Positions 1 through 64,000 of a DNA stretch of 64,000 nucleotides are shown in pieces (the first letter of the stretch is position 1; every line of letters begins with the position of its first letter). The position numbers were made by a program, and so were the translations under genes. The notes below the pieces were generated by a model, which ran no database searches, was not told the origin of the DNA, and saw only the letters and a list, made by a program, of their open reading frames with translations. The DNA lies in IMG/VR virus record IMGVR_UViG_3300034109_001012, one strand, 5' to 3'. The stretch is from a virus.

Positions 1-222
1 ACTGCACAGTGTTTCAAGGTTACAAACCAAGCCTATCGGGATCTTACCAAAGACAATGATGCAGTTAAGGCTTGTGCTAAAGCTACAAAATCAGGTATTC
101 ATGTCCAATCTAAAAATGCAATGGATGGACTAAAAACAATCATGCTGATAGATGAACACAGTTATCAACTCAGTATTATTATTGAAAACTTCGATGACTC
201 CGGCGAAGATGACGAGGATTAA
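1..222 (+). CDS. 3' end of an ORF entering from upstream (acidic tail ENFDDSGEDDED*); position suggests small terminase subunit
   Basis: Frame 1 open from nt 1 to TAA at 220-222, 5 nt before the terminase start. Confidence 0.35.
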   Translation, partial: TAQCFKVTNQAYRDLTKDNDAVKACAKATKSGIHVQSKNAMDGLKTIMLIDEHSYQLSIIIENFDDSGEDDED

Positions 223-227
223 TTATT

Positions 228-1913
228 ATGCTTCGAGCTATTCAGAAGGGAGAACGACTCAAGAAAGAGTTAAAAGAAGCAAGGAAGCGACGGAGGCAAA
301 AACGAACCAAGTCGGGTCATAATTCCTTAACCCGATTCAAAGATGACCCCGTAGGCTTCTCTCGGTTTATCGGAGTAGCCCCAACGGTTGATCAACAGCG
401 ATTCCTTGAGAGTGTCCGAGACAACCCAGAAACAAACGTTAAGGCAGCGCACGGGGTCGGAAAGTCTATCGGTTCGGCTGTATGCGTTCTGTGGTGGGTT
501 TTCGCTGTTGACGGTTTGGCAATCACTACAGCGCCAACAGAGGATCAGGTTAAACAAATCCTATGGTCTGAGATACGAAAAATCTATGATCGCAACAAAG
601 AAAAGTTAGGGGGAACCAGGGGGGAGCTATTTGTCAGAAAGTCAGAAACCGCCCGTGCTTATGGCTTTACCGCTCGCAACTATGATACAAACTCATTCCA
701 AGGTAAACACGCGGATCGACTTCTATTAATTGCAGACGAAGCCGATGGTATCTCGGACATTATTGATGATGGGTTTCAGAGTTGTTTAACGGGGTCAAGT
801 AACAGGGGATTAAGAATTGGCAACCCGTTGAATAAACAGTCGTCATTCTCAAAGGCTTGCGATCGCACTGCAATAACAATCCCTGCATGGAATCATCCCA
901 ATGTCGCCTGGGCATATCACCTAGAAGAAACCATAGACCCATCGGGTAAAATTCGATTAATTCATAGACTAAAGCCATCGGTGGCACTACAACTTTTAGA
1001 CTCAAATGGATTGGTCAAAACTCAAGATCAATGGCCCCCTGAGTTTCCCCGTGATGTCATCCCCGGCGCTATATCCCTTAAATGGATTGAGGAAGTTAGA
1101 CAGGATAAAGGCGAGTTTTCCGTGTTTTGGCAGGGAAGGGTAGAGGGCATTTTTCCTGAAGATGTCATCGAGGGAATCATCCCCTCCACTTGGTTAAAAG
1201 CTGCAAGGGAACGCTACGACTTTAATCCTGAGTATTGGGATAGACGGGCTATTATTTCACCTTGGAGGCTTGGCATTGATGTTGGGGATGGAGGGGATAG
1301 TCACGCCGTTGCATTATGGCGGGGTGATGTTCTGTATGAAGTAGTCTTATATCCCACTCAAGGGGATGAGCTTGATACAATTAGAATCGCTGATATTGTT
1401 GCTGAAAAGATTAGGAAATTAGGGGGTGCTTATTATGCGGCGGTTGATAAAACGGGCGTGGGTGCAGGGACATTAGCACGATTAAAACAGCAAGGTTTCT
1501 TGGTTAGAGGTTGTGCATTTGGAGAATCAGCCGAAAATAACCACGAATTTTCCAACCGTAAGACCGAGCTATTTTGGAAACTCAGGGACGGGTTAAGGTT
1601 AGGGAAAATAGCGATCGCTCCTTTGGGAGATATTGAGGATCAGGTATTTGAGGATCTATCATCCCATCGTTATTCCTTATCGGGAAAAGGTGGGGAAGAT
1701 AGACAGATAGCTTGTGAGAGTAAGAAGCACGTCCGGGCTAGATTGAAACGTTCTCCCGATGCAGGGGACTCTGTAATCATTGGATCATCCTGTCCTAACC
1801 CTACGTTTTCCGATGGGGTGTCAGAACAGGATGTACTCAAAGAAAAAGTTAAACAACAGCAATTTAATCCAGAGGAGGTATCTGTTAAGAAGGTTAGAGA
1901 TTTATTTAGTTAA
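228..1913 (+). CDS. terL: Terminase large subunit
   Basis: Walker A-like AAHGVGKS, Walker B LLLIADEADG, C-terminal RNase-H-like nuclease motifs (GIDVGDGGDSHAV, AVDKTGVGAG); 561 aa. Confidence 0.8.
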   Translation: MLRAIQKGERLKKELKEARKRRRQKRTKSGHNSLTRFKDDPVGFSRFIGVAPTVDQQRFLESVRDNPETNVKAAHGVGKSIGSAVCVLWWVFAVDGLAITTAPTEDQVKQILWSEIRKIYDRNKEKLGGTRGELFVRKSETARAYGFTARNYDTNSFQGKHADRLLLIADEADGISDIIDDGFQSCLTGSSNRGLRIGNPLNKQSSFSKACDRTAITIPAWNHPNVAWAYHLEETIDPSGKIRLIHRLKPSVALQLLDSNGLVKTQDQWPPEFPRDVIPGAISLKWIEEVRQDKGEFSVFWQGRVEGIFPEDVIEGIIPSTWLKAARERYDFNPEYWDRRAIISPWRLGIDVGDGGDSHAVALWRGDVLYEVVLYPTQGDELDTIRIADIVAEKIRKLGGAYYAAVDKTGVGAGTLARLKQQGFLVRGCAFGESAENNHEFSNRKTELFWKLRDGLRLGKIAIAPLGDIEDQVFEDLSSHRYSLSGKGGEDRQIACESKKHVRARLKRSPDAGDSVIIGSSCPNPTFSDGVSEQDVLKEKVKQQQFNPEEVSVKKVRDLFS

Positions 1914-1942
1914 TGATATAATACTTAATTATCGAAAAGATT

Positions 1943-4900
1943 ATGTTTGACTCTGTTTTTTCTCCAAATCCTTCTGCAATATTCCGAGCCAAAACCCCCG
2001 ACTACGTTAAACCCAAGTCGATAAAAATTAATCTGGATAGATTAGAGAATGGCGGGGCTAATACTTTAACTGATGCTTTTAGTCGTGTGGTCTCCAAAGC
2101 ATTAAAAGACTTAGACGGAGCAATTAAAACTAAAGACTCAAAGGCAATTGAAAACTATCAAGCTGTCTTAATTCCTGAGTTGACCAAATCAATTTACGGG
2201 ATGTGGCTTGGGGGTTGGAACATCGGGCGGAAACATGGGGATAATGAAATTAAGTCCCAACAGAAAAAGGGAACAAACACAGCCAACTTTGACGAGGATC
2301 TGCTAGACGCAGAATTAGCGTCTATAGAAAATGTCCCCGCTCAAAACGCTATTGCCAACCGTTCCAAGACTCTGGCTTCTGATATTTCCTCGACTCAATG
2401 GGGGAAAATTAGAGGGCATATCCTATCAGCAATTCAACCCCAATCCGAAACAGGGGAACCGATAAGCAGATCCGAACTTCTCAAGCGGATCAATTCGGAG
2501 TTAGGTGATAGAGGGTTTAAAAATCGCGCCGAGAAAATAGCCAGAACGGAGTTAACTTTTGCCTATAACGCAGGGAGATTACAGACTTATAAAGATTCTG
2601 GTTTAGTTTCCCATGTTGTATTCTTGTCAATCCTAGATGATCGCCGTTGTCAGGTCTGTGAAGGTCGTCACGGGATGATGATTGACCTAAACGATATAGA
2701 GACTGTTTCAGCGAATACACCGCCGATGCACGTCAATTGTCGCTGTGTATTGAGTCCGAGACTGGCAACTCCTGACAATCAACAGGAGCTAGACGATCAA
2801 ACCCAAGATTCCAAAAAACGTCGATTATTTGAAGCTCCTCCTAAATGGTTGGCTGCGGGTATCTTAGCGGCGATTCTATTGTCACAGAAAAAGGTACGGG
2901 TTCCGGGGTCGGGTGTTGCCACCCCAGGAATTTCAATTCCTTCTCCAGTCAGGGAAGCTGTTGAACGGGGTTTGGTTGATGTTGCTTTAGCTGCACAGAT
3001 TCAGAAGATAGCCAAGGCAACGGGTGAAGTCCAGACAGCAGAACAGATCCGTCAACGACGCAAAAATCAAACCGAATCATTGCCGGATCAAGGTGTGATT
3101 GAAATTCAACCTAGATTAGTTTTGAATGGGGTTGAGCTAAATAGTGCCACACCTGAACAAATTAGAGAGGGGTTAAAAGAGTTTTTACCCAAAAAACAAT
3201 TAGATGATTTAATCAATTATTTACAAGAAAACAAAATTAGTTCTATTGATGATTTGTTAGAGGTTAAAGGTATATCTCGGAAAAGTAAAGCATTTAAAAT
3301 ATTGCAGGGTTTAGCTGATAAAGATAAACTCAGGATTGAATTAGAAAAGCTAACCAGTCCCTCGGAATTGTGGTTAAAAAATTTAGGGTTTTCCCGCTCG
3401 GAATCCAAAGCAATTTTTGATGAATTAAAAAATAAACCTTCTGAGTCATGGAGTGATCTTAAACGCCGACTTAAAAAGCGTGGTATTTCCGGTGACCGGA
3501 TACAGAGAGCTATAGACAAACTCAAATCAATCGAGGCACAAGAGAAACGTCAAGTTGTGGGATTAGATAATTCCGTCCCAATGGTTCCTGATGTGACCCT
3601 AGATTCTCCAGAGATTGCAGTTGGTAAACTGATTAAACAGAGAGAGATCGGATTACAACGACGACGTGAAGCATTGCAAGAAATTAAGGATCTAGGAATT
3701 GAATTAGCTAAAATTAGATCCGATGAGAAAAGATTTAACGTCCGTCTCCGTCGCATGAACAAACGGAATCCCAAGGAGTTCGTTTCACCCGAAGAAATTA
3801 GAATTAAAGAAATTAGATACGCTAGGGTTCAGGCAAAAATAGAACAAGCTCAAAAGAAAGCCAACGCCATCGGATTCCAACTTGAAAGAGCTAATTTGGC
3901 GCTTAATCAGTTAGATATCCCCAACCTCACCCCCGCTGCCAAACTACGGAACCAAGCCGTCCAAAACTTAGGAGACGAGGGTTCTACTCTGCTCGACGCT
4001 ACCAATAGCTTAAAGGCTCAAATATCTAACGAGATAGACAGCCAAATGTCTAAAGGTTTTATCCCTCCTAACAAGAAAATAGCGGGGTTAGAACAAGCAA
4101 ATAACCGGGCTAAGTTAATCACAGAACCCGTGTCTAATCTGATTGAAAAAACAAATTTAGAAGATTTACGATCTAAATTAACCGCACTCCAATCCCACTA
4201 CCAAAACCTATTAGATCCTCTCTACCCAGAAAACTTTTTCGGTCGTGATATTCAGAATGACTTAACCTCACTTCGTGCCGAATTAAAAAGAGTTAAGACC
4301 GAGATTGATGATGCTGTTAGCCTACTGAAAAGAACCGATCAAACCCTCACAGCTACAACTAATCAAACTGAGTCAATCTTAGGAAAAATGGGTTATCTAA
4401 AAACCGGAGCGCAACTAGAAAAGCAAGCCAAAGAACTTGAATCACAGATATTGAATTGGGAGAATAGAGTTAAGAAAACTAGAAACTATGAGCAAACTTA
4501 TGAGCCATTTAGTCAAATAGAGAGACAGCAACCACTAGATAAATTAATTCAAGATGCTACGGACATTAAAACTCAAGTCCCTAAGTTCAAAAAGGAGCTA
4601 GAGAGTAGATTTAGACCCGGATTAAATAATGCTAAATCAACTATTTCCGATATTGCTATACAGACTAAAAAACTCGAACAATTACAGAAAGAAATTGACG
4701 GCATCCTAACTGATACCTCCAAACTTCCTATAACCAAAGCCCAAATTCCTAGTTCGGATGTGGGAACGTATAACGCGACAGTAGAGCTTAGAAAAATATC
4801 CCGTGAAATTACAGAGGAAGTTAAACGGTTAAAGGCGTTAGCTGGTGCGAGCCGAGTTAACCTTGATGAATCTTTAAAGTCACAAAATAAAACCTATCAG

Positions 4901-6376
4901 CAATACGAAAAACAACGGTTTGGGGACGAGCAAACCCCATCCTGGGAGAAAAATCTATCCCCAATGGTTGAGTCAAGAATCACTCAAGTTGAGGATGCTG
5001 TTAAGAAGTTGGAAGCTATAGGTCAGGATTGGAATATAGGCTTCTTGGTTGATCTCGGTCAGAAGATTGACGATGGTGTTGATGCCACGGGAAAAGCTCT
5101 CAAGGTTAGGCGGTGGCTTGATGCTAACGGGCTTTCACCTGAAGATTTAACCTTATCACCAGGTACAGGCAGAAAGGTTGGTTATGAAGCCATTAGACAG
5201 TTGGCTGACGAAACCCTCAGACAGTACAACATTGTCCAGTCCAATATTAGATCCATTAAAAAAGATACCCAGTTTAAAGTATTTACCGAGAATGGATTAA
5301 TTGAGGAAGACAAGTTTTTAAAATGGGCAGAAGATCAAGCTGCATACTGGCAAAACCAAGTTAAAACATCAACATCCGATAATTGGCAGGGGTCAAGTTA
5401 CGAGCGAGTTGATAAGCTCTGGAAATCTTTGGATGGCAAAAAAGCCTCTGATGTTAAGGTCAGGGAATCTATCAAGCCCGATGATGTACAAGGTCAACTC
5501 AGAAAAACCATAGGTAAATATCAGGATTGGCAGCGTAAATACACGGTATTAAAGGAACAGGGGGAAGTAACGGGGAATGGAATTAGATCATTAAATGATG
5601 CTCAAAAGAAATTATTAAATGAGCAAAATATTCTATTAGAACAGCTTAATAGATATAACCTTGATAGCTCAAATCTAATTAGAGATAACGCAGATAACAC
5701 CATGCAAATATGGGAGAAGGTCAGACAAGATGCTGGTAAACCCGTATTCTTTGACGTGAAAGGGAAAGCCATTGAGAGGGGGGAACTATTTAAACAATTA
5801 GATGAGATTGAGAATAAATTAAAACAATCTCTAAACATGAGAGAAATCAAGATAGAACCATTAACTTATCAAGCCGATAAAGCATCGTTAATGATTAAAG
5901 ATCGGAACATCCTTAATCAAGCCTTGACTGAATTAGAGCCTAAGATAACTGAAATTCAACAACAGATTCAACAGCTTGCTACGGCTGGGAAAGGAACTAA
6001 AAAACTAGAAACTCAACTGAATAAGTTGCAGCTAGAGAAACAAATTAAACAACAGCAGTTGGGCGAGGTTATTCAAGATATTAGAGACTTGAGATTACCG
6101 CCATTACAGAATGAGAAAATCCAAATCCTCAAGGGTCAAATAGGAGAAACCCAGAAACAATTGACGGGAATTAAATCCGAAATAGCAACACTGCGACGGG
6201 AGATAACGGCACTCAAGGAACAGCCATTGGACGGGTCAGCATCGGGTATTAAACGTCAAAACAGACTCAATGCTTTGGAGGGTAGTATCACGCGGAAAAA
6301 TCAAGATTTGTTTAAGGTTGTTGGGGTATTGAATGATCAAAGGGGAGAATTAGGGAGGTTGAGAGCAGGGAGTTAA
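1943..6376 (+). CDS. Head morphogenesis (Mu gpF / SPP1 gp7-like) domain fused to a ~1100-aa coiled-coil extension
   Basis: ARTELTFAYNAGRL...RRCQVCEGRHG...PPMHVNCRCVL motif block at aa ~200-270; rest is heptad-rich K/E/Q/L sequence with an HhH-like segment. Confidence 0.7.
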   Translation: MFDSVFSPNPSAIFRAKTPDYVKPKSIKINLDRLENGGANTLTDAFSRVVSKALKDLDGAIKTKDSKAIENYQAVLIPELTKSIYGMWLGGWNIGRKHGDNEIKSQQKKGTNTANFDEDLLDAELASIENVPAQNAIANRSKTLASDISSTQWGKIRGHILSAIQPQSETGEPISRSELLKRINSELGDRGFKNRAEKIARTELTFAYNAGRLQTYKDSGLVSHVVFLSILDDRRCQVCEGRHGMMIDLNDIETVSANTPPMHVNCRCVLSPRLATPDNQQELDDQTQDSKKRRLFEAPPKWLAAGILAAILLSQKKVRVPGSGVATPGISIPSPVREAVERGLVDVALAAQIQKIAKATGEVQTAEQIRQRRKNQTESLPDQGVIEIQPRLVLNGVELNSATPEQIREGLKEFLPKKQLDDLINYLQENKISSIDDLLEVKGISRKSKAFKILQGLADKDKLRIELEKLTSPSELWLKNLGFSRSESKAIFDELKNKPSESWSDLKRRLKKRGISGDRIQRAIDKLKSIEAQEKRQVVGLDNSVPMVPDVTLDSPEIAVGKLIKQREIGLQRRREALQEIKDLGIELAKIRSDEKRFNVRLRRMNKRNPKEFVSPEEIRIKEIRYARVQAKIEQAQKKANAIGFQLERANLALNQLDIPNLTPAAKLRNQAVQNLGDEGSTLLDATNSLKAQISNEIDSQMSKGFIPPNKKIAGLEQANNRAKLITEPVSNLIEKTNLEDLRSKLTALQSHYQNLLDPLYPENFFGRDIQNDLTSLRAELKRVKTEIDDAVSLLKRTDQTLTATTNQTESILGKMGYLKTGAQLEKQAKELESQILNWENRVKKTRNYEQTYEPFSQIERQQPLDKLIQDATDIKTQVPKFKKELESRFRPGLNNAKSTISDIAIQTKKLEQLQKEIDGILTDTSKLPITKAQIPSSDVGTYNATVELRKISREITEEVKRLKALAGASRVNLDESLKSQNKTYQQYEKQRFGDEQTPSWEKNLSPMVESRITQVEDAVKKLEAIGQDWNIGFLVDLGQKIDDGVDATGKALKVRRWLDANGLSPEDLTLSPGTGRKVGYEAIRQLADETLRQYNIVQSNIRSIKKDTQFKVFTENGLIEEDKFLKWAEDQAAYWQNQVKTSTSDNWQGSSYERVDKLWKSLDGKKASDVKVRESIKPDDVQGQLRKTIGKYQDWQRKYTVLKEQGEVTGNGIRSLNDAQKKLLNEQNILLEQLNRYNLDSSNLIRDNADNTMQIWEKVRQDAGKPVFFDVKGKAIERGELFKQLDEIENKLKQSLNMREIKIEPLTYQADKASLMIKDRNILNQALTELEPKITEIQQQIQQLATAGKGTKKLETQLNKLQLEKQIKQQQLGEVIQDIRDLRLPPLQNEKIQILKGQIGETQKQLTGIKSEIATLRREITALKEQPLDGSASGIKRQNRLNALEGSITRKNQDLFKVVGVLNDQRGELGRLRAGS

Positions 6377-6383
6377 TATTTAA

Positions 6384-6692
6384 TTAATCCTTAATTGAAT
6401 CCTCAAACTTATCAATCTGGGATTCGATTAAATATTCAATTGCGATCGCAACATATCCATTAAACAAACCCGCCAGAAACCCGACATAAACATTAAAAGG
6501 CATCAGGATCAAATAAACGATCACTGATGCCTCAAACGTTTGGCAGTAAGGGCATTGAAACAATTTACTAAAAAATGATTGCGCTTTGGAATTTTCAAGC
6601 CACACCCGAACGGGATGGAGTAGGGAATGCTTAAAAATAAACCATCTTAAACCGAGAGATAATAGCAGAAAAACAATTAAATCAGATAACAT
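6384..6692 (-). CDS. Small membrane protein with CPYC motif
   Basis: 102-aa ORF, 3 hydrophobic segments, FQCPYCQTFEA motif; stop/start overlap with the next ORF. Confidence 0.4.
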   Translation of the reverse strand: MLSDLIVFLLLSLGLRWFIFKHSLLHPVRVWLENSKAQSFFSKLFQCPYCQTFEASVIVYLILMPFNVYVGFLAGLFNGYVAIAIEYLIESQIDKFEDSIKD

Positions 6693-6901
6693 TATTTACC
6701 CAATGACCATTTTTTGAGTGATTTCAAGTCACTGTATTCCTGATACTGATTAATTAATTCATCAATATTCGATTTCTCTAATACAACACTTCCCCCAATG
6801 TCATCAGTGATAATGTACCTGTGATCTTTAATAATTAATTGAGGGCAACAACTTTTACCTCTACACAATGAGACTTGATACTTTCCTTTTATTTCTGTCA
6901 T
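6692..6901 (-). CDS. Hypothetical protein
   Basis: 69-aa ORF translationally coupled to 6384..6692. Confidence 0.35.
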   Translation of the reverse strand: MTEIKGKYQVSLCRGKSCCPQLIIKDHRYIITDDIGGSVVLEKSNIDELINQYQEYSDLKSLKKWSLGK

Positions 6902-6931
6902 TGGTTTTTGGTTAATGGTTTTTTCTTGTTA

Positions 6932-7507
6932 TTAGTAACTTTCACGATGTCCAAACTCCTCAAAGGAAACTTTAAATGGCTGCCCCAAAAACCGTCTGGG
7001 ATTGTCGGGAGTATTGGTTACATCCCCACTAACGCACTGTCGAGATCCTTTTGCCATCACACCAGATCCTCCCTGGGGTTCTATTCCTAATATCTTAACA
7101 TGACGCTCCGTGACACCCGCCGCATAATCAGCAATATCAAACCCCACATAATCCCAGACCCTTAAAGCTCTAAACGATTTGTTACTTTGAATGGTTGCTC
7201 CCTGATACCGCCTCAATTCCTGGAACACAAACCGCAATTCCGCCATTTCTTCAATGACGTCAATTGAGAATCCAAACCGGATATTAGTCACTTGTACCCA
7301 GTCACCGCCAAACCGATTGGATACGGAACCGGGGGAAGGGGGATTCTCTTGATACTTGTCACCTGGAATCATTAATTCTAGGTTGCCCGCATCGTTAAAG
7401 TACGATTTACGGATTGCATCCCCATCTCGCCACGTCAATGCTTCATAATATTTATCTTTGATTGAGGATGGAGTCTCAAAAATTAACTTACCAATGATTA
7501 CAGCCAT
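6932..7507 (-). CDS. Hypothetical protein
   Basis: 191-aa ORF filling the gap; divergent from 7547 ORF. Confidence 0.45.
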   Translation of the reverse strand: MAVIIGKLIFETPSSIKDKYYEALTWRDGDAIRKSYFNDAGNLELMIPGDKYQENPPSPGSVSNRFGGDWVQVTNIRFGFSIDVIEEMAELRFVFQELRRYQGATIQSNKSFRALRVWDYVGFDIADYAAGVTERHVKILGIEPQGGSGVMAKGSRQCVSGDVTNTPDNPRRFLGQPFKVSFEEFGHRESY

Positions 7508-7546
7508 ATTACAATTAGAATAGACCTATAAATTTATAATAATATT

Positions 7547-10500
7547 ATGTATCTAAAACTAGACATCCCTGAATTAAATCTAAATGTTAAACAGTCAGGG
7601 GCTTTTGGTTTGTCGCTAGGGAATCCAAATGGATTAAGTAAAGAAATATTAATTAAAGATGGTGTCTCTATTGTAGAAATAACTCCTACTGTCAACCCTG
7701 TCCTGATTATTCCCACACCTCAAAGCCAGAAGATTGTCTCGCTTGTTATTAATAATAAAATTTACCAATTATCAGAATCAGTAGAAGCAGAACAACTCGC
7801 ACCGGATGAATTTATTTATAATCCCTATGCTCAACAGGTAGCGATCGCTCAATATTCAGATCCAAAATATATTCAAGTCACTTCACCTACCAATCCCGTA
7901 ACCGTATCAATCCCAGGCTACAGCACCGCCACGAATGTTTATATCGGTGGGACTAGCCAGAATGCTGTTAGCTACACGGTCAAACCGCACGGAACACTTA
8001 TTGGAGATTTAGAACAAGGGCAAGCGGTTTACAACCCCGCATCCAATGAATTAATTTTTATTCCCGTTCAGTCTTTAGCCAAAACCATCACTACAGCCCC
8101 CCAAATTTTAGCTGTACAGATATCGGGAGTTAAGATAACAACACCTACTACCCCGATCAAGGTATCGGTTGTTAACAATACATCTAATATTGATTACGAC
8201 ACCGACTATATAGATAAGTTGCCAACGGTTTTACAATGGTTACCTTTGTTGGGTAACTTCAATTATTCGACATCCTTAGAACAATCTCAAAACGGAGAGA
8301 TGCGGTTCGAGACTTGGTTTAGTTATAAAAATTTAGTTTTGAAACATTTATGTCGGGGGGCAAAGTTTGAGGCATTCGGGATTGGGTGGCGAGTCGATGG
8401 ATTACAGATTAATGAAAAGATGAGATCAGAATTATCTCATCCAAAAATAGAGGTTTCAATTTCTCTGACCGATCCCCATTGGTGGCTCGATACAGAAGTC
8501 CCGCTGGTTCCCAGAAAGTACAAGGACGATCCATTGGGCGGATTGTCCCCTATTCTCTATTCTGGGGATTGGAAGATTTCTTATCACTATTCAGCAAGTA
8601 GTCCAGGGGTTGACCCTGAATGTTTAACCAACAGCCCATCACAACCCAAAGCCACATTAGCTGAATCGAGGACTTTAACATGGCTTTGCGGTCAAGCGGG
8701 GGGGATGTTATCAGGAATGGAAGGGGAAATACCAGTACCAAATGATGTGAGTCCAGAGGAAGGAAGGATACCCCGTAGTGAAATTCAATCAAGATTAAGA
8801 CAGAATAATTGTTTTTTGGATTTATCGGACTCTGATACTGTCTATTGCAAAAAATGGAACTCAACCAAGCAATGGCTATTACAAGAAACTGATATTTTAT
8901 CACCAATTTCTGTCAGTTGCTCCACTGGTAAGCAACGAAAACTTACACCTAACTCCGCATTCCAACAAGAAATTATTGTCGGGTTGCCAAACAATATCAC
9001 ACCCAAACAGACCATTACCTTAAAGAATGAGGATGTGACCAATATTTATGGAGCTTCTTATATATGGCCGAAGCAAGAAGTCACTGGAGAATTTCTTGAA
9101 AAGTCTCAGGAACAGGTAGAGGAAAACCAAGGGAATAGAGCGCCCACACTGCCAGAATACCGAATGAGACAGCGTAAGTATGAACAAAGGACAGAAGACC
9201 CCGACATCGCAAATACACCGCCCGATTCAGTTGATATCAATGATTTGTCGGTATCTTTTTGGAAGTCTGGGCAAAACTACGTCAAGGTTAAACGAGAGAT
9301 TAAAACTATTGATGGTTTTGAGTTTCAAGTTACCGAACAAAAATACGCTTTTAACGGGCCGTTAGCTAAAGATATTTATGAATATAGTCAAGGGGTTTGG
9401 AAGTTAAAGAAAGCTGATGTTAGAAGTTTTTGGGGATTGATAGAGGAAACCACAACTCAACACTTCTATAGCTCTGGATTCAGTGCCTACGAAGGGCTTT
9501 ATTTGGGATACGAAAAAAGTGGGTGGCGGTTTCATGTTTTCGCTACGGAACCAGAAATTAATATTTCGGATTCAGAAGCCGACCCAACGCTGCAATACCC
9601 TACACTCTCATCTCAACAGCAATACATAGACAAGGGGAGCGGAGCCACAAACGCAGACCTTCAGACTAAAGACCTAGCGAACAAAGCCTACACGCCCCAA
9701 CGCGTCCCTATTTTTGAGAAGGAAAAATATTACCATGAGCCGATGGAAAAATACTATAAAGACGCGGCGGTTCAGACTGTTGACGAGGTTAAATGGTGTA
9801 TGCCCGACGGGACAAGTCGCAGGTTGGCAGCGATAGATAAGACCTTCCAACAGCCCTATATTGTCACCGCTAGGGAGAAGGTTGTCAGAGGTTTGTCTTC
9901 AATGGAAGATCCTCGAAATCCTACGATTAGAGAATTTAATCAAAAGCGACCAGATGGGCAAAAGGAAAAACCAGAATTTCCCCCTCTGACAACCGGGACG
10001 GAATCATCAGAATCCTACAAGGTAAAAATCAATCGGAGCGTCAACACCCCTGGATATAGGAACACTGATGATTCCGAAAAGGATACTTTCACGGCTTACA
10101 CTCGGTCAGCATCAACAGGGGGGAATGGGTCAGGTTTTGGTTCTCAAATCTCAGAAAATAGGGTAGACGAAGTTGAAGGTAGACCGGAATCATCGAGGCG
10201 GCTTCCCCCTATTTGGGAGCGGGTAGAGGAGGAAAACCCTACCGAAACAGAGGAAAAGCAAAACCAATCCGATCCCAAGCGATACCGCTATAAAGTGTGG
10301 ACACCCTTAGCACCGGACAAAACACCTTTTGACCAATTAGTGTCGGGGTCAATGAGTTTTCCTTATGCCAAAACATTATCAGAGGTTAGAACGGCAATTA
10401 AAACCAATCTGGATATAGAAAACGCTCGCAACAGTTACACAGAAGGCTTCACTACTTTTTTTAATCCTTCAATGCGTCCGGGCGATCAGCTGACCTATTT

Positions 10501-10798
10501 TGTTAATGGCGAAAGACGCAAGCGCAGGATTCTGTCTATATCTCCTAGCGTCGTTTTTCAAGGCAACCTGAATAACAAACCTTTTGCCACAGGGACGATG
10601 CAGTTAAGTGTGGGATGTCCGATTGAGGTCGATTTCATATTAGAGCAAGAATTAATCCCCAATAGCGCCACAGACAAGGATAAATTAGGTACGGGCTATC
10701 CTTTAGAGGTTTGGCTAGATCCTACGGGCGGAGCGCAGGGAGCTTTTGAAGTGGAAAATATCCCCTCCCGACTAACGCCCCCTTCTACTTTCTTGTAA
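7547..10798 (+). CDS. Large virion-associated protein (function unknown, possibly tail tip/host recognition)
   Basis: 1083-aa uninterrupted ORF followed by a hairpin terminator; convergent with tape measure gene. Confidence 0.5.
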   Translation: MYLKLDIPELNLNVKQSGAFGLSLGNPNGLSKEILIKDGVSIVEITPTVNPVLIIPTPQSQKIVSLVINNKIYQLSESVEAEQLAPDEFIYNPYAQQVAIAQYSDPKYIQVTSPTNPVTVSIPGYSTATNVYIGGTSQNAVSYTVKPHGTLIGDLEQGQAVYNPASNELIFIPVQSLAKTITTAPQILAVQISGVKITTPTTPIKVSVVNNTSNIDYDTDYIDKLPTVLQWLPLLGNFNYSTSLEQSQNGEMRFETWFSYKNLVLKHLCRGAKFEAFGIGWRVDGLQINEKMRSELSHPKIEVSISLTDPHWWLDTEVPLVPRKYKDDPLGGLSPILYSGDWKISYHYSASSPGVDPECLTNSPSQPKATLAESRTLTWLCGQAGGMLSGMEGEIPVPNDVSPEEGRIPRSEIQSRLRQNNCFLDLSDSDTVYCKKWNSTKQWLLQETDILSPISVSCSTGKQRKLTPNSAFQQEIIVGLPNNITPKQTITLKNEDVTNIYGASYIWPKQEVTGEFLEKSQEQVEENQGNRAPTLPEYRMRQRKYEQRTEDPDIANTPPDSVDINDLSVSFWKSGQNYVKVKREIKTIDGFEFQVTEQKYAFNGPLAKDIYEYSQGVWKLKKADVRSFWGLIEETTTQHFYSSGFSAYEGLYLGYEKSGWRFHVFATEPEINISDSEADPTLQYPTLSSQQQYIDKGSGATNADLQTKDLANKAYTPQRVPIFEKEKYYHEPMEKYYKDAAVQTVDEVKWCMPDGTSRRLAAIDKTFQQPYIVTAREKVVRGLSSMEDPRNPTIREFNQKRPDGQKEKPEFPPLTTGTESSESYKVKINRSVNTPGYRNTDDSEKDTFTAYTRSASTGGNGSGFGSQISENRVDEVEGRPESSRRLPPIWERVEEENPTETEEKQNQSDPKRYRYKVWTPLAPDKTPFDQLVSGSMSFPYAKTLSEVRTAIKTNLDIENARNSYTEGFTTFFNPSMRPGDQLTYFVNGERRKRRILSISPSVVFQGNLNNKPFATGTMQLSVGCPIEVDFILEQELIPNSATDKDKLGTGYPLEVWLDPTGGAQGAFEVENIPSRLTPPSTFL

Positions 10799-10820
10799 GA
10801 TGTTTTTAAAATGGTTACTA

Positions 10821-10853
10821 CCCCTGGGTGTTCACGCACCGCGAGGGGTTTTG
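10821..10853 (+). terminator. Hairpin plus T-run between convergent genes
   Basis: CCCCTGGGTG..CACCGCGAGGGG followed by TTTTG. Confidence 0.5.
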
Positions 10854-10918
10854 TTATTATTAATTATATCATTTTTTATTAAGTTGTAGTACAGAGCATA
10901 CAATTTAATAAAAACAAT

Positions 10919-13900
10919 TTACATCCGTCTCTTAGTCTCAATCATAATATTATCAAAAGCTTTTAATATTTCCTGCTCTAAATTTTTACCAACATCACCT
11001 GGGGATGTAACTGTTATTTTTACCCCCCCCACTTCCATCTTGACGTTGTTCTCTACGTTCTGAGCAGTTTGCTGAAACCGAGTGTACTCCGTCTGTCCAA
11101 TACTAAGACTTGGTGCGGAAGGTGTCCCCATCTGTAAGTCAGGAGAAACGGGGTCACTTAGTGCTTGTATTTTTTTGAATATCTCATCAAGGCGATCTGT
11201 TGGAACGTTTAACCCTTGAACTTCGGGCGGTTTTCCATAGTCAATATAAACAGAACCAGAGCGCCCTCTCATTGTCTCCTGATCTTTTCCATTAATTAAT
11301 CTGTTTAATTCCGATTGATCGCCCCGTTGGATTTGATCTAGGACGCTAGTATAGTTCCAGTCCGTGACCTTCTTACCGTAAACATCACTCAAGGCTTCGT
11401 TGATAATCTGTTGCTTTAATTGTGCCTGTTGTCTTCCCTCTGGCAGTGTGTTGGCTAGTTCAGACTTAGCTTGCATCCGGTCTAGCTTTTGCCTTTGGTC
11501 TAAATTCCTAATTTCCTGCTCTTGGGAAAAATCTAATAATTGAGACTGCAATGGTAAAAGCGATGCTTGCAAAGCTAATCCTTGTCCCGCCATTAACTTC
11601 GCCTCAAGATTCATTTGACCCGCAGCGATTTCTTCTGGTGTAGCTCCCGACGCTTCAAGTTTAGCTAAATCAGCTTGAGCCTGCGCTACCTCGGCTTTGT
11701 TTTGAGCCTGTTGCCCTTTTAATTTAAGAGCATCAATCTGTCCCTGAACTTTAGCTTGCTGTTGATTAAGAAGCAAAACCTCTCGCTCGGCTTTCTGTTG
11801 CTGATCTAACGCCTTTAATTTAATAGTGGCAGTTGATTGAGCCAGTACCTGTCTTTGTTTCTCATTGACGATCAACTGAGAAGCCAAACCCATTTCAGAG
11901 GTAACTATACCTAACCTGTCACTAAACGCCCGTTGTCTAGCTTCAAGTAACTGCTTTTGAAACCCAATAATTGTATTCTGTTTCTCTAAGGCAGAAGTCT
12001 GTTTATCGTATCCCTGTTGGATTTGTTGCTGACTTAAAACAAACGACTTGGTAACTTTATCAATCTGTTCTTGTATCAGTTTTTGCTTGGCTAATTTCTT
12101 TTCAATTTTGGCATTCTCTGATTCAATCTGTTGAGTTAGATTAACTCGTTTTTGCTCATTCTTATTTATTTCTCCCTGTTGGTTTACTTGTTGATTCGTT
12201 AAGTTTAGTTGTTGAGTAAGTGCTTCTGTACGTTGTTTATTGCCTTGAATCTGAAGTTTAATTGCCTCAATTTCTTCGGGTGATCTCTTTTGTTTAGTTG
12301 CCCTTTCTAGTTCAAATTTTAAGATTTGAGCCTGAGATTCTGCCTCAAGTTCTTGTAATTCAATTTGAGAAACTTGACGTTTTAAATCCAAATCCAGAAG
12401 TTTTTGACGGGTAGCCAAACTTTCTAATTCAGCTTTTTGAGTACGGACTAAATCAACTTCCCTTTCTTTAATTACTCTTAGTTCAACCTCAGCTTGTTTT
12501 AAAGGGTCGCGGGTTAACTTAGCTTGGTTCTGTAGCTGTGATTGCACATAACGCGATTCAGTATCAGCTAATTGATTCCTGCTACTGGTAATATTTTCTG
12601 TAAGTTGCGCTTGTTTTTGGAGTAAATCATACTCAGATTCTAAAGCCTGTTTTCTTAGATCCGCCCGTTGATTCTCATTCTCAAGTTGTTTTCTCTGGGT
12701 TTCAAAATCTAAATCTTTTAATCGGTTTTTTTCCTTGGCTTCAGCTTCTCTGATTTGGTTTCTAGTTTGTGCGTATTCATTCTCTAATTCAACATTTTTA
12801 ACCCCATTGGCTTTGAATTGATTAAGTTGTCTCTTTAATTCATTGGCTCTTAGTTTAAATTCTTTAATCTGTAAATCCGCCACCTTTGCTTGTGCATCTT
12901 CCTCTGATAAACCCCGTTCAGCTACCTGTGCAGAAATCAAGGTTTTCTCGGTATTCAACGCTTGAAGTTTTTGTTCTAATTGTTTCTGGATTAGCTTTTC
13001 CCGTGCGTTAAATTCAGCTTGTGCAATCTCAAGGTTTATCTGTTTAAGTTGATTCTCAAGGTCGATAACTTTGATTCCATATTGTAGACGAAGTTCAAGT
13101 TCTGACTCTAGTTGTTTCTTCTGTAAACCTAATTTTTCCTGTTGCAGTCCAGAGGTTCTTTTGATAACATCTTCCTCGGACGCTCGACGGAGTTGCCCTG
13201 CGGTTACTGTGGCAGAGGATTCTAACTCTATTTGGGAGATCCTTTCTGCCGTCGCTTGAGAGTTAAATTGGGCGATTTGACTGATTAGATTTTTCTGGGT
13301 GTCAATATCAAAGATAGAACCCTTAATCTGTCTTCCGTCTTTAGTTAAGGTAATGAATGATTCGTCCAAAACACTCTTAACTTTGTTGGCGACGTCACGA
13401 CTTTTTAATAAATTCCGGTCATAGTTTTGGAGGATTTGATCTAGTACCGCTTGCCCTTCAGTTCTTTGCTGTTGAACATCTTTTAAGAATACTTTACCCT
13501 CGTCAATATATTTTTCTTTAAACACTGAGAAGGCATCATCTAAAGCGTTATTACCCTCTAATGGGTTAACAGATGAAGCTACCACCGCCTGCTGTAATAC
13601 TGGTAGAGTCTCATTATAATATTTGGTGATTTGTTCCCTAGCTTGTTTTAACGCCTCTGTGCGTTTTTGAAGGTTATCTATTTGAGCTTGAGCAGCATCA
13701 AATTGATCGTTTAATTGTTGTTTTAATCCTGTATCTGTAGTCTCATCAAGTAGTTTTTGCCGTTCTTTTTGTTGGGATTGATAGCCCGATATTAAGAGTT
13801 CGTTGGCTTTGATTAAGTCGTTAGTTTCCTTATTCTCTTTTTCCAGAACAATGCCTTGAACTTGTGATCCTTTCAATGCTAATTTTCTGGCTTCTTCTGT

Positions 13901-16900
13901 TTGAAATAAACCAGCGTTAAGCTCTTTAGTCTGCTTAATTGTCTGAATTGTATTGTCACCAACATCTTTTAAAGTCTCATTCCTTAGTTTGGATTGCATT
14001 TTGATTAGGCGATCGCCTTCTCTGTTGGCGTTTGCTTCTGCAACAGTTGTTATACCTTTCTGTGGGTTGTAAAGGGTAGTCATAACCGCAGCGTTGAGAT
14101 TCCCTATAAAATTAGTAAACCGCCCCAAACCCTCTAGTGAGAAAATTTCCCCAATCCGATCCCCAATCCCTTTCTCAATTTCACCCGGTGCGCCTGCTCT
14201 AAAAGCCTCAATCTGATTTTGAAGTATTGATAATTCCTGAGCGGTGATTTTTCCATCTTCCCCGGCTTTCCGCATGGCTTTGGACATAGCTGTGAACTGT
14301 CCAGAGGTAAGATTGCCAGCTTCTTTTAATTCGTTTAATTTGTTTTTGAGGGGATCGAGTGCGTCCGCGTTTCCGGTGTTGGATTCCGATAGTGCAACTA
14401 AATTGGCTTTGAATGCCAACAAAGCCCCGTCCTTTCCAGATTCCTTCTCTAGTGCCTTGAGAGCTTTGGTCGTCTCATCAATGCCCTTACTGATAGCATT
14501 GGCTGTACCAAAACCAAATATATGAGCAATTTCTTTTCCTGCAAATACAAACGCCGCACCAATAGCCAACCCAATTGGAACAATAGGGCCAAGTGCCGTT
14601 AACGCTGCACCAGCTAACTCTGTTATTAATTCAAATCCTTCTTTAGCCCCTGCGTATACCGCCTTACCTGTTTTTTCCCCGACAAAACCAAGGGCTTGCC
14701 AGACTGTTAACCTCTCGTTTATTCCCGATAATCTTCTAGCCTCAGCAGCCCGTCTAGCGTCCCCTATACTCGCACCCCCGCGTCTTCTAGCCCGTTCCCT
14801 TAATTCGTCTCTAGTTGGCTTGCGTGGATCGTCAACTTCTGGATTGGATGCCATGAAGTCGCCAAAAGTTCCAACAGGTACCAGAGGCACCAGAGGCACC
14901 GGTCTTGGGATACCCGACACTTCTTGTTGATTTACCCGATCTGGTAATTGTTCAGGAAGACCAATTAATGATCGAAAACCTTTTTCTGCTTTAACTCCCG
15001 CAGATTCAACAGCCGCTCCTACACTTCCAAAAAATCCATCTAACGCCTTTTTAAATTCACTGGTCTGGCTGGAGACAGAGGTAACTAATTGGCGAGGAAG
15101 ATCCTTGAGTGATTCAAAAGTTTGCTTACTTTTTTTAGTTAAAATCTCCAGGGAATAAAAGCCAGCGTTTGAAATGGACGCTTGAAAAGATTTTATCTTA
15201 CTGGGTAAGCCTTGTAGACTTTCTGATACTTGTCCAAAACCAGTTTTTAAAGCGCCAAAAATAGATGTAAAAGTATTGACACTGATTATCTGTTTTAAGG
15301 TTTTAAATTGATTCGAGACTGCTGTTGTGGTTCGAGTTGATGCAGCCAAAAACTTAGCTTGAGCTTTTTCTATCAATGTAAAATCAGCAACATTGGCACT
15401 TCTTAAATTGCTGAAATAATCTTTTTGTTGTTCGGCAAATGACCTCCGCGATCTCACTATCTCGGATGATGATCCCAATCTTCTGTTAACTCCATCGGCG
15501 TTAGCACTTCTTAGATTTTCTAAATCTATAGGACTTGCTGTTTGCCGACCTCTGGCTAAATCAAAAATATTTTTCTGCTGAACAATTGTTTGCGACTGTT
15601 GGGCTTTTTTGAATCCAGGTATTTTATTGGCAATCAAATCTTTAAGGTTGCCAATGTAATTTTTTGTTTGTTTATTGAGATCGTTAAATAATTCTTTCTG
15701 TTTACCAAAAACAGCTGTTATCCCTTCAAATCCTTTGCTTAATTTATTCCCAATATTTAGATTTGAGAATATCCCGGCAAACTTAATTAATCCAGACTGA
15801 AGCCCAACAAAAGCTAGTTTAGCCTTATCCCCTAAAGCAGTAAATGACGCAGTGACTTTATTGATTGTAGACTGAAGAAATCCAAACCGACTAGACGCTT
15901 GAGATGCGGCTTCTCCTGATCCTAGTAGTGCGCGAGCTTGTTTCTGCTGTGATAAACTAAAGTCATCAACAGCAGCACTTTTGAGATTATTAAAATATTC
16001 TTCTTCCCTACCTTTAAAAGTTTTCTGAACTCTCGTTATCTCAGATGATGTTGGTAAAGACTTGATAGTTACATCGCCAGTGGCACTCTTAAGATTGTCG
16101 AGATATTTACTTTTTGCTATTTTGCTATTCTGTTGAATCTTTTCAATCTGACCAACTACTTCAGGCTGAACGCTTTGTGCTTTTCCTCTATCCTGAGCAT
16201 TCTGCCAGAAGTTTTTAAACCCTTCTACAGCTTTATCTTTTAATGTGAGAATATATAGCTTTAATCTCTGTATTAATCCTAGTAGTATTTCCTTCTGAGA
16301 ATTAAAGACACTGTTTAAATTCTCGAATCCTTTTGTTAAATTTATAGACTTAATAGTTTTACTGAGTTCTAAGATCCTTCCCCTGATACCAGTAACAGTT
16401 TTACCTATTCTGTCCCCAACTAAAGCAAATGTTGAACCAATCCCCAACGTAACAGACTGTAAAAGACCAGTCTTCTTGACACTATCCCCAACTAGACTTT
16501 GTGACTCGTAGAATTCTTTAGTTCGTGCCAATGCGCTTGTCTTATTGCCCAAGACGGCTAATTGTCCGCCTTTTGTTTCTCGTTCTTGGATTTTTTTCTT
16601 TCTGGCTTCCCTGCGTCTATCTAGTTCCGTTAATAGTTCCCATTGTCGCTCCTCTTTCTGAACCTCGATGTCAACTTCTGGTATTCGCTTAAAAGTATCT
16701 GGAGCGCTTGGTTTGTTCAGGGAATCTCGAAGTTTTTTCTCAAGTTCAGCCCGTTTTAGTTTTGGATCAATCCCTGGAGTCTCTATAGGACTATCTGGGA
16801 CGCTTGGGATGTTTTTCTCAAGTTCAGCCCGTCGCCTTGCTGCATAAGCCTCTACCTGTTGATCCATTTCCAAAGGTTGAGAACCCTTCACTTTATCTAC

Positions 16901-18844
16901 ACCACTACCCAAAACGTCTTTCAACCCTGAGTAATACTTCTGGGTAGTTTCTGCTAATTTCTTAATAGCTTCTTTCTGTCCTGTAAATTTCTCGGTAATT
17001 TCTTCTATTTTCTTCCCAACCGTTGTACTTCTAATTGTTTCAGCGAAACCAAGAAATCCAGATTTAGCCCCTTTAATTGCTTCTGTTTTTCCTGCTATTG
17101 CTAACTTATGGCTTTGATCTATCCCGATCATCTGTTTGATAACCGATCTATAGCCCTTTTTCTGTATAATTAATTCTTTAATAATTCCGATCTGTTTTCC
17201 GAGTTGACCGGACAATGCTAAACTAATAACTCTTAATAATGCCAGATTAGTAATAACCGGAACGATAGCACCGACTAACTGTTTAAACGCTATTCCTGCG
17301 GAATTAACTTGAATTTTAAATAACAAATAAGAAGCAATCGCTTTCTTTACGGGGTCGGGAATATTGGCAATAAATTTACTTAATTTTTCTAAATAAGCAA
17401 GTCCGGGTTCAAATACGGGGGCGAGGGATTCTCCTAACTGAATGATAGTTTCTTCAAATCGGTTGGCTATCTTTTGAAACCTAGAAATCCTGTCATCTGT
17501 AGCAGTTTTAGCAACTTCATCTAAACTCTGAGCATTGGCATTAGCTTTGATTGCTGCGGTGACATTCTTGTAATCCTGTCCTTTGTTGGAACTTAACCCT
17601 AAAGCAGTCCGATAAGCTAAAGTGTCGGGAAGAATTTGAGCTAATTTAGTTTGATCTCCCCCTGTTGCCTCAAAAACATCTTGAATTGATTTTGCTAACC
17701 CTTTCTCCTGAACTTCTCTAATATCAAATCGAATTCTTTTCCCTTCTGAATCTCGAAGTTTGGCGATCTCTTTTGCAGCTTCGGGTGTCTTATCAATAAT
17801 ACTTCTAGCTAACGCCTGAATACCTGTTAATGCCACTGGTGTTGATGTACCCTGGGCGGTTAAAACAGAGGTAGCCGCGGCTAAATCTTCAATGCTAATT
17901 CCTGCTGTTTTAGCAACTTGAGAAGCTTGTCCGAAAGTTTGGGATAATTCCTGAATCGTTGTAATCCCATTCTCTACCGTACCGTTTAAGATTGCGCTGA
18001 CACGGGTAGCTTGAGACGCTTCTAATCCATAGGCTCGGAGGGTTTTTGTCAACAACTGAAGGGTAGCAGTAGGATCAACGGCTTGACCACCAGCACCCGC
18101 AATTCCGATTAATTTTAGACCGGGTTCTAGTACCTGTTGAGATGATTTAGTATCTGTAAACCCCCCAGATAGAACTTCGTATTGTCCTAATAATGCTTCT
18201 GTTGTTGTAACTGAATTGTCTAATTTATCTCTTAGTAACGATTGAATTTGTTTTCTGTTTTTATTTAAGTCTGTAGCCGTTGCTCGTTTAGCCGTACCCG
18301 ATTCGGTAAATTCAGTGGAGGATTTGAGGATGGTTCCCACACGGGCGGACGCACTCTCAACGGCGTTTAACTTAGCGACGGCTACCTGAGCAAAACTTTC
18401 TACTGCTACCTGACTCCCTGATATGGCATCCCTCAACGTCATAAACCCCTGAATGGAATCAGTGCTTACCCCTGAACGTTGCATCTGTTCTAATGTCTCA
18501 GGAATGCGTTTTAAAGATACATAGGCATCACTCGCACCCTTAGCTAAGAGTGTAAATTGTTGAGCATAAAAAGCAATATTAGAAGCCTTGCCGATAATAG
18601 TGGAAAGCTCAGTATTTAAACTGATAACTTTCCGCATATTTCTGGCAAAATCATCGGCATTCTTAGCCCCAATAACAAGGGCAGAGGTGGAGGATCTTAA
18701 CCCTTTTTCAAGGAATGGTAAAGCCATACCCGTAGCCGTTAAGCCGATCTGCATATAGGTTAACTGTGTCGAGATATTCCCAACACCTTTAGCAAAACCA
18801 TCGTCAATCAGACCTAGTTTTAAACTCGCGCCTTGTTCTACCAT
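10919..18844 (-). CDS. Tail tape measure protein (2641 aa)
   Basis: N-terminal TMP core (ILNGTVENGITTIQELSQTFGQASQVAKTAGISIEDLAAATSVLTAQG), very long coiled coils, located after tube/chaperone genes. Confidence 0.85.
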   Translation of the reverse strand: MVEQGASLKLGLIDDGFAKGVGNISTQLTYMQIGLTATGMALPFLEKGLRSSTSALVIGAKNADDFARNMRKVISLNTELSTIIGKASNIAFYAQQFTLLAKGASDAYVSLKRIPETLEQMQRSGVSTDSIQGFMTLRDAISGSQVAVESFAQVAVAKLNAVESASARVGTILKSSTEFTESGTAKRATATDLNKNRKQIQSLLRDKLDNSVTTTEALLGQYEVLSGGFTDTKSSQQVLEPGLKLIGIAGAGGQAVDPTATLQLLTKTLRAYGLEASQATRVSAILNGTVENGITTIQELSQTFGQASQVAKTAGISIEDLAAATSVLTAQGTSTPVALTGIQALARSIIDKTPEAAKEIAKLRDSEGKRIRFDIREVQEKGLAKSIQDVFEATGGDQTKLAQILPDTLAYRTALGLSSNKGQDYKNVTAAIKANANAQSLDEVAKTATDDRISRFQKIANRFEETIIQLGESLAPVFEPGLAYLEKLSKFIANIPDPVKKAIASYLLFKIQVNSAGIAFKQLVGAIVPVITNLALLRVISLALSGQLGKQIGIIKELIIQKKGYRSVIKQMIGIDQSHKLAIAGKTEAIKGAKSGFLGFAETIRSTTVGKKIEEITEKFTGQKEAIKKLAETTQKYYSGLKDVLGSGVDKVKGSQPLEMDQQVEAYAARRRAELEKNIPSVPDSPIETPGIDPKLKRAELEKKLRDSLNKPSAPDTFKRIPEVDIEVQKEERQWELLTELDRRREARKKKIQERETKGGQLAVLGNKTSALARTKEFYESQSLVGDSVKKTGLLQSVTLGIGSTFALVGDRIGKTVTGIRGRILELSKTIKSINLTKGFENLNSVFNSQKEILLGLIQRLKLYILTLKDKAVEGFKNFWQNAQDRGKAQSVQPEVVGQIEKIQQNSKIAKSKYLDNLKSATGDVTIKSLPTSSEITRVQKTFKGREEEYFNNLKSAAVDDFSLSQQKQARALLGSGEAASQASSRFGFLQSTINKVTASFTALGDKAKLAFVGLQSGLIKFAGIFSNLNIGNKLSKGFEGITAVFGKQKELFNDLNKQTKNYIGNLKDLIANKIPGFKKAQQSQTIVQQKNIFDLARGRQTASPIDLENLRSANADGVNRRLGSSSEIVRSRRSFAEQQKDYFSNLRSANVADFTLIEKAQAKFLAASTRTTTAVSNQFKTLKQIISVNTFTSIFGALKTGFGQVSESLQGLPSKIKSFQASISNAGFYSLEILTKKSKQTFESLKDLPRQLVTSVSSQTSEFKKALDGFFGSVGAAVESAGVKAEKGFRSLIGLPEQLPDRVNQQEVSGIPRPVPLVPLVPVGTFGDFMASNPEVDDPRKPTRDELRERARRRGGASIGDARRAAEARRLSGINERLTVWQALGFVGEKTGKAVYAGAKEGFELITELAGAALTALGPIVPIGLAIGAAFVFAGKEIAHIFGFGTANAISKGIDETTKALKALEKESGKDGALLAFKANLVALSESNTGNADALDPLKNKLNELKEAGNLTSGQFTAMSKAMRKAGEDGKITAQELSILQNQIEAFRAGAPGEIEKGIGDRIGEIFSLEGLGRFTNFIGNLNAAVMTTLYNPQKGITTVAEANANREGDRLIKMQSKLRNETLKDVGDNTIQTIKQTKELNAGLFQTEEARKLALKGSQVQGIVLEKENKETNDLIKANELLISGYQSQQKERQKLLDETTDTGLKQQLNDQFDAAQAQIDNLQKRTEALKQAREQITKYYNETLPVLQQAVVASSVNPLEGNNALDDAFSVFKEKYIDEGKVFLKDVQQQRTEGQAVLDQILQNYDRNLLKSRDVANKVKSVLDESFITLTKDGRQIKGSIFDIDTQKNLISQIAQFNSQATAERISQIELESSATVTAGQLRRASEEDVIKRTSGLQQEKLGLQKKQLESELELRLQYGIKVIDLENQLKQINLEIAQAEFNAREKLIQKQLEQKLQALNTEKTLISAQVAERGLSEEDAQAKVADLQIKEFKLRANELKRQLNQFKANGVKNVELENEYAQTRNQIREAEAKEKNRLKDLDFETQRKQLENENQRADLRKQALESEYDLLQKQAQLTENITSSRNQLADTESRYVQSQLQNQAKLTRDPLKQAEVELRVIKEREVDLVRTQKAELESLATRQKLLDLDLKRQVSQIELQELEAESQAQILKFELERATKQKRSPEEIEAIKLQIQGNKQRTEALTQQLNLTNQQVNQQGEINKNEQKRVNLTQQIESENAKIEKKLAKQKLIQEQIDKVTKSFVLSQQQIQQGYDKQTSALEKQNTIIGFQKQLLEARQRAFSDRLGIVTSEMGLASQLIVNEKQRQVLAQSTATIKLKALDQQQKAEREVLLLNQQQAKVQGQIDALKLKGQQAQNKAEVAQAQADLAKLEASGATPEEIAAGQMNLEAKLMAGQGLALQASLLPLQSQLLDFSQEQEIRNLDQRQKLDRMQAKSELANTLPEGRQQAQLKQQIINEALSDVYGKKVTDWNYTSVLDQIQRGDQSELNRLINGKDQETMRGRSGSVYIDYGKPPEVQGLNVPTDRLDEIFKKIQALSDPVSPDLQMGTPSAPSLSIGQTEYTRFQQTAQNVENNVKMEVGGVKITVTSPGDVGKNLEQEILKAFDNIMIETKRRM

Positions 18845-18863
18845 TACCCCATCCCCCCTTTAA

Positions 18864-19322
18864 TTAACTCTGTACCCAATTAACTAAATAATTGGCAATC
18901 TTTTCTAATAAGATCGGATGCCAAAATATAAACGGTCTATCCCTTTGTAATCGAGATGCTTTGGTTAATGCCGTCCCGAAAACAATCTCGGATTCTGTGA
19001 CATTAAATACCTCGTAGGGATGACCCTCGACTGTTAATGATTGCTGAAGTTCCCCTGTATCTCTAAGAATTTGACCGCCATAACGTCTAGGGTTTTGGAC
19101 TAGATAAGATTCCGAAAGTGATCGCCATTGAACACCACCAAATACCTCACCTCCAGTTTCAACAGAGGGGGCATTAGCAAAACGGGTGTCCACATCTTCT
19201 TGCATCATTAAACGAATAGCAGGGGCGGCGGATGCGATATCTTCTGCCCTGAGTTTAAACCCTGCAATTCGTTTAATTTCTTTGTTGATTTCTGATGAAT
19301 CAATACTAAGTTTAATCCCCAT
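18864..19322 (-). CDS. Virion morphogenesis / tail completion-like protein (Mu gpG-like)
   Basis: Likely start MGIKLSID at 19322 (GGGGGAAAATG); W..LS......ILRDTGELQQSL pattern; track ORF starts further upstream at 19391. Confidence 0.4.
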   Translation of the reverse strand: MGIKLSIDSSEINKEIKRIAGFKLRAEDIASAAPAIRLMMQEDVDTRFANAPSVETGGEVFGGVQWRSLSESYLVQNPRRYGGQILRDTGELQQSLTVEGHPYEVFNVTESEIVFGTALTKASRLQRDRPFIFWHPILLEKIANYLVNWVQS

Positions 19323-19581
19323 TTTCCCCCATGTTGGCATCTGGAAAAAATGAAGCCATAGACAGAATCCGTGGCATCTGTTCCCCTGCAATCGAGATCC
19401 TCAATTCCCGTTTTAGGAGATCAGCTTTTTGATCTTTCAAGGTTTCCTCGGCTTGACGTTTTGCTCTGTCTTCATCGCTCATTCTATGCTCAACAGTTTG
19501 GAATAACAAACACTCAAGAAACTCCGCAGGGTATTCATTAGAAAGTGCGATCGCTCCTTGAGGTTCGTAGGCTTCAATCAA
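19312..19581 (-). CDS. Tail assembly chaperone, -1 frame extension (gpT-like part of a G-T fusion)
   Basis: No ATG at the track start (TTG); this frame stays open upstream to 19743 and overlaps the 3' end of 19596..20111 in the -1 frame. Confidence 0.5.
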   Translation of the reverse strand: MIEAYEPQGAIALSNEYPAEFLECLLFQTVEHRMSDEDRAKRQAEETLKDQKADLLKRELRISIAGEQMPRILSMASFFPDANMGENGD

Positions 19582-19595
19582 TTGAGCAAGAAGGT

Positions 19596-20111
19596 CTACT
19601 TCGTAGTTTCCACTGCCTCTAATTCTGCGAGTTCCTGTTCCCGTATCTTCTGCCGTTCCCTCTCCTTGTCCACTAGGATTTGCAAAAAATTGAGATTGTG
19701 CAGATCCGCTATTACTCCAGGCTCGATTAAAGTGGCTTCGCCTTTAGCGTCAACATCTCGATTCCCTGCCTCATCATAGGATGTGGTAACAAATAGTCGG
19801 GTAATTTGGGGCCAGTCATCAGCATCGACTAAAGCCTGAAAATCAATCGGACGGGTTTGACCGACAACAGGAATTAATGTTGACAATTGTTGGCATAGGG
19901 GGATAAAGGTTTCATCGCAAAACAAGTCACCGATAGATCCCCCAATCTCGACATACAACTCAAGGATTAACTTCTGAATTTCTGCAATTTTTCCCCATTT
20001 AACAAAGGGTGCAGCTGTGATTAATTCAGAGGTGATAAATTCCCCTGTTATCGGGTCATAATAACTAACTGTTGCAGTCCGTCTCGGTTGTCTTTTTTTA
20101 ATCTCAGTCAT
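19596..20111 (-). CDS. Tail assembly chaperone (gpG-like)
   Basis: Between tube and tape measure genes; ATG (MTEIKKRQ) 5 nt after the tube stop; acidic C-terminus. Confidence 0.55.
   Translation of the reverse strand: MTEIKKRQPRRTATVSYYDPITGEFITSELITAAPFVKWGKIAEIQKLILELYVEIGGSIGDLFCDETFIPLCQQLSTLIPVVGQTRPIDFQALVDADDWPQITRLFVTTSYDEAGNRDVDAKGEATLIEPGVIADLHNLNFLQILVDKERERQKIREQELAELEAVETTK
19683..19689 (-). promoter_or_regulatory. -1 programmed ribosomal frameshift slippery heptamer U_UUU_UUG
   Basis: Zero-frame AAT TTT TTG; a -1 shift enters the open frame leading into 19312..19581. Confidence 0.55.
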
Positions 20112-20115
20112 ATTT

Positions 20116-20925
20116 TTAAGCTGCACAATATACGGTTTCTGCGGTGTCAATTAGCTTGAACGGGTCACACCAATCAAGGGGTTGGATGATTTGCATAGGG
20201 ATTTGTAGCTGTTCAGAACTAGGATCAAATTGACCTTGAGACGGATCGATAATTACCTCTGGAATATAGATAATCATTACCCGTTTATCAGTCCCTACGA
20301 CTAACCCAGAAAACTCATGGGCATTCAAAGGATCGCCCATAGAATTGCCAGCGATTGACCGACTAATTGAAAGGGTAACAAATGCTCCGTCCTCAACCAA
20401 GTTATCGGAAAATTTCAAAGCCCGATTAGCACCAACAGCAAAAGTATTAGCAGTTGTTCCCGAAAAACTAGCGAAGGGCTGCTGGGTCAAAGGAACCGAT
20501 TTTTTAGCTCCGGTAATATCGGTTTTAGAGCCATAGGTCTCGGCATCGGCAACGATACCAAATCCCACCTGTCCAGTTGTTGCAGCCGCGTAAGTGGCTG
20601 TCTTAGCCTGAACTTGGAAGGGTTGAGTAACGTCGTAAGTGCCGGATTCAAGTTGTTTTCCCATAGCAAAGGCAAGCATTTCAAAATTGAAACCTGAGTA
20701 GGTTAGTGTGGCTACGGGATCAGAACTTTGAATTAGAATATCGTCGGTAATGTTTTCCCCTAAGTTGTTGCGTCGGGTTGTTTTCCGAGTTTGGCGGTTA
20801 GGGTTAATGGCAACGTTAGATGGGGTTTTCCAGTTGTAAACGAGTCCGGTTTTTAAATCCCTTAGCGTTGCGTTGGTATTGGCAATAAACTGAAACGTTA
20901 CCGCGTCACGTTGTGATTGAGCCAT
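20116..20925 (-). CDS. Major tail (tube) protein
   Basis: 269-aa ORF directly upstream of the chaperone pair and tape measure (lambda V-G-T-H order). Confidence 0.5.
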   Translation of the reverse strand: MAQSQRDAVTFQFIANTNATLRDLKTGLVYNWKTPSNVAINPNRQTRKTTRRNNLGENITDDILIQSSDPVATLTYSGFNFEMLAFAMGKQLESGTYDVTQPFQVQAKTATYAAATTGQVGFGIVADAETYGSKTDITGAKKSVPLTQQPFASFSGTTANTFAVGANRALKFSDNLVEDGAFVTLSISRSIAGNSMGDPLNAHEFSGLVVGTDKRVMIIYIPEVIIDPSQGQFDPSSEQLQIPMQIIQPLDWCDPFKLIDTAETVYCAA

Positions 20926-20929
20926 TGTT

Positions 20930-21376
20930 TTAAGCCTCTAAATAATCAATTCCAGTAAAACTAAAACGCAAGAAAGCATAGACGGGTTGAGACAGTTCAT
21001 TAACCATGATCCTGTACTCGGATCTAAAACTTCCTTGTGTTATAATTGGGGAACAGTTCTTAGACTCTTTCCACTGAGTCAAAGCCTCATTAAGTTGCCA
21101 ACTAACCCATCTCAAAATGCCCGGCAAAAGCTCTTGATCTGGGAATGATAGGCAATAGGAAATTACAAAGCTGGTTTGGCTTTTCGGGTGTCCATACTCA
21201 AAGTTGTCAGACAACCGATAAACTTTGAGTAATGGAAATCTCGATAAATCAGGATTGACGGCATCATAACAAACGGTATCCCGACACGCGATCAGATTGG
21301 GGTCAATCTTTTTAAGCTCGGAGTTTAACCACTCTTGTAAATATTTAGCTAATTTAAGACATACAGGATCAAGCAT
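20930..21376 (-). CDS. Head-tail joining / tail terminator-like protein
   Basis: 148-aa ORF immediately upstream of the tube gene; position only. Confidence 0.35.
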   Translation of the reverse strand: MLDPVCLKLAKYLQEWLNSELKKIDPNLIACRDTVCYDAVNPDLSRFPLLKVYRLSDNFEYGHPKSQTSFVISYCLSFPDQELLPGILRWVSWQLNEALTQWKESKNCSPIITQGSFRSEYRIMVNELSQPVYAFLRFSFTGIDYLEA

Positions 21377-21554
21377 ATCTATTCCCCCTTCTTTTCAGTC
21401 TAGGGGTTTGTTTTGTTTTCCTGCGTTTTAATGGTTTGGAGGCATCACAACAGCATCCGGGTTTGGCAAAGTTAGCGAGTTTAGATTTCAGTATTCTCAA
21501 GTTGTTGCCTCCAAATTGAGCGAGTTTAAGGTATAGGGAAGGGAAGTCGATCAT
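21369..21554 (-). CDS. Small basic protein sharing an MIDFP N-terminus with the upstream ORF
   Basis: 61 aa; MIDFPSLYLKLAQF.. resembles MIDFPTLFPSLVKY.. of 21632..22879. Confidence 0.3.
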   Translation of the reverse strand: MIDFPSLYLKLAQFGGNNLRILKSKLANFAKPGCCCDASKPLKRRKTKQTPRLKRRGNRYA

Positions 21555-21631
21555 TTTGTTTTTGGGTTGGGAGAAATTAGTCTATTTAGATTTACGCCGT
21601 CTTAGTGTACTGTTTCCAAAGTTGGTTAGGG

Positions 21632-22879
21632 TTATTTTGGCGTTAAAGTCTTTTTTTTTGGCGTTAAAGATTTTATCTTTATTTTTACATCCCAGACGTT
21701 ACTATAATCTGTTTTATATTCAATCCCTTTGTTATCAAGAATTTTAGTAACACCCGCCAATCTTTCTGGCGTAGTATTAATCCCGTGTTGATGTATTGAT
21801 ACGCCCTCTATTTTGTTCTGTTTAACAAAGGATGAGATATCGGCTTTAAATGCCTTCCTTTTGGCTTTATTTTCTGCATTCTTTTTATCCCTTTCTTCCT
21901 GTCCAGGGAATCCGATCCAATTCCCATCAACATCGTAAGCAGTATCGCCAAATCTTTCAGGTTTCTTAACTTCAGCTATAGGTTTTGGTTCAGGTTTTGG
22001 TTTAGGTTCAGTTGCCGGAGGTAACTTCTCGGCTTTTTCCTTTGCATCCCTAGCGTCTCGTGCATTAACTTCTTCTTCTGCACCTTGTTTTGTCATCCCA
22101 TATTGAGCCTGTACTATTCCGACCTTGACTGCGTGTAATTGTTCGTTATTTAGATCCTTGTTTTTTAAGTCTACTGATTTAATCAAATCAGTCATTTCTA
22201 CTGCGCTATTTTCAGCTTGCTTGAGTGTTTCATCCATCTCTCGATAACCGTATTTAAACGTATGAAATCGCAAGCCATTAGGAATATGTGTTACTGCATA
22301 GCCATCTATCGTGTCTGTCTGTTTTCCTGTCCACTGTTCTGCTCTATAGTTAGGGTGAATAGCTAAATCACCCCTTGCCATAGCCTCTATCTTAGTTTCA
22401 CCCGTCCCAGTTTTTATCGTTATTTCTGACTTTTTAAAACCCTTTTTCTCTAATCTTTTTACCAACAATTCCGGTACGGGTTTCATTTTTGATTCAGTTT
22501 CAATGCCTTTGATCTCTATTTTGCCAGATTGTTCTTTAACTGGCTCTACCTTCTTATTCTGCCACCCCTTCACTCTCTCTCGTGCCTTATCCCTAAACCC
22601 TTGCTCACGGTTTTGTAAAGCCGTTCTACCCTTCTCTGTACGGCTTTTCTGACTCTTTTCTTTAGCTTCTTGATACTTCTGATAAGTCAGAGGTTGCTTG
22701 AGTTTATTACCTGTTTTTGGATGTGTCCAACACTTATTCCGACGTGGGATAAAAACACCTTTGTTGCCACACGGGTATCCCTCACCCCGCGCGAATTGTG
22801 CCATGCGAGGATAGAATTTTTCCATCCAATTGGGGATGTATTTAACAAGGCTCGGAAACAAAGTTGGAAAGTCAATCAT
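21632..22879 (-). CDS. Hypothetical structural-module protein
   Basis: 415-aa ORF, lysine-rich, C-terminal SLTPKKKTLTPK repeat. Confidence 0.45.
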   Translation of the reverse strand: MIDFPTLFPSLVKYIPNWMEKFYPRMAQFARGEGYPCGNKGVFIPRRNKCWTHPKTGNKLKQPLTYQKYQEAKEKSQKSRTEKGRTALQNREQGFRDKARERVKGWQNKKVEPVKEQSGKIEIKGIETESKMKPVPELLVKRLEKKGFKKSEITIKTGTGETKIEAMARGDLAIHPNYRAEQWTGKQTDTIDGYAVTHIPNGLRFHTFKYGYREMDETLKQAENSAVEMTDLIKSVDLKNKDLNNEQLHAVKVGIVQAQYGMTKQGAEEEVNARDARDAKEKAEKLPPATEPKPKPEPKPIAEVKKPERFGDTAYDVDGNWIGFPGQEERDKKNAENKAKRKAFKADISSFVKQNKIEGVSIHQHGINTTPERLAGVTKILDNKGIEYKTDYSNVWDVKIKIKSLTPKKKTLTPK

Positions 22880-22894
22880 TCTATCCTCGCACCT

Positions 22895-23287
22895 TTAAAC
22901 TAAAGTTTTAACCCGATCATTTTCAATCTTTAGAATCCCTTGTAATTCATTAAAAGGAATCACACCGCCCGAAGTTTCAAACTGAATCCCCCAATAAAGG
23001 GTATCAACTGTTAACGCATTAGTGTCTAACGGCCCTATATCAAATCGAGCCACAATCCTTTGACTATTACTAGCTTCAGTATCAACAACAATTTGAGTCG
23101 GGGTAGTCTTAATAATCTTAGATCGGGAATCATCTAAGTCGGGCAAAGCAATCAAATCTTTAGCTACGAATTTAAGTTTCCCACCCGTTAACCCCGTCCC
23201 TGTTACTGTAACAGTGACGGGGATTGTCCTCTGTCTTTCTAATATAAATCCATTTAACGGCGCTCTATCTACAAAAGCATTGATCAT
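22895..23287 (-). CDS. Hypothetical head/neck protein
   Basis: 130-aa ORF in the morphogenesis block. Confidence 0.4.
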   Translation of the reverse strand: MINAFVDRAPLNGFILERQRTIPVTVTVTGTGLTGGKLKFVAKDLIALPDLDDSRSKIIKTTPTQIVVDTEASNSQRIVARFDIGPLDTNALTVDTLYWGIQFETSGGVIPFNELQGILKIENDRVKTLV

Positions 23288-23302
23288 AATTAATTTTTCT
23301 TT

Positions 23303-23860
23303 TTAACTCCAATTAATTTTATCAGCTTGGCAGGGATTCTTTTGAGCAACAATTGTGGTTTGACGGGTATATGTTCCTGGGGTCAAAACTTTCAACTTAA
23401 CGCCGGGCAACTTCAAGGTTTGTGTTGGCATCATCGGGTTAACCATAGGAGGAGGTAAACCCGGGATGTTGAAATCTAATTGATAACCCGCTACATACTG
23501 TCTAAGGGTGTACAAAGCATTCCGGTAAAGGATGGCCCCAAATCCCATATCTCCCCCCATTTGTGGGTTTTGCATCTGTTGAAAATGCACCACAGCAAGG
23601 GAAGCGACCGTCAAATCCTCAACAATAGAACTAATAATCTGTAAGGCATCGCGGGCATTTGAAGGTATTGGCAACTCATAAACAAAGTTAAGAATTGAAT
23701 TTACCTGAGCCTCAATTTGACTGCCTTTTTGATCCAACAATTCCATGTCAACTTCCTTGGCCCCGAAGCTAGATCCAAAAGGAACCCCCGACGCATTTGT
23801 ACCGAGTTCAAGCCTCCCTCTTAATATTCGAGCTATCCGGTCAGGAGTTGTGTAAATCAT
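23303..23860 (-). CDS. Hypothetical head-tail connector-like protein
   Basis: 185-aa ORF just downstream of capsid genes; position only. Confidence 0.35.
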   Translation of the reverse strand: MIYTTPDRIARILRGRLELGTNASGVPFGSSFGAKEVDMELLDQKGSQIEAQVNSILNFVYELPIPSNARDALQIISSIVEDLTVASLAVVHFQQMQNPQMGGDMGFGAILYRNALYTLRQYVAGYQLDFNIPGLPPPMVNPMMPTQTLKLPGVKLKVLTPGTYTRQTTIVAQKNPCQADKINWS

Positions 23861-24324
23861 TGGATCACAATAGATTCTTTCAATTCATCCCAAGACTTAC
23901 CTCTAAGGGGGATTCTGGTATCCAAATCCTCAACAGAGGTAAAAGGTTGTTGATCCCGTGCTTTGTCAAGTTTGGTAGCGATCGCAGCACCAACACCCGG
24001 CAATTTAGAAAGCTCGTCAATTGTGGCTTTATTAACATCTGTTTTGGGTAAGACAGCACCAACAACAACGGTTTCAGTGGGGTAGGCTTTCGGAACTGTA
24101 CTCGGAGCCTCCACAGAGAAGGAGATGCTATTCTCAACTTTGACATCTGAATTATTGATGGTTGGAGTTAGCACGGGTTCTTTCACTTCATCCTGTTGGA
24201 CGATGTCAAGCCGTGCTAACACTTCCTCTGGCAATTCTCCAGGGTTGTAGATTCGAGGGTGATAGATATTCCCTCGATTGACCGCCATTTTAAGAAGTTT
24301 TACAGGTCTAGTGGTATCTATCAT
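23857..24324 (-). CDS. Helix-hairpin-helix (ComEA-like) domain protein
   Basis: ATIDELSKLPGVGAAIATKLDKARDQQPFTSVEDL HhH motif; overlaps neighbours by 4 nt. Confidence 0.5.
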   Translation of the reverse strand: MIDTTRPVKLLKMAVNRGNIYHPRIYNPGELPEEVLARLDIVQQDEVKEPVLTPTINNSDVKVENSISFSVEAPSTVPKAYPTETVVVGAVLPKTDVNKATIDELSKLPGVGAAIATKLDKARDQQPFTSVEDLDTRIPLRGKSWDELKESIVIQ

Positions 24325-25448
24325 GCGACTGTCCGACCTCCCAATAAGTCAGGCTGTGGGAAGAAAGGAACCATTTTGCCAACGCAGTAGGAACGGTCAC
24401 GGGCTGGGGATGTTTGTAATTGTTCGGTTTTGACAAACAGACCGGATCTCCCTTCATTTTCAATTGTGGGGCCGAACAATCGCTTACCCATGCCAGAGGT
24501 TAGGAAACAGTAAGAGTTATCGTTCAGATAACGCCCTTTCACTGTTTGACCGGGTGATGTTTCGATCTCGTATTGGGCATCGTAAATCTCTAATTGAGTT
24601 TTGGACATTGCCAACTGAGGTACGAGTTTCATCAAAATCTCAGGAGAAACGGCACTAGCCACCCCCGCAGCAGGGACATTAGACAGCATCCCAGTAGAGA
24701 GTGCCCGGTTGCGGGTCGATTCTTGGCGACTTAAATGGATCGCCAAACGATTGCTCATCACAATCTTGTCAGGGTAATATCCCTTCTTATCGTAGAAATT
24801 GAGCAAATGATCCTCAATATCTTGCAATCCCGTGGCTGTAGCGTACTGATCCCATCGGGCGGTTCCAGTTAAAGCGGTAGGGTACTGATCGGCTGTAGTG
24901 GCATAAGCTAATCTGGCAGTTACACCGGAGCGGGGGTCGGTATAGGAGACTTGACCAGACTGTAATACTTGCCAAGTCAGAACGTTTGCAAGTTTGACAA
25001 CTCTAGGCTGTAGACTGGCAACGGAACCAAACAGCATATCCACAAAAGTTTGCGACATATTGCCGGGCATCATCCGTTTAAATTTCAACATTTGCTCTTG
25101 TTTCTTTTCGTCCCAGTTATGGGCGATCGCCAGTTTAAAGAAGTCTCCATCAAACTTAATTAAGCTACCCGCGCCCGTTGAGACAACCTCACCATCGGTA
25201 GAAATCACAGAAGCGATTGCTAGGTTTTGTTTAACAAGATATGCCAACACATCAGGGTCATCGGAAAACTCAAGGGTGACAAAATCATCCATCAGTTTGT
25301 ATTGACTAAGAACCCCCGGATCGGGCTTTTTGCCCATCCGTTGCAGGAGGGATTCTTTATCAGGGTCAACCAGGAATTGAAAAGTATCTTCATACAAAAG
25401 TTGAACTTGTGCAGCCGATACAGTATTTAAGAAATCTGCAATGTACAT
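24321..25448 (-). CDS. Major capsid protein (lambda gpE-like family)
   Basis: 375 aa; C-terminal pattern YLNDNSY..LTSG..RLFGP......SPARD...VGKMVPFFPQPDLL parallels lambda gpE FLPDNTMVLG..RTYG..DPARE..SAPLMLLADPDEF. Confidence 0.7.
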   Translation of the reverse strand: MYIADFLNTVSAAQVQLLYEDTFQFLVDPDKESLLQRMGKKPDPGVLSQYKLMDDFVTLEFSDDPDVLAYLVKQNLAIASVISTDGEVVSTGAGSLIKFDGDFFKLAIAHNWDEKKQEQMLKFKRMMPGNMSQTFVDMLFGSVASLQPRVVKLANVLTWQVLQSGQVSYTDPRSGVTARLAYATTADQYPTALTGTARWDQYATATGLQDIEDHLLNFYDKKGYYPDKIVMSNRLAIHLSRQESTRNRALSTGMLSNVPAAGVASAVSPEILMKLVPQLAMSKTQLEIYDAQYEIETSPGQTVKGRYLNDNSYCFLTSGMGKRLFGPTIENEGRSGLFVKTEQLQTSPARDRSYCVGKMVPFFPQPDLLGGRTVA

Positions 25449-25464
25449 TAATCAAGTCCCTCCG

Positions 25465-26376
25465 TTAAGGAATAAAGGTTAGTTTTGGCAGTTGGGTTTG
25501 AATGTCACCGTCAATGTATGGCAGCGCATTACGGAAGACGACACCACCTGAGTACGGAGCGATAAACTGATCACCGTCATAGAGGGAGACAGTGGCATTT
25601 AAAACCCCTACAACAACATCCCCAATCGTACCGATCTTGGCTCCAATTGCCAGAGAAGCGTTACCACCTTGGGGGGTAATGGTTAGGGTTCCGATTGCCG
25701 TAGAAACATCAGCAACCGCAGTTCCCAAAGTGCCAGCAACACCCTGAGCTACCGTTACAGCCGTTGTGAAAATGATACCTTCTTGATCGGTAGTGAGAGT
25801 TAGAACACCGCCCGGAGTAGTCGCGCGGATTTCTTCTAAGGGAGAAGACCCAGATTGTGCTTTGGTGATAGCAGCCTTTAGACCATCAGCAACATTCTGG
25901 CTTGATGCAGCCGTAGCTGTGTAAGAAATGGGAACGCCGTTAATAGAAACAGTAAAAATATTGCCAACAGCAACCGAGGCAAATGTGACGGTCGTAACCT
26001 GTCTTTGATTCAAGGAATCAATACCCGTCACCGTCCCAAATATCGGAGCTGTAGCTGCACGAATAGCGGCTTCTTCTGTGTACCGTGTAGCCCCTGGTGC
26101 AGCGATATAACGCAGTACATCCCCGATTTTAAAGACTTGAGGGCATTCTACAATCACAACCGTTTCACCAGAAACATAGGGAGCAAGAATTTTGGATCTA
26201 CCCAATGGGCGATGACCGCCCGTAGATTTCTTGGCGAGAAAAACACCAGCAGGAACCGATTTAGATCCTGCAACAGATGGGATATCCGACTCCTCTAAGC
26301 AGCAAGAAAACGCGGCTTCGGTATTAGTATTTACCGCGATAATTGGAGGGTCTGAATAAAAACGGGTTACTTTCAT
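25465..26376 (-). CDS. Capsid accessory / decoration-like protein
   Basis: 303-aa Gly/Ala/Thr/Val-rich ORF directly upstream of the capsid gene (lambda D-E order); position only. Confidence 0.35.
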   Translation of the reverse strand: MKVTRFYSDPPIIAVNTNTEAAFSCCLEESDIPSVAGSKSVPAGVFLAKKSTGGHRPLGRSKILAPYVSGETVVIVECPQVFKIGDVLRYIAAPGATRYTEEAAIRAATAPIFGTVTGIDSLNQRQVTTVTFASVAVGNIFTVSINGVPISYTATAASSQNVADGLKAAITKAQSGSSPLEEIRATTPGGVLTLTTDQEGIIFTTAVTVAQGVAGTLGTAVADVSTAIGTLTITPQGGNASLAIGAKIGTIGDVVVGVLNATVSLYDGDQFIAPYSGGVVFRNALPYIDGDIQTQLPKLTFIP

Positions 26377-26385
26377 TTTTTCTCC

Positions 26386-27360
26386 TTAAACATATCCATT
26401 ACGGGTGCGGAATGACTGAATAGATTGCACATCTTCATGGGAGAAGTTGGTATCAATCGGGTCATTAGCCATTTGTCCAAATATTGCCATTGATGGGCGA
26501 TTAGAAGCCCAATATAAGCAATATTGAATTCGGTCTAATTGTTGACCAATGGGAACATCTAACTGAGCGCAAGCCTGGGAAAAACTGGCAACTCTGTCTT
26601 GACCTGTCTCGAAGTCACCAATCAAAAACCGACGATCTGCCGTTGTGATTTGTCCACTGGAAACGAGTTGATCACATTGGCGTTCTAAGGCTCTCAGGGT
26701 TTCACCAATGGCTTGCTGTTCCTTGAGTGCCTCAAATTCGGCACGGAGTCCGATGTCAGCGCTCATGGTGGCAACGGGTTCAGCATAGATGCCTTCACTC
26801 AGGGAGTAGGAGTCATCGGGAGATCCCCCTAACTCAGTAAAAGCATTCGCAGCTAGATTAATGAAATCGTTGTAATCTTGACCGCCTAACTGAAAAGCGT
26901 CTGCTAATTCGGCGGCGGTTTCGGGTTCGATTGCCAGCGTCCCATCAAACAGGCTAGAAATATCTCGCCCGTCTAATCCGGTGATTTCAGAGACAACAGC
27001 AACACCATCATTAACATTATCAAATCTTTGTTCAATCAAACCAGCTAAAGCCTGACCAAACCCTTGAGAAAATGAAGCCATAACCCCCATATTTTGGGAG
27101 TATTCTTCCATTTCTTCCTCATCTTCCATTCGAGATTCTTCTACATCAATACCAAAAATTTGATAAAGAGTAGAGGCAAAATCTTCAATTCCTTCAGCAA
27201 TTACATCATCCATTTCTTCTTCGCCCAAAACTTCCCCATCCTCTTGATCAAGGGCGGTTTGAGCTAATTCAAGAAATGCCGAAAAGGTTTCTGTTGAGTC
27301 GTGAACTTCCTCGAAAGTTGTTGACTCTAAGATTGCCTGAATTTGACTGAGTGAATCCAT
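26386..27360 (-). CDS. Acidic scaffolding-like protein
   Basis: 324 aa, strongly acidic (EEEMDDV, MEDEEEMEE); lies between protease-like and capsid genes. Confidence 0.45.
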   Translation of the reverse strand: MDSLSQIQAILESTTFEEVHDSTETFSAFLELAQTALDQEDGEVLGEEEMDDVIAEGIEDFASTLYQIFGIDVEESRMEDEEEMEEYSQNMGVMASFSQGFGQALAGLIEQRFDNVNDGVAVVSEITGLDGRDISSLFDGTLAIEPETAAELADAFQLGGQDYNDFINLAANAFTELGGSPDDSYSLSEGIYAEPVATMSADIGLRAEFEALKEQQAIGETLRALERQCDQLVSSGQITTADRRFLIGDFETGQDRVASFSQACAQLDVPIGQQLDRIQYCLYWASNRPSMAIFGQMANDPIDTNFSHEDVQSIQSFRTRNGYV

Positions 27361-27654
27361 CTATTTTCTCCTAACATTTTCAACTACTGTTTTACCATTT
27401 TTAGTTCTCCTTCGACGGGAAAACACCTTTCCTCCGTAATACCCCGCAGCGACGGCGGGGCTTGTAGCCATAAGTACGCCTTGAGCCAAAGGATTCTTTT
27501 TCATAAAATCTCTTTGTTTATGCCTAAACTCTTTATTGCGAGCATTTAGAGCATACCAAGTCCCATAACCCGCACCACCAACAGCCGCGGCGAGGGTTAA
27601 GGCATTAAAAGAAGCCTGTTGTTTATGTCTAATCACCCTCCGAATAACGATCAT
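27361..27654 (-). CDS. Small basic protein, paralogue 3 of a tandem triplet
   Basis: Starts MIVIRRVIRHKQQASF, ends RRRRTKNGKTVVENVRRK; ATGA overlap with the upstream paralogue. Confidence 0.5.
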   Translation of the reverse strand: MIVIRRVIRHKQQASFNALTLAAAVGGAGYGTWYALNARNKEFRHKQRDFMKKNPLAQGVLMATSPAVAAGYYGGKVFSRRRRTKNGKTVVENVRRK

Positions 27655-27944
27655 CTTCTAACGACCTCTGTAACGACTTTGCCGTTTTTGGTTCGCCTAG
27701 TTCGGGTATAAGCTACTTTCCCTGATCGGCGTTTCATCTTATTAGCTGTTGGCTGCATTATGGAAGCAAGAATATTGGGATCTCGGATATTTTTACCTTG
27801 GGATTTAGATAGAGCTAAATCTTTTTGTAGTGATTTCCGAGCATATTCCGCTTCTCTATTTACCTCACTAATTCGATTAAAAGGGTTAGGGAAACCAAAT
27901 GAAGCTTGTTGTTTTGATCTGACAACCCTCCGAACAATAATCAT
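27651..27944 (-). CDS. Small basic protein, paralogue 2
   Basis: Starts MIIVRRVVRSKQQASF, ends RTRRTKNGKVVTEVVRR; TAATG overlap upstream. Confidence 0.5.
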   Translation of the reverse strand: MIIVRRVVRSKQQASFGFPNPFNRISEVNREAEYARKSLQKDLALSKSQGKNIRDPNILASIMQPTANKMKRRSGKVAYTRTRRTKNGKVVTEVVRR

Positions 27945-28438
27945 TAGCGTCTCACTTGTTCAACAATCATTTTTCCAGTTTTACTACGACGACGACGGAG
28001 GAAGTAAGCACCAGCACCACCTACAGCCAACAAAGCACCTGCTCTTCCTGGGTTGGCTTTGATTAAGTCTGCTGCGCTATTCATCAATTCCCCACCTTTT
28101 CGCGCACCGAAACGAAGTCCACGCTCTGCGTAACCACCTAAGCCCCTGGCTCCTGATTTAGCCATACCATAACCACCAATAGCACCGCTTCTAGCTGTCC
28201 CATAAAAATCGTTTTTACCAACCCCAAGAACAGCATTTTTAGCCCGTCTCATGTCTCTTATTGCTTGATGCACTTTCTTGGGCGCGGCGGGAGCCACTCT
28301 TTGCTGAGGCTGTGCTGCTCCACCCATCCCATAAGGCATTGCAAACAAAGCCATTCCCGTTCCTTCATACCGATTATATTTGTCAACTTCCGCCATTGAA
28401 AACATAGCTACAGGCGGTTCGTATTGGTAAAAATTCAT
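27944..28438 (-). CDS. Gly-rich basic protein, paralogue 1 (shared C-terminal tail)
   Basis: Ends RRRRSKTGKMIVEQVRR like the two downstream ORFs. Confidence 0.5.
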   Translation of the reverse strand: MNFYQYEPPVAMFSMAEVDKYNRYEGTGMALFAMPYGMGGAAQPQQRVAPAAPKKVHQAIRDMRRAKNAVLGVGKNDFYGTARSGAIGGYGMAKSGARGLGGYAERGLRFGARKGGELMNSAADLIKANPGRAGALLAVGGAGAYFLRRRRSKTGKMIVEQVRR

Positions 28439-28476
28439 TTTTGTCTCCTTAAATACTTAGTGTGAAAATAACAAAA

Positions 28477-29367
28477 TTATCGGTTCTTTTTCCGTCGTCT
28501 TAACCCCGTATCACTAAAATTAGAAGTAGTGTTACTCAGGGAATAAGTGGCTTGCTGTTTAACTAATTCGTTGGCATAAGGGCTTGAATCATACGGAAGT
28601 TCAGGCTCTTGATTCGTTGATTGACTCAGATTATCAAGCCCAAAATATTGCTTAATTTCTGCCGTAAATTCGTCAATCGCAGTCGATAACAATTGCCCAG
28701 GACTAACAGCGATCAATTGTTCTGGAGATGCTTTTTGAATCCGTTGGATGGTTTGTAATAGGATTTCAAACTCCTCCAGTAGATCCTCTTTCTGTCGCTT
28801 AAACGTTCCCTGTTCCTCTTTGACCGAAGCAAAACTCAAGTCTTGAACAGTAGAAGACGCAGCGAAAAGCGCGGGGCCGTGGATGGCTGGGAAGGCAACG
28901 GCGGATACTTCTGCTAATCTTTCAAGTTTTAAATCAACACCCGGACTTAAAAGATTAATTAGTTTCGACTGAACTTCGTTAACCTTATTAAGAATTTTAG
29001 CCTTGGAAAATGCACCAAGTTTTCCGATTAAGTGTTGCATTTTTGGGTTGGGCAAATCCTCTTGGCGGATAACCCGACACTCGAAAGGACTAACAAAAAT
29101 CCCAAGTTTCTTGAGTTCACCGTCCGCCCCGATCAATTGCTTGCTATGATCGGACATGAGTGGAATTTCATAACCTTGAGACATTGCCGCGTTTGTCCTT
29201 TGTGCAATTCTCAAGATTCTCTCAGAGGGAAATTCATGCACAACCCCTTGGTTGTCTTTATGGGTTCCCTCAATCAAAACCAGAGCGTTTTTAATCAGCT
29301 CTCCGGTGGCATTATCCTCAGAAAACTGACACAATCCACCTATAGCGTCAAAGCAAGAAACACCCAT
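28477..29367 (-). CDS. Prohead protease-like protein
   Basis: First gene of the minus-strand head block; MSDHSK...LSPG....LAEVSAVAFPA pattern resembles Mu gpI / S78-type prohead proteases. Confidence 0.45.
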   Translation of the reverse strand: MGVSCFDAIGGLCQFSEDNATGELIKNALVLIEGTHKDNQGVVHEFPSERILRIAQRTNAAMSQGYEIPLMSDHSKQLIGADGELKKLGIFVSPFECRVIRQEDLPNPKMQHLIGKLGAFSKAKILNKVNEVQSKLINLLSPGVDLKLERLAEVSAVAFPAIHGPALFAASSTVQDLSFASVKEEQGTFKRQKEDLLEEFEILLQTIQRIQKASPEQLIAVSPGQLLSTAIDEFTAEIKQYFGLDNLSQSTNQEPELPYDSSPYANELVKQQATYSLSNTTSNFSDTGLRRRKKNR

Positions 29368-29383
29368 AGGGAAGGGGTAAATA

Positions 29384-29668
29384 ATGGGTCAATTACAATA
29401 CTATTCTGTTAACTCAAATTCTAGTAAAAAGTATCCCAATTCAGGATATTTAGACAGCATCGGATTAAGGTTAAAGAAACTAAGGGAAGATAGGAATATG
29501 ACTCAGCTTGAACTGGGGGAGTTACTTAACTACAGGCAACATTCTATAAGCAGAAAAGAATCCGGTGTATCACAAATATCAAGTATTGAGGTGGTCAATA
29601 TTTCCAGGGTTTTAAGTTTAACCACGTCTGAATTAATTTATTTATTATTGGGGGTCGATAATGGTTGA
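29384..29668 (+). CDS. XRE-family helix-turn-helix protein
   Basis: MTQLELGELLNYRQHSISRKESG HTH signature; overlaps the portal-like ORF start. Confidence 0.65.
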   Translation: MGQLQYYSVNSNSSKKYPNSGYLDSIGLRLKKLREDRNMTQLELGELLNYRQHSISRKESGVSQISSIEVVNISRVLSLTTSELIYLLLGVDNG

Positions 29669-31046
29669 AAAATTAAGTTACCTTCCGGGTCAAATATCAC
29701 CCAGTCTTGATAATTTAATCTGGGATTTTGTCTCTAGTTTGGACACTAGGGGAAAATACCCAATTAAAGATTTAGCTGCAATGCTCAAAGCTGATCCAAT
29801 ATCGGGCGCGGCTTTGACTGTTAAGGCATCAAGAGCAATCGCGTTAACCGGAATGTTTAAGCATGGCAATAATGAGGTTGCTAGTTTTCCCTCTGGCAAA
29901 TTTACTCCAGTTGAATTTATTAATTCCTGTTGGGAGTTGATGGATGGATCGCTGTCTGATGTGATCCTTCAGATGTCTAAACAAGCTTATGGCTTGGGTC
30001 GGAGCGTTGCTGAGATTGTGTTTAGTACGGAGATGGAGGGACACAAGGGAGAATTAAGGATTAAACGATTCAATATTTTAGAGCCTAGTCGGATTAAGTT
30101 TGCAGGGAAATCCGGTCAGATAGATCGGATAATTTATTCGTCAAGCAAGGGGGAGGTCGGGATTCCTTATTCTAAATGTTTGCACATCTCAAATACCCCA
30201 ATTGACAGCAACGATCCAAACGGCGACCCACAATCCGCGGCAGCCTATCCTTTTTGGGAATTTCATAAGTTGTTGATGCGGGAATGGTCTGTAGCTTGTC
30301 AACGGCAAGCGACAGGATTGACCATCGTACAGGTTCCGTCAACTGAACCGATCCCTATGATGGACGCGAACGGCAAGCCCATTCTTGATGAATATGGACA
30401 AACCAAAAACACATCGGCATTAGCTCAGGCTTTAGATCAATTAAAAGATTTAGCCAACGGGTCGATTGTTGGAACTGACAAAAACAACACCATCACCACG
30501 ATTCCACAAACCGGAGGAGAAGGGTTTTTTAATTTAACTTCTGAGAAATTAGATAAATATAGGTGGTTGGCTTATGGAATCCCCTATACAATCTTTAATG
30601 AAGGCACTGCTACACTCGGACAGGCTGGCTTGAACTCAGGGCATAGATTGATTTTAGATGGCTTAATTGAGGAAATAGCTAGGCAGTTTAGGGATAGATT
30701 AATTAATAATGTTTGTCGCCCTTTATTGATGTGGAATTTTGGAATACAAGATAATTATGGAACATTTGAATCAGAACAATTCTTAGATCCCGCACAGTCG
30801 GGAATGCGAGTTTCTAATATTATGACCTGTATTCAAACTGGATTATTTAATCCCACTGATTTAGAGGCGTTAAATCAACTCAGGAAAGATTTAGGATTAA
30901 GTCAAAGAAGACAGGAGGATTTCAACCAAGAATTAATCGAAAAAATTATGGCAGCAGAACAGCAAAAACAAGCGCAAGCACAAGCTGAATCGGCAACAGC
31001 GGAAAAAACAGAGGAGAAAACAGAGGAGGATAACCCGTATTTATAA
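29661..31046 (+). CDS. Portal-like protein
   Basis: 461 aa, size and acidic/Gln-rich C-terminal tail typical of portals; divergent from the head block; no motif verified. Confidence 0.45.
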   Translation: MVEKLSYLPGQISPSLDNLIWDFVSSLDTRGKYPIKDLAAMLKADPISGAALTVKASRAIALTGMFKHGNNEVASFPSGKFTPVEFINSCWELMDGSLSDVILQMSKQAYGLGRSVAEIVFSTEMEGHKGELRIKRFNILEPSRIKFAGKSGQIDRIIYSSSKGEVGIPYSKCLHISNTPIDSNDPNGDPQSAAAYPFWEFHKLLMREWSVACQRQATGLTIVQVPSTEPIPMMDANGKPILDEYGQTKNTSALAQALDQLKDLANGSIVGTDKNNTITTIPQTGGEGFFNLTSEKLDKYRWLAYGIPYTIFNEGTATLGQAGLNSGHRLILDGLIEEIARQFRDRLINNVCRPLLMWNFGIQDNYGTFESEQFLDPAQSGMRVSNIMTCIQTGLFNPTDLEALNQLRKDLGLSQRRQEDFNQELIEKIMAAEQQKQAQAQAESATAEKTEEKTEEDNPYL

Positions 31047-31418
31047 CTTTCCGGTGTAACCAATTTTAATCTCAATCTCAATTTTTCTGCTATCTGTAGA
31101 ATGGGGTGTTTGGGACACATTAATTTCCGATCTTGAATTGACAACCTGACTAGGGGAACCAGAAAAAGCACCCCAATCACACCCATTGATAGGCTCGGAT
31201 AATCTAACTAAGCTAACGTTATTTGATCCTACTTGAATAGGATTAAAAGCAAAAGCTCTAATCACTGAAGGAAACCCCGGAATAGACATATTTAATTGAA
31301 CAGCTACGGATTGACCTTGAGGCTTTGATTGTCTGGCTGATCCTTTTTGAATAGGGGATTGAGATTTAATAATATTTGCTAGAGTTTGACTTAAACCACT
31401 TTCTGTGACAATTTTCAT
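31041..31418 (-). CDS. Hypothetical protein (uncertain)
   Basis: Only ORF covering the 31047-31404 gap; overlaps both neighbours. Confidence 0.3.
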   Translation of the reverse strand: MKIVTESGLSQTLANIIKSQSPIQKGSARQSKPQGQSVAVQLNMSIPGFPSVIRAFAFNPIQVGSNNVSLVRLSEPINGCDWGAFSGSPSQVVNSRSEINVSQTPHSTDSRKIEIEIKIGYTGKL

Positions 31419-33270
31419 GAGTACGATTTTTCCTGGGAATTTGAATCAATGTCTTCCCGCTACTGTATCAATTGAAACGGGGGGAAGTTTGACTACGAAT
31501 GGCACAATCTATTTAGGGATTCAAGCCCTCAACGAATCGGGGGTTAATTTTTGTTCAACACTCGTACCGGCAAGCTATACGGTCGGGAGTCGAATTAGAG
31601 TCCAGTTTAATTCTGCCAACAGAACCGGAGGGACTCTATTCCCTTATTATCTCTTAATTGCTTCACCTGATAGCGACAAAGCCAATGGTCACGTTATAGG
31701 AATCTGGAAAAATTGGGAAGACAACGGAAAAACTTTAGCGACATTCTCCGACATTCTTTTGAGCCAAGATACTGATTTAGCCATCACCCCGCTATCGGTA
31801 GCAAACCCTCTGGCACTACCAACAAATGCCATTCAGGGACAGGTAAGAACTGTTACCAGTTTGGGTGCTTATTACCTGAGATTAGACACCCCGCAAGCTG
31901 TTGATGGGGTTAAGGTTATTGCTGATAATTCAGGGAATAAATGGATTTTGAATCTTGGATCTACTAATTATGGGGCATTCCCAATCGGAGGGACTACTGG
32001 AGTTTTTGGCTGTCATCAACCAGCAGCGAATATTGATGCTGAAATCTTAGCAAATAATCCATTTTTTCCACGTCCCACATACACTCCCGATGGTAGCGGA
32101 TCATTGTTTGACCCCGATCAATCACCGATTAGGTTAGCTTTCCTAAATCTGTATGACTCGGAAATGGGAGTGGGTAGAAGACTCCGTTTAAACTGTTTTT
32201 TAAATGGGTCAGAACCTGTTTCTAATTTGTTGAGTGGGAGGATTTTTGCTAAGGTTCTAGGCTTTGTGAATATTGATTCTGGGGAGCTTGTCACCGAAAA
32301 TGACACGGGCGATGGGAACGATATGGATGGTGTTGGGGAATGGGTTCCTGTTGATACGAAGTTAGGCTTTTTTATTCTGCAAAGACCTTTGCCTTATAAC
32401 TGGGTTGTCGCTGTTGAGATAGCAGTTGGATTCAAGTCTTCGGAACTTCAGATAGCACCCGGATCGATTTTGAGCTTTACTCTTAGCTGTGGGATTCAGT
32501 CAGGTGTGTTGGTTGAAGGAGGTCTGATTTATAGGCAGCCACAAGGGGGATTAATCTATAAAGATCAAAATTATACGGGTCGGGTTTTGCCAGATGCTGT
32601 AGGGGTGAGAGTTGGCAGGATGGCAGGGGGGATGATCCACGGATCACAGTCTCGAATCTATGAATTTCTGGACACACCTGAACAGTTTTTATCTGGATTT
32701 TTAACCAATACTGAAGGGCAAAAAATAACCCTTAGTCGTGATGGTGTAGCCACTTTTCGAGGGATTGAGGCTACCCAATCATCGGAAGCGTTATTGGCAA
32801 TTGTTTCTACAAAAACTGGGGAATCCAAGGTTTTTTGGGGTGCTAATGAATTAGTCCTAAATAGCCAAGGAATTTCAGCCATAATAACCTATCCATCAGG
32901 AGGTTTCAATGTTTCCTTGATTCGTTTCTATCTTTTAATTAATGGCGTTTTATATAGGCAGGATTCTCCTTCTGGAATCACAACAGGATTAACCTCTCAA
33001 ACTTTTAATATTTCTGCCATTACTGGATTTAGTTTGACAAGTTTAGAACCGACTAATTATATTAATGGCTTATTTACCTCTCCTGGTATGGCAATAAGTT
33101 TATCCTCTGGATCTCTGTCTGGAAATATTAAGTTAGGGGTTTCTTATGTTTACAATGGAAGTATTGTCTCATCAATCTCTCAAGATGTTTCACTAGGGTG
33201 TTTACCTATCCTAGATTTTGATGCTATGATTAGAATAACAGCAAGGAAGATGACGTTAATTTTTGGATAA
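31405..33270 (+). CDS. Tail/baseplate-associated structural protein (unknown function)
   Basis: 621-aa ORF upstream of the tail fibre gene. Confidence 0.45.
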   Translation: MTIFMSTIFPGNLNQCLPATVSIETGGSLTTNGTIYLGIQALNESGVNFCSTLVPASYTVGSRIRVQFNSANRTGGTLFPYYLLIASPDSDKANGHVIGIWKNWEDNGKTLATFSDILLSQDTDLAITPLSVANPLALPTNAIQGQVRTVTSLGAYYLRLDTPQAVDGVKVIADNSGNKWILNLGSTNYGAFPIGGTTGVFGCHQPAANIDAEILANNPFFPRPTYTPDGSGSLFDPDQSPIRLAFLNLYDSEMGVGRRLRLNCFLNGSEPVSNLLSGRIFAKVLGFVNIDSGELVTENDTGDGNDMDGVGEWVPVDTKLGFFILQRPLPYNWVVAVEIAVGFKSSELQIAPGSILSFTLSCGIQSGVLVEGGLIYRQPQGGLIYKDQNYTGRVLPDAVGVRVGRMAGGMIHGSQSRIYEFLDTPEQFLSGFLTNTEGQKITLSRDGVATFRGIEATQSSEALLAIVSTKTGESKVFWGANELVLNSQGISAIITYPSGGFNVSLIRFYLLINGVLYRQDSPSGITTGLTSQTFNISAITGFSLTSLEPTNYINGLFTSPGMAISLSSGSLSGNIKLGVSYVYNGSIVSSISQDVSLGCLPILDFDAMIRITARKMTLIFG

Positions 33271-33271
33271 T

Positions 33272-33442
33272 ATGAGAGATCTAAATTATGTATCGCAAGA
33301 GTTAATAAAAATATTAAAATTAACTCAGCCTCAAATTAAAAACGGATACAATCAAGTCACGCTATCAACTCAAAAGCAGACGATTGTAATTCCCAAACAA
33401 TCTGGCTCCAAAAGATCATCATCTAGTTCAAGGAGTATTTGA
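33272..33442 (+). CDS. Small hypothetical protein (56 aa, not in ORF track)
   Basis: ATG 1 nt after the upstream stop; fills the intergenic gap; Ser-rich C-terminus. Confidence 0.3.
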   Translation: MRDLNYVSQELIKILKLTQPQIKNGYNQVTLSTQKQTIVIPKQSGSKRSSSSSRSI

Positions 33443-33445
33443 AAC

Positions 33446-33913
33446 ATGACACTATCGACCGAAGCTCGAACGAATCTAAACAGCATTTTAACTGCCTTGG
33501 ATGAGCAAATGCAGTTAAGCGAAAATGCAGCTTATCAAGCTGCATTAAAATACAACGCTGTATTGAGTTGCTTTGATGATATCTCTACGCTCACCAAAGA
33601 GGCAACATTAACAGCGATTAACGCCAAGATTCCCAGTCTTTCTAATAACAGGATTCCGGTTGAGTTGCCCGCGACCAACTTAACAGCAGATTGGAGGATT
33701 TTAACAGCAGGGACAACAACTATTCCCGCAGGGAGTTGTTATGTCTACATAACGATTTTAACCGGAACTGTAACGATTAATGGACTGACAAAAACAGCAA
33801 CAAATGGGATTAATGACATTGTGAATTTGGAGTCATGCTTGCCCGCGCGACATCCCGCCATCACAATCATTGTTCCAGAAGGGGCATCCGTTGAACTAAT
33901 AAGGGGGTTTTAG
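33446..33913 (+). CDS. Hypothetical tail-fibre-module protein
   Basis: 155-aa ORF abutting the tail fibre gene. Confidence 0.45.
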   Translation: MTLSTEARTNLNSILTALDEQMQLSENAAYQAALKYNAVLSCFDDISTLTKEATLTAINAKIPSLSNNRIPVELPATNLTADWRILTAGTTTIPAGSCYVYITILTGTVTINGLTKTATNGINDIVNLESCLPARHPAITIIVPEGASVELIRGF

Positions 33914-35647
33914 ATGGGCGTTGGACAATTAATTAGGAATGTGATTACAGCTGAAACCGATCCAACGGTGGCAAATTTCACAAAATCATTAACTTCTAGC
34001 AACACAATCTTAACGGCTGTTAACGCCGCGTCTGGCACAATTTCAGCATCGGTTTTGCCATCCTATGTTGATGATGTCTTGAATTTTGCTAACCTTGCAG
34101 CGTTTCCGGTTGCGGGTGATGCTGGCAAAATTTATGTCACCGAAGATAACAACAAAACCTACCGATGGTCGGGTTCTGTTTATGTTGAGATATCGAGTTC
34201 TGCTACTGCGGGAGAGGCTTTAAAACTAACCACGCCACGGACAATTACAACAACGGGGGATGCTAGTTATTCAGTTAGTTTTGATGGTTCAGCCAATGTT
34301 ACAAGTGCGATAACACTGGCAACGGTCAATAGTAATGCTGGTTCTTTCGGTAGTGCTAGTTCAATTCCTGCTATTACTGTCAATGCTAAGGGTCAAGTAA
34401 CTGCGGTTTCAACTAACAGTATCGGCAACGAATTAATTGCTATTCAATCGCTATCCGACACCCCAGGATTCCTAAAAAAAACAGGGGATGGGACTTATTC
34501 AATTGATATTAATTCCTATCTTTCATTGGCGGGTGGAACTTTAACAGGGGCATTGATCGCCACTTCTTTTTCTGGGGTTGGGACGGCATTAACAGCTTTA
34601 AATGCTTCAAATATCTCAACTGGAACCATCAACGCAGCCCGATTACCCGCAGCTTACCTCCCCCTGACTGGTGGGACTATCACAGGGGACTTGGTTTCAA
34701 CTAGCGCAACGGTATCAACCTCTCCCAATACAGGGGCTTTGAGGGTTGCTAGTTTAGGGGTTACGGGTGATGTCAATGCGTATACGGTATCAGCTAGTGA
34801 ATTAACAGTTTCGAGTATTTATCCGGCGATATGGCTTAACGAGAGCAAAGCCCCGACAAATAAAAAATTATGGTATTTGGTGGTGGATGGGGAGACGCTC
34901 CAGTTTCAAACGAGAGATGATAATAGTAATTTCCTAGGGCAGCCCCTTACTGTTTCAAGGGCGGGTACTATTACCACAACAGATATGATTGTGTCTGCTG
35001 CAACACCTTCAACTTCTACCACTACAGGCGCGATTCGTGCAGCTAGTTTGGGGATTACGGGAGCGATTTTTGCTGGTTCGTTGAACGGGGATGGCTCCGG
35101 ACTAACCAGTTTAAATGCTTCTAATATTTCAACCGGAACCTTGAGTGCTGCCAGACTTCCCGACACATACCTTCCTTTGGCTGGTGGTATTGTAACGGGT
35201 GCTTTAAGGTTACGAAGTCTGGGGTATGCAGCTGCTATCGAAATCAGTAACCTTGGAAAAACAGAAGCAGGACTTAGCACCTCATACGTTCTCTATAATA
35301 TGAAATCAACAAATGCGGGGGGGAGCTTGCAAAATGGTTTTCATATTTACTCTTATAATAATAATGCTGTTAAATCAATACCCTTCACTATTTTAGATAA
35401 TGATAATGTAGGAATTGGTACTACTAGCCCATCGCAACAATTAGATGTTAATGGGTCGGCAAAAGCAACGTCTTTTGTTGTTGGGACTAATCAAGTTGTT
35501 TCCGCCCGAAGAACGGGATGGGCTGCCCCTACGGGAACCGCTACTCGCACAACTTTTGCAACTTCAACGGTAACTCTTTCACAATTAGCTGAAAGAGTAA
35601 AAGCGTTGATTGATGATTTGACAACTCACGGATTAATAGGAGCATAA
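33914..35647 (+). CDS. Tail fibre protein
   Basis: Repeated LNASNISTGT(I/L)xAARLPxxYLPLxGGxxTGxL units and C-terminal NVGIGTTSPSQQLDVNG motif typical of phage fibres. Confidence 0.75.
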   Translation: MGVGQLIRNVITAETDPTVANFTKSLTSSNTILTAVNAASGTISASVLPSYVDDVLNFANLAAFPVAGDAGKIYVTEDNNKTYRWSGSVYVEISSSATAGEALKLTTPRTITTTGDASYSVSFDGSANVTSAITLATVNSNAGSFGSASSIPAITVNAKGQVTAVSTNSIGNELIAIQSLSDTPGFLKKTGDGTYSIDINSYLSLAGGTLTGALIATSFSGVGTALTALNASNISTGTINAARLPAAYLPLTGGTITGDLVSTSATVSTSPNTGALRVASLGVTGDVNAYTVSASELTVSSIYPAIWLNESKAPTNKKLWYLVVDGETLQFQTRDDNSNFLGQPLTVSRAGTITTTDMIVSAATPSTSTTTGAIRAASLGITGAIFAGSLNGDGSGLTSLNASNISTGTLSAARLPDTYLPLAGGIVTGALRLRSLGYAAAIEISNLGKTEAGLSTSYVLYNMKSTNAGGSLQNGFHIYSYNNNAVKSIPFTILDNDNVGIGTTSPSQQLDVNGSAKATSFVVGTNQVVSARRTGWAAPTGTATRTTFATSTVTLSQLAERVKALIDDLTTHGLIGA

Positions 35648-35649
35648 AA

Positions 35650-35964
35650 ATGAGTTACCAAGAGCATAGAATTGTCTATCGTCAACAGTTTGAAACTGCA
35701 AATCCTCAAACTGGAATTGTTAATAGGGAATATATTGAAGCCTGTTATGTAATCGTCATGGTTGACGATGAAACGGGTCATACAATCCCAACGAATAAAA
35801 GCGGAATCATTAGGATTCCGTTGGCTAAATATCCAGGGCTGCACGATGCTATTGAGGCTTTTGTTCCTATTTTTATTGATGCCTTTGAGAAGGAATATCA
35901 AGAAAGATTAGACGCGGAATTAGTCGCACTTGAATCCATGGACAACGACCCGTTAGTACAATAA
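35650..35964 (+). CDS. Hypothetical protein
   Basis: 104-aa ORF 3 nt after the fibre gene. Confidence 0.4.
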   Translation: MSYQEHRIVYRQQFETANPQTGIVNREYIEACYVIVMVDDETGHTIPTNKSGIIRIPLAKYPGLHDAIEAFVPIFIDAFEKEYQERLDAELVALESMDNDPLVQ

Positions 35965-35968
35965 CAAT

Positions 35969-36304
35969 ATGCCATTGACAATCGACAATTCTGGCTATAT
36001 TCTCCTGCTATTTTTTGCCGGACTAATTTCTATTGTTAATGGCATCTTCTTATTTTTTGATGATAGAAAATTAAATAAATACTTGAGTTCAACGCTATTG
36101 ATTAACAGTGGTATAATGCTGATATTTGATAGTTTAAATAAATTTGGCTATCAAAAATTTGGATATATCAAGGTTTCGACTTTAGTTATTCAGGTTTTTA
36201 TCAGTTTTCTATCGTTGTTTTTGGTGTGGGAGCATTACTATGAACGGAACAAAAAACTTAAGGAAAGAAAGAGAAAAAAACAGGACTTTCCCGACGTTGA
36301 TTGA
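35969..36304 (+). CDS. Membrane protein (3 predicted TM segments, basic tail)
   Basis: Hydrophobic segments then KKLKERKRKKQ tail; holin-like architecture, but no lysin recognised nearby. Confidence 0.4.
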   Translation: MPLTIDNSGYILLLFFAGLISIVNGIFLFFDDRKLNKYLSSTLLINSGIMLIFDSLNKFGYQKFGYIKVSTLVIQVFISFLSLFLVWEHYYERNKKLKERKRKKQDFPDVD

Positions 36305-36743
36305 ATACGAGAGATACAACAGTAAACCAGTTTTTAAGATTAAGTATGTCGGTCAGGCATTGTTTTTTAATCATCATTTCTTGGTGATGATTTTATTGGG
36401 GTTTTTTGGGGTGATATTTACCCCGCCAAAAACTTCCATTTATTTCGTAAACGAAAGCATCGACTTCCTGAACGCCTTTATGTTGGGGGTGGGGATTAGC
36501 GGTGTGATTTGTTGGGTATTTGTTTATAAGTTGAAAAAAAATCATTATGTTAGCTCTCCGGTTTGGGTGGCTTGCTATTTGCTATTGAATATCTGCCACA
36601 TCCTTTCAGTGTTGTTTGTTCTCGGTTTTTTTGGAGCCATAGGAATTGAACAAAACGGGAATATTTCTGCTTTAATTTGCGGGAATTTTTTCTCAACTCT
36701 TGTGGGAATTGTGTTATCTATAAAGTATACCTATAAGTCCTAA
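36240..36743 (+). CDS. Membrane protein (4 predicted TM segments); start uncertain
   Basis: 167-aa track ORF overlaps the previous ORF by 65 nt; hydrophobic core. Confidence 0.4.
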   Translation: MNGTKNLRKEREKNRTFPTLIEYERYNSKPVFKIKYVGQALFFNHHFLVMILLGFFGVIFTPPKTSIYFVNESIDFLNAFMLGVGISGVICWVFVYKLKKNHYVSSPVWVACYLLLNICHILSVLFVLGFFGAIGIEQNGNISALICGNFFSTLVGIVLSIKYTYKS

Positions 36744-36744
36744 T

Positions 36745-37149
36745 ATGTTGACCTTTCTTCAGATTACTACAACCACACCACCAGACCAAACCGTCCAAAC
36801 TGTCTTGGGGTTCACTGGTATTTTATTGAGTGGTAGTAGCGTGATCGGGATTGCTATTAATCGAATTTTTGATATTAAAAATGCTAAAATAATTGTGGAA
36901 CTTCAGGGGAAGATTAAGACTCTTGAAAGGGAGATTGAATACAGAGAAACCAATCTTCGCAAAATCGAAACTGAGAATATTAACTTAAAGGAAAAGTTAA
37001 CCATATTACAAGAGCAGAGTAATTCAAGTATTAGTAATCAAATAGCTGAATTACAAGAAAAAAATCAGAAGTTGAATTTAGAATATAAAAAAGCTATTGC
37101 AGTTATTAATAAGTTTAAAAAAAGTGTTAAACACCATCCTGACCAATAA
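36745..37149 (+). CDS. N-terminal TM anchor plus coiled-coil protein
   Basis: 134 aa; one hydrophobic segment, then heptad-like E/K/L region. Confidence 0.4.
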   Translation: MLTFLQITTTTPPDQTVQTVLGFTGILLSGSSVIGIAINRIFDIKNAKIIVELQGKIKTLEREIEYRETNLRKIETENINLKEKLTILQEQSNSSISNQIAELQEKNQKLNLEYKKAIAVINKFKKSVKHHPDQ

Positions 37150-37164
37150 AGAATCCTTTTTATT

Positions 37165-37380
37165 ATGAAAAATTCTACTATAATTAAGTTAATAGCACTC
37201 AACAGGGAGGTGACGGCATCTGAGGAGATTTTCACGATTAAGGAATTGAAGGATAAATACCCTAAACTTTGGCTAAATTCTAGGGGAGATTATCAAGTTT
37301 TTGTTAATTCGTGTATGGATAAATGGATTAAGGAACAGGTAGAATTAAAGTGGAACGTTGTTACTTTTGAGGTGGGATGA
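37165..37380 (+). CDS. Hypothetical protein
   Basis: 71-aa ORF, ATGA overlap with the next ORF. Confidence 0.4.
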   Translation: MKNSTIIKLIALNREVTASEEIFTIKELKDKYPKLWLNSRGDYQVFVNSCMDKWIKEQVELKWNVVTFEVG

Positions 37381-37769
37381 TGGATACGGAAGCATTAAAA
37401 AATTTAATAACCGAGTACGAGAATGCTACTACGGATTCAGGGTACAAGATGAGATTAGCTAATCAGATGAACGACATTATAAAAAAAGATATCTGGGAAC
37501 TTCAAGGGAAAATTAGAGAGGAAATGATGTTGCGAATGCAAACAAAAACAGAACAATTAAATAATTTAATAGCCAAAACAACGGGAGAAAATACCCAATA
37601 TGGTTATTGGTATATTGAGTTCAGAGGTCGGTCTGGGTGGTGGGCGGTTTCTGATATCCCTGTTAGTTTTGGAGAGAATGGAACATACCTCGGTAAGTCT
37701 TATATTGATGCTGTCAGGTCAATTAAAGATTTATTTCCAGAAAGAAAACCTTTGAATAGGGTGCTATAA
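37377..37769 (+). CDS. Hypothetical protein
   Basis: 130-aa ORF. Confidence 0.4.
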   Translation: MMDTEALKNLITEYENATTDSGYKMRLANQMNDIIKKDIWELQGKIREEMMLRMQTKTEQLNNLIAKTTGENTQYGYWYIEFRGRSGWWAVSDIPVSFGENGTYLGKSYIDAVRSIKDLFPERKPLNRVL

Positions 37770-37877
37770 TAATAATGCACACTGATTAAAATTGGACAAC
37801 ACTAACCCGATGATTTATTAATTGTTGGGTTTTTTATTGGTGAAGATATTGGGTTTGTATTATAATATTAAAATGCA

Positions 37878-38807
37878 ATGGTAACTAATATTATTATGTA
37901 TGCAAATCAAATTATTCATGGCGATTGTTTTGAGGTTTTAAAGAATATTCCTGATAAGTCGATTGATGCTGTGATAACCGATCCACCCTACGGAATTGGG
38001 TTGGCAAAATGGGATACTGTTGTGGATATCCCATTATTTACTAAAGAGGTTAAACGGGTTTCTAATGGGTTTTATGCCTTCTTTGGTCAGATGCCAACTA
38101 TGGTTAATTGGATTAATGAAGCTAATAATGAGAAATTGCATTACTGTGAGCATATATCATGGATTAAGAGAATGGAAATGCCGTGTTTTCCTAGGCTAAA
38201 AAGGAAGCACGAAAGTATAATTCTTTATTCTAAAGACTCAACTATAAAATATTTTAAAAATACAGGAAAATATGAAGATGTAAAAATCCCTGGGTTAATG
38301 TTTGATGTCATTACTATTCAGGCTATACAGAGGATGATCAGTGACCTGAAAACAGGAGTAGTTAGCAGGATTTCGTCTTGCAACTTTCAAGGACAATTTT
38401 CGAGTGAGAAAAGAAAACTCGGAAAAAGTCACAACCGATTGATTCCAGAGGATGTAGACTTCACTAATGTTTGGTCATTCTTGCCACCCGTTTATCAACC
38501 TGGGAGAAGTCAAAAACAATCCTATGTACACCCAACAGAAAAGCCATTAGAGATAATGAAGCGGTTAGTTGAAATGCTAACACCGGAAGGTGGAACAGTT
38601 TTAGATCCGTTTTGTGGTAGTGGTACAACGGCGGTGGCTTGCAAAGAATTGGGGCGTAATTATATTTGTATTGAGAAAGAGAAAGAATATTTTGATATTG
38701 CTTGCGATCGCATCTCCCAACCCAGGGAATATTCAGAAACAGAATTAGAAATTATGGAGCTAAAGCAACCGGAATTTAAGCAATTAAGTTTGTTTGACGT
38801 GGCTTAA
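37878..38807 (+). CDS. DNA methyltransferase, N6-adenine/N4-cytosine family (beta class, orphan)
   Basis: Motif IV VITDPPYGIG precedes motif I FCGSGTT; true start may be MYANQIIHGDC at 37896. Confidence 0.85.
   Translation: MVTNIIMYANQIIHGDCFEVLKNIPDKSIDAVITDPPYGIGLAKWDTVVDIPLFTKEVKRVSNGFYAFFGQMPTMVNWINEANNEKLHYCEHISWIKRMEMPCFPRLKRKHESIILYSKDSTIKYFKNTGKYEDVKIPGLMFDVITIQAIQRMISDLKTGVVSRISSCNFQGQFSSEKRKLGKSHNRLIPEDVDFTNVWSFLPPVYQPGRSQKQSYVHPTEKPLEIMKRLVEMLTPEGGTVLDPFCGSGTTAVACKELGRNYICIEKEKEYFDIACDRISQPREYSETELEIMELKQPEFKQLSLFDVA
38767..38807 (+). repeat. 41-bp direct repeat, copy 1 (3' end of methyltransferase gene)
   Basis: AACCGGAATTTAAGCAATTAAGTTTGTTTGACGTGGCTTAA; 40/41 identical to 39244..39284. 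Confidence 0.9.
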
Positions 38808-38851
38808 ATTACTGCTAAAATAAGGTAAAGTAATTGTTTAAACAGGGTAAC

Positions 38852-39256
38852 ATGGCAAAGCAAGATAAAGCAGAACAAAAAGAGGTTGAAACGTTTGAAA
38901 ACAGAAAAAGTCAGTTTCAGTCTTGGCTAAAGAACAATCCAGATAATAGCGATTCTCAGCTATTCACAAGAATATCTATTGCAGTTCTTGATGCTCTCGA
39001 ATACATGACAGCAAAATACAGTTATAGAAATGGAGAGATTGATTTTGATTTTGAGACAATGGACGCATTACACAGCCATGACTACATTCTTAAAACACTA
39101 GAAAGGGTTGCATTATTTACGGCTTTTTTCCTAAAGATAACAATCAAAGACTTCAGAATTATTCAAAACAATGAAACGTTAAGCAACGTCATTTGTTGGT
39201 TTGAAAGTGTGGATGCCTACGACTACGATAATTACGATCAGTTAACCGGAATTTAA
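38852..39256 (+). CDS. Hypothetical protein bracketed by the 41-bp direct repeat
   Basis: ATG (MAKQDKAEQ) at 38852; track start 38834 is TTG; stop lies inside repeat copy 2. Confidence 0.45.
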   Translation: MAKQDKAEQKEVETFENRKSQFQSWLKNNPDNSDSQLFTRISIAVLDALEYMTAKYSYRNGEIDFDFETMDALHSHDYILKTLERVALFTAFFLKITIKDFRIIQNNETLSNVICWFESVDAYDYDNYDQLTGI

Positions 39257-39284
39257 GCAATTAAGTTTGTTTGACGTAGCTTAA
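39244..39284 (+). repeat. 41-bp direct repeat, copy 2
   Basis: AACCGGAATTTAAGCAATTAAGTTTGTTTGACGTAGCTTAA. Confidence 0.9.
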
Positions 39285-39328
39285 TTAACAGACAAACTAA
39301 TAAAATATTGATATAATTAATAACAGAA

Positions 39329-39913
39329 ATGCTCCTCGCGGTGTTAGTCGCACCCAAGAGCCGTAACCATTACATGGAAAATAGTCACATGGATAATATT
39401 AGCAAAGTATTGGTAAAATCCGTTCACTTAGGCGGTGGCATTGTCTTAGAAGGTCATCAGTACCCAAGTGGAGAATTTGGTCTGTCCATCACGTCGGCAT
39501 CTACTTCCCTGGGATTTTCAAGGGAATGGTTGGGGAGAGCTATAGACAGAAGTGGCAACACCTTCAAAGCCTTATGTAGTGCGGGTTTTAGTGGTATTTC
39601 CGAGAAAGTGGCAACACCTTCAAATGGTGGGGAACAGGTTTCTCGCAGTATCTTGTTAAAGGATTTCAATAGATTAATCCTGTACGCTGCAAGCAAAGGA
39701 AATCCAGAAGCCGTCGCCCTTGCGGACGCACTGCTTTCAATGAGCTTAACGGATCTATTTCGAGATACCTTTGGGGAGCGCCCCTTAACTCTGGATGAAA
39801 AACGGGCTGCTTTTTACAGGTCTTACGCCGCGACTATCAATTGGCTCGAAGAAGATAGACAGGAATGGCGAGTCATTGAGGAACAAGAGGCGTTTATATT
39901 GAGTATGAGCTAA
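39329..39913 (+). CDS. Hypothetical protein (start uncertain)
   Basis: 194-aa ORF preceded by extended -10 TGATATAAT (39309-39317). Confidence 0.45.
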   Translation: MLLAVLVAPKSRNHYMENSHMDNISKVLVKSVHLGGGIVLEGHQYPSGEFGLSITSASTSLGFSREWLGRAIDRSGNTFKALCSAGFSGISEKVATPSNGGEQVSRSILLKDFNRLILYAASKGNPEAVALADALLSMSLTDLFRDTFGERPLTLDEKRAAFYRSYAATINWLEEDRQEWRVIEEQEAFILSMS

Positions 39914-39924
39914 TCAAAAAATAA

Positions 39925-39944
39925 CCCTCTAAATATTTAGAGGG
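39925..39944. terminator. Perfect 20-bp palindrome CCCTCTAAATATTTAGAGGG, copy 1
   Basis: Directly after the 39329..39913 stop; A-run upstream, so T-run on the minus strand. Confidence 0.45.
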
Positions 39945-39974
39945 GTTAATCCCATGAGTAAACATTAATAAAAA

Positions 39975-40415
39975 ATGACTACACCAACGGATAGATACGC
40001 ATCCGCACTAAAAGAACTCTCCTCACTCCTTGGGGGTCAAATAGCCTATCACTTTCCTGATTATCAGGCAATATTAGATAACGTGCAGCCACGGGGTACA
40101 AGAGCCCTTTTTAGACAGCAAACTCGTTTAATGGCTGTTGTAGAAGGGGTTGCCATTATAAAGATCGGTAACTCTGCTATAAAAGAACTAGCCTCTACTC
40201 ATCGCCATTCAAACGCATTGACTGAAGCGTTTAAGTCTTATTATGGTGGCGAGGGCATGAGCCTTGTTTTTATTTGTGACGACGACATTATAAAACCACC
40301 GCCACCGCCAAGAGACAAGAATGGACAGGCAAGTATTTTTGACATCCTGGAAAGTGAGTATTTTAAGAGTTCACCAAAAGGAGGCATTCTTACCAATCCC
40401 AAGCCAACTAAATAA
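39975..40415 (+). CDS. Hypothetical protein
   Basis: 146-aa ORF with a PPPPP segment. Confidence 0.45.
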   Translation: MTTPTDRYASALKELSSLLGGQIAYHFPDYQAILDNVQPRGTRALFRQQTRLMAVVEGVAIIKIGNSAIKELASTHRHSNALTEAFKSYYGGEGMSLVFICDDDIIKPPPPPRDKNGQASIFDILESEYFKSSPKGGILTNPKPTK

Positions 40416-40420
40416 AAATA

Positions 40421-40442
40421 CCCCTCTAAATATTTAGAGGGG
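40421..40442. terminator. Palindrome CCCCTCTAAATATTTAGAGGGG, copy 2 (between convergent units)
   Basis: Same core as 39925..39944; on the minus strand it is followed by TATTTTTATTT. Confidence 0.5.
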
Positions 40443-40480
40443 TTAAACCTAAATAAACACAAATTAAAACTTGCGAAGTT

Positions 40481-40558
40481 TTAACTTAATTTGTTGGCGA
40501 GCATAACACCAACAATTCCGCATAGTAAACAAACCAACAGGGTTAAAAAATAAGTCAT
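40481..40558 (-). CDS. 25-aa hydrophobic peptide MTYFLTLLVCLLCGIVGVMLANKLS (not in ORF track)
   Basis: Preceded by the same AACAACACAAAGGTAGAGACATG initiation region as 40644..40847; single TM-like segment. Confidence 0.35.
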   Translation of the reverse strand: MTYFLTLLVCLLCGIVGVMLANKLS

Positions 40559-40596
40559 GTCTCTACCTTTGTGTTGTTGATATCCCTTTTCGGGAA

Positions 40597-40643
40597 TGCG
40601 ATCGCACGGAGTCGAACCGTGCTAGGAGCTAACCTGCGATCGC
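40597..40643 (-). ncRNA. tRNA-like minihelix (7-bp acceptor stem + T-arm, no D/anticodon arms), copy 2 in transcript order
   Basis: GCGAUCG-CAGGUUAGCUCCUAG-CACGG-UUCGACU-CCGUG-CGAUCGC-A; starts right after the 40644..40847 stop codon. Confidence 0.5.
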
Positions 40644-40847
40644 TCAAACATATTCTAGGATCGCCCCATCGGGGAAATCCGAATACATCTCAGCCTCCTT
40701 AGCGAAAGCTAGAAAATCCTTGTGTATAAATACGTCAGTACCATTAAAGGTACTCAGGACGTACCCAGCTTCTGCTAACTGGTTACGATAAGCCCCGACC
40801 GCCTTTTTGTAGTCGGCGCTAATTTTCAACCCCTTTGCTAGTGTCAT
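40644..40847 (-). CDS. Hypothetical 67-aa protein
   Basis: ORF flanked on both sides by the tRNA-like cassette. Confidence 0.45.
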   Translation of the reverse strand: MTLAKGLKISADYKKAVGAYRNQLAEAGYVLSTFNGTDVFIHKDFLAFAKEAEMYSDFPDGAILEYV

Positions 40848-40884
40848 GTCTCTACCTTTGTGTTGTTTAAATCCCTTTCGGGAA

Positions 40885-40927
40885 TGCGACCACTGGGAAT
40901 CGAACCCAGTCAGGGGCCTGCGGTCGC
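40885..40927 (-). ncRNA. tRNA-like minihelix, copy 1 in transcript order
   Basis: GCGACCG-CAGGCCCCUGA-CUGGG-UUCGAUU-CCCAG-UGGUCGC-A; 4 nt after the 40932..41735 stop. Confidence 0.5.
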
Positions 40928-40931
40928 TGTC

Positions 40932-41735
40932 TTAGTCAACAAGATCGCACTTTGCTGTCATCTTGTTTCCGCAGGGAAAATCCGCACAAACGGATTGATA
41001 TAGCGGGTTTTTAGTCCCAAAGGCTTTGGTCACGGTTCCCTGTCCATAGACAGGGTGATTGATAATGTCCCCGACTTTCAATAAACCCGTCGAGGGTTTA
41101 TTTAAATCCTCCAGGTATTTTTCAATAACCTTGATTGCTTCTGTGTAAAAATGCTCCCGTTGGGGAGTGTAGACCTTCTCCACTTTTTCGGTAGGCAAGT
41201 CTAAGACGGCCAAATCCGCCACAGTATATTCCGTGACTTCCCCATAGCCCGTTTCATAGGCGATGGTAGTGGCACTGGGAAACTTGGGTTTTCCCTCAAT
41301 AACTTCCCCAAATTGGTTCACGGCTTTAGTTGCCGTGTAGGTGACTAAAACCTCGTATTCATCAGCCACAAAATGGGCTTTGGGGCTAGGGGTTTCACCC
41401 CATTGAGAATTGCCTCCCCGCATCCCATCAGGGGATTCTTTGCGACGGGTGGGGCGGGCGGTTTTTTGGTAACTACCGTGTAGTTTTTCGCAGGAAACGG
41501 ATTCCTGTTTTTGTTCGTGGGTGACAACCCATTCTAGGGGTGTCACCTTAACTGAATTTGGTAACGGGGTGACGCTACCAATGGAGTCGCCGTCTTTCCA
41601 GACGTTTCCTCTGTTGTCAACGTGACATCCCTTTGTAGGGAGTTTTAGGGCATCACACCCCAAAACCGCATTCCATTTCCACTCAGGGGTTTTTGGAGCT
41701 TTGGCGGTTTTGGCGGTTTTGGTTGCGACTGTCAT
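40932..41735 (-). CDS. Hypothetical protein
   Basis: 267-aa ORF, first gene of the small minus-strand operon. Confidence 0.5.
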   Translation of the reverse strand: MTVATKTAKTAKAPKTPEWKWNAVLGCDALKLPTKGCHVDNRGNVWKDGDSIGSVTPLPNSVKVTPLEWVVTHEQKQESVSCEKLHGSYQKTARPTRRKESPDGMRGGNSQWGETPSPKAHFVADEYEVLVTYTATKAVNQFGEVIEGKPKFPSATTIAYETGYGEVTEYTVADLAVLDLPTEKVEKVYTPQREHFYTEAIKVIEKYLEDLNKPSTGLLKVGDIINHPVYGQGTVTKAFGTKNPLYQSVCADFPCGNKMTAKCDLVD

Positions 41736-41793
41736 GGCGTTATGTCCTCTGTGCGTTTACAAATTCTATAATATACGCATACTTTAGAAATTG

Positions 41794-42003
41794 TCAACCT
41801 TTTTTTAAAAAAATTTTATAAAAGGCTTGTAAGTCTTGTGGGGCAATCGCTCCACGGGATAGGCGTTCAACGAACTCACTCCTGGACACTCCCAAGAGCG
41901 CAGCTAATTTATCAAGCCGTTGCCACGCCGTGTCGGTCAAACTCAGATTGTGAGGCTTTTTCTTTTCCCCATAGTCGGGGACTCTGTTTATATAGTCGCG
42001 CAT
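41794..42003 (-). CDS. Ribbon-helix-helix (CopG/Arc-like) DNA-binding protein
   Basis: LSLTDTAWQRLDKLAALLGVSRSEFVERLSRG beta-alpha-alpha pattern; divergent from the nblA promoter region. Confidence 0.55.
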   Translation of the reverse strand: MRDYINRVPDYGEKKKPHNLSLTDTAWQRLDKLAALLGVSRSEFVERLSRGAIAPQDLQAFYKIFLKKG

Positions 42004-42090
42004 TGTGCCATCTCCTGCTGTATTTATATATTTCTATACTATACGCATTGGCAAATTAAATCCATTATCAGGAGCAATTGGCAACAGGTA

Positions 42091-42111
42091 AATCAAAAAA
42101 ATATTTTGATT
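42091..42111. promoter_or_regulatory. Operator-like inverted repeat AATCAAAA-N5-TTTTGATT
   Basis: 8-bp arms, seen directly. Confidence 0.45.
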
Positions 42112-42132
42112 CTGTATTAAAGAGATATAAAA

Positions 42133-42155
42133 ATCAAAATATTTTTTGATATAAT
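42133..42155 (+). promoter_or_regulatory. Second inverted repeat ATCAAAA-N4-TTTTGAT overlapping extended -10 TGATATAAT (nblA-tmk promoter)
   Basis: TG-A-TATAAT at 42147-42155, about 30 nt upstream of the nblA ATG. Confidence 0.5.
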
Positions 42156-42185
42156 CTATGTGTTGATATTCTTATAACAACGGAA

Positions 42186-42350
42186 ATGGAACCAACACAG
42201 CTAACAATGGAGCAAGAATTTAAACTTGCGACAATTAAACGTAATGTGGATATATTGACATTGGAGGAAGCTAGAGAATATATAATTGAATTAATAAGGC
42301 AAGGTATGATTAAAGATGATTTGATTAAAAATTGGATGAGGATGAAATGA
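42186..42350 (+). CDS. nblA: Phycobilisome degradation protein NblA (54 aa, not in ORF track)
   Basis: MEPTQLTMEQEFKLATIKRNVDILTLEEAREYIIELIRQGM matches the NblA pattern LSLEQqF.....v..ms.eqA.e.lv.l..Qm; ATGA overlap with tmk. Confidence 0.65.
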   Translation: MEPTQLTMEQEFKLATIKRNVDILTLEEAREYIIELIRQGMIKDDLIKNWMRMK

Positions 42351-42943
42351 GTAAATTGATTGCTTTTGAAGGGATTGACCGCAGTGGGAAAACAACCCAA
42401 ATTAGAAAACTTTGCGACCATTTCACGGCGTTAAAGTTAAAGTTCTACATCACAAGAGAACCCTGTGATTATGACGTTCGGTTTGAATTAAAGAATGGGC
42501 TTTTGACACCGGAGCAGCAGCTTAAATTAATCCTGAAGGATAGGATTAAACACAATCCCACGATTAAATATTTGTTAGAAGATTCTGATTTGGTATTGTG
42601 CGATCGATACACGGATTCAACTCTTGCTTATCAGGGGTATGGGCACGGGCTTAATTTAGATAATTTAAGGAAGCTAAATCACGAGGCGACGGGGGGAATT
42701 GATCCCGATATGGTGATTTTGTTCGATTGTCCTGTTGAGGTGGCGGTGCGCCGCGATCTCGACAAACCTCTGGACAAGGTTGAAAGAGACTTACTTTTTT
42801 TAGATCGGGTTCGGTTTGGATATCTTGAATTGGCGAGGGAGAATAACTGGATTGTGATTAACGCAACGCAAACAACTACGCGAATGTTTCAGGAAATATC
42901 TGGCATTCTGATGGGGATTATTCCTGTCCCTGTGATTAGATAA
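42347..42943 (+). CDS. tmk: Thymidylate (dTMP) kinase
   Basis: P-loop IAFEGIDRSGKTTQ, DRYTDSTLAYQGYG motif; start taken at MSKLIAFEG (track start 42332). Confidence 0.9.
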   Translation: MSKLIAFEGIDRSGKTTQIRKLCDHFTALKLKFYITREPCDYDVRFELKNGLLTPEQQLKLILKDRIKHNPTIKYLLEDSDLVLCDRYTDSTLAYQGYGHGLNLDNLRKLNHEATGGIDPDMVILFDCPVEVAVRRDLDKPLDKVERDLLFLDRVRFGYLELARENNWIVINATQTTTRMFQEISGILMGIIPVPVIR

Positions 42944-42952
42944 ACAGCAAAA

Positions 42953-42977
42953 AACCAGGGAATATAAACCCCTGGTT
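42953..42977. terminator. Bidirectional hairpin AACCAGGG-N9-CCCTGGTT between convergent genes
   Basis: 8-bp stem flanked by an A-run upstream and T-rich sequence downstream. Confidence 0.55.
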
Positions 42978-43002
42978 AGTTTTAAGTTGAATTAGAGGTC
43001 TT

Positions 43003-43233
43003 TTAATTCCATTCCTCTAACTCTAATTCTTCCCCTACAAATTCAGGGAATTGGTTATGAAATCTTGTCAAAGCCTCTAACTCATTCAAGGCTTCTAAAT
43101 AATACCCTTGACGGTCTTTTCTGTCGGGTGCGGTTTTGATTCGGGTGATGCGATATAGCATAATTTGTTCTCCTGCTTTACTTCTTGGAGGGAGGGTAAG
43201 ACCTCCCATGAAATCAATATTCGTCTTGATCAA
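43003..43233 (-). CDS. Hypothetical protein
   Basis: 76-aa ORF. Confidence 0.4.
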   Translation of the reverse strand: MIKTNIDFMGGLTLPPRSKAGEQIMLYRITRIKTAPDRKDRQGYYLEALNELEALTRFHNQFPEFVGEELELEEWN

Positions 43234-43723
43234 ACTCTGGGCAGTTCATACTCATGAACTCAGTAAGATCAAATCCTTCCCACTCGCCCGTCAAATCGTT
43301 GTCATCTCGGTACTTTATGGGAGCGATAGACCACTCAGAGGATGACAAGTACAACGCGGCTGACTTATCCCCGTTCCACTCAAGGGGGAACCAGGTGACA
43401 TTCTGATTTTGCTTCGCACTCAAGAATTTAATCTTGAAGATGGCAAGCTGATCATGAATCTGAATCAGTTGCTTATAACGTCCCTGCGGTAACTCAACTT
43501 TACCTTTTTTTAGCAGAGAATCAATGGGATGTTTAACTACTTCGGGACTGGGTTCGGGTTTTAGGTCGTGAGCATCGGGGTCAACTACTTTACTGAAAAC
43601 TTTATTGAGTTCTCCCAATAATCCAAAAAACTCTTTAGCTTCTGACCGTGTTAATGGCCCTAGTGATTCAGCTAAACTTAGTGTCAGTTCTAAAGATTGC
43701 TTGACCTGTTTTTTGCTTGACAT
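43214..43723 (-). CDS. Hypothetical protein
   Basis: 169-aa ORF. Confidence 0.45.
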   Translation of the reverse strand: MSSKKQVKQSLELTLSLAESLGPLTRSEAKEFFGLLGELNKVFSKVVDPDAHDLKPEPSPEVVKHPIDSLLKKGKVELPQGRYKQLIQIHDQLAIFKIKFLSAKQNQNVTWFPLEWNGDKSAALYLSSSEWSIAPIKYRDDNDLTGEWEGFDLTEFMSMNCPEFDQDEY

Positions 43724-43787
43724 GGTATACTCCTCTTAAATGATTGACTTGAGAGCAAGTAGGGTGGCTGCCTTACTTGCTTAACTT

Positions 43788-44159
43788 TTACGCCGCCCAA
43801 CTATCACTTACTTCCTTCTTCATAGCGATCGCTTCATTCTTGAGTTGGATGTAGTCGGGATCAGATTCCGCTTCCGCAGCTTCCGAAGTCCAGATATCTA
43901 CATCAACGGCTTCTAATGCTTTTTGTTTGCACTCTTTTAATGTTTTGTAACCCAGGATGCCATTAAGCTCCCAGCTATTCCACTCCTCAGAGGAGCTAAA
44001 AAACCATCCGTCATCATCCTTTTCAATTGTGATCGTGGCAGTAACGTTATCGTAGGAGTTGTCGGCGTAGGCTTTTTTGTATTGAGCCTCCCAGATACCC
44101 GGATGCTTGGGTTCTGGTTTGTGCCATTTGAGCTTGGTCGGTTCGGTTTGAGTGGTCAT
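43788..44159 (-). CDS. Hypothetical protein
   Basis: 123-aa ORF. Confidence 0.45.
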   Translation of the reverse strand: MTTQTEPTKLKWHKPEPKHPGIWEAQYKKAYADNSYDNVTATITIEKDDDGWFFSSSEEWNSWELNGILGYKTLKECKQKALEAVDVDIWTSEAAEAESDPDYIQLKNEAIAMKKEVSDSWAA

Positions 44160-44187
44160 TGGTTTGTCTCCTGTTTGTTGTGGTGAT

Positions 44188-44433
44188 TTAGTAGTTACAT
44201 GATGTGTGGTGATACAGGCTTACGTTTTCGCTGTCATAGTATTTTGAGGCGATCGCATCTACATCTTCGGGTTTAGGATTGCCAAACCAGGTAATGTGAA
44301 TAGGGTCTTCCCGCCGCGAAGACAACGAGAAATTAGGGGCTTTTTTGACTTGAAACTGAATACCAGGATAAGCATTCTTTAAATTGCGGCGGATTGCTTT
44401 GATTGCGTCGGCGGTCGGAAGTGTCATTTTCAT
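44188..44433 (-). CDS. Hypothetical protein
   Basis: 81-aa ORF. Confidence 0.4.
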   Translation of the reverse strand: MKMTLPTADAIKAIRRNLKNAYPGIQFQVKKAPNFSLSSRREDPIHITWFGNPKPEDVDAIASKYYDSENVSLYHHTSCNY

Positions 44434-44496
44434 CGTCTTACTCGCTTAATTTTTAACCTTCTACTTTTATAACTGTACCCCACTTATCCCAAAAGG

Positions 44497-44694
44497 TCAA
44501 CCCCCTCCCCCGACTTTTTTGTAAAGAATTATATCGCCACGGGTGATCGCCTCCAGAAATTCTGTCCATGCGGGTTCCGCCGACTCCTGCCTCCAATACC
44601 GATAACCCATGCCAACAACTAGGGCTTTCAACTTCTCCCTATCTTCTGGCTTGAGTCTAGCTTTGATTTCTTGCCTGTGTTCGTGGGGTCTCAT
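44497..44694 (-). CDS. Small protein downstream of integrase (possible excision/regulatory factor)
   Basis: 65-aa basic ORF; position only. Confidence 0.35.
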   Translation of the reverse strand: MRPHEHRQEIKARLKPEDREKLKALVVGMGYRYWRQESAEPAWTEFLEAITRGDIILYKKVGGGG

Positions 44695-44743
44695 AAAAAA
44701 TATCCTATATAACTATTCCCCAGTTTATAACAGATTATGGAAT

Positions 44744-45880
44744 TTATTCGTCATCTGGGAGCAATACTGGTAAAGATGGTCGGTGGATCACGCTCCCGGC
44801 GTAATTATTGTAAATAGTTTCAATCCTATTCCCTGCGAGTTCCGCCATTTCAGCAGGGCTTTTCCCTTGTGATAACCCGTGAGAAATTAGAGTATGGCGA
44901 CAGTTCCCGGGCTTTCTATATTCCACACCAACCTTAGCTAAAACCTGTTTCCAAGCCCGATTCCTGAAGTTGTGGGAATCAATTGGCAATCCAGTCAAGG
45001 AGACGAAAACCGGAGCCTCCGGGTCGGGGTCAATCGGACGGATTGCTTTGAGAATATTTTGAAGGCGAGGGGGAAGTGGAATTAAGCGATCGCGATTAGT
45101 TTTAGTCGATTTCCTTTGACCGGATACCGTTAATTTGCAGCTAATTAAAACCTCGTTACAGTCTTCTGATATATGTTTCCACTGTAGCCCGTTTGCTTCC
45201 CCCTGTCGACAACCTGTACCCAGTAAAAACTCAACATAAGGGAGAAAATGGGAATAATATTGATCTGTTGCAAACCCTTCTAAAATCCGTTTAATTTCCT
45301 CAATCGAGAAAGGTTTTAATCTTCTTTTTGGGGGAACTTTTACCGACACTTCAGTCCAGGGATTATTCTCAACTAATTGACGCTTAATCCCCCACTGATA
45401 AGCCGCGTTCAAGAATACAATCCTCTCCCTAACTGTGGCGGGTTCGTTGTGTTGTAGCAGCCAATCACGAAAGCCAAAAGCGGATTTTTCGGTTAAATTA
45501 TTGTTACCAAAATATTCTCGGATTCTAGGCAAGAAATGATTGTATTTATAAAGCGTTTCTGATTCAATCTGTTGTTGCTTGTAATTCAAATACCGTTCAA
45601 CTAATCCGACAACTGAAACCGTCGCCTGTTTAACTTCCATTTCTGATTGTGGCTTGTACTTGGTTAGGGAACTATCAAAGTTTCCCGTGGCGCAGTCCCC
45701 TTGAATCTGCAAAGCCAACCGTTGTGCCACCATCTGATTTAGGGGGTTATCCTCCAATCCTAAGCTCAAAAAATATCTTTTGCCCTGGTGACTCCAAACC
45801 AGCCGGAGCCACCCCACCCCCGCAGAACTGATGGTAGTTTTGACCTGTACGCTTCCCTTGGGTGCTTTCTTCTGAGTCAC
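44744..45880 (-). CDS. int: Tyrosine recombinase / phage integrase
   Basis: Box I GTGCRQGEANGLQW, box II CRHTLISHGL, C-terminal IETIYNNYAG (Tyr nucleophile region); GTG start. Confidence 0.9.
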   Translation of the reverse strand: MTQKKAPKGSVQVKTTISSAGVGWLRLVWSHQGKRYFLSLGLEDNPLNQMVAQRLALQIQGDCATGNFDSSLTKYKPQSEMEVKQATVSVVGLVERYLNYKQQQIESETLYKYNHFLPRIREYFGNNNLTEKSAFGFRDWLLQHNEPATVRERIVFLNAAYQWGIKRQLVENNPWTEVSVKVPPKRRLKPFSIEEIKRILEGFATDQYYSHFLPYVEFLLGTGCRQGEANGLQWKHISEDCNEVLISCKLTVSGQRKSTKTNRDRLIPLPPRLQNILKAIRPIDPDPEAPVFVSLTGLPIDSHNFRNRAWKQVLAKVGVEYRKPGNCRHTLISHGLSQGKSPAEMAELAGNRIETIYNNYAGSVIHRPSLPVLLPDDE

Positions 45881-45899
45881 AATTGATGATCAATAATCA

Positions 45900-45936
45900 G
45901 TCTAATCTTGTCTAATTTTGTCTAATCTTGTCTAAT
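45900..45936. repeat. Four GTCTAAT repeats at exact 10-bp phasing (candidate integrase arm-type sites)
   Basis: GTCTAAT at 45900, 45910, 45920, 45930, between the int start and the tRNA fragment. Confidence 0.5.
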
Positions 45937-45962
45937 AGAAGATTATCAACCATCAGACGGGA

Positions 45963-45994
45963 AAAAGCCAGACCCTTTATAGAATCTGGCTTTT
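45963..45994 (-). terminator. Rho-independent terminator downstream of the tRNA fragment
   Basis: AAAAGCCAGA-N12-TCTGGCTTTT; on the minus strand the stem is followed by TTTTT. Confidence 0.6.
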
Positions 45995-46001
45995 GCGTCT
46001 A

Positions 46002-46047
46002 TCGGAGCGACAGGATTTGAACCTGCGACCCCTACCACCCCAAGGTA
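46002..46047 (-). other. 3' 46 nt of tRNA-Pro(GGG): half anticodon stem, loop UUGGGGU, variable loop, T-arm, acceptor 3' strand. Putative attP core
   Basis: Minus strand TACCTTGGGGTGGTAGGGGTCGCAGGTTCAAATCCTGTCGCTCCGA; no D-arm or 5' acceptor upstream. Confidence 0.65.
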
Positions 46048-46122
46048 TATTCAATGTAGTCAAACCCTTTTATCGCGGGGTTTTTGGGTGTTTGGGTACT
46101 TGAGATCCCAATTGTTGATCAA

Positions 46123-46437
46123 TTAATCCCAATTTTTCAAGACTTCAGGGCAATCATCCCAACAATTACCCCAATCAGATAATTCTGTATAGGTTTTATC
46201 TAGCTTAACCAAGACGGTTTGACCATTATCGGTGTAGTAGCCATAGCGGTCATTTTTCATATCAAATAAGACTCCGACCTGTTTACTGTTGCCAGTACCT
46301 ATGACTTCCCAATCAACAACGTCAATACCAAAACCCAAAGCGTCAAATTCATCAACGCGATTTAATACCAATTCAATAGCTTCGGGTTCAAAATTATCGG
46401 TTTGAGATACCAAGTCTTTCAATGTTAGTGCGTTCAT
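46123..46437 (-). CDS. Hypothetical protein
   Basis: 104-aa ORF. Confidence 0.45.
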   Translation of the reverse strand: MNALTLKDLVSQTDNFEPEAIELVLNRVDEFDALGFGIDVVDWEVIGTGNSKQVGVLFDMKNDRYGYYTDNGQTVLVKLDKTYTELSDWGNCWDDCPEVLKNWD

Positions 46438-46464
46438 GTTTTTTGTCCCAATGGTTTTAACTTC

Positions 46465-46746
46465 TTAATCAAAAGCCCCTGATTCCCAATATTGTTTCGC
46501 AGCTTCCCACTGTTCGGCGGTTGCCGCGATGTGAACCTGATGCCCAATATCTGCGAGCTTGCCTTTGTGATGATTGACGAGAACCCCATTCAAAGACACT
46601 CCCTCAACTTGTTTTAAGCCCAAGCTATTGATCAGGGCATCCATAGTTTCTAGGGTTTTTAACCCGAATCCGTGGGGGTCGTATTTCAATGTATTGGGAA
46701 CCTGGGGAGACTCCCCGTCATATTTCCAATAGCGGGCGTGTAACAT
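46465..46746 (-). CDS. Hypothetical protein
   Basis: 93-aa ORF. Confidence 0.45.
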   Translation of the reverse strand: MLHARYWKYDGESPQVPNTLKYDPHGFGLKTLETMDALINSLGLKQVEGVSLNGVLVNHHKGKLADIGHQVHIAATAEQWEAAKQYWESGAFD

Positions 46747-46768
46747 ATAAACCTCTTTAATTAATTAG

Positions 46769-47377
46769 TCAATTAAATCGTCTGTTTTGACCCTGCTGAT
46801 TGCAACAGGCAACGATCCCTGCTTTGTCAATCCTCAATAATCTGAGGATTGATTTTTTGCGGGTAAGAATTTCTTTAAATTCCGATTGGTCAAAATCGGA
46901 ATACCAAGGTTGGCACTCGTCAATCAAGGTATGTAATTTCTTTAAAACCTGGGTCATATTTTCCCAGGCGATTTTTTCGCAAAAATCGCGGTTTTCGATC
47001 CAGAACTTCGCGGAGACCGCAATCCCCACCGCTTTTTTAATTCTGATTTCTCCTTCCCCCGGCTCCCCACCGAGAGAAGAATAATATTCAGCAAAATCAC
47101 GGCGGAGTTTATCCGCCCACTGAATTTGTTTTTCCGACCCCACAAGGGGAGGGAAAAACCAGTCAATTTTTTGTCCTGGCATATCCCAAATTGTTAACTG
47201 TTTTGGAGTCTCTACAACCGCCACCGCTTTCAGGGATTCCAACCGCCCCTCTAAAACAGTCAATTCAAAAGCCCACTTCCGAATTAGGTTTCGGACGCGG
47301 GGGAACTTGCTAATCAAGCTATTTAGTTGAGCGATTCTTTTAGAAAGTTGAGTGACAGTGGTTGTGGAGTTTTTCAT
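46769..47377 (-). CDS. Hypothetical protein
   Basis: 202-aa ORF. Confidence 0.45.
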   Translation of the reverse strand: MKNSTTTVTQLSKRIAQLNSLISKFPRVRNLIRKWAFELTVLEGRLESLKAVAVVETPKQLTIWDMPGQKIDWFFPPLVGSEKQIQWADKLRRDFAEYYSSLGGEPGEGEIRIKKAVGIAVSAKFWIENRDFCEKIAWENMTQVLKKLHTLIDECQPWYSDFDQSEFKEILTRKKSILRLLRIDKAGIVACCNQQGQNRRFN

Positions 47378-47561
47378 ATTCAGCCCGATTTATCGGCGGC
47401 GACCCTGTTTTGTTTGTAAAGTGCCGTCTTTCCGGCTGCCAGCCCACCCCCGCTTTCAAAGTTCGATCTTTTCAGTTTGCTACTTCTTTGGGTGATTTTC
47501 GCTTCAGTAGCCTAGCCATACAAAATCTTGTACACTTAATTTATACTCCCAATTTTAAAAT

Positions 47562-47717
47562 ATGTCAACCCCTAGAAAGAAAAAACTTTTTAAACCCAGA
47601 ATCAAGCTACAGGTATGGCTTTCAGAGATTGAGAGGGAAAGGCTAGAGGCGATCGCATCCTCAAGAAATCTATCCCTCTCGGAATTGGTCAGATATTGGA
47701 TTAATAATGGAGGGTGA
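47562..47717 (+). CDS. Ribbon-helix-helix protein (51 aa, not in ORF track)
   Basis: MSTPRKKKLFKPRIKLQVWLSEIERERLEAIASSRNLSLSELVRYWINNGG: classic RHH beta-strand plus two helices; convergent with iscB. Confidence 0.55.
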   Translation: MSTPRKKKLFKPRIKLQVWLSEIERERLEAIASSRNLSLSELVRYWINNGG

Positions 47718-47734
47718 CGATCACTCCATCTTGA

Positions 47735-47921
47735 GTATCAAGTCAGTCAAGAAACAAGGCAATCATTAACGGCTGATCAGATATTCGATATCGGTGAAGT
47801 TGCAATCATGTATCAAATTAGTCAAGAAACAAGGCAATCATTAACTTCGTGACAAAAATTTGAAGTATCAAGTTAGTCAAAAACCAACACAATTGTTAAC
47901 GAACCAATACAATCATTAAAC
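47735..47921 (+). repeat. Three 36-bp direct repeats plus a half repeat (GTATCAAGTCAGTCAAGAAACAAGGCAATCATTAAC)
   Basis: Copies at 47735-47770, 47810-47845 (34/36), 47865-47900 (29/36), half copy 47901-47921 overlapping the iscB stop; gaps of 39, 19 and 0 nt. Confidence 0.85.
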
Positions 47922-49202
47922 AACACATTCGAGGCTCGAATAGGCATAACCATCAGCTTTCTGGAGTGGTTTCATGTATTTTGGATGAACACCATCTATC
48001 TTGTTTAAGGCAAATTTTGGAATTTGCCGGATCGCAATTCGACCATAATGGGTTCCCTTATTCTTTCCAGATGGAATCACAGCCTTAACATAATCCCCTG
48101 TTTTATACCCCATAAAACTCTTAATTCTTGCTTTATGGCATTTAGGAAAACCATACTTATCGGTTGTGACCCGTTGCCTTACCCCATGCCCTTTAGCTGA
48201 TATTAATAAAGGTTTAACATCCTTAATAATCAGATTTTCGGGAGTAGAAGCACCAACGCAAGCCGCGTCAATCCAGTGAGCTTTAGGGAATTTTTGACGG
48301 CATCGGTTAAACTTAGTCCGTCCCCCCGTCCCAACTTCTACAGGTAAGCCAGTCTCCTTCAATCGGTTGTACAAACACCACCGAGTAGAGTTAACGGCGG
48401 CTGCATCTTTGAGAGGGGCTTTAACCCGTTTCAGGATTTTATTAAGCAATTCCTTCTTTTTAGAAAGGAAATCTTTAATGTCCTTAGCACCCTTTTTTTG
48501 ATTGCATTTATGGCAAGCGATCGCCAAATTAGAAACCCGATTACTCCCCCCTTTGGATCTGGGTATCAAGTGTTCAATCTCTAATCTGGTATCAACAGCG
48601 CCACAGTAAACGCATTGACGGTCAAACTTCTCCAAAAGGTATTCCCGAACTTCATACCCCGCTAACTCCCCTTGCTGATACTCGACACCGGAAACTTCTG
48701 GATTCTCCATAATTTGAGTGTCGAACCGTACCAACTCTTGAGATATCGCAGAAATAGGAGCTAACTTTCTTAACCGATTAACCCAAGTGATCACATTTTC
48801 AACCCGTGACATTAGACTCGGAGCTAACCAACCCTTAACCCGTGTGCGATTAAGAAAACGGGGTTGGCGGTATCTGGTTTTTCTACCTCGGCGACCCCTT
48901 CTTAAACTGCGTCGGGATTCCAGTGCATTCTTGATCACCATGCCACGATGTTGAATATCGGCGCCCCAAACAACTTCACCCGTGCCGTCGTTTACCAAGG
49001 CAATGCCAGTAAATTTAGAACCAGGATCTATCTTTAGCCTCAAATCTTCAGTTGAAGATTTGAGAGCATATTTTAGGATGATTGTAAAAGGTTGATGCCG
49101 AAAAACTGCGGCTTTCTTTTGAGTTAAAAGAATCCTAGCTTTTGCGGGTGAGATTGGATTTAATGGACGCTTTTCGGTATCCATCACAAATACTTTAGAC
49201 AT
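47916..49202 (-). CDS. iscB: IscB-type RNA-guided endonuclease (OMEGA system; RuvC with inserted HNH)
   Basis: PLMP-like KRPLNP, RuvC-I LKIDPGSKFTGIAL, Arg-rich bridge RRSLRRGRRGRKTRYRQPRF, RuvC-II ISQELVRFD, HNH CVYCG..EIEHLIPRSKGGSNRVSNLAIACHKCNQKKG, RuvC-III HWIDAACVG. Confidence 0.9.
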   Translation of the reverse strand: MSKVFVMDTEKRPLNPISPAKARILLTQKKAAVFRHQPFTIILKYALKSSTEDLRLKIDPGSKFTGIALVNDGTGEVVWGADIQHRGMVIKNALESRRSLRRGRRGRKTRYRQPRFLNRTRVKGWLAPSLMSRVENVITWVNRLRKLAPISAISQELVRFDTQIMENPEVSGVEYQQGELAGYEVREYLLEKFDRQCVYCGAVDTRLEIEHLIPRSKGGSNRVSNLAIACHKCNQKKGAKDIKDFLSKKKELLNKILKRVKAPLKDAAAVNSTRWCLYNRLKETGLPVEVGTGGRTKFNRCRQKFPKAHWIDAACVGASTPENLIIKDVKPLLISAKGHGVRQRVTTDKYGFPKCHKARIKSFMGYKTGDYVKAVIPSGKNKGTHYGRIAIRQIPKFALNKIDGVHPKYMKPLQKADGYAYSSLECVV

Positions 49203-49455
49203 TTAAAAATAACTCTTTCGAGCCTCCGATAAATCGGGTAATGTGTGCCTCGTCAATGTTATTGGGCGGTACTATCTAAGTGACACTGACTTAATTGCTG
49301 TACATCTGTTTAATCACTTAGTTATAGAGCTTGGAACTGGCAACGCATCCCAAGGTATGAACTTAAACACTTCCCAATAACGTAGCTCAGTAAAGAGCTT
49401 AGACTGGTTAACTATTTACCAACAAACTACATTGGTAAACCTTGATTCTTGACTG
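49203..49455 (-). ncRNA. Candidate omega RNA (guide-like 5' end plus structured scaffold) upstream of iscB
   Basis: ~250-nt gene-free leader with nested helices: 49415-22/49432-39; 49258-66/49373-81; 49276-83/49314-21; 49384-88/49395-99; 49226-37; GAAA tetraloop 49213-22. Confidence 0.6.
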
Positions 49456-49460
49456 TTTTC

Positions 49461-49466
49461 ATTATA
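49461..49466 (-). promoter_or_regulatory. -10 box TATAAT for the candidate omega RNA / iscB transcript
   Basis: Perfect TATAAT on the minus strand, 6 nt before the guide-like 16-mer; overlaps a 10-bp A/T-rich inverted repeat (49466-49501). Confidence 0.4.
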
Positions 49467-49513
49467 CACAAATAACGCAAAAAAAACAAGTTTATTTGTG
49501 TATTTTTAAAAGG

Positions 49514-49957
49514 TCAAGAGCAAAAGCAATCGTCAACCTTGATAACTTCGATCTCGACACAAAGGGCTTTTAATCGCTCATAAGCCACCACCGGATCGGC
49601 TTCAAAATCAACCGGACTAGATCCGTCCATCGGCAAGTCTGACACCGCCCCCAATGGCTCATAAGCCCTTGATTTATTATTCCAAAAAAATACTCGGTTA
49701 ATATGTCGCTCTGCTGCTTCGGGGGTTTCCAAGAAACAATAGATCAACCCCGTAACAATTGCCTGCCGGACATCTGTTCTGAATCGCCGTTTGTCGAGCT
49801 TGACTGTCCACAATTCGGTCAATAGTTCCTCGTCGGTGGCAGCGTCGTACCAGAGACACTCACAAGAGAATGTGTGGAGGTCGTTGGCATGAATTTTTTG
49901 GGCGGGTTGAAATCCTTTTTTAGCGGGTTTGGTTTTGGCTTTAGTTGATGTTTTCAT
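49514..49957 (-). CDS. Hypothetical protein
   Basis: 147-aa ORF downstream of the C5 methyltransferase gene. Confidence 0.45.
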   Translation of the reverse strand: MKTSTKAKTKPAKKGFQPAQKIHANDLHTFSCECLWYDAATDEELLTELWTVKLDKRRFRTDVRQAIVTGLIYCFLETPEAAERHINRVFFWNNKSRAYEPLGAVSDLPMDGSSPVDFEADPVVAYERLKALCVEIEVIKVDDCFCS

Positions 49958-49959
49958 GG

Positions 49960-50994
49960 TTAGTTAATTGATTTTAAGATTGCTAAACCTAATTCTTTAG
50001 CCAATAACGGAGGCACGGCGTTTCCTATTATTTGTTGGCTTAAAGTTTTGGATTCTGGGAATTGATAGGAGTCGGGGAAAGTCTGAAGCCGTGCCGTCGC
50101 TTTCTGACTAATTCGTTTAATTTGGCTTCCCTGCACGATGTCCGCCCAGTGGGTATGCCGCCCCGATGCCATAGCTCGAATTGTTGGGCAGGGTTTGTTC
50201 TGCGGAGTCGGGAGAATATTCTTGATGCAAGCTCCCGCTCGGGGGATTAACAGGATAGGAGAATGCGAGTTAACATGACCACTCACAATAGTAAAACTTG
50301 GATCGTTTGACTCCCGAACTGTAGCCTGTCTAATGAGTTGTTTCCCAATATCAATCAAGGCTTTTTCTGGTAAATAACCCAATTCATTTAGTCGCTTAAT
50401 CTGCCAGTCTGCAAGCTCACAGTCCTGCATTTCTGGGATTAAATCAGTAATAGCTTGATACCATCCCTTTCTAGGCTTTGATTCGGGAAAATATGGGAGG
50501 GGTTCTGAGTTTTTGACTGCCCACATGATTAATCGTTTCCGGTTCTGTGGAACCCCATAATCCGCCGCGTCAAGAATTAACCAATGGTAGCGATATCCAC
50601 AATCAATTAGCGATCGCAATATCGCCTCAAATGTCGGCGATTTAGCATATCCTGGTACATTCTCAAGGATCACCCATCGAGGGTTTAATGTAGCTATATA
50701 GTCCCGACAATACAACCCCGCATCTTTGTCTTTATGGTCAGGAATATCACCACGCCGCGCCATTGAATATTGCTGACATGGGGGACTCATCCAAAGCAGA
50801 TCAACCCGTTCCATGAGATGAGTGCGAATTTCACCGACGCAAGAATTAAATATTTTAGTATTAGGGAGATTTGCTTGGGCAACTTTAGCAATTTTAGGAT
50901 CTCGCTCAACTCCCCAAATAGACTTAAATCCTGCTGACTCTAGGCCTAAATCTGCGCCACCACCGCCTGTAAATAATGTTGCAAATGTTAGCAT
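49960..50994 (-). CDS. dcm: DNA (cytosine-5)-methyltransferase (orphan)
   Basis: Motif I FATLFTGGGG, IV SPPCQQYS, VI ILENVPG, VIII QNRKRL, X GNAVPP; start taken at MLTFATLF with GGAGGA RBS (track start 51015 is GTG). Confidence 0.9.
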   Translation of the reverse strand: MLTFATLFTGGGGADLGLESAGFKSIWGVERDPKIAKVAQANLPNTKIFNSCVGEIRTHLMERVDLLWMSPPCQQYSMARRGDIPDHKDKDAGLYCRDYIATLNPRWVILENVPGYAKSPTFEAILRSLIDCGYRYHWLILDAADYGVPQNRKRLIMWAVKNSEPLPYFPESKPRKGWYQAITDLIPEMQDCELADWQIKRLNELGYLPEKALIDIGKQLIRQATVRESNDPSFTIVSGHVNSHSPILLIPRAGACIKNILPTPQNKPCPTIRAMASGRHTHWADIVQGSQIKRISQKATARLQTFPDSYQFPESKTLSQQIIGNAVPPLLAKELGLAILKSIN

Positions 50995-51101
50995 TAGAAA
51001 TCCTCCTCTTCCCACAGTTGATCAACCCATTTATCGTAATCAACCTCGAATAATTCAAAGGTCTTATAATCTTTGGGTTCCGGTGTTTTTAAGTCTGTCA
51101 T
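50994..51101 (-). CDS. 35-aa acidic protein ending EEEDF (not in ORF track)
   Basis: MTDLKTPEPKDYKTFELFEVDYDKWVDQLWEEEDF; GAGGAGG RBS; ATGA and TAATG overlaps with neighbours. Confidence 0.35.
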   Translation of the reverse strand: MTDLKTPEPKDYKTFELFEVDYDKWVDQLWEEEDF

Positions 51102-51562
51102 GCTACCTCCTCAACAAGAATGTCTTTTGCCAATAAGATCAATCCCCTTGAGGATATTTGGTTTAATTTTTCCCACCCAGCACACTGAAAACAATAGCCA
51201 GGATTTGTTGATTGAATTTTTTTGGGGTGAACATAGGTAAATTTTCTGGTTGATCCATAACGTTCATCCCATGCTTTTTCAGCTTTGAGAATGATTTCAG
51301 AGGACTTAATTGTTGATTCGTTCCGAAAAAGAATGCAACAAACCCCCGTTTGATTATCCTTTCGATATTTCTGTACATTCCAAACAAACAACCAACGCCC
51401 CATAGGTTCCAGCAAAATCAATCTTTTTCCAGGCGGGGTAAATCTTTTTTGACAAATATTGCCTCGCCAAATTCGAGAATAATGACGATTAGCAATATCG
51501 GCAGCCAATGGGTTGCCGTCACGGACGACAACAAAATCATCAAAAGGAAGATACATTTGCAT
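51098..51562 (-). CDS. Conserved-looking hypothetical protein
   Basis: 154-aa ORF with HYSR...FRNE...NPGYCFQCAGW motifs; family not identified. Confidence 0.45.
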   Translation of the reverse strand: MQMYLPFDDFVVVRDGNPLAADIANRHYSRIWRGNICQKRFTPPGKRLILLEPMGRWLFVWNVQKYRKDNQTGVCCILFRNESTIKSSEIILKAEKAWDERYGSTRKFTYVHPKKIQSTNPGYCFQCAGWEKLNQISSRGLILLAKDILVEEVA

Positions 51563-52140
51563 TAGAAATCCTCCTCAACAATTGTTAAGCCACAGCCGGG
51601 GAGGATTAAACTGGGATTGTTTGAAGCCATTAATTCAACCATTCCAGATGGTAAACAACGCCGGACTATTAATGTCATGCTGTCTAAATTTCTGTCAGTA
51701 GTTTTGACGCGATCGCCTTCTTTAAAAACGTAATCACCCAACAATATTTGTTCCCCCCTGACCATCCGAACAAATAGCTTTATTTTGTCCGAGTCCAGGG
51801 ATTCTCGGACTCCACCCCATGCCCATTCAATTGTTATTTTATTTCTTCGACAATTAACAATCCGCCCAATATATCGATGGTCGCTTTTAAGTTGGACAAT
51901 ATCAGTTTTTTTGAATGGACTTGAATCGGAAACTTCCTCAAAATCTAGGGTTTCCGATCTATGCAAATTCCCTGTTTTTTCGTTAGTTATTTGACAGGTT
52001 TGTTTTATTGAATTAAATCCCTCAACCCGCCAAGCTGTTCCCTTAATTAAATAGTTTGGGCGGTGTTTGTGAGGGTCAATTTCTACCCAGTCACCGACTT
52101 TTAAAAGTCTTTCAAATATCTTCTTGGTTGCTGCGGTCAT
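51562..52140 (-). CDS. Hypothetical protein with repeated SH3/KOW-like GD(W/R)V segments, ends VEEDF
   Basis: 192-aa ORF; TAATG overlap downstream. Confidence 0.45.
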   Translation of the reverse strand: MTAATKKIFERLLKVGDWVEIDPHKHRPNYLIKGTAWRVEGFNSIKQTCQITNEKTGNLHRSETLDFEEVSDSSPFKKTDIVQLKSDHRYIGRIVNCRRNKITIEWAWGGVRESLDSDKIKLFVRMVRGEQILLGDYVFKEGDRVKTTDRNLDSMTLIVRRCLPSGMVELMASNNPSLILPGCGLTIVEEDF

Positions 52141-52144
52141 GGCG

Positions 52145-52573
52145 TTAATTAACCTCTTTTTTGTATTTTCGGGTCGGTGTTTCTAGGGCTTTCTTTAATG
52201 ACCACCCCCGTTGAAGTCTTTGAGCAAAATATTGGAGGGTCATCGGGGGGTTTTGGTTTTGGTAAATCCATTCGATGGTATGTTGTCTTCCCCTGAAATA
52301 ATAGGTTTTAAAAATGGGATTAGGGGGGATGATTTTGTCTTTAATCTCCTGGATTCTTTCTTCTGACAGTGGTTCGATTTCGTATCTGCCATAAGTTAGT
52401 GGTTTAATGATTCCAAACTTAAGAAACCGTTTTATTCTGGTATTTGCGTTTGCGATATTCAGGTTAAACTTATCGCGCATTTCTTGAACTTTAAAGGAAG
52501 TTTTACCTTGTCTCTGTTGTTCGTAAAACCAATTGATAATACTTCCTAAGTCTTCCCAACCAAGTCTGTCCAT
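52145..52573 (-). CDS. Hypothetical (winged-helix-like) protein
   Basis: 142-aa ORF abutting the dnaB stop. Confidence 0.4.
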   Translation of the reverse strand: MDRLGWEDLGSIINWFYEQQRQGKTSFKVQEMRDKFNLNIANANTRIKRFLKFGIIKPLTYGRYEIEPLSEERIQEIKDKIIPPNPIFKTYYFRGRQHTIEWIYQNQNPPMTLQYFAQRLQRGWSLKKALETPTRKYKKEVN

Positions 52574-55177
52574 TTAGTTCATCCCCCGTACCAAATTTTT
52601 AAACTGGGTGAATTGAGAATCGAACAATAGCTTTACTGTTCCGGTGGGGCCGTTGCGATGTTTAGCTAAAATTAATTCAGCTATTCCCGCGTCCGAAGTG
52701 TTGGGATTATAATAATCATCTCGATAGATCATCATTACTAAGTCCGCGTCCTGTTCTGTTGAGTTGTGAACAACAATGTTATTGGCAACAAAGTTATGTA
52801 GTCCAGGAACCGTTAAATCGAAAACTTCCTCCTCGCCAGTAGGGATGATTGAGACTATTTCATCCCAATAAACATCACTATTGCTAAGAGCAAGTAATTC
52901 ATCTGATTGAACAATATTGGCAACTTTTAAAGCTCTCTCTCGACTTAAATTTGCCTTATAAAGCCCAGAACCACAGTAGGACTGTCCCATGTGAGATTGT
53001 ATTTCTCGTGTTGTCATCCCAATAATTTGCATTGCGGGTACAACTTGATTTCTCCAAACTTCTTTGGGAATTACATCTCTATTAGGATTATGAATGCAAT
53101 CTTCAAAATGTTCAGATATTTCTTGTAGTGAACTTGATTTGTATTTTCCTACTGCCCCAACATTTTGAGCAAATAATTCTAAATCGATCTTGCCTGTGAT
53201 GATGACATTGTATTGATCTCTACCCTTGCCGAGTTGGGGGTTTCTTTTGAGTCTTGCATTAATACCCAGTCTTAATAAAAGTGTCTGGACATTAGACGCT
53301 AATTTTTGACTACTACTTGCATAATAAGCAATGGGTCTCGGTTTTTTCCCTGCAACCAACTTAATACAACCGTCTGTACTCCAAAGATGTCTTAAAAAGC
53401 AAGCTATCAACTCTTTTGGCTGCAAAAACACATCTTGAGGTACAAACTTTTCGTAAGACCTTAATCCAAAAACTCCGAGAGAATCCAGCCATTTAGCTAT
53501 AGGGTTTCTGACACCGTGAGTTAATCGTTGTTTGGCTGGTAAGTAAACCTGATACCAGTTGCGCTCAGGGGAAATTCTGGGGACAATAGTGTCTCCAAAT
53601 AATTGTTTAGTCATCAACACAACGTTTTCAGCCAAATCAATTTCCCTGGTTGTGTATTGGATGGTATGCCGTGGCAACGTACAACCATCACCTATTAAAT
53701 GTCCTAACAATGCAACCTCTGAATGAGTCATAGTTTGTTTACCCTCGGTCGATAAATGTCTTGGCAAACATATATGCTGTTTAGGACTTAATTCATCCAG
53801 TCTTTTCCAACCCTGAATTGTCAAGAATTTGTGATTGGCAGTTGCCTTAATTTTTCGTCCTAGCCGAGTTGTTAGGGTAAATACAGGTTTGACCCCAGTA
53901 GAAAAAGCATTGCTAACAACCGCACTTTCCAGTTTCATTGTTTCTTCGTTTAATGCCCAAACTAGAAACCCTGATTTACCTACCAATTCCTTAATAGGTA
54001 CTTGTAATCCAGTATCTGCTAATGTGATTAAGCTGTCACCCGTCAAGCAACCCGATTCTCTCAAGTCTGAAAGCATTGGGCGTTTATTGGTGCGCTGTTC
54101 GACGCTACGACTCAACTGAGACAGGACAACTACAGGAACGTTTAAATCTTTTGCCATTCCCTTTAATCCCCGTGTAATTCTTGACAATTCTTGCACCCGA
54201 TTATCACTTCCTCCGTCCATTAATTGCAGATAATCTATTAGAATTAAGCCTAACTTTCCATCGTTATCGGCTTGCAATCTTCGAGCTTCAGAACGCATTT
54301 CGGTGATGGTAATATTCGAGGTGTCGTCAATATAAATCGGTAATTCTGCTAAGGAACTAATTGCGGTTGTCAAAGGTTCCCATTCCTCTTGCTGAATATT
54401 CCCTGCCCGTAGCCGCGTACTTTCAATTTTGGTTTCGCTCGATAATAGTCTTTGGACTAATTGACCTTTAGACATTTCTAAACTGAAGACTGCAACAGGT
54501 AGCCCTTTTTTGGCAATGTTATATCCAAAATTTAAAGCCAAACTCGATTTGCCCATTGCAGGTCTTCCTGCCACAATAATTAAGTCGGTGTGTTGGAATC
54601 CTCCAGTCATGGCATCGAGGTCATAAAATCCAGAGGGGACACCGGGGGGAATCTTGCTTTCGCTCCGGTCTTCAATTTCTTGAAAGGTATCAATTAAAGT
54701 TTCACCAATCGAAACTAAATCCTGTTGTGATTTTGATTGGGAAATATTAGCAATTTGTTCCTCTGACTTTTGGAGAATTGTCTCTAAAGGTTGACTGGTA
54801 TCTTCTGCCAATTCAATAATTTTATGGGCAGATTCAATTAGGTTTCTTCGAGTTTGCTTATCGGCAATTAACAGCCCGTATTGATCAATGTTAACTGCTG
54901 AAACTGTGCGGTCTAATAATTGGGTTAATCCTAATTGTCCCCCGGCTTTCTCAAGTAATTTCTGATCGGATAACCAGGTAGTGACGGTCATTAAATCCGT
55001 GGTTATTCCCTCGGAATGTAATGCTAAAGCTGCTTTGTAGATTGTTTGATGCGATCGCAGGGAAAAAGATTTAGCAGTTAGCGTTTCTGCAACTCGCCCC
55101 ATAGCTTCGGGGTCTAAGAGAATCGCTCCCAAAACGGCTTGTTCTGCCTCAACGTTTTGCATGATTATTGTTTCCAT
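52574..55177 (-). CDS. dnaB: Replicative DNA helicase DnaB, interrupted by an intein
   Basis: AEQAVLGAILLD N-terminus, Walker A AGRPAMGKSS, Walker B LILIDYLQLM, ...LSDLRESG|C....HN|STEQDADLVMMIYRDDYY. Confidence 0.95.
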   Translation of the reverse strand: METIIMQNVEAEQAVLGAILLDPEAMGRVAETLTAKSFSLRSHQTIYKAALALHSEGITTDLMTVTTWLSDQKLLEKAGGQLGLTQLLDRTVSAVNIDQYGLLIADKQTRRNLIESAHKIIELAEDTSQPLETILQKSEEQIANISQSKSQQDLVSIGETLIDTFQEIEDRSESKIPPGVPSGFYDLDAMTGGFQHTDLIIVAGRPAMGKSSLALNFGYNIAKKGLPVAVFSLEMSKGQLVQRLLSSETKIESTRLRAGNIQQEEWEPLTTAISSLAELPIYIDDTSNITITEMRSEARRLQADNDGKLGLILIDYLQLMDGGSDNRVQELSRITRGLKGMAKDLNVPVVVLSQLSRSVEQRTNKRPMLSDLRESGCLTGDSLITLADTGLQVPIKELVGKSGFLVWALNEETMKLESAVVSNAFSTGVKPVFTLTTRLGRKIKATANHKFLTIQGWKRLDELSPKQHICLPRHLSTEGKQTMTHSEVALLGHLIGDGCTLPRHTIQYTTREIDLAENVVLMTKQLFGDTIVPRISPERNWYQVYLPAKQRLTHGVRNPIAKWLDSLGVFGLRSYEKFVPQDVFLQPKELIACFLRHLWSTDGCIKLVAGKKPRPIAYYASSSQKLASNVQTLLLRLGINARLKRNPQLGKGRDQYNVIITGKIDLELFAQNVGAVGKYKSSSLQEISEHFEDCIHNPNRDVIPKEVWRNQVVPAMQIIGMTTREIQSHMGQSYCGSGLYKANLSRERALKVANIVQSDELLALSNSDVYWDEIVSIIPTGEEEVFDLTVPGLHNFVANNIVVHNSTEQDADLVMMIYRDDYYNPNTSDAGIAELILAKHRNGPTGTVKLLFDSQFTQFKNLVRGMN
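52763..54049 (-). mobile_element. DnaB intein (429 aa) with LAGLIDADG homing-endonuclease domain
   Basis: Starts CLTGDSLITL, ends FVANNIVVHN followed by S; LLGHLIGDGC and FLRHLWSTDGC blocks; closely resembles the Synechocystis Ssp DnaB intein as recalled. Confidence 0.9.
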
Positions 55178-55764
55178 TATTTCGCTCCATTTAAGTTTTT
55201 ATTCATTTTTGTGGCGATCAGGTTATTTAGAAATTCCTGATTTTTTAACTTCTGTTCCTCTGAAATCTGTGGCTTGAGTCCATTGGGCTTGAACTCGATT
55301 TGCTCACGGGGGATGACCTGCGTGGGACGCTCAAATTCTCGCGGGGCTTTTCGGTAGGCTTGCCAGTGAGTCTTGAAATCGTTGCTCAGGTATTGCAGTT
55401 GACCACTTTCGAGTGATCCAAGGTGAGACATCCCTCCGAGTTGAACGATTGCATATTGACTCGCATCGTCTAAATTATTCAACGGGAGGCGTTTAGCAAG
55501 CGATTCTAGGCATCTTGACCAACAGTTACTTACTAACTCACGTTCGGATTCTTTAACGAGGCTTACAAGCTCTTTTCCCGTGGGACACTTGCTAAGGTTG
55601 AAAATTGCCTCACGGATTGCAGTCTCAAATTCTTCAGCTGATAACTCCTGAGAGAGTTTGTCGAACCAAATTTCATATTTGAGTTCGGTGAAAATCGCGT
55701 CGGAAAAATTTTCTTTCAGGTTTTCGATTCCCTGATCAAAGATTTCATCGTTAAGCTCGGTCAT
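55177..55764 (-). CDS. Replication-module protein (possible helicase loader)
   Basis: 195-aa ORF between initiator-like gene and dnaB; TAATG coupling to dnaB; position only. Confidence 0.35.
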   Translation of the reverse strand: MTELNDEIFDQGIENLKENFSDAIFTELKYEIWFDKLSQELSAEEFETAIREAIFNLSKCPTGKELVSLVKESERELVSNCWSRCLESLAKRLPLNNLDDASQYAIVQLGGMSHLGSLESGQLQYLSNDFKTHWQAYRKAPREFERPTQVIPREQIEFKPNGLKPQISEEQKLKNQEFLNNLIATKMNKNLNGAK

Positions 55765-55766
55765 GG

Positions 55767-56945
55767 TTAGGCTCCTAATTTTTGTTCGCGTTTGGATCTC
55801 AGGATTGCGAGGCGTTCATCCTTAGAAAGTTCGCTGATATTGCGGGTTTGGGTTGATTTGCCACCGCTAAACTTAGCTTTTGATTTCAACCACGACTCGG
55901 CATCGGCAAGGATTTTCAGTGGCTCGGATTTCCATTTCTGAGCAAGGGAGGATTTCGCATGGTTTGAATTACAGTCTTTGCCCCTGTAATGAGTGCATTT
56001 GCTTAATAGCCCCCTGTAATATTCCAAAAACTCAGGGTCGGGCGATCGCTCACCTCTCATGGCTCCGGTCGCCACAATTGCATTCCAAGTTTTCATATTG
56101 TCTGCTGTTGTGTCCGTTGGCAGAAATCGAGGATCGGACTCGACGGCGGCGGAATGTCTGATCACCGGATTAAGATTTTGTTCAGGTCGGTGATTTTCTT
56201 TTTGACTTTGCCACACAGCAAAGTCCTCGGTAAGCTCTTCCCCCTGGACTTCGTTTGAAATCAAAACGGCTTCGTCCTGAATCCCCCCCCACTCCGATTC
56301 CCCTTGGGGGGTAAGGGGGGTATTTTCTGGAGTCTTTTCTGAAGTCTTTTCTGAAATATCTATATAAGGAATGGGAAATTGGGATTCACCACCCTGGTAA
56401 ATTGGGATTCCCGATGACAGTAAATTGGGATTTACCATATTCAGTAAATTGGGATTCCCGATTTCCTGTAGATTGGGATCTACCATTTGGGGTCTAGTTT
56501 TCCGTGGGCGAAAACCCACTGATTTTTGCCTGGGTTCGATATCGGAAATTAGCTCATCTACCTTGCTGTGATTCCGAAAGTAGAAAGTTAACCCCGACCT
56601 CCGGTCAACGTAGGAACAGTAGTAATTACAACCAAATTCCGATCCGCTAGATTTTGCTTCGTCATACTGGGTTTTGGAGTTGTAACGGACTCCAATCTTG
56701 TCAAACCCAGTCCTAAATTCTTCTTTAGAAAAAGCGAGTTCCTCAACCCAACTATCCCCAAGCCTGTAGTCCTGATGTCCGTTTTGAGGGGGTTCTAAAA
56801 ACTTATAAAACCCGTCTGGATACTTTGCGAAACGATACTCAAGTTGCATCATAAGAATCGTGGCTACTACGCTCCCTGTTTGCTGCCTGAGTCCGGGGAT
56901 ATAGGGGACGGCTTCTGCAAAGGCGGCTAGAATAGATGGTTTCAC
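55767..56945 (-). CDS. Replication initiator-like protein containing ori-like iterons
   Basis: 392-aa ORF upstream of loader/helicase; contains 5 phased DNA repeats (56376-56480), as lambda O does. Confidence 0.5.
   Translation of the reverse strand: MKPSILAAFAEAVPYIPGLRQQTGSVVATILMMQLEYRFAKYPDGFYKFLEPPQNGHQDYRLGDSWVEELAFSKEEFRTGFDKIGVRYNSKTQYDEAKSSGSEFGCNYYCSYVDRRSGLTFYFRNHSKVDELISDIEPRQKSVGFRPRKTRPQMVDPNLQEIGNPNLLNMVNPNLLSSGIPIYQGGESQFPIPYIDISEKTSEKTPENTPLTPQGESEWGGIQDEAVLISNEVQGEELTEDFAVWQSQKENHRPEQNLNPVIRHSAAVESDPRFLPTDTTADNMKTWNAIVATGAMRGERSPDPEFLEYYRGLLSKCTHYRGKDCNSNHAKSSLAQKWKSEPLKILADAESWLKSKAKFSGGKSTQTRNISELSKDERLAILRSKREQKLGA
56376..56480. repeat. Five iteron-like repeats (G)TAAATTGGGATTYMCC at 23-24 bp spacing: candidate origin of replication
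   Basis: TTGGGA cores at 56379, 56402, 56425, 56449, 56473; flanked by AGTCTTTTCTGAA x2 and an AT-rich patch. Confidence 0.6.
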
Positions 56946-57310
56946 GCCACACCCCCCAGATTGTCAAGAGCAGTCTGAATAATTTCTGTATTGAACTTAT
57001 AGAGAAGTGTCCTATCCATAGGGTCAGGACTTGGTTTGCTTTCAATAAATCCCTTAGCTTTCAGAACTTTTAAAGACTCAATAACCTTGCTCTGTTTAAA
57101 AGTCCCACACAGGGATTCAACGATTTCATTTATCGGAATGTGAACCCATGGAGTGTAGATCAAAGAATCTTGATCCCAATCAGCATGACACCAAGTCCAA
57201 TGTTCAAATGAAGCTAAAATCTGGGCAGCGCAAGCATCGCCACCGCATATCTGAACGTAATCCGATCTAATGATTGAATAATTTCCGGTGTGATGAATAA
57301 GTTCTTTCAT
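56942..57310 (-). CDS. Hypothetical winged-helix-like protein, first large gene of the leftward replication operon
   Basis: Start taken at MKELIHH (57310); track start is 57328. Confidence 0.4.
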   Translation of the reverse strand: MKELIHHTGNYSIIRSDYVQICGGDACAAQILASFEHWTWCHADWDQDSLIYTPWVHIPINEIVESLCGTFKQSKVIESLKVLKAKGFIESKPSPDPMDRTLLYKFNTEIIQTALDNLGGVA

Positions 57311-57411
57311 ACAGCCCCCACTTCCCACTTACTGGGATGAATTGTTTCGATATCACCGCTAACCATCCCGAGATTAATTAGCTCGCGTAATGCAAGTATT
57401 GAAATCTTCAT
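57307..57411 (-). CDS. 34-aa ORF MKISILALRELINLGMVSGDIETIHPSKWEVGAV (not in track)
   Basis: GAGGAAAATATG RBS; ATGA overlap with the next gene. Confidence 0.3.
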   Translation of the reverse strand: MKISILALRELINLGMVSGDIETIHPSKWEVGAV

Positions 57412-57786
57412 ATTTTCCTCAAAATTTTTAGGGAAAATGATGATCAACATCTTCGATCATCTCCCCGTTTGGGTTCTTCCGACGGGGAATTTTCCCCGAT
57501 TTTCTGTGATGATTCGCAGAAAAATAAACAATTTATGACTGCGAAAATTGCTAGACTGATTGCGATTTTTTTCATTTCATTATTTAGGAAACCAAAGGGA
57601 ATGCTTGAATCTTCCCTCTGGTTAATAGGTGTTCTACAATCTGCCCGTTCAGTTTTTCATCCCATAGGCATTTTTACTTTTTGTGTTTTTCCCTTACTAT
57701 TTACAGAACCGATCCGTCCAGGGAAGGCTTGTTGTTTCAGGGGGTGCAGGAATCTGGTGATTTGGTCTTGCCAGATTCCTACAATA

Positions 57787-57815
57787 TTGCTATGGTAGAA
57801 CAAAAATCTTATAAT
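57787..57815 (+). promoter_or_regulatory. Sigma70-like promoter TTGCTA-N17-TATAAT for the rightward HTH gene
   Basis: Hexamers at 57787-92 and 57810-15; preceded by a 10-bp perfect inverted repeat AGGAATCTGG/CCAGATTCCT (57748-57780). Confidence 0.5.
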
Positions 57816-57866
57816 GTCAATATAAGAAATGATGAAAATAATGATGGACATGGAGGCGAAGAAATT

Positions 57867-58127
57867 ATGGTTCCTTATAGTCGGGTCTTGATGATTTCCT
57901 GGGATAAGAAGGCGGGCGCAGCACTAAGAAAGATTAGAGACGCTACAAAATTATCGCGTCGGCAGTTGGCAGAATTGACTAACGGAGCCGTGTCTGAACC
58001 CACGATCATTAAATTAGAGCTTGGAGATGTTGAGGCTGTGAGTAGAGAAAAGCTGGATGCTTTGCTGTGGAGTCTTGGCAGTGATATTAGTTCAGTCTTC
58101 CCTACGGTACTTGTAAAAAACTTTTGA
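57867..58127 (+). CDS. XRE-family HTH regulator (Cro/CI-like)
   Basis: GGAGG RBS 10 nt upstream; LSRRQLAELTNGAVSEPTIIKLELG HTH; track ORF extends upstream to 57681. Confidence 0.65.
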   Translation: MVPYSRVLMISWDKKAGAALRKIRDATKLSRRQLAELTNGAVSEPTIIKLELGDVEAVSREKLDALLWSLGSDISSVFPTVLVKNF

Positions 58128-58134
58128 AAATCGC

Positions 58135-58165
58135 TTGACAATCTTATAATGCTGTTATAAGATTG
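58135..58165 (+). promoter_or_regulatory. Promoter TTGACA-N17-TAAGAT overlapped by an 11-bp perfect inverted repeat operator
   Basis: CAATCTTATAA-TGCTG-TTATAAGATTG at 58139-58165. Confidence 0.55.
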
Positions 58166-58245
58166 TAGATACAAAGCCAAAAGCGGTCAGCACCCGACTA
58201 CAACATCAGTGCCAACCGCTTAGGGATAAAACCCAATCAAAAACC

Positions 58246-58737
58246 ATGATAGCAACAACCGTCCAAATTAATCAAGTCCAGTCCCCCGCATTAAAAGAAG
58301 CCTTGGCACTGGCAAGCAATAAAGAAATTCTCGCACAAATCCTGGCGTGGGATTCCTGCGGCACTTGTAGCTACGAGCCTGATGAGATTGTAGCCGTCAA
58401 ATATAAGGAGGATATCGTGAGAGTTGAGTTAACCGATGGTCGCGCCACCCACTTATCCGACAATCAAATTCTAAATTACTGGGAGCAAATTCAAACAAAA
58501 AAACAGCCCGAAGAAAAAGTTGATGTTGTCAAACTAGCCAAAGAAACAGGAACGGCTGTTTATGAAAACGGTTGTAAGTTGGGCTTCGTAGTCCAGTACC
58601 GCAAAGACTTTTATGCGGTTTCTGAGATGTTGGTTCACGGTCGGGGGTTTCAATATTCCCAATCCCGCCATAGTTCGTTTCAGTTAGCCGCCGATGCTTT
58701 GGTTGAACAGTCTTGGGTTGAGGAGGAGGTGGCGTAA
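58246..58737 (+). CDS. Hypothetical early protein
   Basis: 163-aa ORF. Confidence 0.45.
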   Translation: MIATTVQINQVQSPALKEALALASNKEILAQILAWDSCGTCSYEPDEIVAVKYKEDIVRVELTDGRATHLSDNQILNYWEQIQTKKQPEEKVDVVKLAKETGTAVYENGCKLGFVVQYRKDFYAVSEMLVHGRGFQYSQSRHSSFQLAADALVEQSWVEEEVA

Positions 58738-58922
58738 TGGATGGTCTTGAGCAACTTGCCGAAGAATTTAAAAAATTAATCGAAGAGCGAGATCAACTCC
58801 CGTACCACGAACACGAAAACAATCCTCGATGTATTGAGATTGACGAGGTTGAAATTCCCCGAATTATAAACCAAATTCCAAAGGGGAGAACGAATAGATT
58901 TAATCAACTCATCAATGACTAG
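58737..58922 (+). CDS. Hypothetical early protein
   Basis: 61-aa ORF, TAATG coupling. Confidence 0.4.
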   Translation: MDGLEQLAEEFKKLIEERDQLPYHEHENNPRCIEIDEVEIPRIINQIPKGRTNRFNQLIND

Positions 58923-58926
58923 ACTC

Positions 58927-59015
58927 GTTTCTCCCTTACGCTTCATAGTGCGATTGTGAGGCGTTGGGGCGGTGTGATTAAGCCCGAATTAAACCCACAG
59001 AAATCAAGTTTAACA
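58927..59015 (+). repeat. Conserved intergenic cassette, copy 1 (13-bp stem hairpin plus CGGTGYGATTAAGCCC box)
   Basis: CCCTTACGCTTCA (58933-45) pairs with TGAGGCGTTGGGG (58957-69). Confidence 0.7.
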
Positions 59016-59026
59016 GGAAACCAAGA

Positions 59027-59182
59027 ATGAAACACTTTTACTGTTTTATTACAGGCTATTTCGATATTGAAAGAGATCACCTGTTTGGGATGAAACTATT
59101 AAAAATAAAACCATTTGTGATCTGGTACGGGTGGAAAGACTGGCGAGTTGATGCCAGGAAATTTATCTACGGAGATGATTAA
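59027..59182 (+). CDS. 51-aa ORF MKHFYCFITGYFDIERDHLFGMKLLKIKPFVIWYGWKDWRVDARKFIYGDD (not in track)
   Basis: Sits between the two cassette copies. Confidence 0.35.
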   Translation: MKHFYCFITGYFDIERDHLFGMKLLKIKPFVIWYGWKDWRVDARKFIYGDD

Positions 59183-59184
59183 TC

Positions 59185-59275
59185 GTTTTTCCCTTACGCT
59201 TCATAAATATCTTAATTTGTGAGGCGTTGGGGCGGTGCGATTAAGCCCAAATAAACCAACAAAAACCAAGCTAAA
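59185..59275 (+). repeat. Conserved intergenic cassette, copy 2
   Basis: Same stem arms at 59191-59203 and 59220-59232, different loop. Confidence 0.7.
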
Positions 59276-59278
59276 ACA

Positions 59279-60127
59279 ATGACTTCAACTATTGACCATG
59301 TTGACCAAGATCAATTAATGCAAGTTCAACGCGATGAATTTGCATCCGAGGAATATTTAGACCCTAATGCACGGCTTCCACGGATTCAAGCCTTACGCGG
59401 AGAAGACCCCAAACAGTGCGGGTATTTTATCGAAATTAACCAAGCCGCAAAAGCCGGATGGAATAATTTTGACAAAAAAGATTTAATTGAATATGTTTTT
59501 GCAAGCGGTGAGACTGAACAAGGTTTGTCGTTTAAAAAGATGCGGATGTTAGTGTGTCCTCGGACTCCGGTTTTGGCACTCAATAAAACTGCGACAAAAG
59601 AACAGCAAACGAATGTTTTTGATGGATATTATAAAAAAAATATCCATAAAGCTAATAAAGACTTCACTAATTTTCAAGCGTTTGATGTATTTCTTTTGGA
59701 TGCAAAAAACATTCCTCTGCACCAAATTCCCTTGAGCCTAAAACTTACTGGTGCTGCTCAAGCGACCTTTTCTGTTGAATGGGGAAAATTCATAACGGCA
59801 ATTACATCTTGTCATGCCATTGAAAACCAAATTCCTGCTAGTGAAAAAGCGATGACATTCAAGAGTTTATGCGTTTTTGCTTTTGAGGTTAAACGCGAGA
59901 TGGCAGGCGATGAAACAAAATCCCCCGCTTGTAAAGTTGCAGGATTTGAAAACCCAACATTAGAAACCTGGAAAAACTATTTTGTTGGGTACAATGCACG
60001 GGCTAAAGAATTTACCTGGCAAGGGTTACAGCCTAAACGCCCATTGATCCAACCCGATCAAATTATGGCAGCATTACCCCCTGTTAGTGACTTAGAGGCA
60101 TTGGCGGCTGCGGGTATTGATTTCTAA
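59279..60127 (+). CDS. Hypothetical early protein
   Basis: 282-aa ORF. Confidence 0.5.
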   Translation: MTSTIDHVDQDQLMQVQRDEFASEEYLDPNARLPRIQALRGEDPKQCGYFIEINQAAKAGWNNFDKKDLIEYVFASGETEQGLSFKKMRMLVCPRTPVLALNKTATKEQQTNVFDGYYKKNIHKANKDFTNFQAFDVFLLDAKNIPLHQIPLSLKLTGAAQATFSVEWGKFITAITSCHAIENQIPASEKAMTFKSLCVFAFEVKREMAGDETKSPACKVAGFENPTLETWKNYFVGYNARAKEFTWQGLQPKRPLIQPDQIMAALPPVSDLEALAAAGIDF

Positions 60128-60179
60128 ACAACTCCTGGGGGTGAAATTCCCCCAATTCAAAACTCTACAGCTATGACAT

Positions 60180-60428
60180 ATGAACGCATCAGAAGTCCGA
60201 ATAATAGCTTCAAATTACGACAAGGATTATTGCGCGATGCCAGAAGGTGTCGAACTTTGGGGAACAAGAGAGGGGGATTGGTGGTTAACGGGAACCAATT
60301 GGTTTCTATTAAGAGAAAACACTGTTCTTTCTAGTCAATACCAACCGCCCTGCGACAGCGAGAAAGAGGCAAAACGCCTACGAACTAAATGGATTAACGA
60401 GTTAATGAGAGCAGGAAAAGGGTTATGA
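60180..60428 (+). CDS. Hypothetical protein
   Basis: 82-aa ORF. Confidence 0.4.
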   Translation: MNASEVRIIASNYDKDYCAMPEGVELWGTREGDWWLTGTNWFLLRENTVLSSQYQPPCDSEKEAKRLRTKWINELMRAGKGL

Positions 60429-60480
60429 CAATAGGATGACAAAGATCATTTAATTGTGTTTGTAAGCAAGAATCTCCTGG

Positions 60481-60513
60481 GGGTGGAAAGCCCTCTAGCT
60501 ACACCCTTTTTTT
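60481..60513 (+). terminator. Hairpin GGGTG..CACCC followed by T7
   Basis: Stem 60481-85/60502-06, T-run 60507-13. Confidence 0.45.
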
Positions 60514-60534
60514 AACCCAATAACCAGAAACCAG

Positions 60535-60888
60535 ATGTCAAGTACGAAGCGTTATTCTCCAGAAATTAGGAAAATAGCTTACGAAGCTATTAAGTCGGGC
60601 AAAAGCCTGACCGAGATATCTCGAAATCTTGGAATAGGGAGAGCCACGCTTTTCCGGTGGAAGCGAGTCGGGGAACTCCCTGCCGACTACGGTAGGGTCG
60701 CCCCATCATTTCGGTCAATAAGAAAAACCTCACAACCGGAGGAAATTTATCAACAATTGTTTTGCAAATTGCCAACTCTAAATCAGGAGTTTGCAGAACA
60801 TCTCATACAGCAGTATGAAGGGGGCATATTTTTTGCCATTGAATATGCCAAATTAACACTAAGACGAATACAGAAAGGTAATGAGTAA
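60535..60888 (+). CDS. Helix-turn-helix DNA-binding protein
   Basis: KSGKSLTEISRNLGIGRATLFRWKR HTH near the N-terminus. Confidence 0.55.
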   Translation: MSSTKRYSPEIRKIAYEAIKSGKSLTEISRNLGIGRATLFRWKRVGELPADYGRVAPSFRSIRKTSQPEEIYQQLFCKLPTLNQEFAEHLIQQYEGGIFFAIEYAKLTLRRIQKGNE

Positions 60889-61072
60889 ACAGAAAGGCTA
60901 CGCGATTTGGGAACTAGGAAAAGGCGTTATTATCGCGTCTTATCCGAGATTTAATCAAGCTCGGAAAAAGTGCGAGGAAATGAATAAATCTGGCACTGGC
61001 AGATACTATATCCAGGAAGATTGGGACGGGGTTCCCGTTTCAGTTATCACAAGAACAAGGGTTGAGCCATGA
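60881..61072 (+). CDS. Hypothetical protein
   Basis: 63-aa ORF. Confidence 0.4.
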   Translation: MSKQKGYAIWELGKGVIIASYPRFNQARKKCEEMNKSGTGRYYIQEDWDGVPVSVITRTRVEP

Positions 61073-61362
61073 GAAAAACAATTGTAACCCATACTATTTA
61101 TGGGCGCTGGAAAATAAAGGCAACTGTCAGAAAATGGATCGCTGTGCATCGGATTGACGACGACTATTGGGGTGTCACTCACTTGGCATCGGGGCGATGT
61201 TTCCCAGGGTATTTTCACTCTAAAAAAGACGCGATCGCAGCATCTAAACTAGCTCGGAGGATGTTCCCCCATCCATTGAGAAAAAAAAACCAACACTTAA
61301 TGCCAACTCAAAACCAGTGGCTTCAAACCCTCTGGGATGCCAAGATTGCATTTACTAAATAG
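61069..61362 (+). CDS. Hypothetical protein
   Basis: 97-aa ORF, ATGA coupling. Confidence 0.4.
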   Translation: MRKTIVTHTIYGRWKIKATVRKWIAVHRIDDDYWGVTHLASGRCFPGYFHSKKDAIAASKLARRMFPHPLRKKNQHLMPTQNQWLQTLWDAKIAFTK

Positions 61363-61372
61363 GAGGAACACT

Positions 61373-61768
61373 ATGTTTGTGGGAGAGTATTCGCTAGGAA
61401 ATGCAGAGGCGACGGAAGAAAACATTGTCCAATTCCCAGAGAAAAATATGGGGACAGTGATGAATGAACAGGGTAAATTAGTCCAATCTGTTTATAATTT
61501 GCAATCGGATTTTATAGCAGGGGGAATAAACAAATCTGTCTACATTCTCTATATGCTTCGTCTTCTTTATGGCTGCAATAAAGATTTAGAAGTTACACCA
61601 GAAAATCTAATCACAATACTTGACTGTTCTGGCGTAACTCCATTGGGGAAGGAGAAAGAAATTAAATTCGATGTGCAAGATGTTCAGGTTGAATTGGCAA
61701 AACTTTCTAAAAAAGGATTGTTGGAGATTAACGAGGTTCCTATTCAGTTAAGGATTCAAGGTTTATGA
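61373..61768 (+). CDS. Hypothetical protein
   Basis: Start taken at MFVGEYS after AGGAGG RBS; track start is 61337. Confidence 0.45.
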   Translation: MFVGEYSLGNAEATEENIVQFPEKNMGTVMNEQGKLVQSVYNLQSDFIAGGINKSVYILYMLRLLYGCNKDLEVTPENLITILDCSGVTPLGKEKEIKFDVQDVQVELAKLSKKGLLEINEVPIQLRIQGL

Positions 61769-62022
61769 TCACCCAGGATTATGAACTTGGATCAAAGGTT
61801 GCGGTTGCTAAACTTCTGGGATTAAAAAACCCAGATTCCGTTAAGCACTACCACAAGAAATGGGATAACGGGATTCACTATAAGAAACGCCCAGGAGGGA
61901 ACCGGAGCGGCTACAGCTACAATCTGACATTAATTAAGCATTGGCAACTGTGCCACGAAGACATTAAAGACAGGAATCACACTCAAGCAATTAAGATTTA
62001 TCGCCGTTCACTCAGACCCTAG
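61765..62022 (+). CDS. Hypothetical protein
   Basis: 85-aa ORF, ATGA coupling. Confidence 0.4.
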   Translation: MITQDYELGSKVAVAKLLGLKNPDSVKHYHKKWDNGIHYKKRPGGNRSGYSYNLTLIKHWQLCHEDIKDRNHTQAIKIYRRSLRP

Positions 62023-62032
62023 AGGTAAAACA

Positions 62033-62176
62033 ATGAATTTGATGCGCGACGGGTTTCGTGACTACAAAACCAACTTCAGATTATGGTGCGATATTGTTGG
62101 TCACAGAACCCCCTACGATTGGCAGTTAACGACATTCTGGTATTGGCTATCTTACCCATCATCGGAGGGCAATTAA
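62033..62176 (+). CDS. 47-aa ORF (not in track)
   Basis: GAGG RBS 8 nt upstream; fills the gap before 62178. Confidence 0.35.
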   Translation: MNLMRDGFRDYKTNFRLWCDIVGHRTPYDWQLTTFWYWLSYPSSEGN

Positions 62177-62177
62177 A

Positions 62178-62603
62178 ATGCTTAAAATTACCGGATCTCG
62201 GTTTAAATTCCCTCTCTTAAACTTCACTTACTTAGGACTTAAATCAATGCAGAAAACTAATTTTAAGATTGCCACAAAATTCTCAGACGCTACTCGCACC
62301 TCGCACCGAAAACCTATCGAATACACAGAGGTAGAAGGGTTTGTTGTCGGGAATTGGGGAATTACTAATTATTGGGCAGGGGATGGTTGGATTGTCTACC
62401 ATACTGTTAAGGGTTTGAGATTGTCCTATCTATATTTTGAGTGGGATAACGCCGTTAAAGTTTTGGAGATGACCGTTAAATTGTTTGGGGAAAACAACGA
62501 TGGCGAACCGACCTCCGATAATTATAAAAAATCCTGTGATTGGGAGCGCGAAGCGCGCCCAATAGCGTCCCGTGAATGCCTTTATTTTGATGACGATGAT
62601 TAA
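62178..62603 (+). CDS. Hypothetical protein
   Basis: 141-aa ORF. Confidence 0.4.
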   Translation: MLKITGSRFKFPLLNFTYLGLKSMQKTNFKIATKFSDATRTSHRKPIEYTEVEGFVVGNWGITNYWAGDGWIVYHTVKGLRLSYLYFEWDNAVKVLEMTVKLFGENNDGEPTSDNYKKSCDWEREARPIASRECLYFDDDD

Positions 62604-62729
62604 TTGATTGATTCTCAACAATAACCAACAATCCCTAGGGGTCAAGCTAACCTATGTAATGTCCTCCGGCATTGACGGGTGGGACGAGATTTAGGCATTA
62701 ATCTGATGGTAACTCCAAAGAAGCTCACT

Positions 62730-62981
62730 CTACCTAGTGGGCTTTTCTTGATCATCTGAATCATTGACAATCTTTTTAATAAATTCCTCAATAGTTAATC
62801 CTTCATCCTCAGACCGAGACTTTAACATCGCCACAATTTGTTCGTCGTTTGCTTCTATTCGAGCTTGCAATACGTTACCCGCCAAGGTTGTGGGTGCTAC
62901 ACCCTTGAGTGCTGCCCATTCCCTTAATCGCTTATTATGCCACGCAGGGATCTTAATCGTAATTCTATACCTTTTGTCCAT
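62730..62981 (-). CDS. Ribbon-helix-helix-like regulator
   Basis: YRITIKIPAWHNKRLREWAALKGVAPTTLAGNVLQARIE pattern; divergent from the 63107 HTH gene. Confidence 0.5.
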   Translation of the reverse strand: MDKRYRITIKIPAWHNKRLREWAALKGVAPTTLAGNVLQARIEANDEQIVAMLKSRSEDEGLTIEEFIKKIVNDSDDQEKPTR

Positions 62982-63009
62982 TGTTTTTTTATGTCGTTTA
63001 GCATATAAT
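62981..63009 (+). promoter_or_regulatory. Promoter TTGTTT-N17-TATAAT
   Basis: Hexamers at 62981-86 and 63004-09; leader carries competing hairpin arms GGGGCTGA / TCAGCC / TCAGCCCC (63038-63068). Confidence 0.4.
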
Positions 63010-63106
63010 CAGCATAACATTAACACAAATACTGAAAGGGGCTGACCGGATATCAGCCGATCAGCCCCACCCCAACCCATTCTTTAACCCAGTTGAGGCT
63101 ATTACA

Positions 63107-63304
63107 ATGTTTGCACAAAAAGAACTATCTGTAGATGAATTTCGTTTACTTACCGGAAAATCCATCAACCAAATTTCATTGTTAACAGGAGCCGACCCTG
63201 ACACGGTAAAAAATCACCGTCGCAAAGGCTACGACCCTAAACCCCAATACGTTCAATTTCGTCGCCACTTAGGTTTGTTAGCACAATCAGAGGGAAAAAT
63301 ATAA
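63107..63304 (+). CDS. Small HTH-like protein
   Basis: 65-aa ORF; LTGKSINQISLLTGADPDTVKNHRRKG. Confidence 0.45.
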   Translation: MFAQKELSVDEFRLLTGKSINQISLLTGADPDTVKNHRRKGYDPKPQYVQFRRHLGLLAQSEGKI

Positions 63305-63507
63305 TGGACAATTATTCACACTCTCAAGAAGTCCATCACCTAAAAGGGGAAATAAAATTAGGGCAAAACCTTAATGGTCAATACTGTATTGCAACGATTA
63401 ATCAAGATAATACCTTTGTGGACTTATGGGTTGACCGAGATGTATTGAAACGATTTTGCAAACACACGCTTTATGTTATGGAATGGCAGGAAAAGAATAA
63501 TCAGTAG
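63304..63507 (+). CDS. Hypothetical protein
   Basis: 67-aa ORF, TAATG coupling. Confidence 0.4.
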   Translation: MDNYSHSQEVHHLKGEIKLGQNLNGQYCIATINQDNTFVDLWVDRDVLKRFCKHTLYVMEWQEKNNQ

Positions 63508-63542
63508 TGGCAAATTCCACCCCAGATGTATTTTCCCCTATG

Positions 63543-63563
63543 CCCACCCTTAGAGGTGGGTTT
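63543..63563 (+). terminator. Hairpin CCCACC-CTTAGA-GGTGGG plus TTT
   Basis: Seen directly after the 63304..63507 stop. Confidence 0.45.
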
Positions 63564-63630
63564 ACTATTGGTACATCAGGTTAAATCAAGCCTGAGTAAA
63601 CCCAGAACGGAGGACTATAGGAAGCCATGA

Positions 63631-64000
63631 ATGGGCGATTTTAGATCGAGGCAAGGGGGAATTAGGAAAACAATAGATCTTAGAGACGAAAACGCTTTAG
63701 AACCATTTTCCTCAAAAGAGATTCAGTTGATTTTCAAGGTTTCCCACCAGACAATCGCAGACAGAAAAGGGGTTTTGGGGATAACAAGAAAACCTGTTGA
63801 TTGGGCGGAATTAAACATCTTGTACCTATTGCATATTTTTGTTAGTTCCAAATACCCACACCATACCTACTATCAGTTCCAAAGCCTCTATCACCACTGT
63901 TTAAACAACGGTTTATCTATCGAGATAGAAGTTTTCCAGAAGATGTTAATGCTAAACACAACACAACTATTTAAGGAGTTTAAAGTCGATGTCCTATCAA
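63631..64000 (+). CDS. 5' part of an ORF running out of the window
   Basis: ATG at 63631, frame open to nt 64000 (MGDFRSRQGGIRKTIDL...). Confidence 0.45.
   Translation, partial: MGDFRSRQGGIRKTIDLRDENALEPFSSKEIQLIFKVSHQTIADRKGVLGITRKPVDWAELNILYLLHIFVSSKYPHHTYYQFQSLYHHCLNNGLSIEIEVFQKMLMLNTTQLFKEFKVDVLS

Follow-up and report, generated by a model that had tools for sequence, protein, structure and literature searches.

Repeated tRNA-like acceptor/T-arm elements between operon cistrons in a phage related to PaV-LD of Planktothrix

Two minus-strand cassettes lying between the genes of a small phage operon raise the question of why something that resembles one half of a tRNA should be repeated next to protein-coding sequences. 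The window analysed here, a stretch of 64,000 nucleotides, belongs to a relative of the Planktothrix phage PaV-LD. The original prediction described two intergenic cassettes, each with an acceptor-like stem, a short hairpin, a T-arm and a discriminator A, followed by a second hairpin and an initiation region; a check of the sequence found both of them as described. The operon and the parts of the two cassettes are arranged as follows.

41768..41797, minus strand: sigma-70-like promoter upstream of the operon (TTGACA, spacer of 16-18 nt, TATATT/TATTAT)
40932..41735, minus strand: first cistron, 267 aa, putative protein, homologue of PaV-LD ORF024R
40885..40927, minus strand: element A, tRNA-like core of 43 nt (sequence; covariance model R1, 60.2 bits; covariation)
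40927-40921, minus strand: element A, acceptor 5' strand, GCGACCG (sequence)
40920-40910, minus strand: element A, short hairpin, caggcccctga (sequence)
40909-40893, minus strand: element A, T-arm, CTGGG-TTCGATT-CCCAG (sequence)
40892-40886, minus strand: element A, acceptor 3' strand, TGGTCGC (sequence)
40885, minus strand: element A, discriminator A (sequence)
40872..40884, minus strand: cassette A hairpin UUCCC-GAAA-GGGA with a GNRA tetraloop, TTCCCGAAAGGGA (sequence, fold)
40845..40871, minus strand: cassette A, A/C-rich leader, Shine-Dalgarno and ATG (40847-40845) of the 67-aa gene, UUUAAACAACACAAAGGUAGAGACAUG (sequence)
40644..40847, minus strand: second cistron, 67 aa, putative protein, homologue of PaV-LD ORF025R
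40597..40643, minus strand: element B, tRNA-like core of 47 nt (sequence; covariance model R1, 76.5 bits; covariation)
40643-40637, minus strand: element B, acceptor 5' strand, GCGATCG (sequence)
40636-40622, minus strand: element B, short hairpin, caggttagctcctag (sequence)
40621-40605, minus strand: element B, T-arm, CACGG-TTCGACT-CCGTG (sequence)
40604-40598, minus strand: element B, acceptor 3' strand, CGATCGC (sequence)
40597, minus strand: element B, discriminator A (sequence)
40583..40596, minus strand: cassette B hairpin UUCCC-GAAAA-GGGA, its loop longer by one A, TTCCCGAAAAGGGA (sequence, fold)
40556..40582, minus strand: cassette B, leader, Shine-Dalgarno and ATG (40558-40556) of the 25-aa ORF; tatcAACAACACAAAGGTAGAGAC precedes the ATG (sequence)
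40481..40558, minus strand: third cistron, hydrophobic 25-aa ORF, MTYFLTLLVCLLCGIVGVMLANKLS (ORF prediction)
40420..40443, minus strand: intrinsic terminator at the end of the operon, perfect palindrome ACCCCTCTAAATATTTAGAGGGGT followed by a T-run

The promoter, called purely by consensus match, agrees with the consensus at 11 of 12 positions. The leader of the first gene, aaacgcacagaggacataacgccATG, is similar to the leaders found downstream of elements A and B. The 267-aa gene ends in a TAA (40934-40932), from which a 4-nt gap, gaca, leads to the acceptor 5' strand of element A, and the TGA of the 67-aa gene (40646-40644) directly abuts element B. The claim that the cassettes start 0-4 nt after a stop codon is thus right for the window and too narrow for the relatives, where the distance varies from 0 to about 50 nt. 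The 25-aa ORF occurs in the related locus L174 and is absent from PaV-LD. Searches of Pfam and PHROG gave no informative match for the 267-, 67- and 25-aa proteins, nor for proteins of 181 and 93 aa; toxin-antitoxin, methyltransferase and nblA genes lie nearby in the accessory region around the elements.

In both cores, the T-stem is contiguous with the acceptor 3' strand, giving 12 bp altogether, and a distance of only 11-15 nt separates the acceptor from the T-stem. The features of a tRNA-type stack are found throughout: 12 bp, a T-loop reading UUCGAYU or UUCAAUU (this sequence being retained in 18 of 19 distinct cores) and a discriminator A. The T-arm motif GGTTCRANYCC is matched by GGTTCGATTCC and GGTTCGACTCC in elements A and B, which are also the only places in the window with an exact GGTTCGAYTCC. 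Among 29 element contexts, the discriminator is A in 28 and position -1 is A in 27, U stands at +74 in all, and CCA is encoded in none. The stem of the cassette A hairpin begins 1-2 nt past the discriminator. The sequence of this GNRA hairpin, UCCC-GAAA-GGGA, is invariant among relatives, except that the divergent element L175C has a different 7-bp hairpin of unrelated sequence (AGCAAGG...CCUUGCU) at the same +2 offset. In cassette A, tttaAACAACACAAAGGTAGAGAC lies between the GNRA hairpin and the ATG, and the leader region 40845..40871 is unpaired in the fold prediction. The final 23 nt of the corresponding region in cassette B are the same, and the 20-nt leader is present in exactly two places in the window (0 expected), in agreement with the proposed identity of the two initiation regions.

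Several known identities can be set aside. As had been predicted, these are not tRNA genes: ARAGORN reported none in the window or in the related locus L001, there is no cloverleaf with D-arm and anticodon arm, and the Rfam tRNA model reached 17.2 bits, below its gathering score of 29. The short hairpin is no anticodon mimic either, since its loop of 6 nt (4 nt in copy A of the window, through a 4-nt deletion) is not a 7-nt anticodon loop. No Rfam 15 family reached its gathering score at this locus or at four related loci; mascRNA-menRNA (RF01684) scored 23.8 and 22.6 bits against 42.5. On the plus strand, a match to the Plastid-ycf2 5'UTR (27.2 against 65.7 bits) is probably the antisense of the tRNA-like shape. 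A tmRNA is rejected, given that ARAGORN found none, a tag ORF is absent and G3.U70 is not conserved (the 3:70 pair is G-C in 17 cores, G.U in one and A-U in one); the Rfam models of tmRNA and Y RNA had no match at E<=10. An intrinsic terminator or attenuator is discounted by the lack of a U-run after the structure and by a terminator scan that found nothing at the elements. By inspection, an integron attC site is also rejected, as the 3' border lacks GTTRRRY; a string like ATTTAAC is found only past the hairpin, which is the wrong order for attC, and the sole integrase is of phage type and lies about 4 kb from the elements. A plain HIP1 repeat, which had been named as a possible refutation, is rejected too. 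HIP1 (GCGATCGC) occurs 21 times in the window against 0.25 expected, and one site lies in each acceptor strand of element B. Pairing is nevertheless kept in the T stem and in stems without HIP1 (GCGACCG/TGGTCGC, GCAATCG/TGATTGC and GCGATAG/CGGTCGT).

The strongest evidence on the nature of the elements comes from covariation. The compensatory differences noted between A and B are real and are extended by 17 further distinct homologous cores, so that the comparison covers 19 sequences. Pairing is retained in 94.0% of cells, against 28-44% with slid partners, and the covariation score of 0.313 exceeds that of shuffles (0.153 +/- 0.016; none of 500 as high). Double compensatory changes occur at five pairs, two in the acceptor (G-C/G.U/A-U and U-A/U.G/C-G) and three in the T-stem (G-C/A-U, A-U/U-A/C-G and C-G/G-C), and RNAalifold independently predicted the same three helices. 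Where only one side has changed, the result is mainly G.U as read on the sense strand, at seven positions; A/C occurs in just two cases, of which one is at the terminal pair and the other belongs to a truncated copy. This bias, together with an orientation that is always that of the flanking ORFs, argues for a constraint on RNA rather than on DNA. The predicted total of 12 bp stands, and its division into 7-bp acceptor and 5-bp T-stem needs adjusting. The final nucleotide of the variable segment pairs with the first of the acceptor 3' strand in perfect covariation (GC in 10 cores, AU in nine, unpaired in none), and the seventh acceptor pair of the 7+5 drawing does so less well (GU in nine, GC in eight, unpaired in two); for this reason a split of 6+6 fits slightly better. 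The family is narrow and shallow, with a mean column identity of 86%, and the number of independent compensatory events is therefore small, about 6-7. In one group of related loci (L024), identity is 89% within the element against 77% in the neighbouring coding sequence.

Thermodynamic support by itself is modest. Folding Z-scores lie between -2.1 and -3.0 for cassettes and cores of the window; relatives folded in longer context score -0.5 to -1.5. The tRNA-like fold is the minimum-energy fold of element A; in B-type cores, an extended HIP1 helix lies about 1.9 kcal/mol below it, and L175C in its context does not fold in a tRNA-like manner. Taken together, the sequence comparisons support the view that selection maintains in the elements an RNA fold copying the acceptor/T-arm half of a tRNA, as the original prediction had argued.

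The elements appear to be confined to one group of phages. About 30 instances (the 19 distinct cores) were found, all in PaV-LD-like contigs, so that the elements recur in other cyanophage contigs, where a search for them had been suggested. There are 2-3 copies per genome, flanked by about eight different upstream and ten different downstream genes, and every instance has the orientation of its flanking ORFs. Of 50,697 phage records, only PaV-LD matched. In IMG/VR, a 14-mer lacked specificity and gave mostly chance matches; three scans of higher specificity, together with one of metagenomes, returned only PaV-LD-like contigs, besides unrelated true tRNAs. With filters off, covariance model R1 gave no further copies: the 64-kb window has two by this search, as does the complete PaV-LD genome. 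A host or prophage origin is rejected: the exact 3'-half pattern (T-arm/T-loop, 3' acceptor and TTCCCGAA), searched in 185,579 species with one representative genome each, had a single chance match, in a Planctomycetota MAG and without tRNA-like context, and a plasmid collection had none. We found no literature report of tRNA-like elements in operons of PaV-LD or other cyanophages.

What might such elements do? RNase P, RNase Z and the CCA-adding enzyme accept acceptor/T-arm minihelices as substrates, and most tRNA genes of cyanobacteria do not encode the CCA end. The 12-bp coaxial stack with its T-loop is the part that these three enzymes recognise. It has been found that RNase P requires the T-loop and not the D-loop (PMC4919913). 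On the strength of the anatomy, we tentatively propose, with a probability of about 0.45, that the elements are substrates through which these host enzymes punctuate the operon. We infer every cleavage step below, as well as any effect on mRNA stability or expression. A single operon RNA would start from the promoter at 41797-41768. RNase P would cut between A(-1) and G(+1), just past the upstream stop codon, and RNase Z past the discriminator A, ahead of UU. Both cuts would separate the cistrons and release a minihelix RNA of about 43-47 nt able to receive CCA; the downstream mRNA would then begin 1-2 nt ahead of the GNRA hairpin, which would shield the new end. With RNase Z alone, the upstream mRNA would end in a stable tRNA-like cap. 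The PaV-LD annotation contains no tRNA-processing enzyme, so that host enzymes would act. Repeated as it is between different genes, the module also acts as a homology patch at which gene cassettes are exchanged or lost.

This proposal is favoured by the covarying fold, its G.U bias and constant sense orientation and its conservation above that of neighbouring coding sequence, and by the T-arm motif, the 12 bp, the discriminator A, the -1 A, the +74 U and the hairpin at +2. It is also favoured by terminal B copies: where copy B comes last and no cistron follows, the tRNA-like core is left intact without its hairpin and leader, the junctions of four independent variants lying 0, 0, 8 and 9 nt past the discriminator. 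Against it, the elements are dispensable, being absent from 6 of the 22 related loci that carry the 267-aa gene, with copy B lost or collapsed in others. Neither copy in the cultured phage PaV-LD is perfect: A1 and C72 are mismatched in copy A, and the T hairpin of copy B is inverted, this copy folding into a long hairpin. The modest thermodynamics, the preference of B-type cores for the HIP1 helix, the small number of compensatory events and the absence of a full tRNA elbow, there being no D-loop, also weigh against processing. Moreover, the acceptor strand starts 0-8 nt past the stop codon, where terminating ribosomes would unwind it, and a cut by RNase P would leave the 3' end of the upstream mRNA unprotected.

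A different reading places the function in DNA: the elements would be selfish or tRNA-derived intergenic repeats whose RNA fold, inherited from a tRNA ancestor, goes unused, and their main consequence would be to offer short homology (HIP1, ATTCCCGAAAGGGA and leader) for the gain, loss and swap of cassettes. There is much in the variation of the elements that fits. Wherever collinearity between the window and 35 related loci breaks down in this operon, it does so in or at the elements, at 40588-40643 or 40861-40942, and ORF026R of PaV-LD is bracketed by a 17-nt direct repeat, CGATCGCATTCCCGAAA. Locus L128 has a B-type core at the A-type position of the window, and types of stem, loop and T-stem are combined in shuffled fashion among the cores. 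The two HIP1 acceptor strands are also direct repeats, between which the core has been deleted in L167, L179, L125 and L170, so that copy B is collapsed to one GCGATCGCA; copy B is missing in L108, and several relatives have it in collapsed or truncated form or not at all. Leaders from the same genome resemble each other more than those from different genomes, a pattern suggestive of gene conversion. As a substitute for a role in RNA, this explanation nevertheless seems unlikely. An unconstrained tRNA remnant should not gain compensatory changes, and here there are five double-change pairs and a G.U bias, a retained T-loop, an invariable sense orientation and higher conservation than in adjacent coding DNA. 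Breakpoints at gene boundaries are expected in any phage mosaic and do not tell against a role in RNA. One role does not preclude the other, and a function as recombination junction, or at least such a side-effect, must be considered alongside the one in RNA.

It is quite improbable, in our view, that the elements work as uncleaved mRNA structures, that is, as REP-like barriers to 3'-to-5' exonucleases or as translation insulators, with no part played by tRNA enzymes. Such a role would suit elements that lie directly 3' of ORFs, that keep their core at the end of an operon and that, in L189 and L175, stand in place of the terminator region; it would also suit the relatives without elements, in which the cistrons overlap through ATGA coupling. 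However, any stable hairpin would suffice as a generic barrier, and the UUCGAYU T-loop, the 12-bp acceptor/T geometry, the discriminator A, the -1 A, the +74 U and the fixed-offset hairpin are left unexplained.

The excised product itself could be what matters. A CCA-tailed minihelix of about 45 nt, accumulating during infection, would act in trans as a decoy for anti-phage enzymes or toxins that attack or modify tRNA acceptor ends, or as a sponge for tRNA-processing and modification enzymes, with the operon as a mere vehicle. The copy number of 2-3 per genome in an accessory region with toxin-antitoxin, methyltransferase and nblA genes, the conservation of structure rather than sequence, and cores that persist with no downstream gene to release would agree with this, to which we nonetheless give only a slim chance. 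Accumulation of the minihelix is hypothetical, many relatives have no elements, no precedent was found in the literature, and the acceptor sequence drifts freely, which implies that no particular tRNA is mimicked. Finally, it is scarcely credible that the elements serve as phage attachment sites or that integration left them behind as pieces of a tRNA gene, even though the phage encodes an integrase and T-arm or acceptor sequences are often integrase targets. The elements are multiple, have a covarying complementary 5' strand and are separated from the integrase gene by 3.9-4.1 kb, and the exact TTCCCGAA pattern had no more than its chance match in species genomes. The att core is expected in a separate tRNA-Pro(UGG)-like 3' fragment without 5' acceptor strand (46050..46003, minus strand), which lies about 125 nt upstream of the integrase ORF 45880..44744 and is conserved in PaV-LD and relatives.

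Processing by host tRNA enzymes, our preferred reading, has counterparts in other systems. In murine gammaherpesvirus 68, the TMERs consist of a tRNA-like module followed by hairpins and are released by tRNase Z; these are polymerase III transcripts of a eukaryotic virus, and their hairpins are pre-miRNAs. The likeness lies in a viral tRNA-like module directly followed by a hairpin with an RNase Z site, in our case a proposed one, between them. The mascRNA/MEN-beta family (MALAT1, NEAT1; RF01684) is a tRNA-like 3' module that is cut by RNase P and RNase Z and CCA-tailed, and RF01684 was the best tRNA-type Rfam match of both copies, yet far below its gathering score; unlike our elements, it is vertebrate and nuclear and forms a cloverleaf with an anticodon-like arm, and there is no homology. 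HIP1 supplies the B-type acceptor stem, formed by two copies of it, although it has no T-arm itself. Plant mitochondrial t-elements are defined by the T-arm motif GGTTCRANYCC and an acceptor-like stem (PMC1920247, with Hanic-Joyce et al. 1990 as cited there). Their borders coincide with 5' and 3' mRNA ends made by RNase Z and RNase P, and the excised forms bear non-templated C/A (PMC1920247), a mechanism like the one we propose for the phage. Both groups are non-canonical tRNA-like folds within mRNAs, beside coding regions, and elements A and B share the motif within such a fold. Nevertheless, t-elements are organellar, unrelated in sequence and mostly degenerate cloverleaves, whereas in the phage elements one hairpin of 11-15 nt replaces the D and anticodon arms; the latter are repeated between operon cistrons and are followed by a hairpin at fixed offset and an RBS. 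In mitochondrial tRNA punctuation and in bacterial mRNA-tRNA co-transcripts such as secG-leuU (PMC2241853), RNase P and RNase Z (or RNase E) divide the cistrons by acting on an embedded tRNA; those are real, functional tRNAs, while the phage elements, having no anticodon arm, cannot decode. Like the elements, the tRNA-like domains of tmRNA and of bacterial and phage Y RNA (YrlA; PMC4201824) join an acceptor stem to a T-arm and have no anticodon arm; they are substrates of tRNA enzymes, as the elements would be. The elements differ from them in having no long Ro-binding stem, no tag ORF and no conserved G3.U70.

Our searches of the literature and of Rfam 15 found no comparable case in phage or bacterial mRNAs. 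If host tRNA-trimming enzymes cut at these elements, a bacteriophage would be punctuating a protein-coding operon with tRNA mimics that do not decode, in a manner familiar from mitochondria, with their tRNA punctuation and t-elements, and from vertebrate long non-coding RNAs. If they are not cleaved, they would be a clean example of a tRNA-derived intergenic repeat upheld by compensatory evolution. Should the proposal prove true, the 43-47 nt element and its 13-nt hairpin would make a compact natural module that separates cistrons and sets their individual stability in cyanobacteria, which could be of use for synthetic operons. A repeated RNA module that doubles as a recombination joint would, moreover, give the bloom-associated phages of Planktothrix a means of cassette exchange.

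Inspection of the region 40300-41200 places the two cassettes in a three-cistron operon on the minus strand, together with the following features:

41797-41768, minus strand: predicted strong sigma-70-like promoter, heading the operon
41735-40932, minus strand: 267-aa ORF, first cistron, before cassette A
40847-40644, minus strand: 67-aa ORF, between cassettes A and B
40558-40481, minus strand: hydrophobic 25-aa ORF, after cassette B
40443-40420, minus strand: intrinsic terminator, a perfect palindrome, at the operon end

The cassette anatomy of the original prediction matches the minus-strand sequence in both copies. A core of 43 or 47 nt, consisting of an acceptor-like stem, a short hairpin, a T-arm (loop TTCGATT or TTCGACT in the window) and a discriminator A, is followed on its 3' side by the hairpin UCCC-GAAA(A)-GGGA and by an A/C-rich leader, whose final 23 nt up to the ATG are the same in both cassettes. 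The leader/RBS stretches after the two elements are identical within a genome (window, AACAACACAAAGGTAGAGACATGAC, 40556-40582 versus 40845-40871; related locus L192, AAACAACGCACAGAGGA..., 94-170 versus 369-460) and different between genomes, while the tRNA-like cores remain distinct (A-type versus B-type) in these genomes, which suggests that the leaders may have been homogenised by gene conversion. A similar leader, lacking an element, precedes the first gene of the operon (41766-41740). The 25-aa ORF, strongly hydrophobic (MTYFLTLLVCLLCGIVGVMLANKLS) and provided with a full leader/RBS, is found in the related locus L174 and is missing from PaV-LD; it may encode a small membrane peptide.

The region 40588-42934 shares 91% identity with Planktothrix phage PaV-LD, and the genes of the operon region correspond to its ORF023R-025R, each annotated as hypothetical. 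Exact-pattern scans of IMG/VR and the JGI metagenomes recovered about 30 instances, with 19 distinct core sequences, all in PaV-LD-like contigs. PaV-LD was the sole match among 50,697 phage records, a plasmid collection gave zero matches, and a search through 185,579 prokaryotic species, one genome apiece, yielded just one match, due to chance; a covariance model of the cores, run over the window and over the complete PaV-LD genome, found exactly two copies in each. Because of these outcomes, the element is specific to this phage lineage, with 1-3 copies per genome, and is not a host repeat.

On the available evidence the structure is under selection, as the compensatory differences between the stems had been taken to mean. 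Across the 19 distinct cores standard pairs fill 94% of cells, and sliding the 3' partners lowers this to 28-44%; none of 500 column shuffles reached the observed covariation score, and the same three helices were obtained from unguided RNAalifold. Double-sided changes occur at five pairs, two in the acceptor (G-C/G.U/A-U, with the wobble intermediate found, and U-A/U.G/C-G) and three in the T-stem, although the family is shallow and the independent compensatory events are therefore few, about 6-7. Perfect covariation is seen between the base just ahead of the T stem and the opening base of the 3' acceptor strand (G-C in 10 cores, A-U in 9), while the seventh pair of the proposed 7-bp acceptor is G.U or G-C, with two mismatches. 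A 6+6-bp stack, or a junction able to branch-migrate, therefore describes the helices better than the proposed 7+5; the total is 12 bp and tRNA-like either way. The element is 89% conserved, versus 77% for the adjacent coding sequence. Its thermodynamic z-scores are modest, and in B-type cores an alternative fold from two HIP1 palindromes is slightly more stable than the tRNA-like one.

Among the one-sided changes, seven positions show G.U and two cases are A/C, the T-loop sequence is retained in 18 of 19 cores, and all instances are oriented like the flanking genes across about 8 upstream and 10 downstream contexts; for these reasons a sense-strand RNA is favoured over a DNA cruciform. The strand bias of the one-sided changes is suggestive and statistically non-significant. 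The cyanobacterial palindrome HIP1, GCGATCGC, occurs 21 times in the window versus 0.25 expected from shuffles, an enrichment of host type shared by the phage, and makes up both strands of the B-type stem. Stems free of HIP1 still pair (A-type, GCGACCG/TGGTCGC; related loci L169, GCAATCG/TGATTGC, and the divergent L175C, GCGATAG/CGGTCGT), so the elements are not, as the original prediction allowed they might be, HIP1 repeats without conserved pairing. Since HIP1 is palindromic, the B-type stem also amounts to a pair of direct repeats; in four related loci (L167, L179, L125 and L170) the core between these repeats is deleted and one GCGATCGCA is left.

No tRNA or tmRNA genes were detected by ARAGORN in the window and no Rfam 15 family reached its gathering score at the locus, the best tRNA-type scores being sub-threshold (mascRNA, 23.8 and 22.6 bits; tRNA, 17.2 bits), which bears out the view that these are not tRNA genes. 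Judged by sequence, the element is without membership in any Rfam family. Of 29 contexts, 27 have A at position -1 and 28 have A as the discriminator; U stands at position +74 throughout, and CCA is encoded in none. The hairpin starts two nucleotides past the discriminator, both in its common GNRA form and in L175C, a weak, divergent member (34 bits, no tRNA-like fold in context) with an unrelated 7-bp stem.

Minihelices act as substrates of RNase P, RNase Z and the CCA-adding enzyme; most tRNA genes of cyanobacteria do not encode their CCA; and a 5'-terminal hairpin shields a bacterial mRNA only if very few nucleotides precede it. The element contains a 12-bp acceptor/T stack with its T-loop cap, a discriminator and a CCA-less trailer, and little else, that is, what these three enzymes read. 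RNase P substrates require a T-loop-like structure, the D-loop being dispensable (PMC4919913). Plant mitochondrial t-elements, defined by a GGTTCRANYCC motif that the phage elements share, have borders at which RNase P and RNase Z generate mRNA ends, and bear non-templated C/A (PMC1920247). Given this match of features, we tentatively propose, with a probability of roughly 0.45, that the elements are processed at their borders by tRNA enzymes; these would be host enzymes, as the PaV-LD annotation lists no tRNA-processing enzyme. RNase P would cut between A(-1) and G(+1), directly after the stop codon, and RNase Z 3' of A73; the new downstream mRNA would then begin with U(U)-hairpin, and the hairpin would shield this end.

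The elements are optional: 16 of 22 loci with a complete homologue of the 267-aa gene carry one and six carry none, the cistrons overlapping by ATGA in four of these six, and the related locus L108 is without copy B. In PaV-LD, the first pair of copy A is mismatched (A/C), and copy B (15096-15142; 4010-4056 of its locus L001) is truncated, with the loop of the T hairpin exactly inverted (CACGG-AGTCGAA-CCGTG versus CACGG-TTCGACT-CCGTG). This small hairpin-flip inversion abolishes the T-loop consensus, and copy B can serve as a natural negative control. In operons that end with copy B, the core is intact and hairpin, leader and ORF are gone, with four independent junctions 0, 0, 8 and 9 nt past the discriminator (L189/L175, L191, L089/L110 and PaV-LD); the core therefore travels with the upstream gene or alone, and hairpin and leader with the downstream gene. 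Wherever collinearity between the window and its relatives breaks down within this operon, the break lies at 40588-40643 or 40861-40942, and so in or at an element. The 17-nt direct repeats that bracket the inserted PaV-LD ORF026R correspond to the element's 3' end.

Such breakpoint positions and the optional presence would suit a DNA-level recombination module or a neutral tRNA-derived repeat, an unlikely reading in view of the compensatory changes, the sense-only orientation and the conserved T-loop; a recombination role and an RNA role can nevertheless coexist. We consider it slightly less probable that the element is an uncleaved 3' barrier or insulator, whose position would fit but which leaves the tRNA-specific details unexplained, and improbable that it acts in trans as a minihelix decoy. 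That the elements are phage att sites is hardly credible, and this identity was rejected on account of a separate fragment near an integrase ORF:

46050-46003, minus strand: tRNA-Pro(UGG)-like 3' fragment, accTTGGGGtggtagGGGTCGCAGGTTCAAATCCTGTCGCTCCGA, from anticodon loop to discriminator, with no 5' acceptor strand
45880-44744, minus strand: 378-aa integrase homologue, the fragment lying about 125 nt upstream

PaV-LD shows the same layout, with the fragment at 10262 and the integrase gene at 10405-11538, as do many contigs related to it. The fragment is probably the attP core, which suggests that the phage may integrate into a host tRNA-Pro gene. A 9-mer, TCGCAGGTT, is common to the 5' part of the minihelix (GA/CC-TCGCAGGTT / CCGCAGG; minus strand, 40628-40636 and 40916-40924) and the T-arm region of the att fragment (46019-46027); its chance occurrence in 64 kb has about even odds, so that it may mean nothing or could hint at the origin of the element.

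Elsewhere in this cyanophage genome, a HEARO RNA (Rfam RF02033, 126.9 bits; 49453-49238, minus strand) is directly followed by a 428-aa ORF with an HNH motif (49202-47916, minus strand), a pairing that we take to be the IscB/omega-RNA (OMEGA) arrangement of IS200/IS605-type elements. A perfect 20-nt palindrome, CCCTCTAAATATTTAGAGGG, with a T-run behind it, occurs twice (39925-39944 and 40422-40441), flanking a plus-strand ORF (39975-40415). In the related locus L175 this ORF has element B on one side and a lone terminator copy on the other, and thus behaves as a cassette bounded by bidirectional terminators.

The closest functional analogues are plant mitochondrial t-elements, mascRNA/MEN-beta, mitochondrial tRNA punctuation and bacterial mRNA-tRNA co-transcripts of the secG-leuU type (PMC2241853). 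In the literature, of which our coverage was incomplete, so that this is absence of evidence, neither non-decoding tRNA-like elements between phage or bacterial cistrons nor a mention of such elements in PaV-LD was found. By analogy, we rate the element as a phage version of the t-element, set apart by its minimal architecture and by the 5' hairpin coupled to it. Although confined to a narrow lineage, dispensable and of putative function, it provides a well-defined, testable and somewhat surprising case.

Follow-up and report, generated by a model that had tools for sequence, protein, structure and literature searches.

How does an IscB nuclease carried by a cyanophage come to have, at the 5' end of its predicted RNA, sixteen nucleotides that recur in direct repeats on the far side of its own gene? 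The window, i.e. the whole 64-kb stretch of DNA analysed (IMG/VR record IMGVR_UViG_3300034109_001012), is by homology a PaV-LD-like Planktothrix cyanophage. Its segment 47709-49527 is without counterpart in PaV-LD, where it occupies the place of ORF012R, and contains a promoter, a HEARO/omega RNA, iscB and the repeats; PaV-LD homology resumes at 49528, inside a degenerate repeat-like copy upstream. A first-pass annotation had taken the 16-mer for the guide of the omega RNA and offered three readings of the repeats: near-cognate self protospacers, one half of a crRNA:tracrRNA-like duplex, or operators of an adjacent RHH protein. The sequences and positions that it reported, including the 16-mer (49455-49440), the TATAAT (49466-49461), the hairpin and the three repeat copies, were all correct. 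Our analysis suggests that the locus 47709-49537 is, with good probability, a phage-borne CRISPR-associated IscB system using two RNAs, the natural targets of which would be plasmids of Planktothrix agardhii.

The iscB gene and its omega RNA

The gene iscB (47916..49202, minus strand) encodes a protein of 428 aa with RRXRR/RuvC and HNH domains (Pfam RRXRR, 1.7e-72, plus HNH_5, HNH and HNH_4), for which the best-matching solved structures are IscBs. In the alignment it keeps the RuvC-I Asp (KIDPGS) and the HNH and RuvC-III motifs. The RRXRR/PLMP-RuvC fold with inserted HNH and a size within about 400-500 aa are those of IscB/OMEGA proteins, and not of a Cas9 effector, which would have more than about 700 aa, a REC lobe and accompanying cas1 and cas2. 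The protein is 95-97% identical to those of phage relatives with long arrays and 83% identical to that of L083 (L-numbered names, i.e. L041, L042, L043, L048, L050, L051 and L083, denote the related phage contigs compared), and the closest non-phage relatives found in searches were ordinary cyanobacterial IscBs of at most 66% identity. Its C-terminus reads …SSLECVV* here and …SSLEPL..SSSS* in relatives, the last residues being changed by the fusion of its coding end to a repeat.

The surroundings of iscB showed no transposon context, and in the relatives the locus is syntenic throughout, not scattered. A Pfam scan of ten ORFs of the phage, namely the nine non-PaV-LD ORFs and the RHH-like ORF, found neither TnpA nor cas1, cas2 or csn2, and Pfam Cas1/Cas2/Cas4 had no match in the right half of the window among the ORFs without a PaV-LD counterpart, outside the structural module.

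Directly upstream of the iscB ORF lies the HEARO/omega RNA scaffold (49238..49455, minus strand), matched by cmscan to the full model of Rfam RF02033 at 49453-49238 with 126.9 bits vs a gathering score of 83. The −10 box TATAAT (49461..49466, minus strand) stands 5 nt from the 16-mer CAGTCAAGAATCAAGG (49440..49455, minus strand) and exactly 6 nt 5' of AGTCAAG. Despite differing bases in between, relatives keep a TAnAAT box and the 6-nt distance (TACAAT-GTAAAT-AGTCAAG; in L083 TACAAT-AATTTA-AGTCAAG), and the predicted RNA 5' end therefore lies at or next to the 16-mer, which is complementary to repeat nt 12-27 in the iscB sense and is called the anti-repeat below. It should be added that a second promoter-like site, TTGACC-17-TAAACT at 49517-49489, could move the RNA start about 27 nt upstream.

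The anti-repeat is followed by a hairpin of 8 bp with a 9-nt loop (49415..49439, minus strand; arms UUUACCAA/UUGGUAAA, in full TTTACCAA-TGTAGTTTG-TTGGTAAA), which in L083 recurs in the same place as UCUGCUGA/UCGGUAGA with two compensatory pairs, and then by GUUAAC (49407..49412, minus strand), the 3' strand of the first HEARO helix or guide adaptor. Solved structures of IscB place the guide adaptor hairpin immediately 3' of the guide, and their authors regard it as the equivalent of the repeat:anti-repeat duplex of Cas9 (PMC9640706). Ordinary relatives form this helix as GUCAAC...GUUGAC; here the perfect partner of GUUAAC is the GUUAAU/GUUAAC that opens the repeat (nt 1-6), not GUCAAG of the 16-mer. 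Accepting the Rfam alignment as it stands, which puts HEARO position 1 at GUCA (49453), was considered and dropped on account of the non-standard pairs that cmscan marks at model positions 3 and 6-8 of the first helix and of L050, where a 13-nt repeat fragment is inserted in cis and cmscan takes the inserted GUUAAC as position 1. The omega RNA of the window, its ends as predicted, is not a single RNA with guide and guide-adaptor helix, the cis 5' strand being missing; it appears to have neither a guide nor a 5' helix strand of its own, both of which would come from crRNAs in trans. A guide role for the 16-mer is hence not supported, since between it and the scaffold there is no cis helix strand from which a guide adaptor could form.

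A CRISPR array and its plasmid targets

On the plus strand, copies of the 16-mer lie at 47744-47759 (15/16), 47819-47834 (14/16) and 47874-47889 (11/16), each inside a 36-nt direct repeat. Allowing up to two mismatches, the 16-mer has three matches in the 64-kb window vs 0.04 expected (0/100 shuffles reach three), which bears out the first-pass annotation in that the similarity is beyond chance. A search with the repeat pattern gave five matches vs 0.03 expected, adding two copies overlooked in that annotation, at 47897-47921 and 49502-49537.

Read on the minus strand, the array comprises repeat R1 (47735..47770), situated at the far array end beside the RHH-like gene and able to form 15/16 Watson-Crick pairs with the anti-repeat; a spacer of 39 nt (47771..47809); repeat R2 (47810..47845; 14/16 Watson-Crick pairs); a short spacer of 19 nt (47846..47864; TTCAAATTTTTGTCACGAA in the iscB sense), for which no target was found; the degenerate repeat R3 (47865..47900; GTTAACAATTGTGTTGGTTTTTGACTAACTTGATAC in the iscB sense); and the truncated repeat GTTTAATGATTGTATTGGTTCG (47897..47921), which overlaps the iscB stop codon. 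The fifth copy, also on the minus strand (49502..49537; GTTGACGATTGCTTTTGCTCTTGACC...), is degenerate and lies upstream of the RNA gene, overlapping the 3' end of the ORF 49514-49957 and a −35-like TTGACC.

Set beside the related phages, the three repeats are the stump of a real CRISPR array. The same 36-nt repeat is present in at least 13 related phage contigs, which have arrays of 10-20 copies directly downstream of iscB, with unique spacers of 34-56 nt, mostly 34-40 nt (95 distinct). In these arrays the repeats closest to iscB are identical and those at the far end variant or degenerate, sister arrays differ in the spacers nearest iscB, and immediately beyond the iscB stop codon L041, L042, L048, L051 and L083 share a conserved 98-nt leader; the last of these has its array beside iscB too, in a different genomic context. 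The leader is missing from the window through deletion: the truncated repeat at 47897-47921, judged by this comparison, marks where the iscB 3' end was lost, along with the leader and the greater part of the array. Contigs without iscB keep 2-3 repeats only, and the rearrangements observed were exclusively deletions between direct copies. The window array, which has lost its leader, keeps two spacers and adjoins an IscB with a changed C-terminus, is best described as a deletion remnant that may be weak or inactive.

Thirty of the 95 distinct spacers, the 39-nt spacer of the window included, have protospacers, at a cut-off of at least 75% identity, in plasmids of Planktothrix agardhii or in the plasmid-like contigs L085, L101 and L102; the target family was reached via homologous proteins and then the contigs encoding those proteins. 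The plasmids matched include NIVA-CYA126/8 p2, No.2A p2, No.976 p4 and No.66 p1. The three best protospacers are perfect or near-perfect (38/38, 37/37 and 37/38), and the spacer of the window matches L101 at 2560-2598 in 33/39 positions with a 3' flank of GTGT (G at +3). Matched targets are often replication genes, and primase is among the genes hit. In the iscB sense the protospacers have a 3' flank of NNGG (G at +3 in 27/30, p = 4e-16; G at +4 in 22/30, p = 6e-10), and no motif was found in the 5' flank of the same 30. Foreign targets are thus combined with a conserved adjacent motif, and this motif, lying 3' in the iscB sense, fixes the orientation of the array and is what an effector of IscB/Cas9 type would lead one to expect. 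Mismatches are spread evenly along the spacers and give no hint as to which 16 nt act as guide.

One spacer of L042 (L042_sp02) perfectly matches its own genome, and that match is without NNGG. The flank CATAAAAA of this protospacer, the first to be found, had suggested an ATAAA motif, such as is reported for KraIscB-1 (PMC11610941), which was dropped when the 30 protospacers gave NNGG. Searching the first 68 spacers against INPHARED phages returned the PaV-LD match of L042_sp02 and nothing else, and the L085 helicase, used as a protein pattern against IMG/VR, had no match. The plasmid protospacers point to a phage-versus-plasmid conflict inside a bloom-forming cyanobacterium.

Pairing of the repeat with the omega RNA

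In RNAduplex, the iscB-sense repeat and the omega 5' region reach -25.3 kcal/mol with both proposed helices in the predicted structure, vs -12.9 +/- 2.9 (minimum -23.6) for 1000 shuffled repeats and -13.1 kcal/mol for the opposite-sense repeat; for L083 the duplex has -26.5 vs -11.8 +/- 3.0 shuffled, reached by 0/1000 shuffles. Across 19 rows of repeat plus omega RNA, 95.6% of cells are paired vs 21-54% with the partners slid, and the covariation score is 0.095 vs 0.080 shuffled (0/500 shuffles reach it), a significance that such controls overstate because the sequences are close relatives. Pair 27/42 is seen as A-U, G-C and G-U and pair 12/57 as C-G, U-G and U-A, and one-sided changes are nearly all G-U wobbles workable in the iscB sense only; the majority repeat of the relatives differs from the 16-mer at 2-5 positions, mostly G-U-compatible. 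Mismatches are frequent at two pairs of the 16-bp helix (13/56 in 12/19 rows and 17/52 in 8/19). The trans helix is short (6 bp), and five of its six pairs, because they never vary, provide no covariation evidence. L054, with a different IscB (49% identical) and its array upstream of the ORF, gave -20.3 vs -14.0 +/- 2.8 shuffled (minimum -23.2); it serves as an architectural comparison only, since its duplex is not distinguishable from shuffles.

The comparison of 16-mer and repeat in related phages, suggested by the first-pass annotation, came out as covariation, which extends to L083 with its 83%-identical IscB. That annotation was essentially right in its second reading, a repeat:anti-repeat duplex like crRNA:tracrRNA, as array polarity, 3' NNGG, duplex energy and covariation concur to indicate. 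By complementarity, covariation and the 3' NNGG the anti-repeat resembles that of a tracrRNA, and iscB adjoins the array while the anti-repeat resides in its ncRNA, as in CRISPR-associated IscBs.

The array architecture with its polarity and leader, the plasmid protospacers with their NNGG motif, and the complementarity and covariation are read from sequence, and the mechanism that we propose on these grounds is as follows. The 36-nt repeats would be transcribed in the iscB direction, in intact relatives from the leader after the iscB stop codon; in the window, where the leader is deleted, transcription of the array could come from read-through only. Each crRNA would consist of a spacer and then a repeat. 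Repeat nt 1-6 (GUUAAU/C) would pair with omega GUUAAC (49412-49407), rebuilding in trans the helix normally found 3' of the guide, and repeat nt 12-27 with the omega 5' 16-mer (49455-49440), so that this helix stands in for HEARO's first inner hairpin. The omega RNA would act as a tracrRNA starting at the anti-repeat, with predicted RNA ends and with duplex processing probably by host RNase III. The pairing must be in trans or very long-range, because the array lies at least 1.5 kb from the anti-repeat, downstream of iscB. Loaded with this duplex, IscB would cleave DNA bearing a 3' NNGG and a match to the repeat-proximal part of a spacer, and the phage would so turn the system on resident Planktothrix agardhii plasmids. 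New spacers would presumably be acquired by the array; cas1 and cas2 were not found among the ten scanned ORFs. It should also be added that the spacers, at 34-40 nt, far exceed the roughly 16 nt used by IscB, which counts against the mechanism. Transcription of the array from the plus strand, with repeats mimicking the omega 5' end, was likewise considered and is ruled out by array polarity, leader and 3' NNGG.

A different assignment, which we regard as unlikely, would have the array serve a host CRISPR-Cas system as a phage mini-array borrowing host Cas proteins, with IscB an unrelated selfish neighbour and the 16-mer match a recombination scar. Cyanophage arrays without cas genes are known (PMC4916379). 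This assignment could also account for the lack of cas1/cas2 finds in the phage; 34-40-nt spacers are closer to cyanobacterial class 1 arrays than to the 30 nt of type II, and deletions and recombination between repeat copies are frequent at the locus. In type I systems the PAM is on the 5' side and in type III there is none, whereas NNGG lies on the 3' side in the iscB sense, as expected for IscB/Cas9. The repeat, moreover, matches no Rfam CRISPR-DR family, was not found in PLSDB plasmids and is unstructured in both senses, like tracrRNA-dependent repeats. It supplies exactly the 5' helix strand that is missing in cis, and it covaries with the anti-repeat; the array stands beside iscB in all of the at least 13 loci, including that of the 83% relative with its different genomic context, and collapses where iscB is lost.

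Still less probable, in our estimate, is the self-protospacer reading, by which the 16-mer is the omega guide and the repeats are near-cognate self targets acting as decoys or regulatory sites or left as homing relics. The 16-mer does stand at the promoter-predicted RNA 5' end, has the length of an IscB guide and matches the repeats 15/16 and 14/16. An IscB omega guide, however, normally abuts the guide adaptor helix (PMC9640706; relatives here), and only GUCAA could here pair with GUUAAC, with a C-A mismatch and the non-standard pairs marked by cmscan. The repeat copies are followed by CAAT..., not NNGG, and separate unique spacers that match plasmids; the G-U-compatible differences among repeats fit RNA-RNA pairing and not recognition of target DNA. 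Least credible of all is that the inverted 16-23-nt copies are recombination sites, with iscB inversion switching guides, or that the repeats are operators or iterons of the RHH protein, for despite the inverted repeats I1 and I2 (23-nt arms, 83% complementary), an integrase gene 2 kb off and a weak, NikA-like RHH signal in the small ORF adjoining the array (E = 0.0028, under the Pfam cut-off), no inverted isoform was seen and the orientation of iscB to array was uniform in all loci examined, where rearrangements were deletions only, and the arrays of relatives run to as many as 20 copies, with unique spacers of plasmid origin unlike anything between operators or iterons.

Relation to known RNA-guided nucleases

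The first-pass annotation knew of no described array beside an iscB gene, which was mistaken: Altae-Tran et al. 2021 had reported CRISPR-associated IscBs (summarised in PMC11610941), and DelIscB is another case (PMC12660989). They are already described, and the dual-RNA phage form proposed here, with its downstream array and trans pairing, would be a new variation on them. The DelIscB array is found upstream of the ORF, within one ncRNA, repeat and anti-repeat can form a cis hairpin, and whether the ncRNA is split into two RNAs is given by its authors as unknown (PMC12660989). Shared with CRISPR-associated IscBs including DelIscB are an effector of about 430-460 aa beside an array, the lack of adaptation genes nearby, an ncRNA with repeat and anti-repeat parts just after the guide and a 3'-side TAM. 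In contrast to DelIscB, the array of the phage family is downstream of iscB in all loci and outside the scaffold ncRNA, and the system, set apart from DelIscB here by description, is phage-borne with readable natural plasmid targets and NNGG; the upstream arrangement of DelIscB type is shared by L054. A trans duplex is required by design in the phage form, because the array lies beyond the gene and the cis guide-adaptor strand is removed.

Type II Cas9 loci resemble the phage locus in the order of tracr-like RNA gene, nuclease gene and array, in an unstructured repeat of 36 nt, in an anti-repeat at the 5' end of the trans RNA, in crRNAs with spacer then repeat, in a G-rich 3' motif and in a leader at the end with identical repeats and differing sister spacers. 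They differ from it in that the phage has a 428-aa IscB without REC lobe, a full-size HEARO scaffold of ~215 nt, no cas1, cas2 or csn2 found, spacers of 34-40 nt vs ~30 and a predicted three-way junction (6-bp helix, 16-bp helix and hairpin) in place of a single duplex. With transposon-type IscB (OMEGA, RF02033) the locus has in common the protein and RNA families and the RNA gene directly upstream of the ORF; ordinary members, however, hold guide and GUCAAC...GUUGAC in one RNA, and guide and 5' strand appear to be lost here.

Among cyanophages, vB_AphaS-CL131 carries a type V-U2 system with a TnpB-like effector and a minimal array, a spacer of which matches a cyanobacterial DNA primase pseudogene (PMC6293099). 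Both phages have an array beside a transposon-derived RNA-guided nuclease, no adaptation genes and primase among the targets; the lineage is IscB/Cas9 here and TnpB/Cas12 there, where no tracr-like RNA was identified and the array direction was left unresolved.

Natural targets and a target motif, as inferred from 30 protospacers, are rare for IscB-type systems, and a nuclease of 428-432 aa whose motif is as simple as NNGG and whose crRNA is separable could be attractive as a compact editor. The locus also bears on the evolutionary question of how one omega RNA, as in IscB, gave way to the crRNA and tracrRNA of Cas9. It is conceivable, at a little under an even chance in our judgement, that a cyanophage lineage independently made a Cas9-like dual-RNA CRISPR system from a transposon-type IscB and its omega RNA, and that living relatives show the steps, L050 with a cis fusion, the window type as trans-dependent and others as deletion derivatives without iscB. 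The cis-fused form is kept in sister genomes, and the transition is open to experiment with few constructs. If this holds true, the fast turnover of arrays in phages without cas1/cas2 would imply borrowed host adaptation machinery or an unrecognised acquisition route, and the family would offer, in a small and dissectable system, a natural replay of the split of omega RNA into tracrRNA and crRNA that has been proposed for the origin of Cas9.

The iscB locus and its phage setting

All sequences and coordinates of the first-pass annotation proved correct on direct re-check against the window. The iscB gene (47916-49202, minus strand) encodes 428 amino acids with RRXRR and HNH domains, and the HEARO/omega RNA (49453-49238) matched the full Rfam model with 126.9 bits. 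Minus strand 49455-49440 reads CAGTCAAGAATCAAGG; the 5' end of this 16-mer is the sixth base past a TATAAT box (49466-49461), and its 3' end abuts the hairpin at 49439-49415. Plus-strand copies begin at 47744 (15/16), 47819 (14/16) and 47874 (11/16), each enclosed in one of the 36-nt direct repeats at 47735-47770, 47810-47845 and 47865-47900. The match between 16-mer and repeats next to iscB is real: the window has three matches at up to two mismatches, where shuffling predicts 0.04. The repeat pattern matched five times against 0.03 expected. Of the two matches beyond the three copies above, one is truncated and covers the iscB stop codon (47897-47921), and the other is degenerate and lies upstream of the RNA gene (49502-49537).

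The window is a mosaic, whose right half (33000-64000; integrase, methylase, helicase and others) shows 80-98% protein identity to Planktothrix phage PaV-LD, and whose left half (1-33000) is an unrelated structural module with no PaV-LD homologues and with giant ORFs at 10919-18844 (2641 aa) and 1943-6376 (1477 aa). PaV-LD possesses the flanking genes and lacks the iscB-repeat locus; window 47709-49527 stands in place of its ORF012R. A 17-nt inverted repeat, 94% complementary and with a small palindrome, CCGATTTATCGG, as its core, occurs at 49222-49238, where the HEARO match reaches its 3' end shortly upstream of the iscB start, and at 47384-47400, upstream of ORF 46769-47377, where it is also found in PaV-LD; it may be a common 5'-UTR or terminator hairpin.

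Many relatives were detected in IMG/VR and JGI metagenomes (IscB 95-97%, upstream region 89-100% identical). A single contig, L083 (ENA ERZ18242340 NODE_14260; 1308-2747, about 2790 and 3114-4412), encodes an IscB at 83% identity, below which, at 66% or less, stand ordinary cyanobacterial IscBs. It should be added that the L083 locus adjoins a TnpB gene, carries a lone repeat-like copy upstream of the omega promoter and has a motif of ~40 nt (CTACCGGGGTTCGACTCGGAAAG...) at about 2760, 5240 and 5880. Its IscB has Gly for the RuvC-I catalytic Asp (KIGPGS) and may be a nickase, or KIGPGS may be a sequencing variant.

A CRISPR array with plasmid targets

The 36-nt repeats next to iscB are a CRISPR array. 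In relatives, 10-20 copies of the window's repeat lie directly downstream of iscB and separate unique spacers, mostly of 34-40 nt, 95 distinct ones being collected; the nearly identical phages L043 and L051 have almost no spacers in common. Identical repeats are iscB-proximal and variant or degenerate ones distal, and the iscB-proximal end is where the sister arrays L042 and L048 diverge. Between the iscB stop codon and repeat 1 stands a conserved leader of 98 nt, present even in L083. The repeat is unstructured in either sense, had no match in Rfam CRISPR-DR families and was not found in PLSDB plasmids; no cas1 or cas2 was seen among the scanned window ORFs (nine non-PaV-LD ORFs and the RHH-like ORF). 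Judged by its sequence, the locus in the window is a degraded member of this family: a deletion ending inside a repeat has removed the final codons of iscB together with the leader and left little of the array. Similar deletions occur in L043 and L050, and iscB-less contigs retain only 2-3 repeats.

At the distal array ends of L041, L048 (5391-6193), L050 and L059, extra repeat copies follow the regular array with gaps of 242, 105 and about 347 nt, the last repeat being degenerate (…CTTGACTGAAGATGCAC). Sixteen nt from the RHH-like gene's 3' end (TGGTCAGATATTGGAT, 47686-47701) recur (14/16) at 47774-47789 inside the window's 39-nt spacer, and in relatives a related 20-nt segment precedes the terminal repeat.

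Protospacers were found for 30 spacers in total. Contig L085 (Ga0208223_1000735; 7606-7758) is an assembly chimera in which a plasmid-like target runs into a phage CRISPR array at an identical 40-nt spacer/protospacer; its body is a different element with protospacers for seven spacers out of five arrays. Through its helicase we reached L101 (21.6 kb), matched by the window's 39-nt spacer (47771-47809) at 33/39, and L102, a P. agardhii assembly contig encoding a Prim-Pol/DUF3987 protein and an SF2 helicase, with 70-76% identity to several P. agardhii plasmids. Direct plasmid matches were obtained in NZ_LR882936 (38/38), NZ_LR882940 (37/37) and NZ_LR882956 (37/38, in a DUF3987 gene), and five further spacers matched in or beside the CyRepA1 replication gene of NZ_LR882964. 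In the protospacer 3' flank (iscB sense), G occupied position +3 in 27 of 30 cases (p = 4e-16, background G frequency 0.203) and +4 in 22 (p = 6e-10); the 5' flank of the 30 had no motif. An NNGG on the 3' side is in keeping with an effector of the IscB/Cas9 type, and it marks the iscB strand as the transcribed strand of the array.

The proposal that the repeats are self protospacers or decoys is unsupported, as they separate unique plasmid-matching spacers. Equally, repeats numbering up to 20 in relatives, with unique plasmid-derived spacers, do not suit operators for the RHH protein.

Spacer 2 of the L042 and L044 arrays is a perfect match to the phage's own genome (L082 7618-7654, L077 7515-7551) and a 34/37 match to window 44655-44691 (+). 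This target lies some 50 nt downstream of the integrase, in antisense orientation over the opening codons of a small ORF (PaV-LD ORF019R homologue); the CAT on its 3' side complements the ORF's start codon. No NNGG is present in the flanking sequence, CATAAAAA, and this absence may account for tolerance of the self-match; an antisense or regulatory function is possible.

The omega RNA as a putative tracrRNA-like partner

In ordinary relatives (L001, L002, L008, L053) the HEARO scaffold starts with GUCAAC, paired with GUUGAC right before the conserved CCAG. In the solved OgeuIscB complex, the guide adaptor hairpin directly follows the guide and is treated by the authors as equivalent to Cas9's repeat:anti-repeat duplex (PMC9640706). 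The phage family has GUUAAC (49412-49407) as the adaptor-helix 3' strand, and its sole perfect partner is repeat nt 1-6 in iscB sense (GUUAAU or GUUAAC). The 16-mer had been taken for the guide, which is not borne out: it is complementary to repeat nt 12-27, and its GUCAAG pairs poorly with GUUAAC, with non-standard pairs flagged by cmscan.

RNAduplex predicted both helices at -25.3 kcal/mol, against -12.9 +/- 2.9 for shuffled repeats (0/1000 reached the observed value) and -13.1 for the opposite-sense repeat; for L083 the values were -26.5 and -11.8 +/- 3.0. For the 19 distinct combinations of repeat and omega RNA, base pairing held in 95.6% of cells versus 21-54% with slid partners. Pairs 27/42 and 12/57 vary through G-C, G-U and A-U states, the inter-helix hairpin has two compensatory pairs in L083, and one-sided changes are mostly G-U wobbles, available only in iscB-sense RNAs. 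The suggested repeat:anti-repeat duplex was thus essentially right, on array polarity, NNGG, duplex energy and covariation.

A TAnAAT box lies exactly 6 nt ahead of AGTCAAG in the window, L041-type loci and L083, with differing intervening bases; this kept distance suggests that the omega RNA probably starts at the anti-repeat. It would then play a tracrRNA-like role, with the crRNA supplying the guide, the adaptor-helix 5' strand and one strand of a 16-bp repeat:anti-repeat helix, which would take the place of the first inner HEARO hairpin.

Possible intermediates and known systems

The omega RNA of L050 (IMGVR_UViG_3300044974_001223) has 13 extra bases (GTTAACGATTGCA, about 1589-1612) that, with the next four, reproduce nt 1-17 of its own repeat; cmscan sets the scaffold start at this fragment. 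The insertion gives a cis GUUAAC:GUUAAC helix, so that L050 could represent a version of the system with one RNA. Window-type omega RNAs have lost the 13 bases, and from a handful of genomes we infer a series from L050 to the window type. In iscB-less relatives, an L050-like junction TTTACCA|GTTAAC is followed by a complete repeat, which looks like the product of a deletion between a repeat fused to the scaffold and one in the array; among these relatives, L059 shares a spacer with L041. Natural deletion variants are L059, L062, L069, L073, L079, L088 and L055 (3001-3256): several have lost both iscB and the scaffold, leaving the anti-repeat with TTTACCA directly against a complete repeat, and in L055 only 74 iscB codons remain, joined to the terminal repeat.

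The first-pass annotation took a guide matching an array next to its own iscB gene to be undescribed, but IscBs with an adjacent CRISPR array have been on record since 2021 (Altae-Tran et al. 2021, as cited in PMC11610941). In DelIscB the array lies upstream of the ORF within one ncRNA having repeat and anti-repeat regions (PMC12660989), whereas in the phage family it lies downstream of iscB, pairing in trans is predicted to be required, the system is phage-borne and its targets are identifiable. A different IscB, 49% identical, in L054 (IMGVR_UViG_3300035208_002778) has the DelIscB-like architecture, with three 36-nt repeats upstream of the omega RNA in the same orientation (2426-2606 and 2607-3000); the repeat begins GUUACA, UGUAAC stands ahead of the conserved CCAG, and the Rfam HEARO model scored below gathering. 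A cyanophage with a TnpB-like effector and array (PMC6293099) is a loose precedent. No description of the phage family was found in the literature searched, a scope outside which the 2021 report itself falls. The family reached from the window's copy bears on the origin of Cas9's two RNAs.
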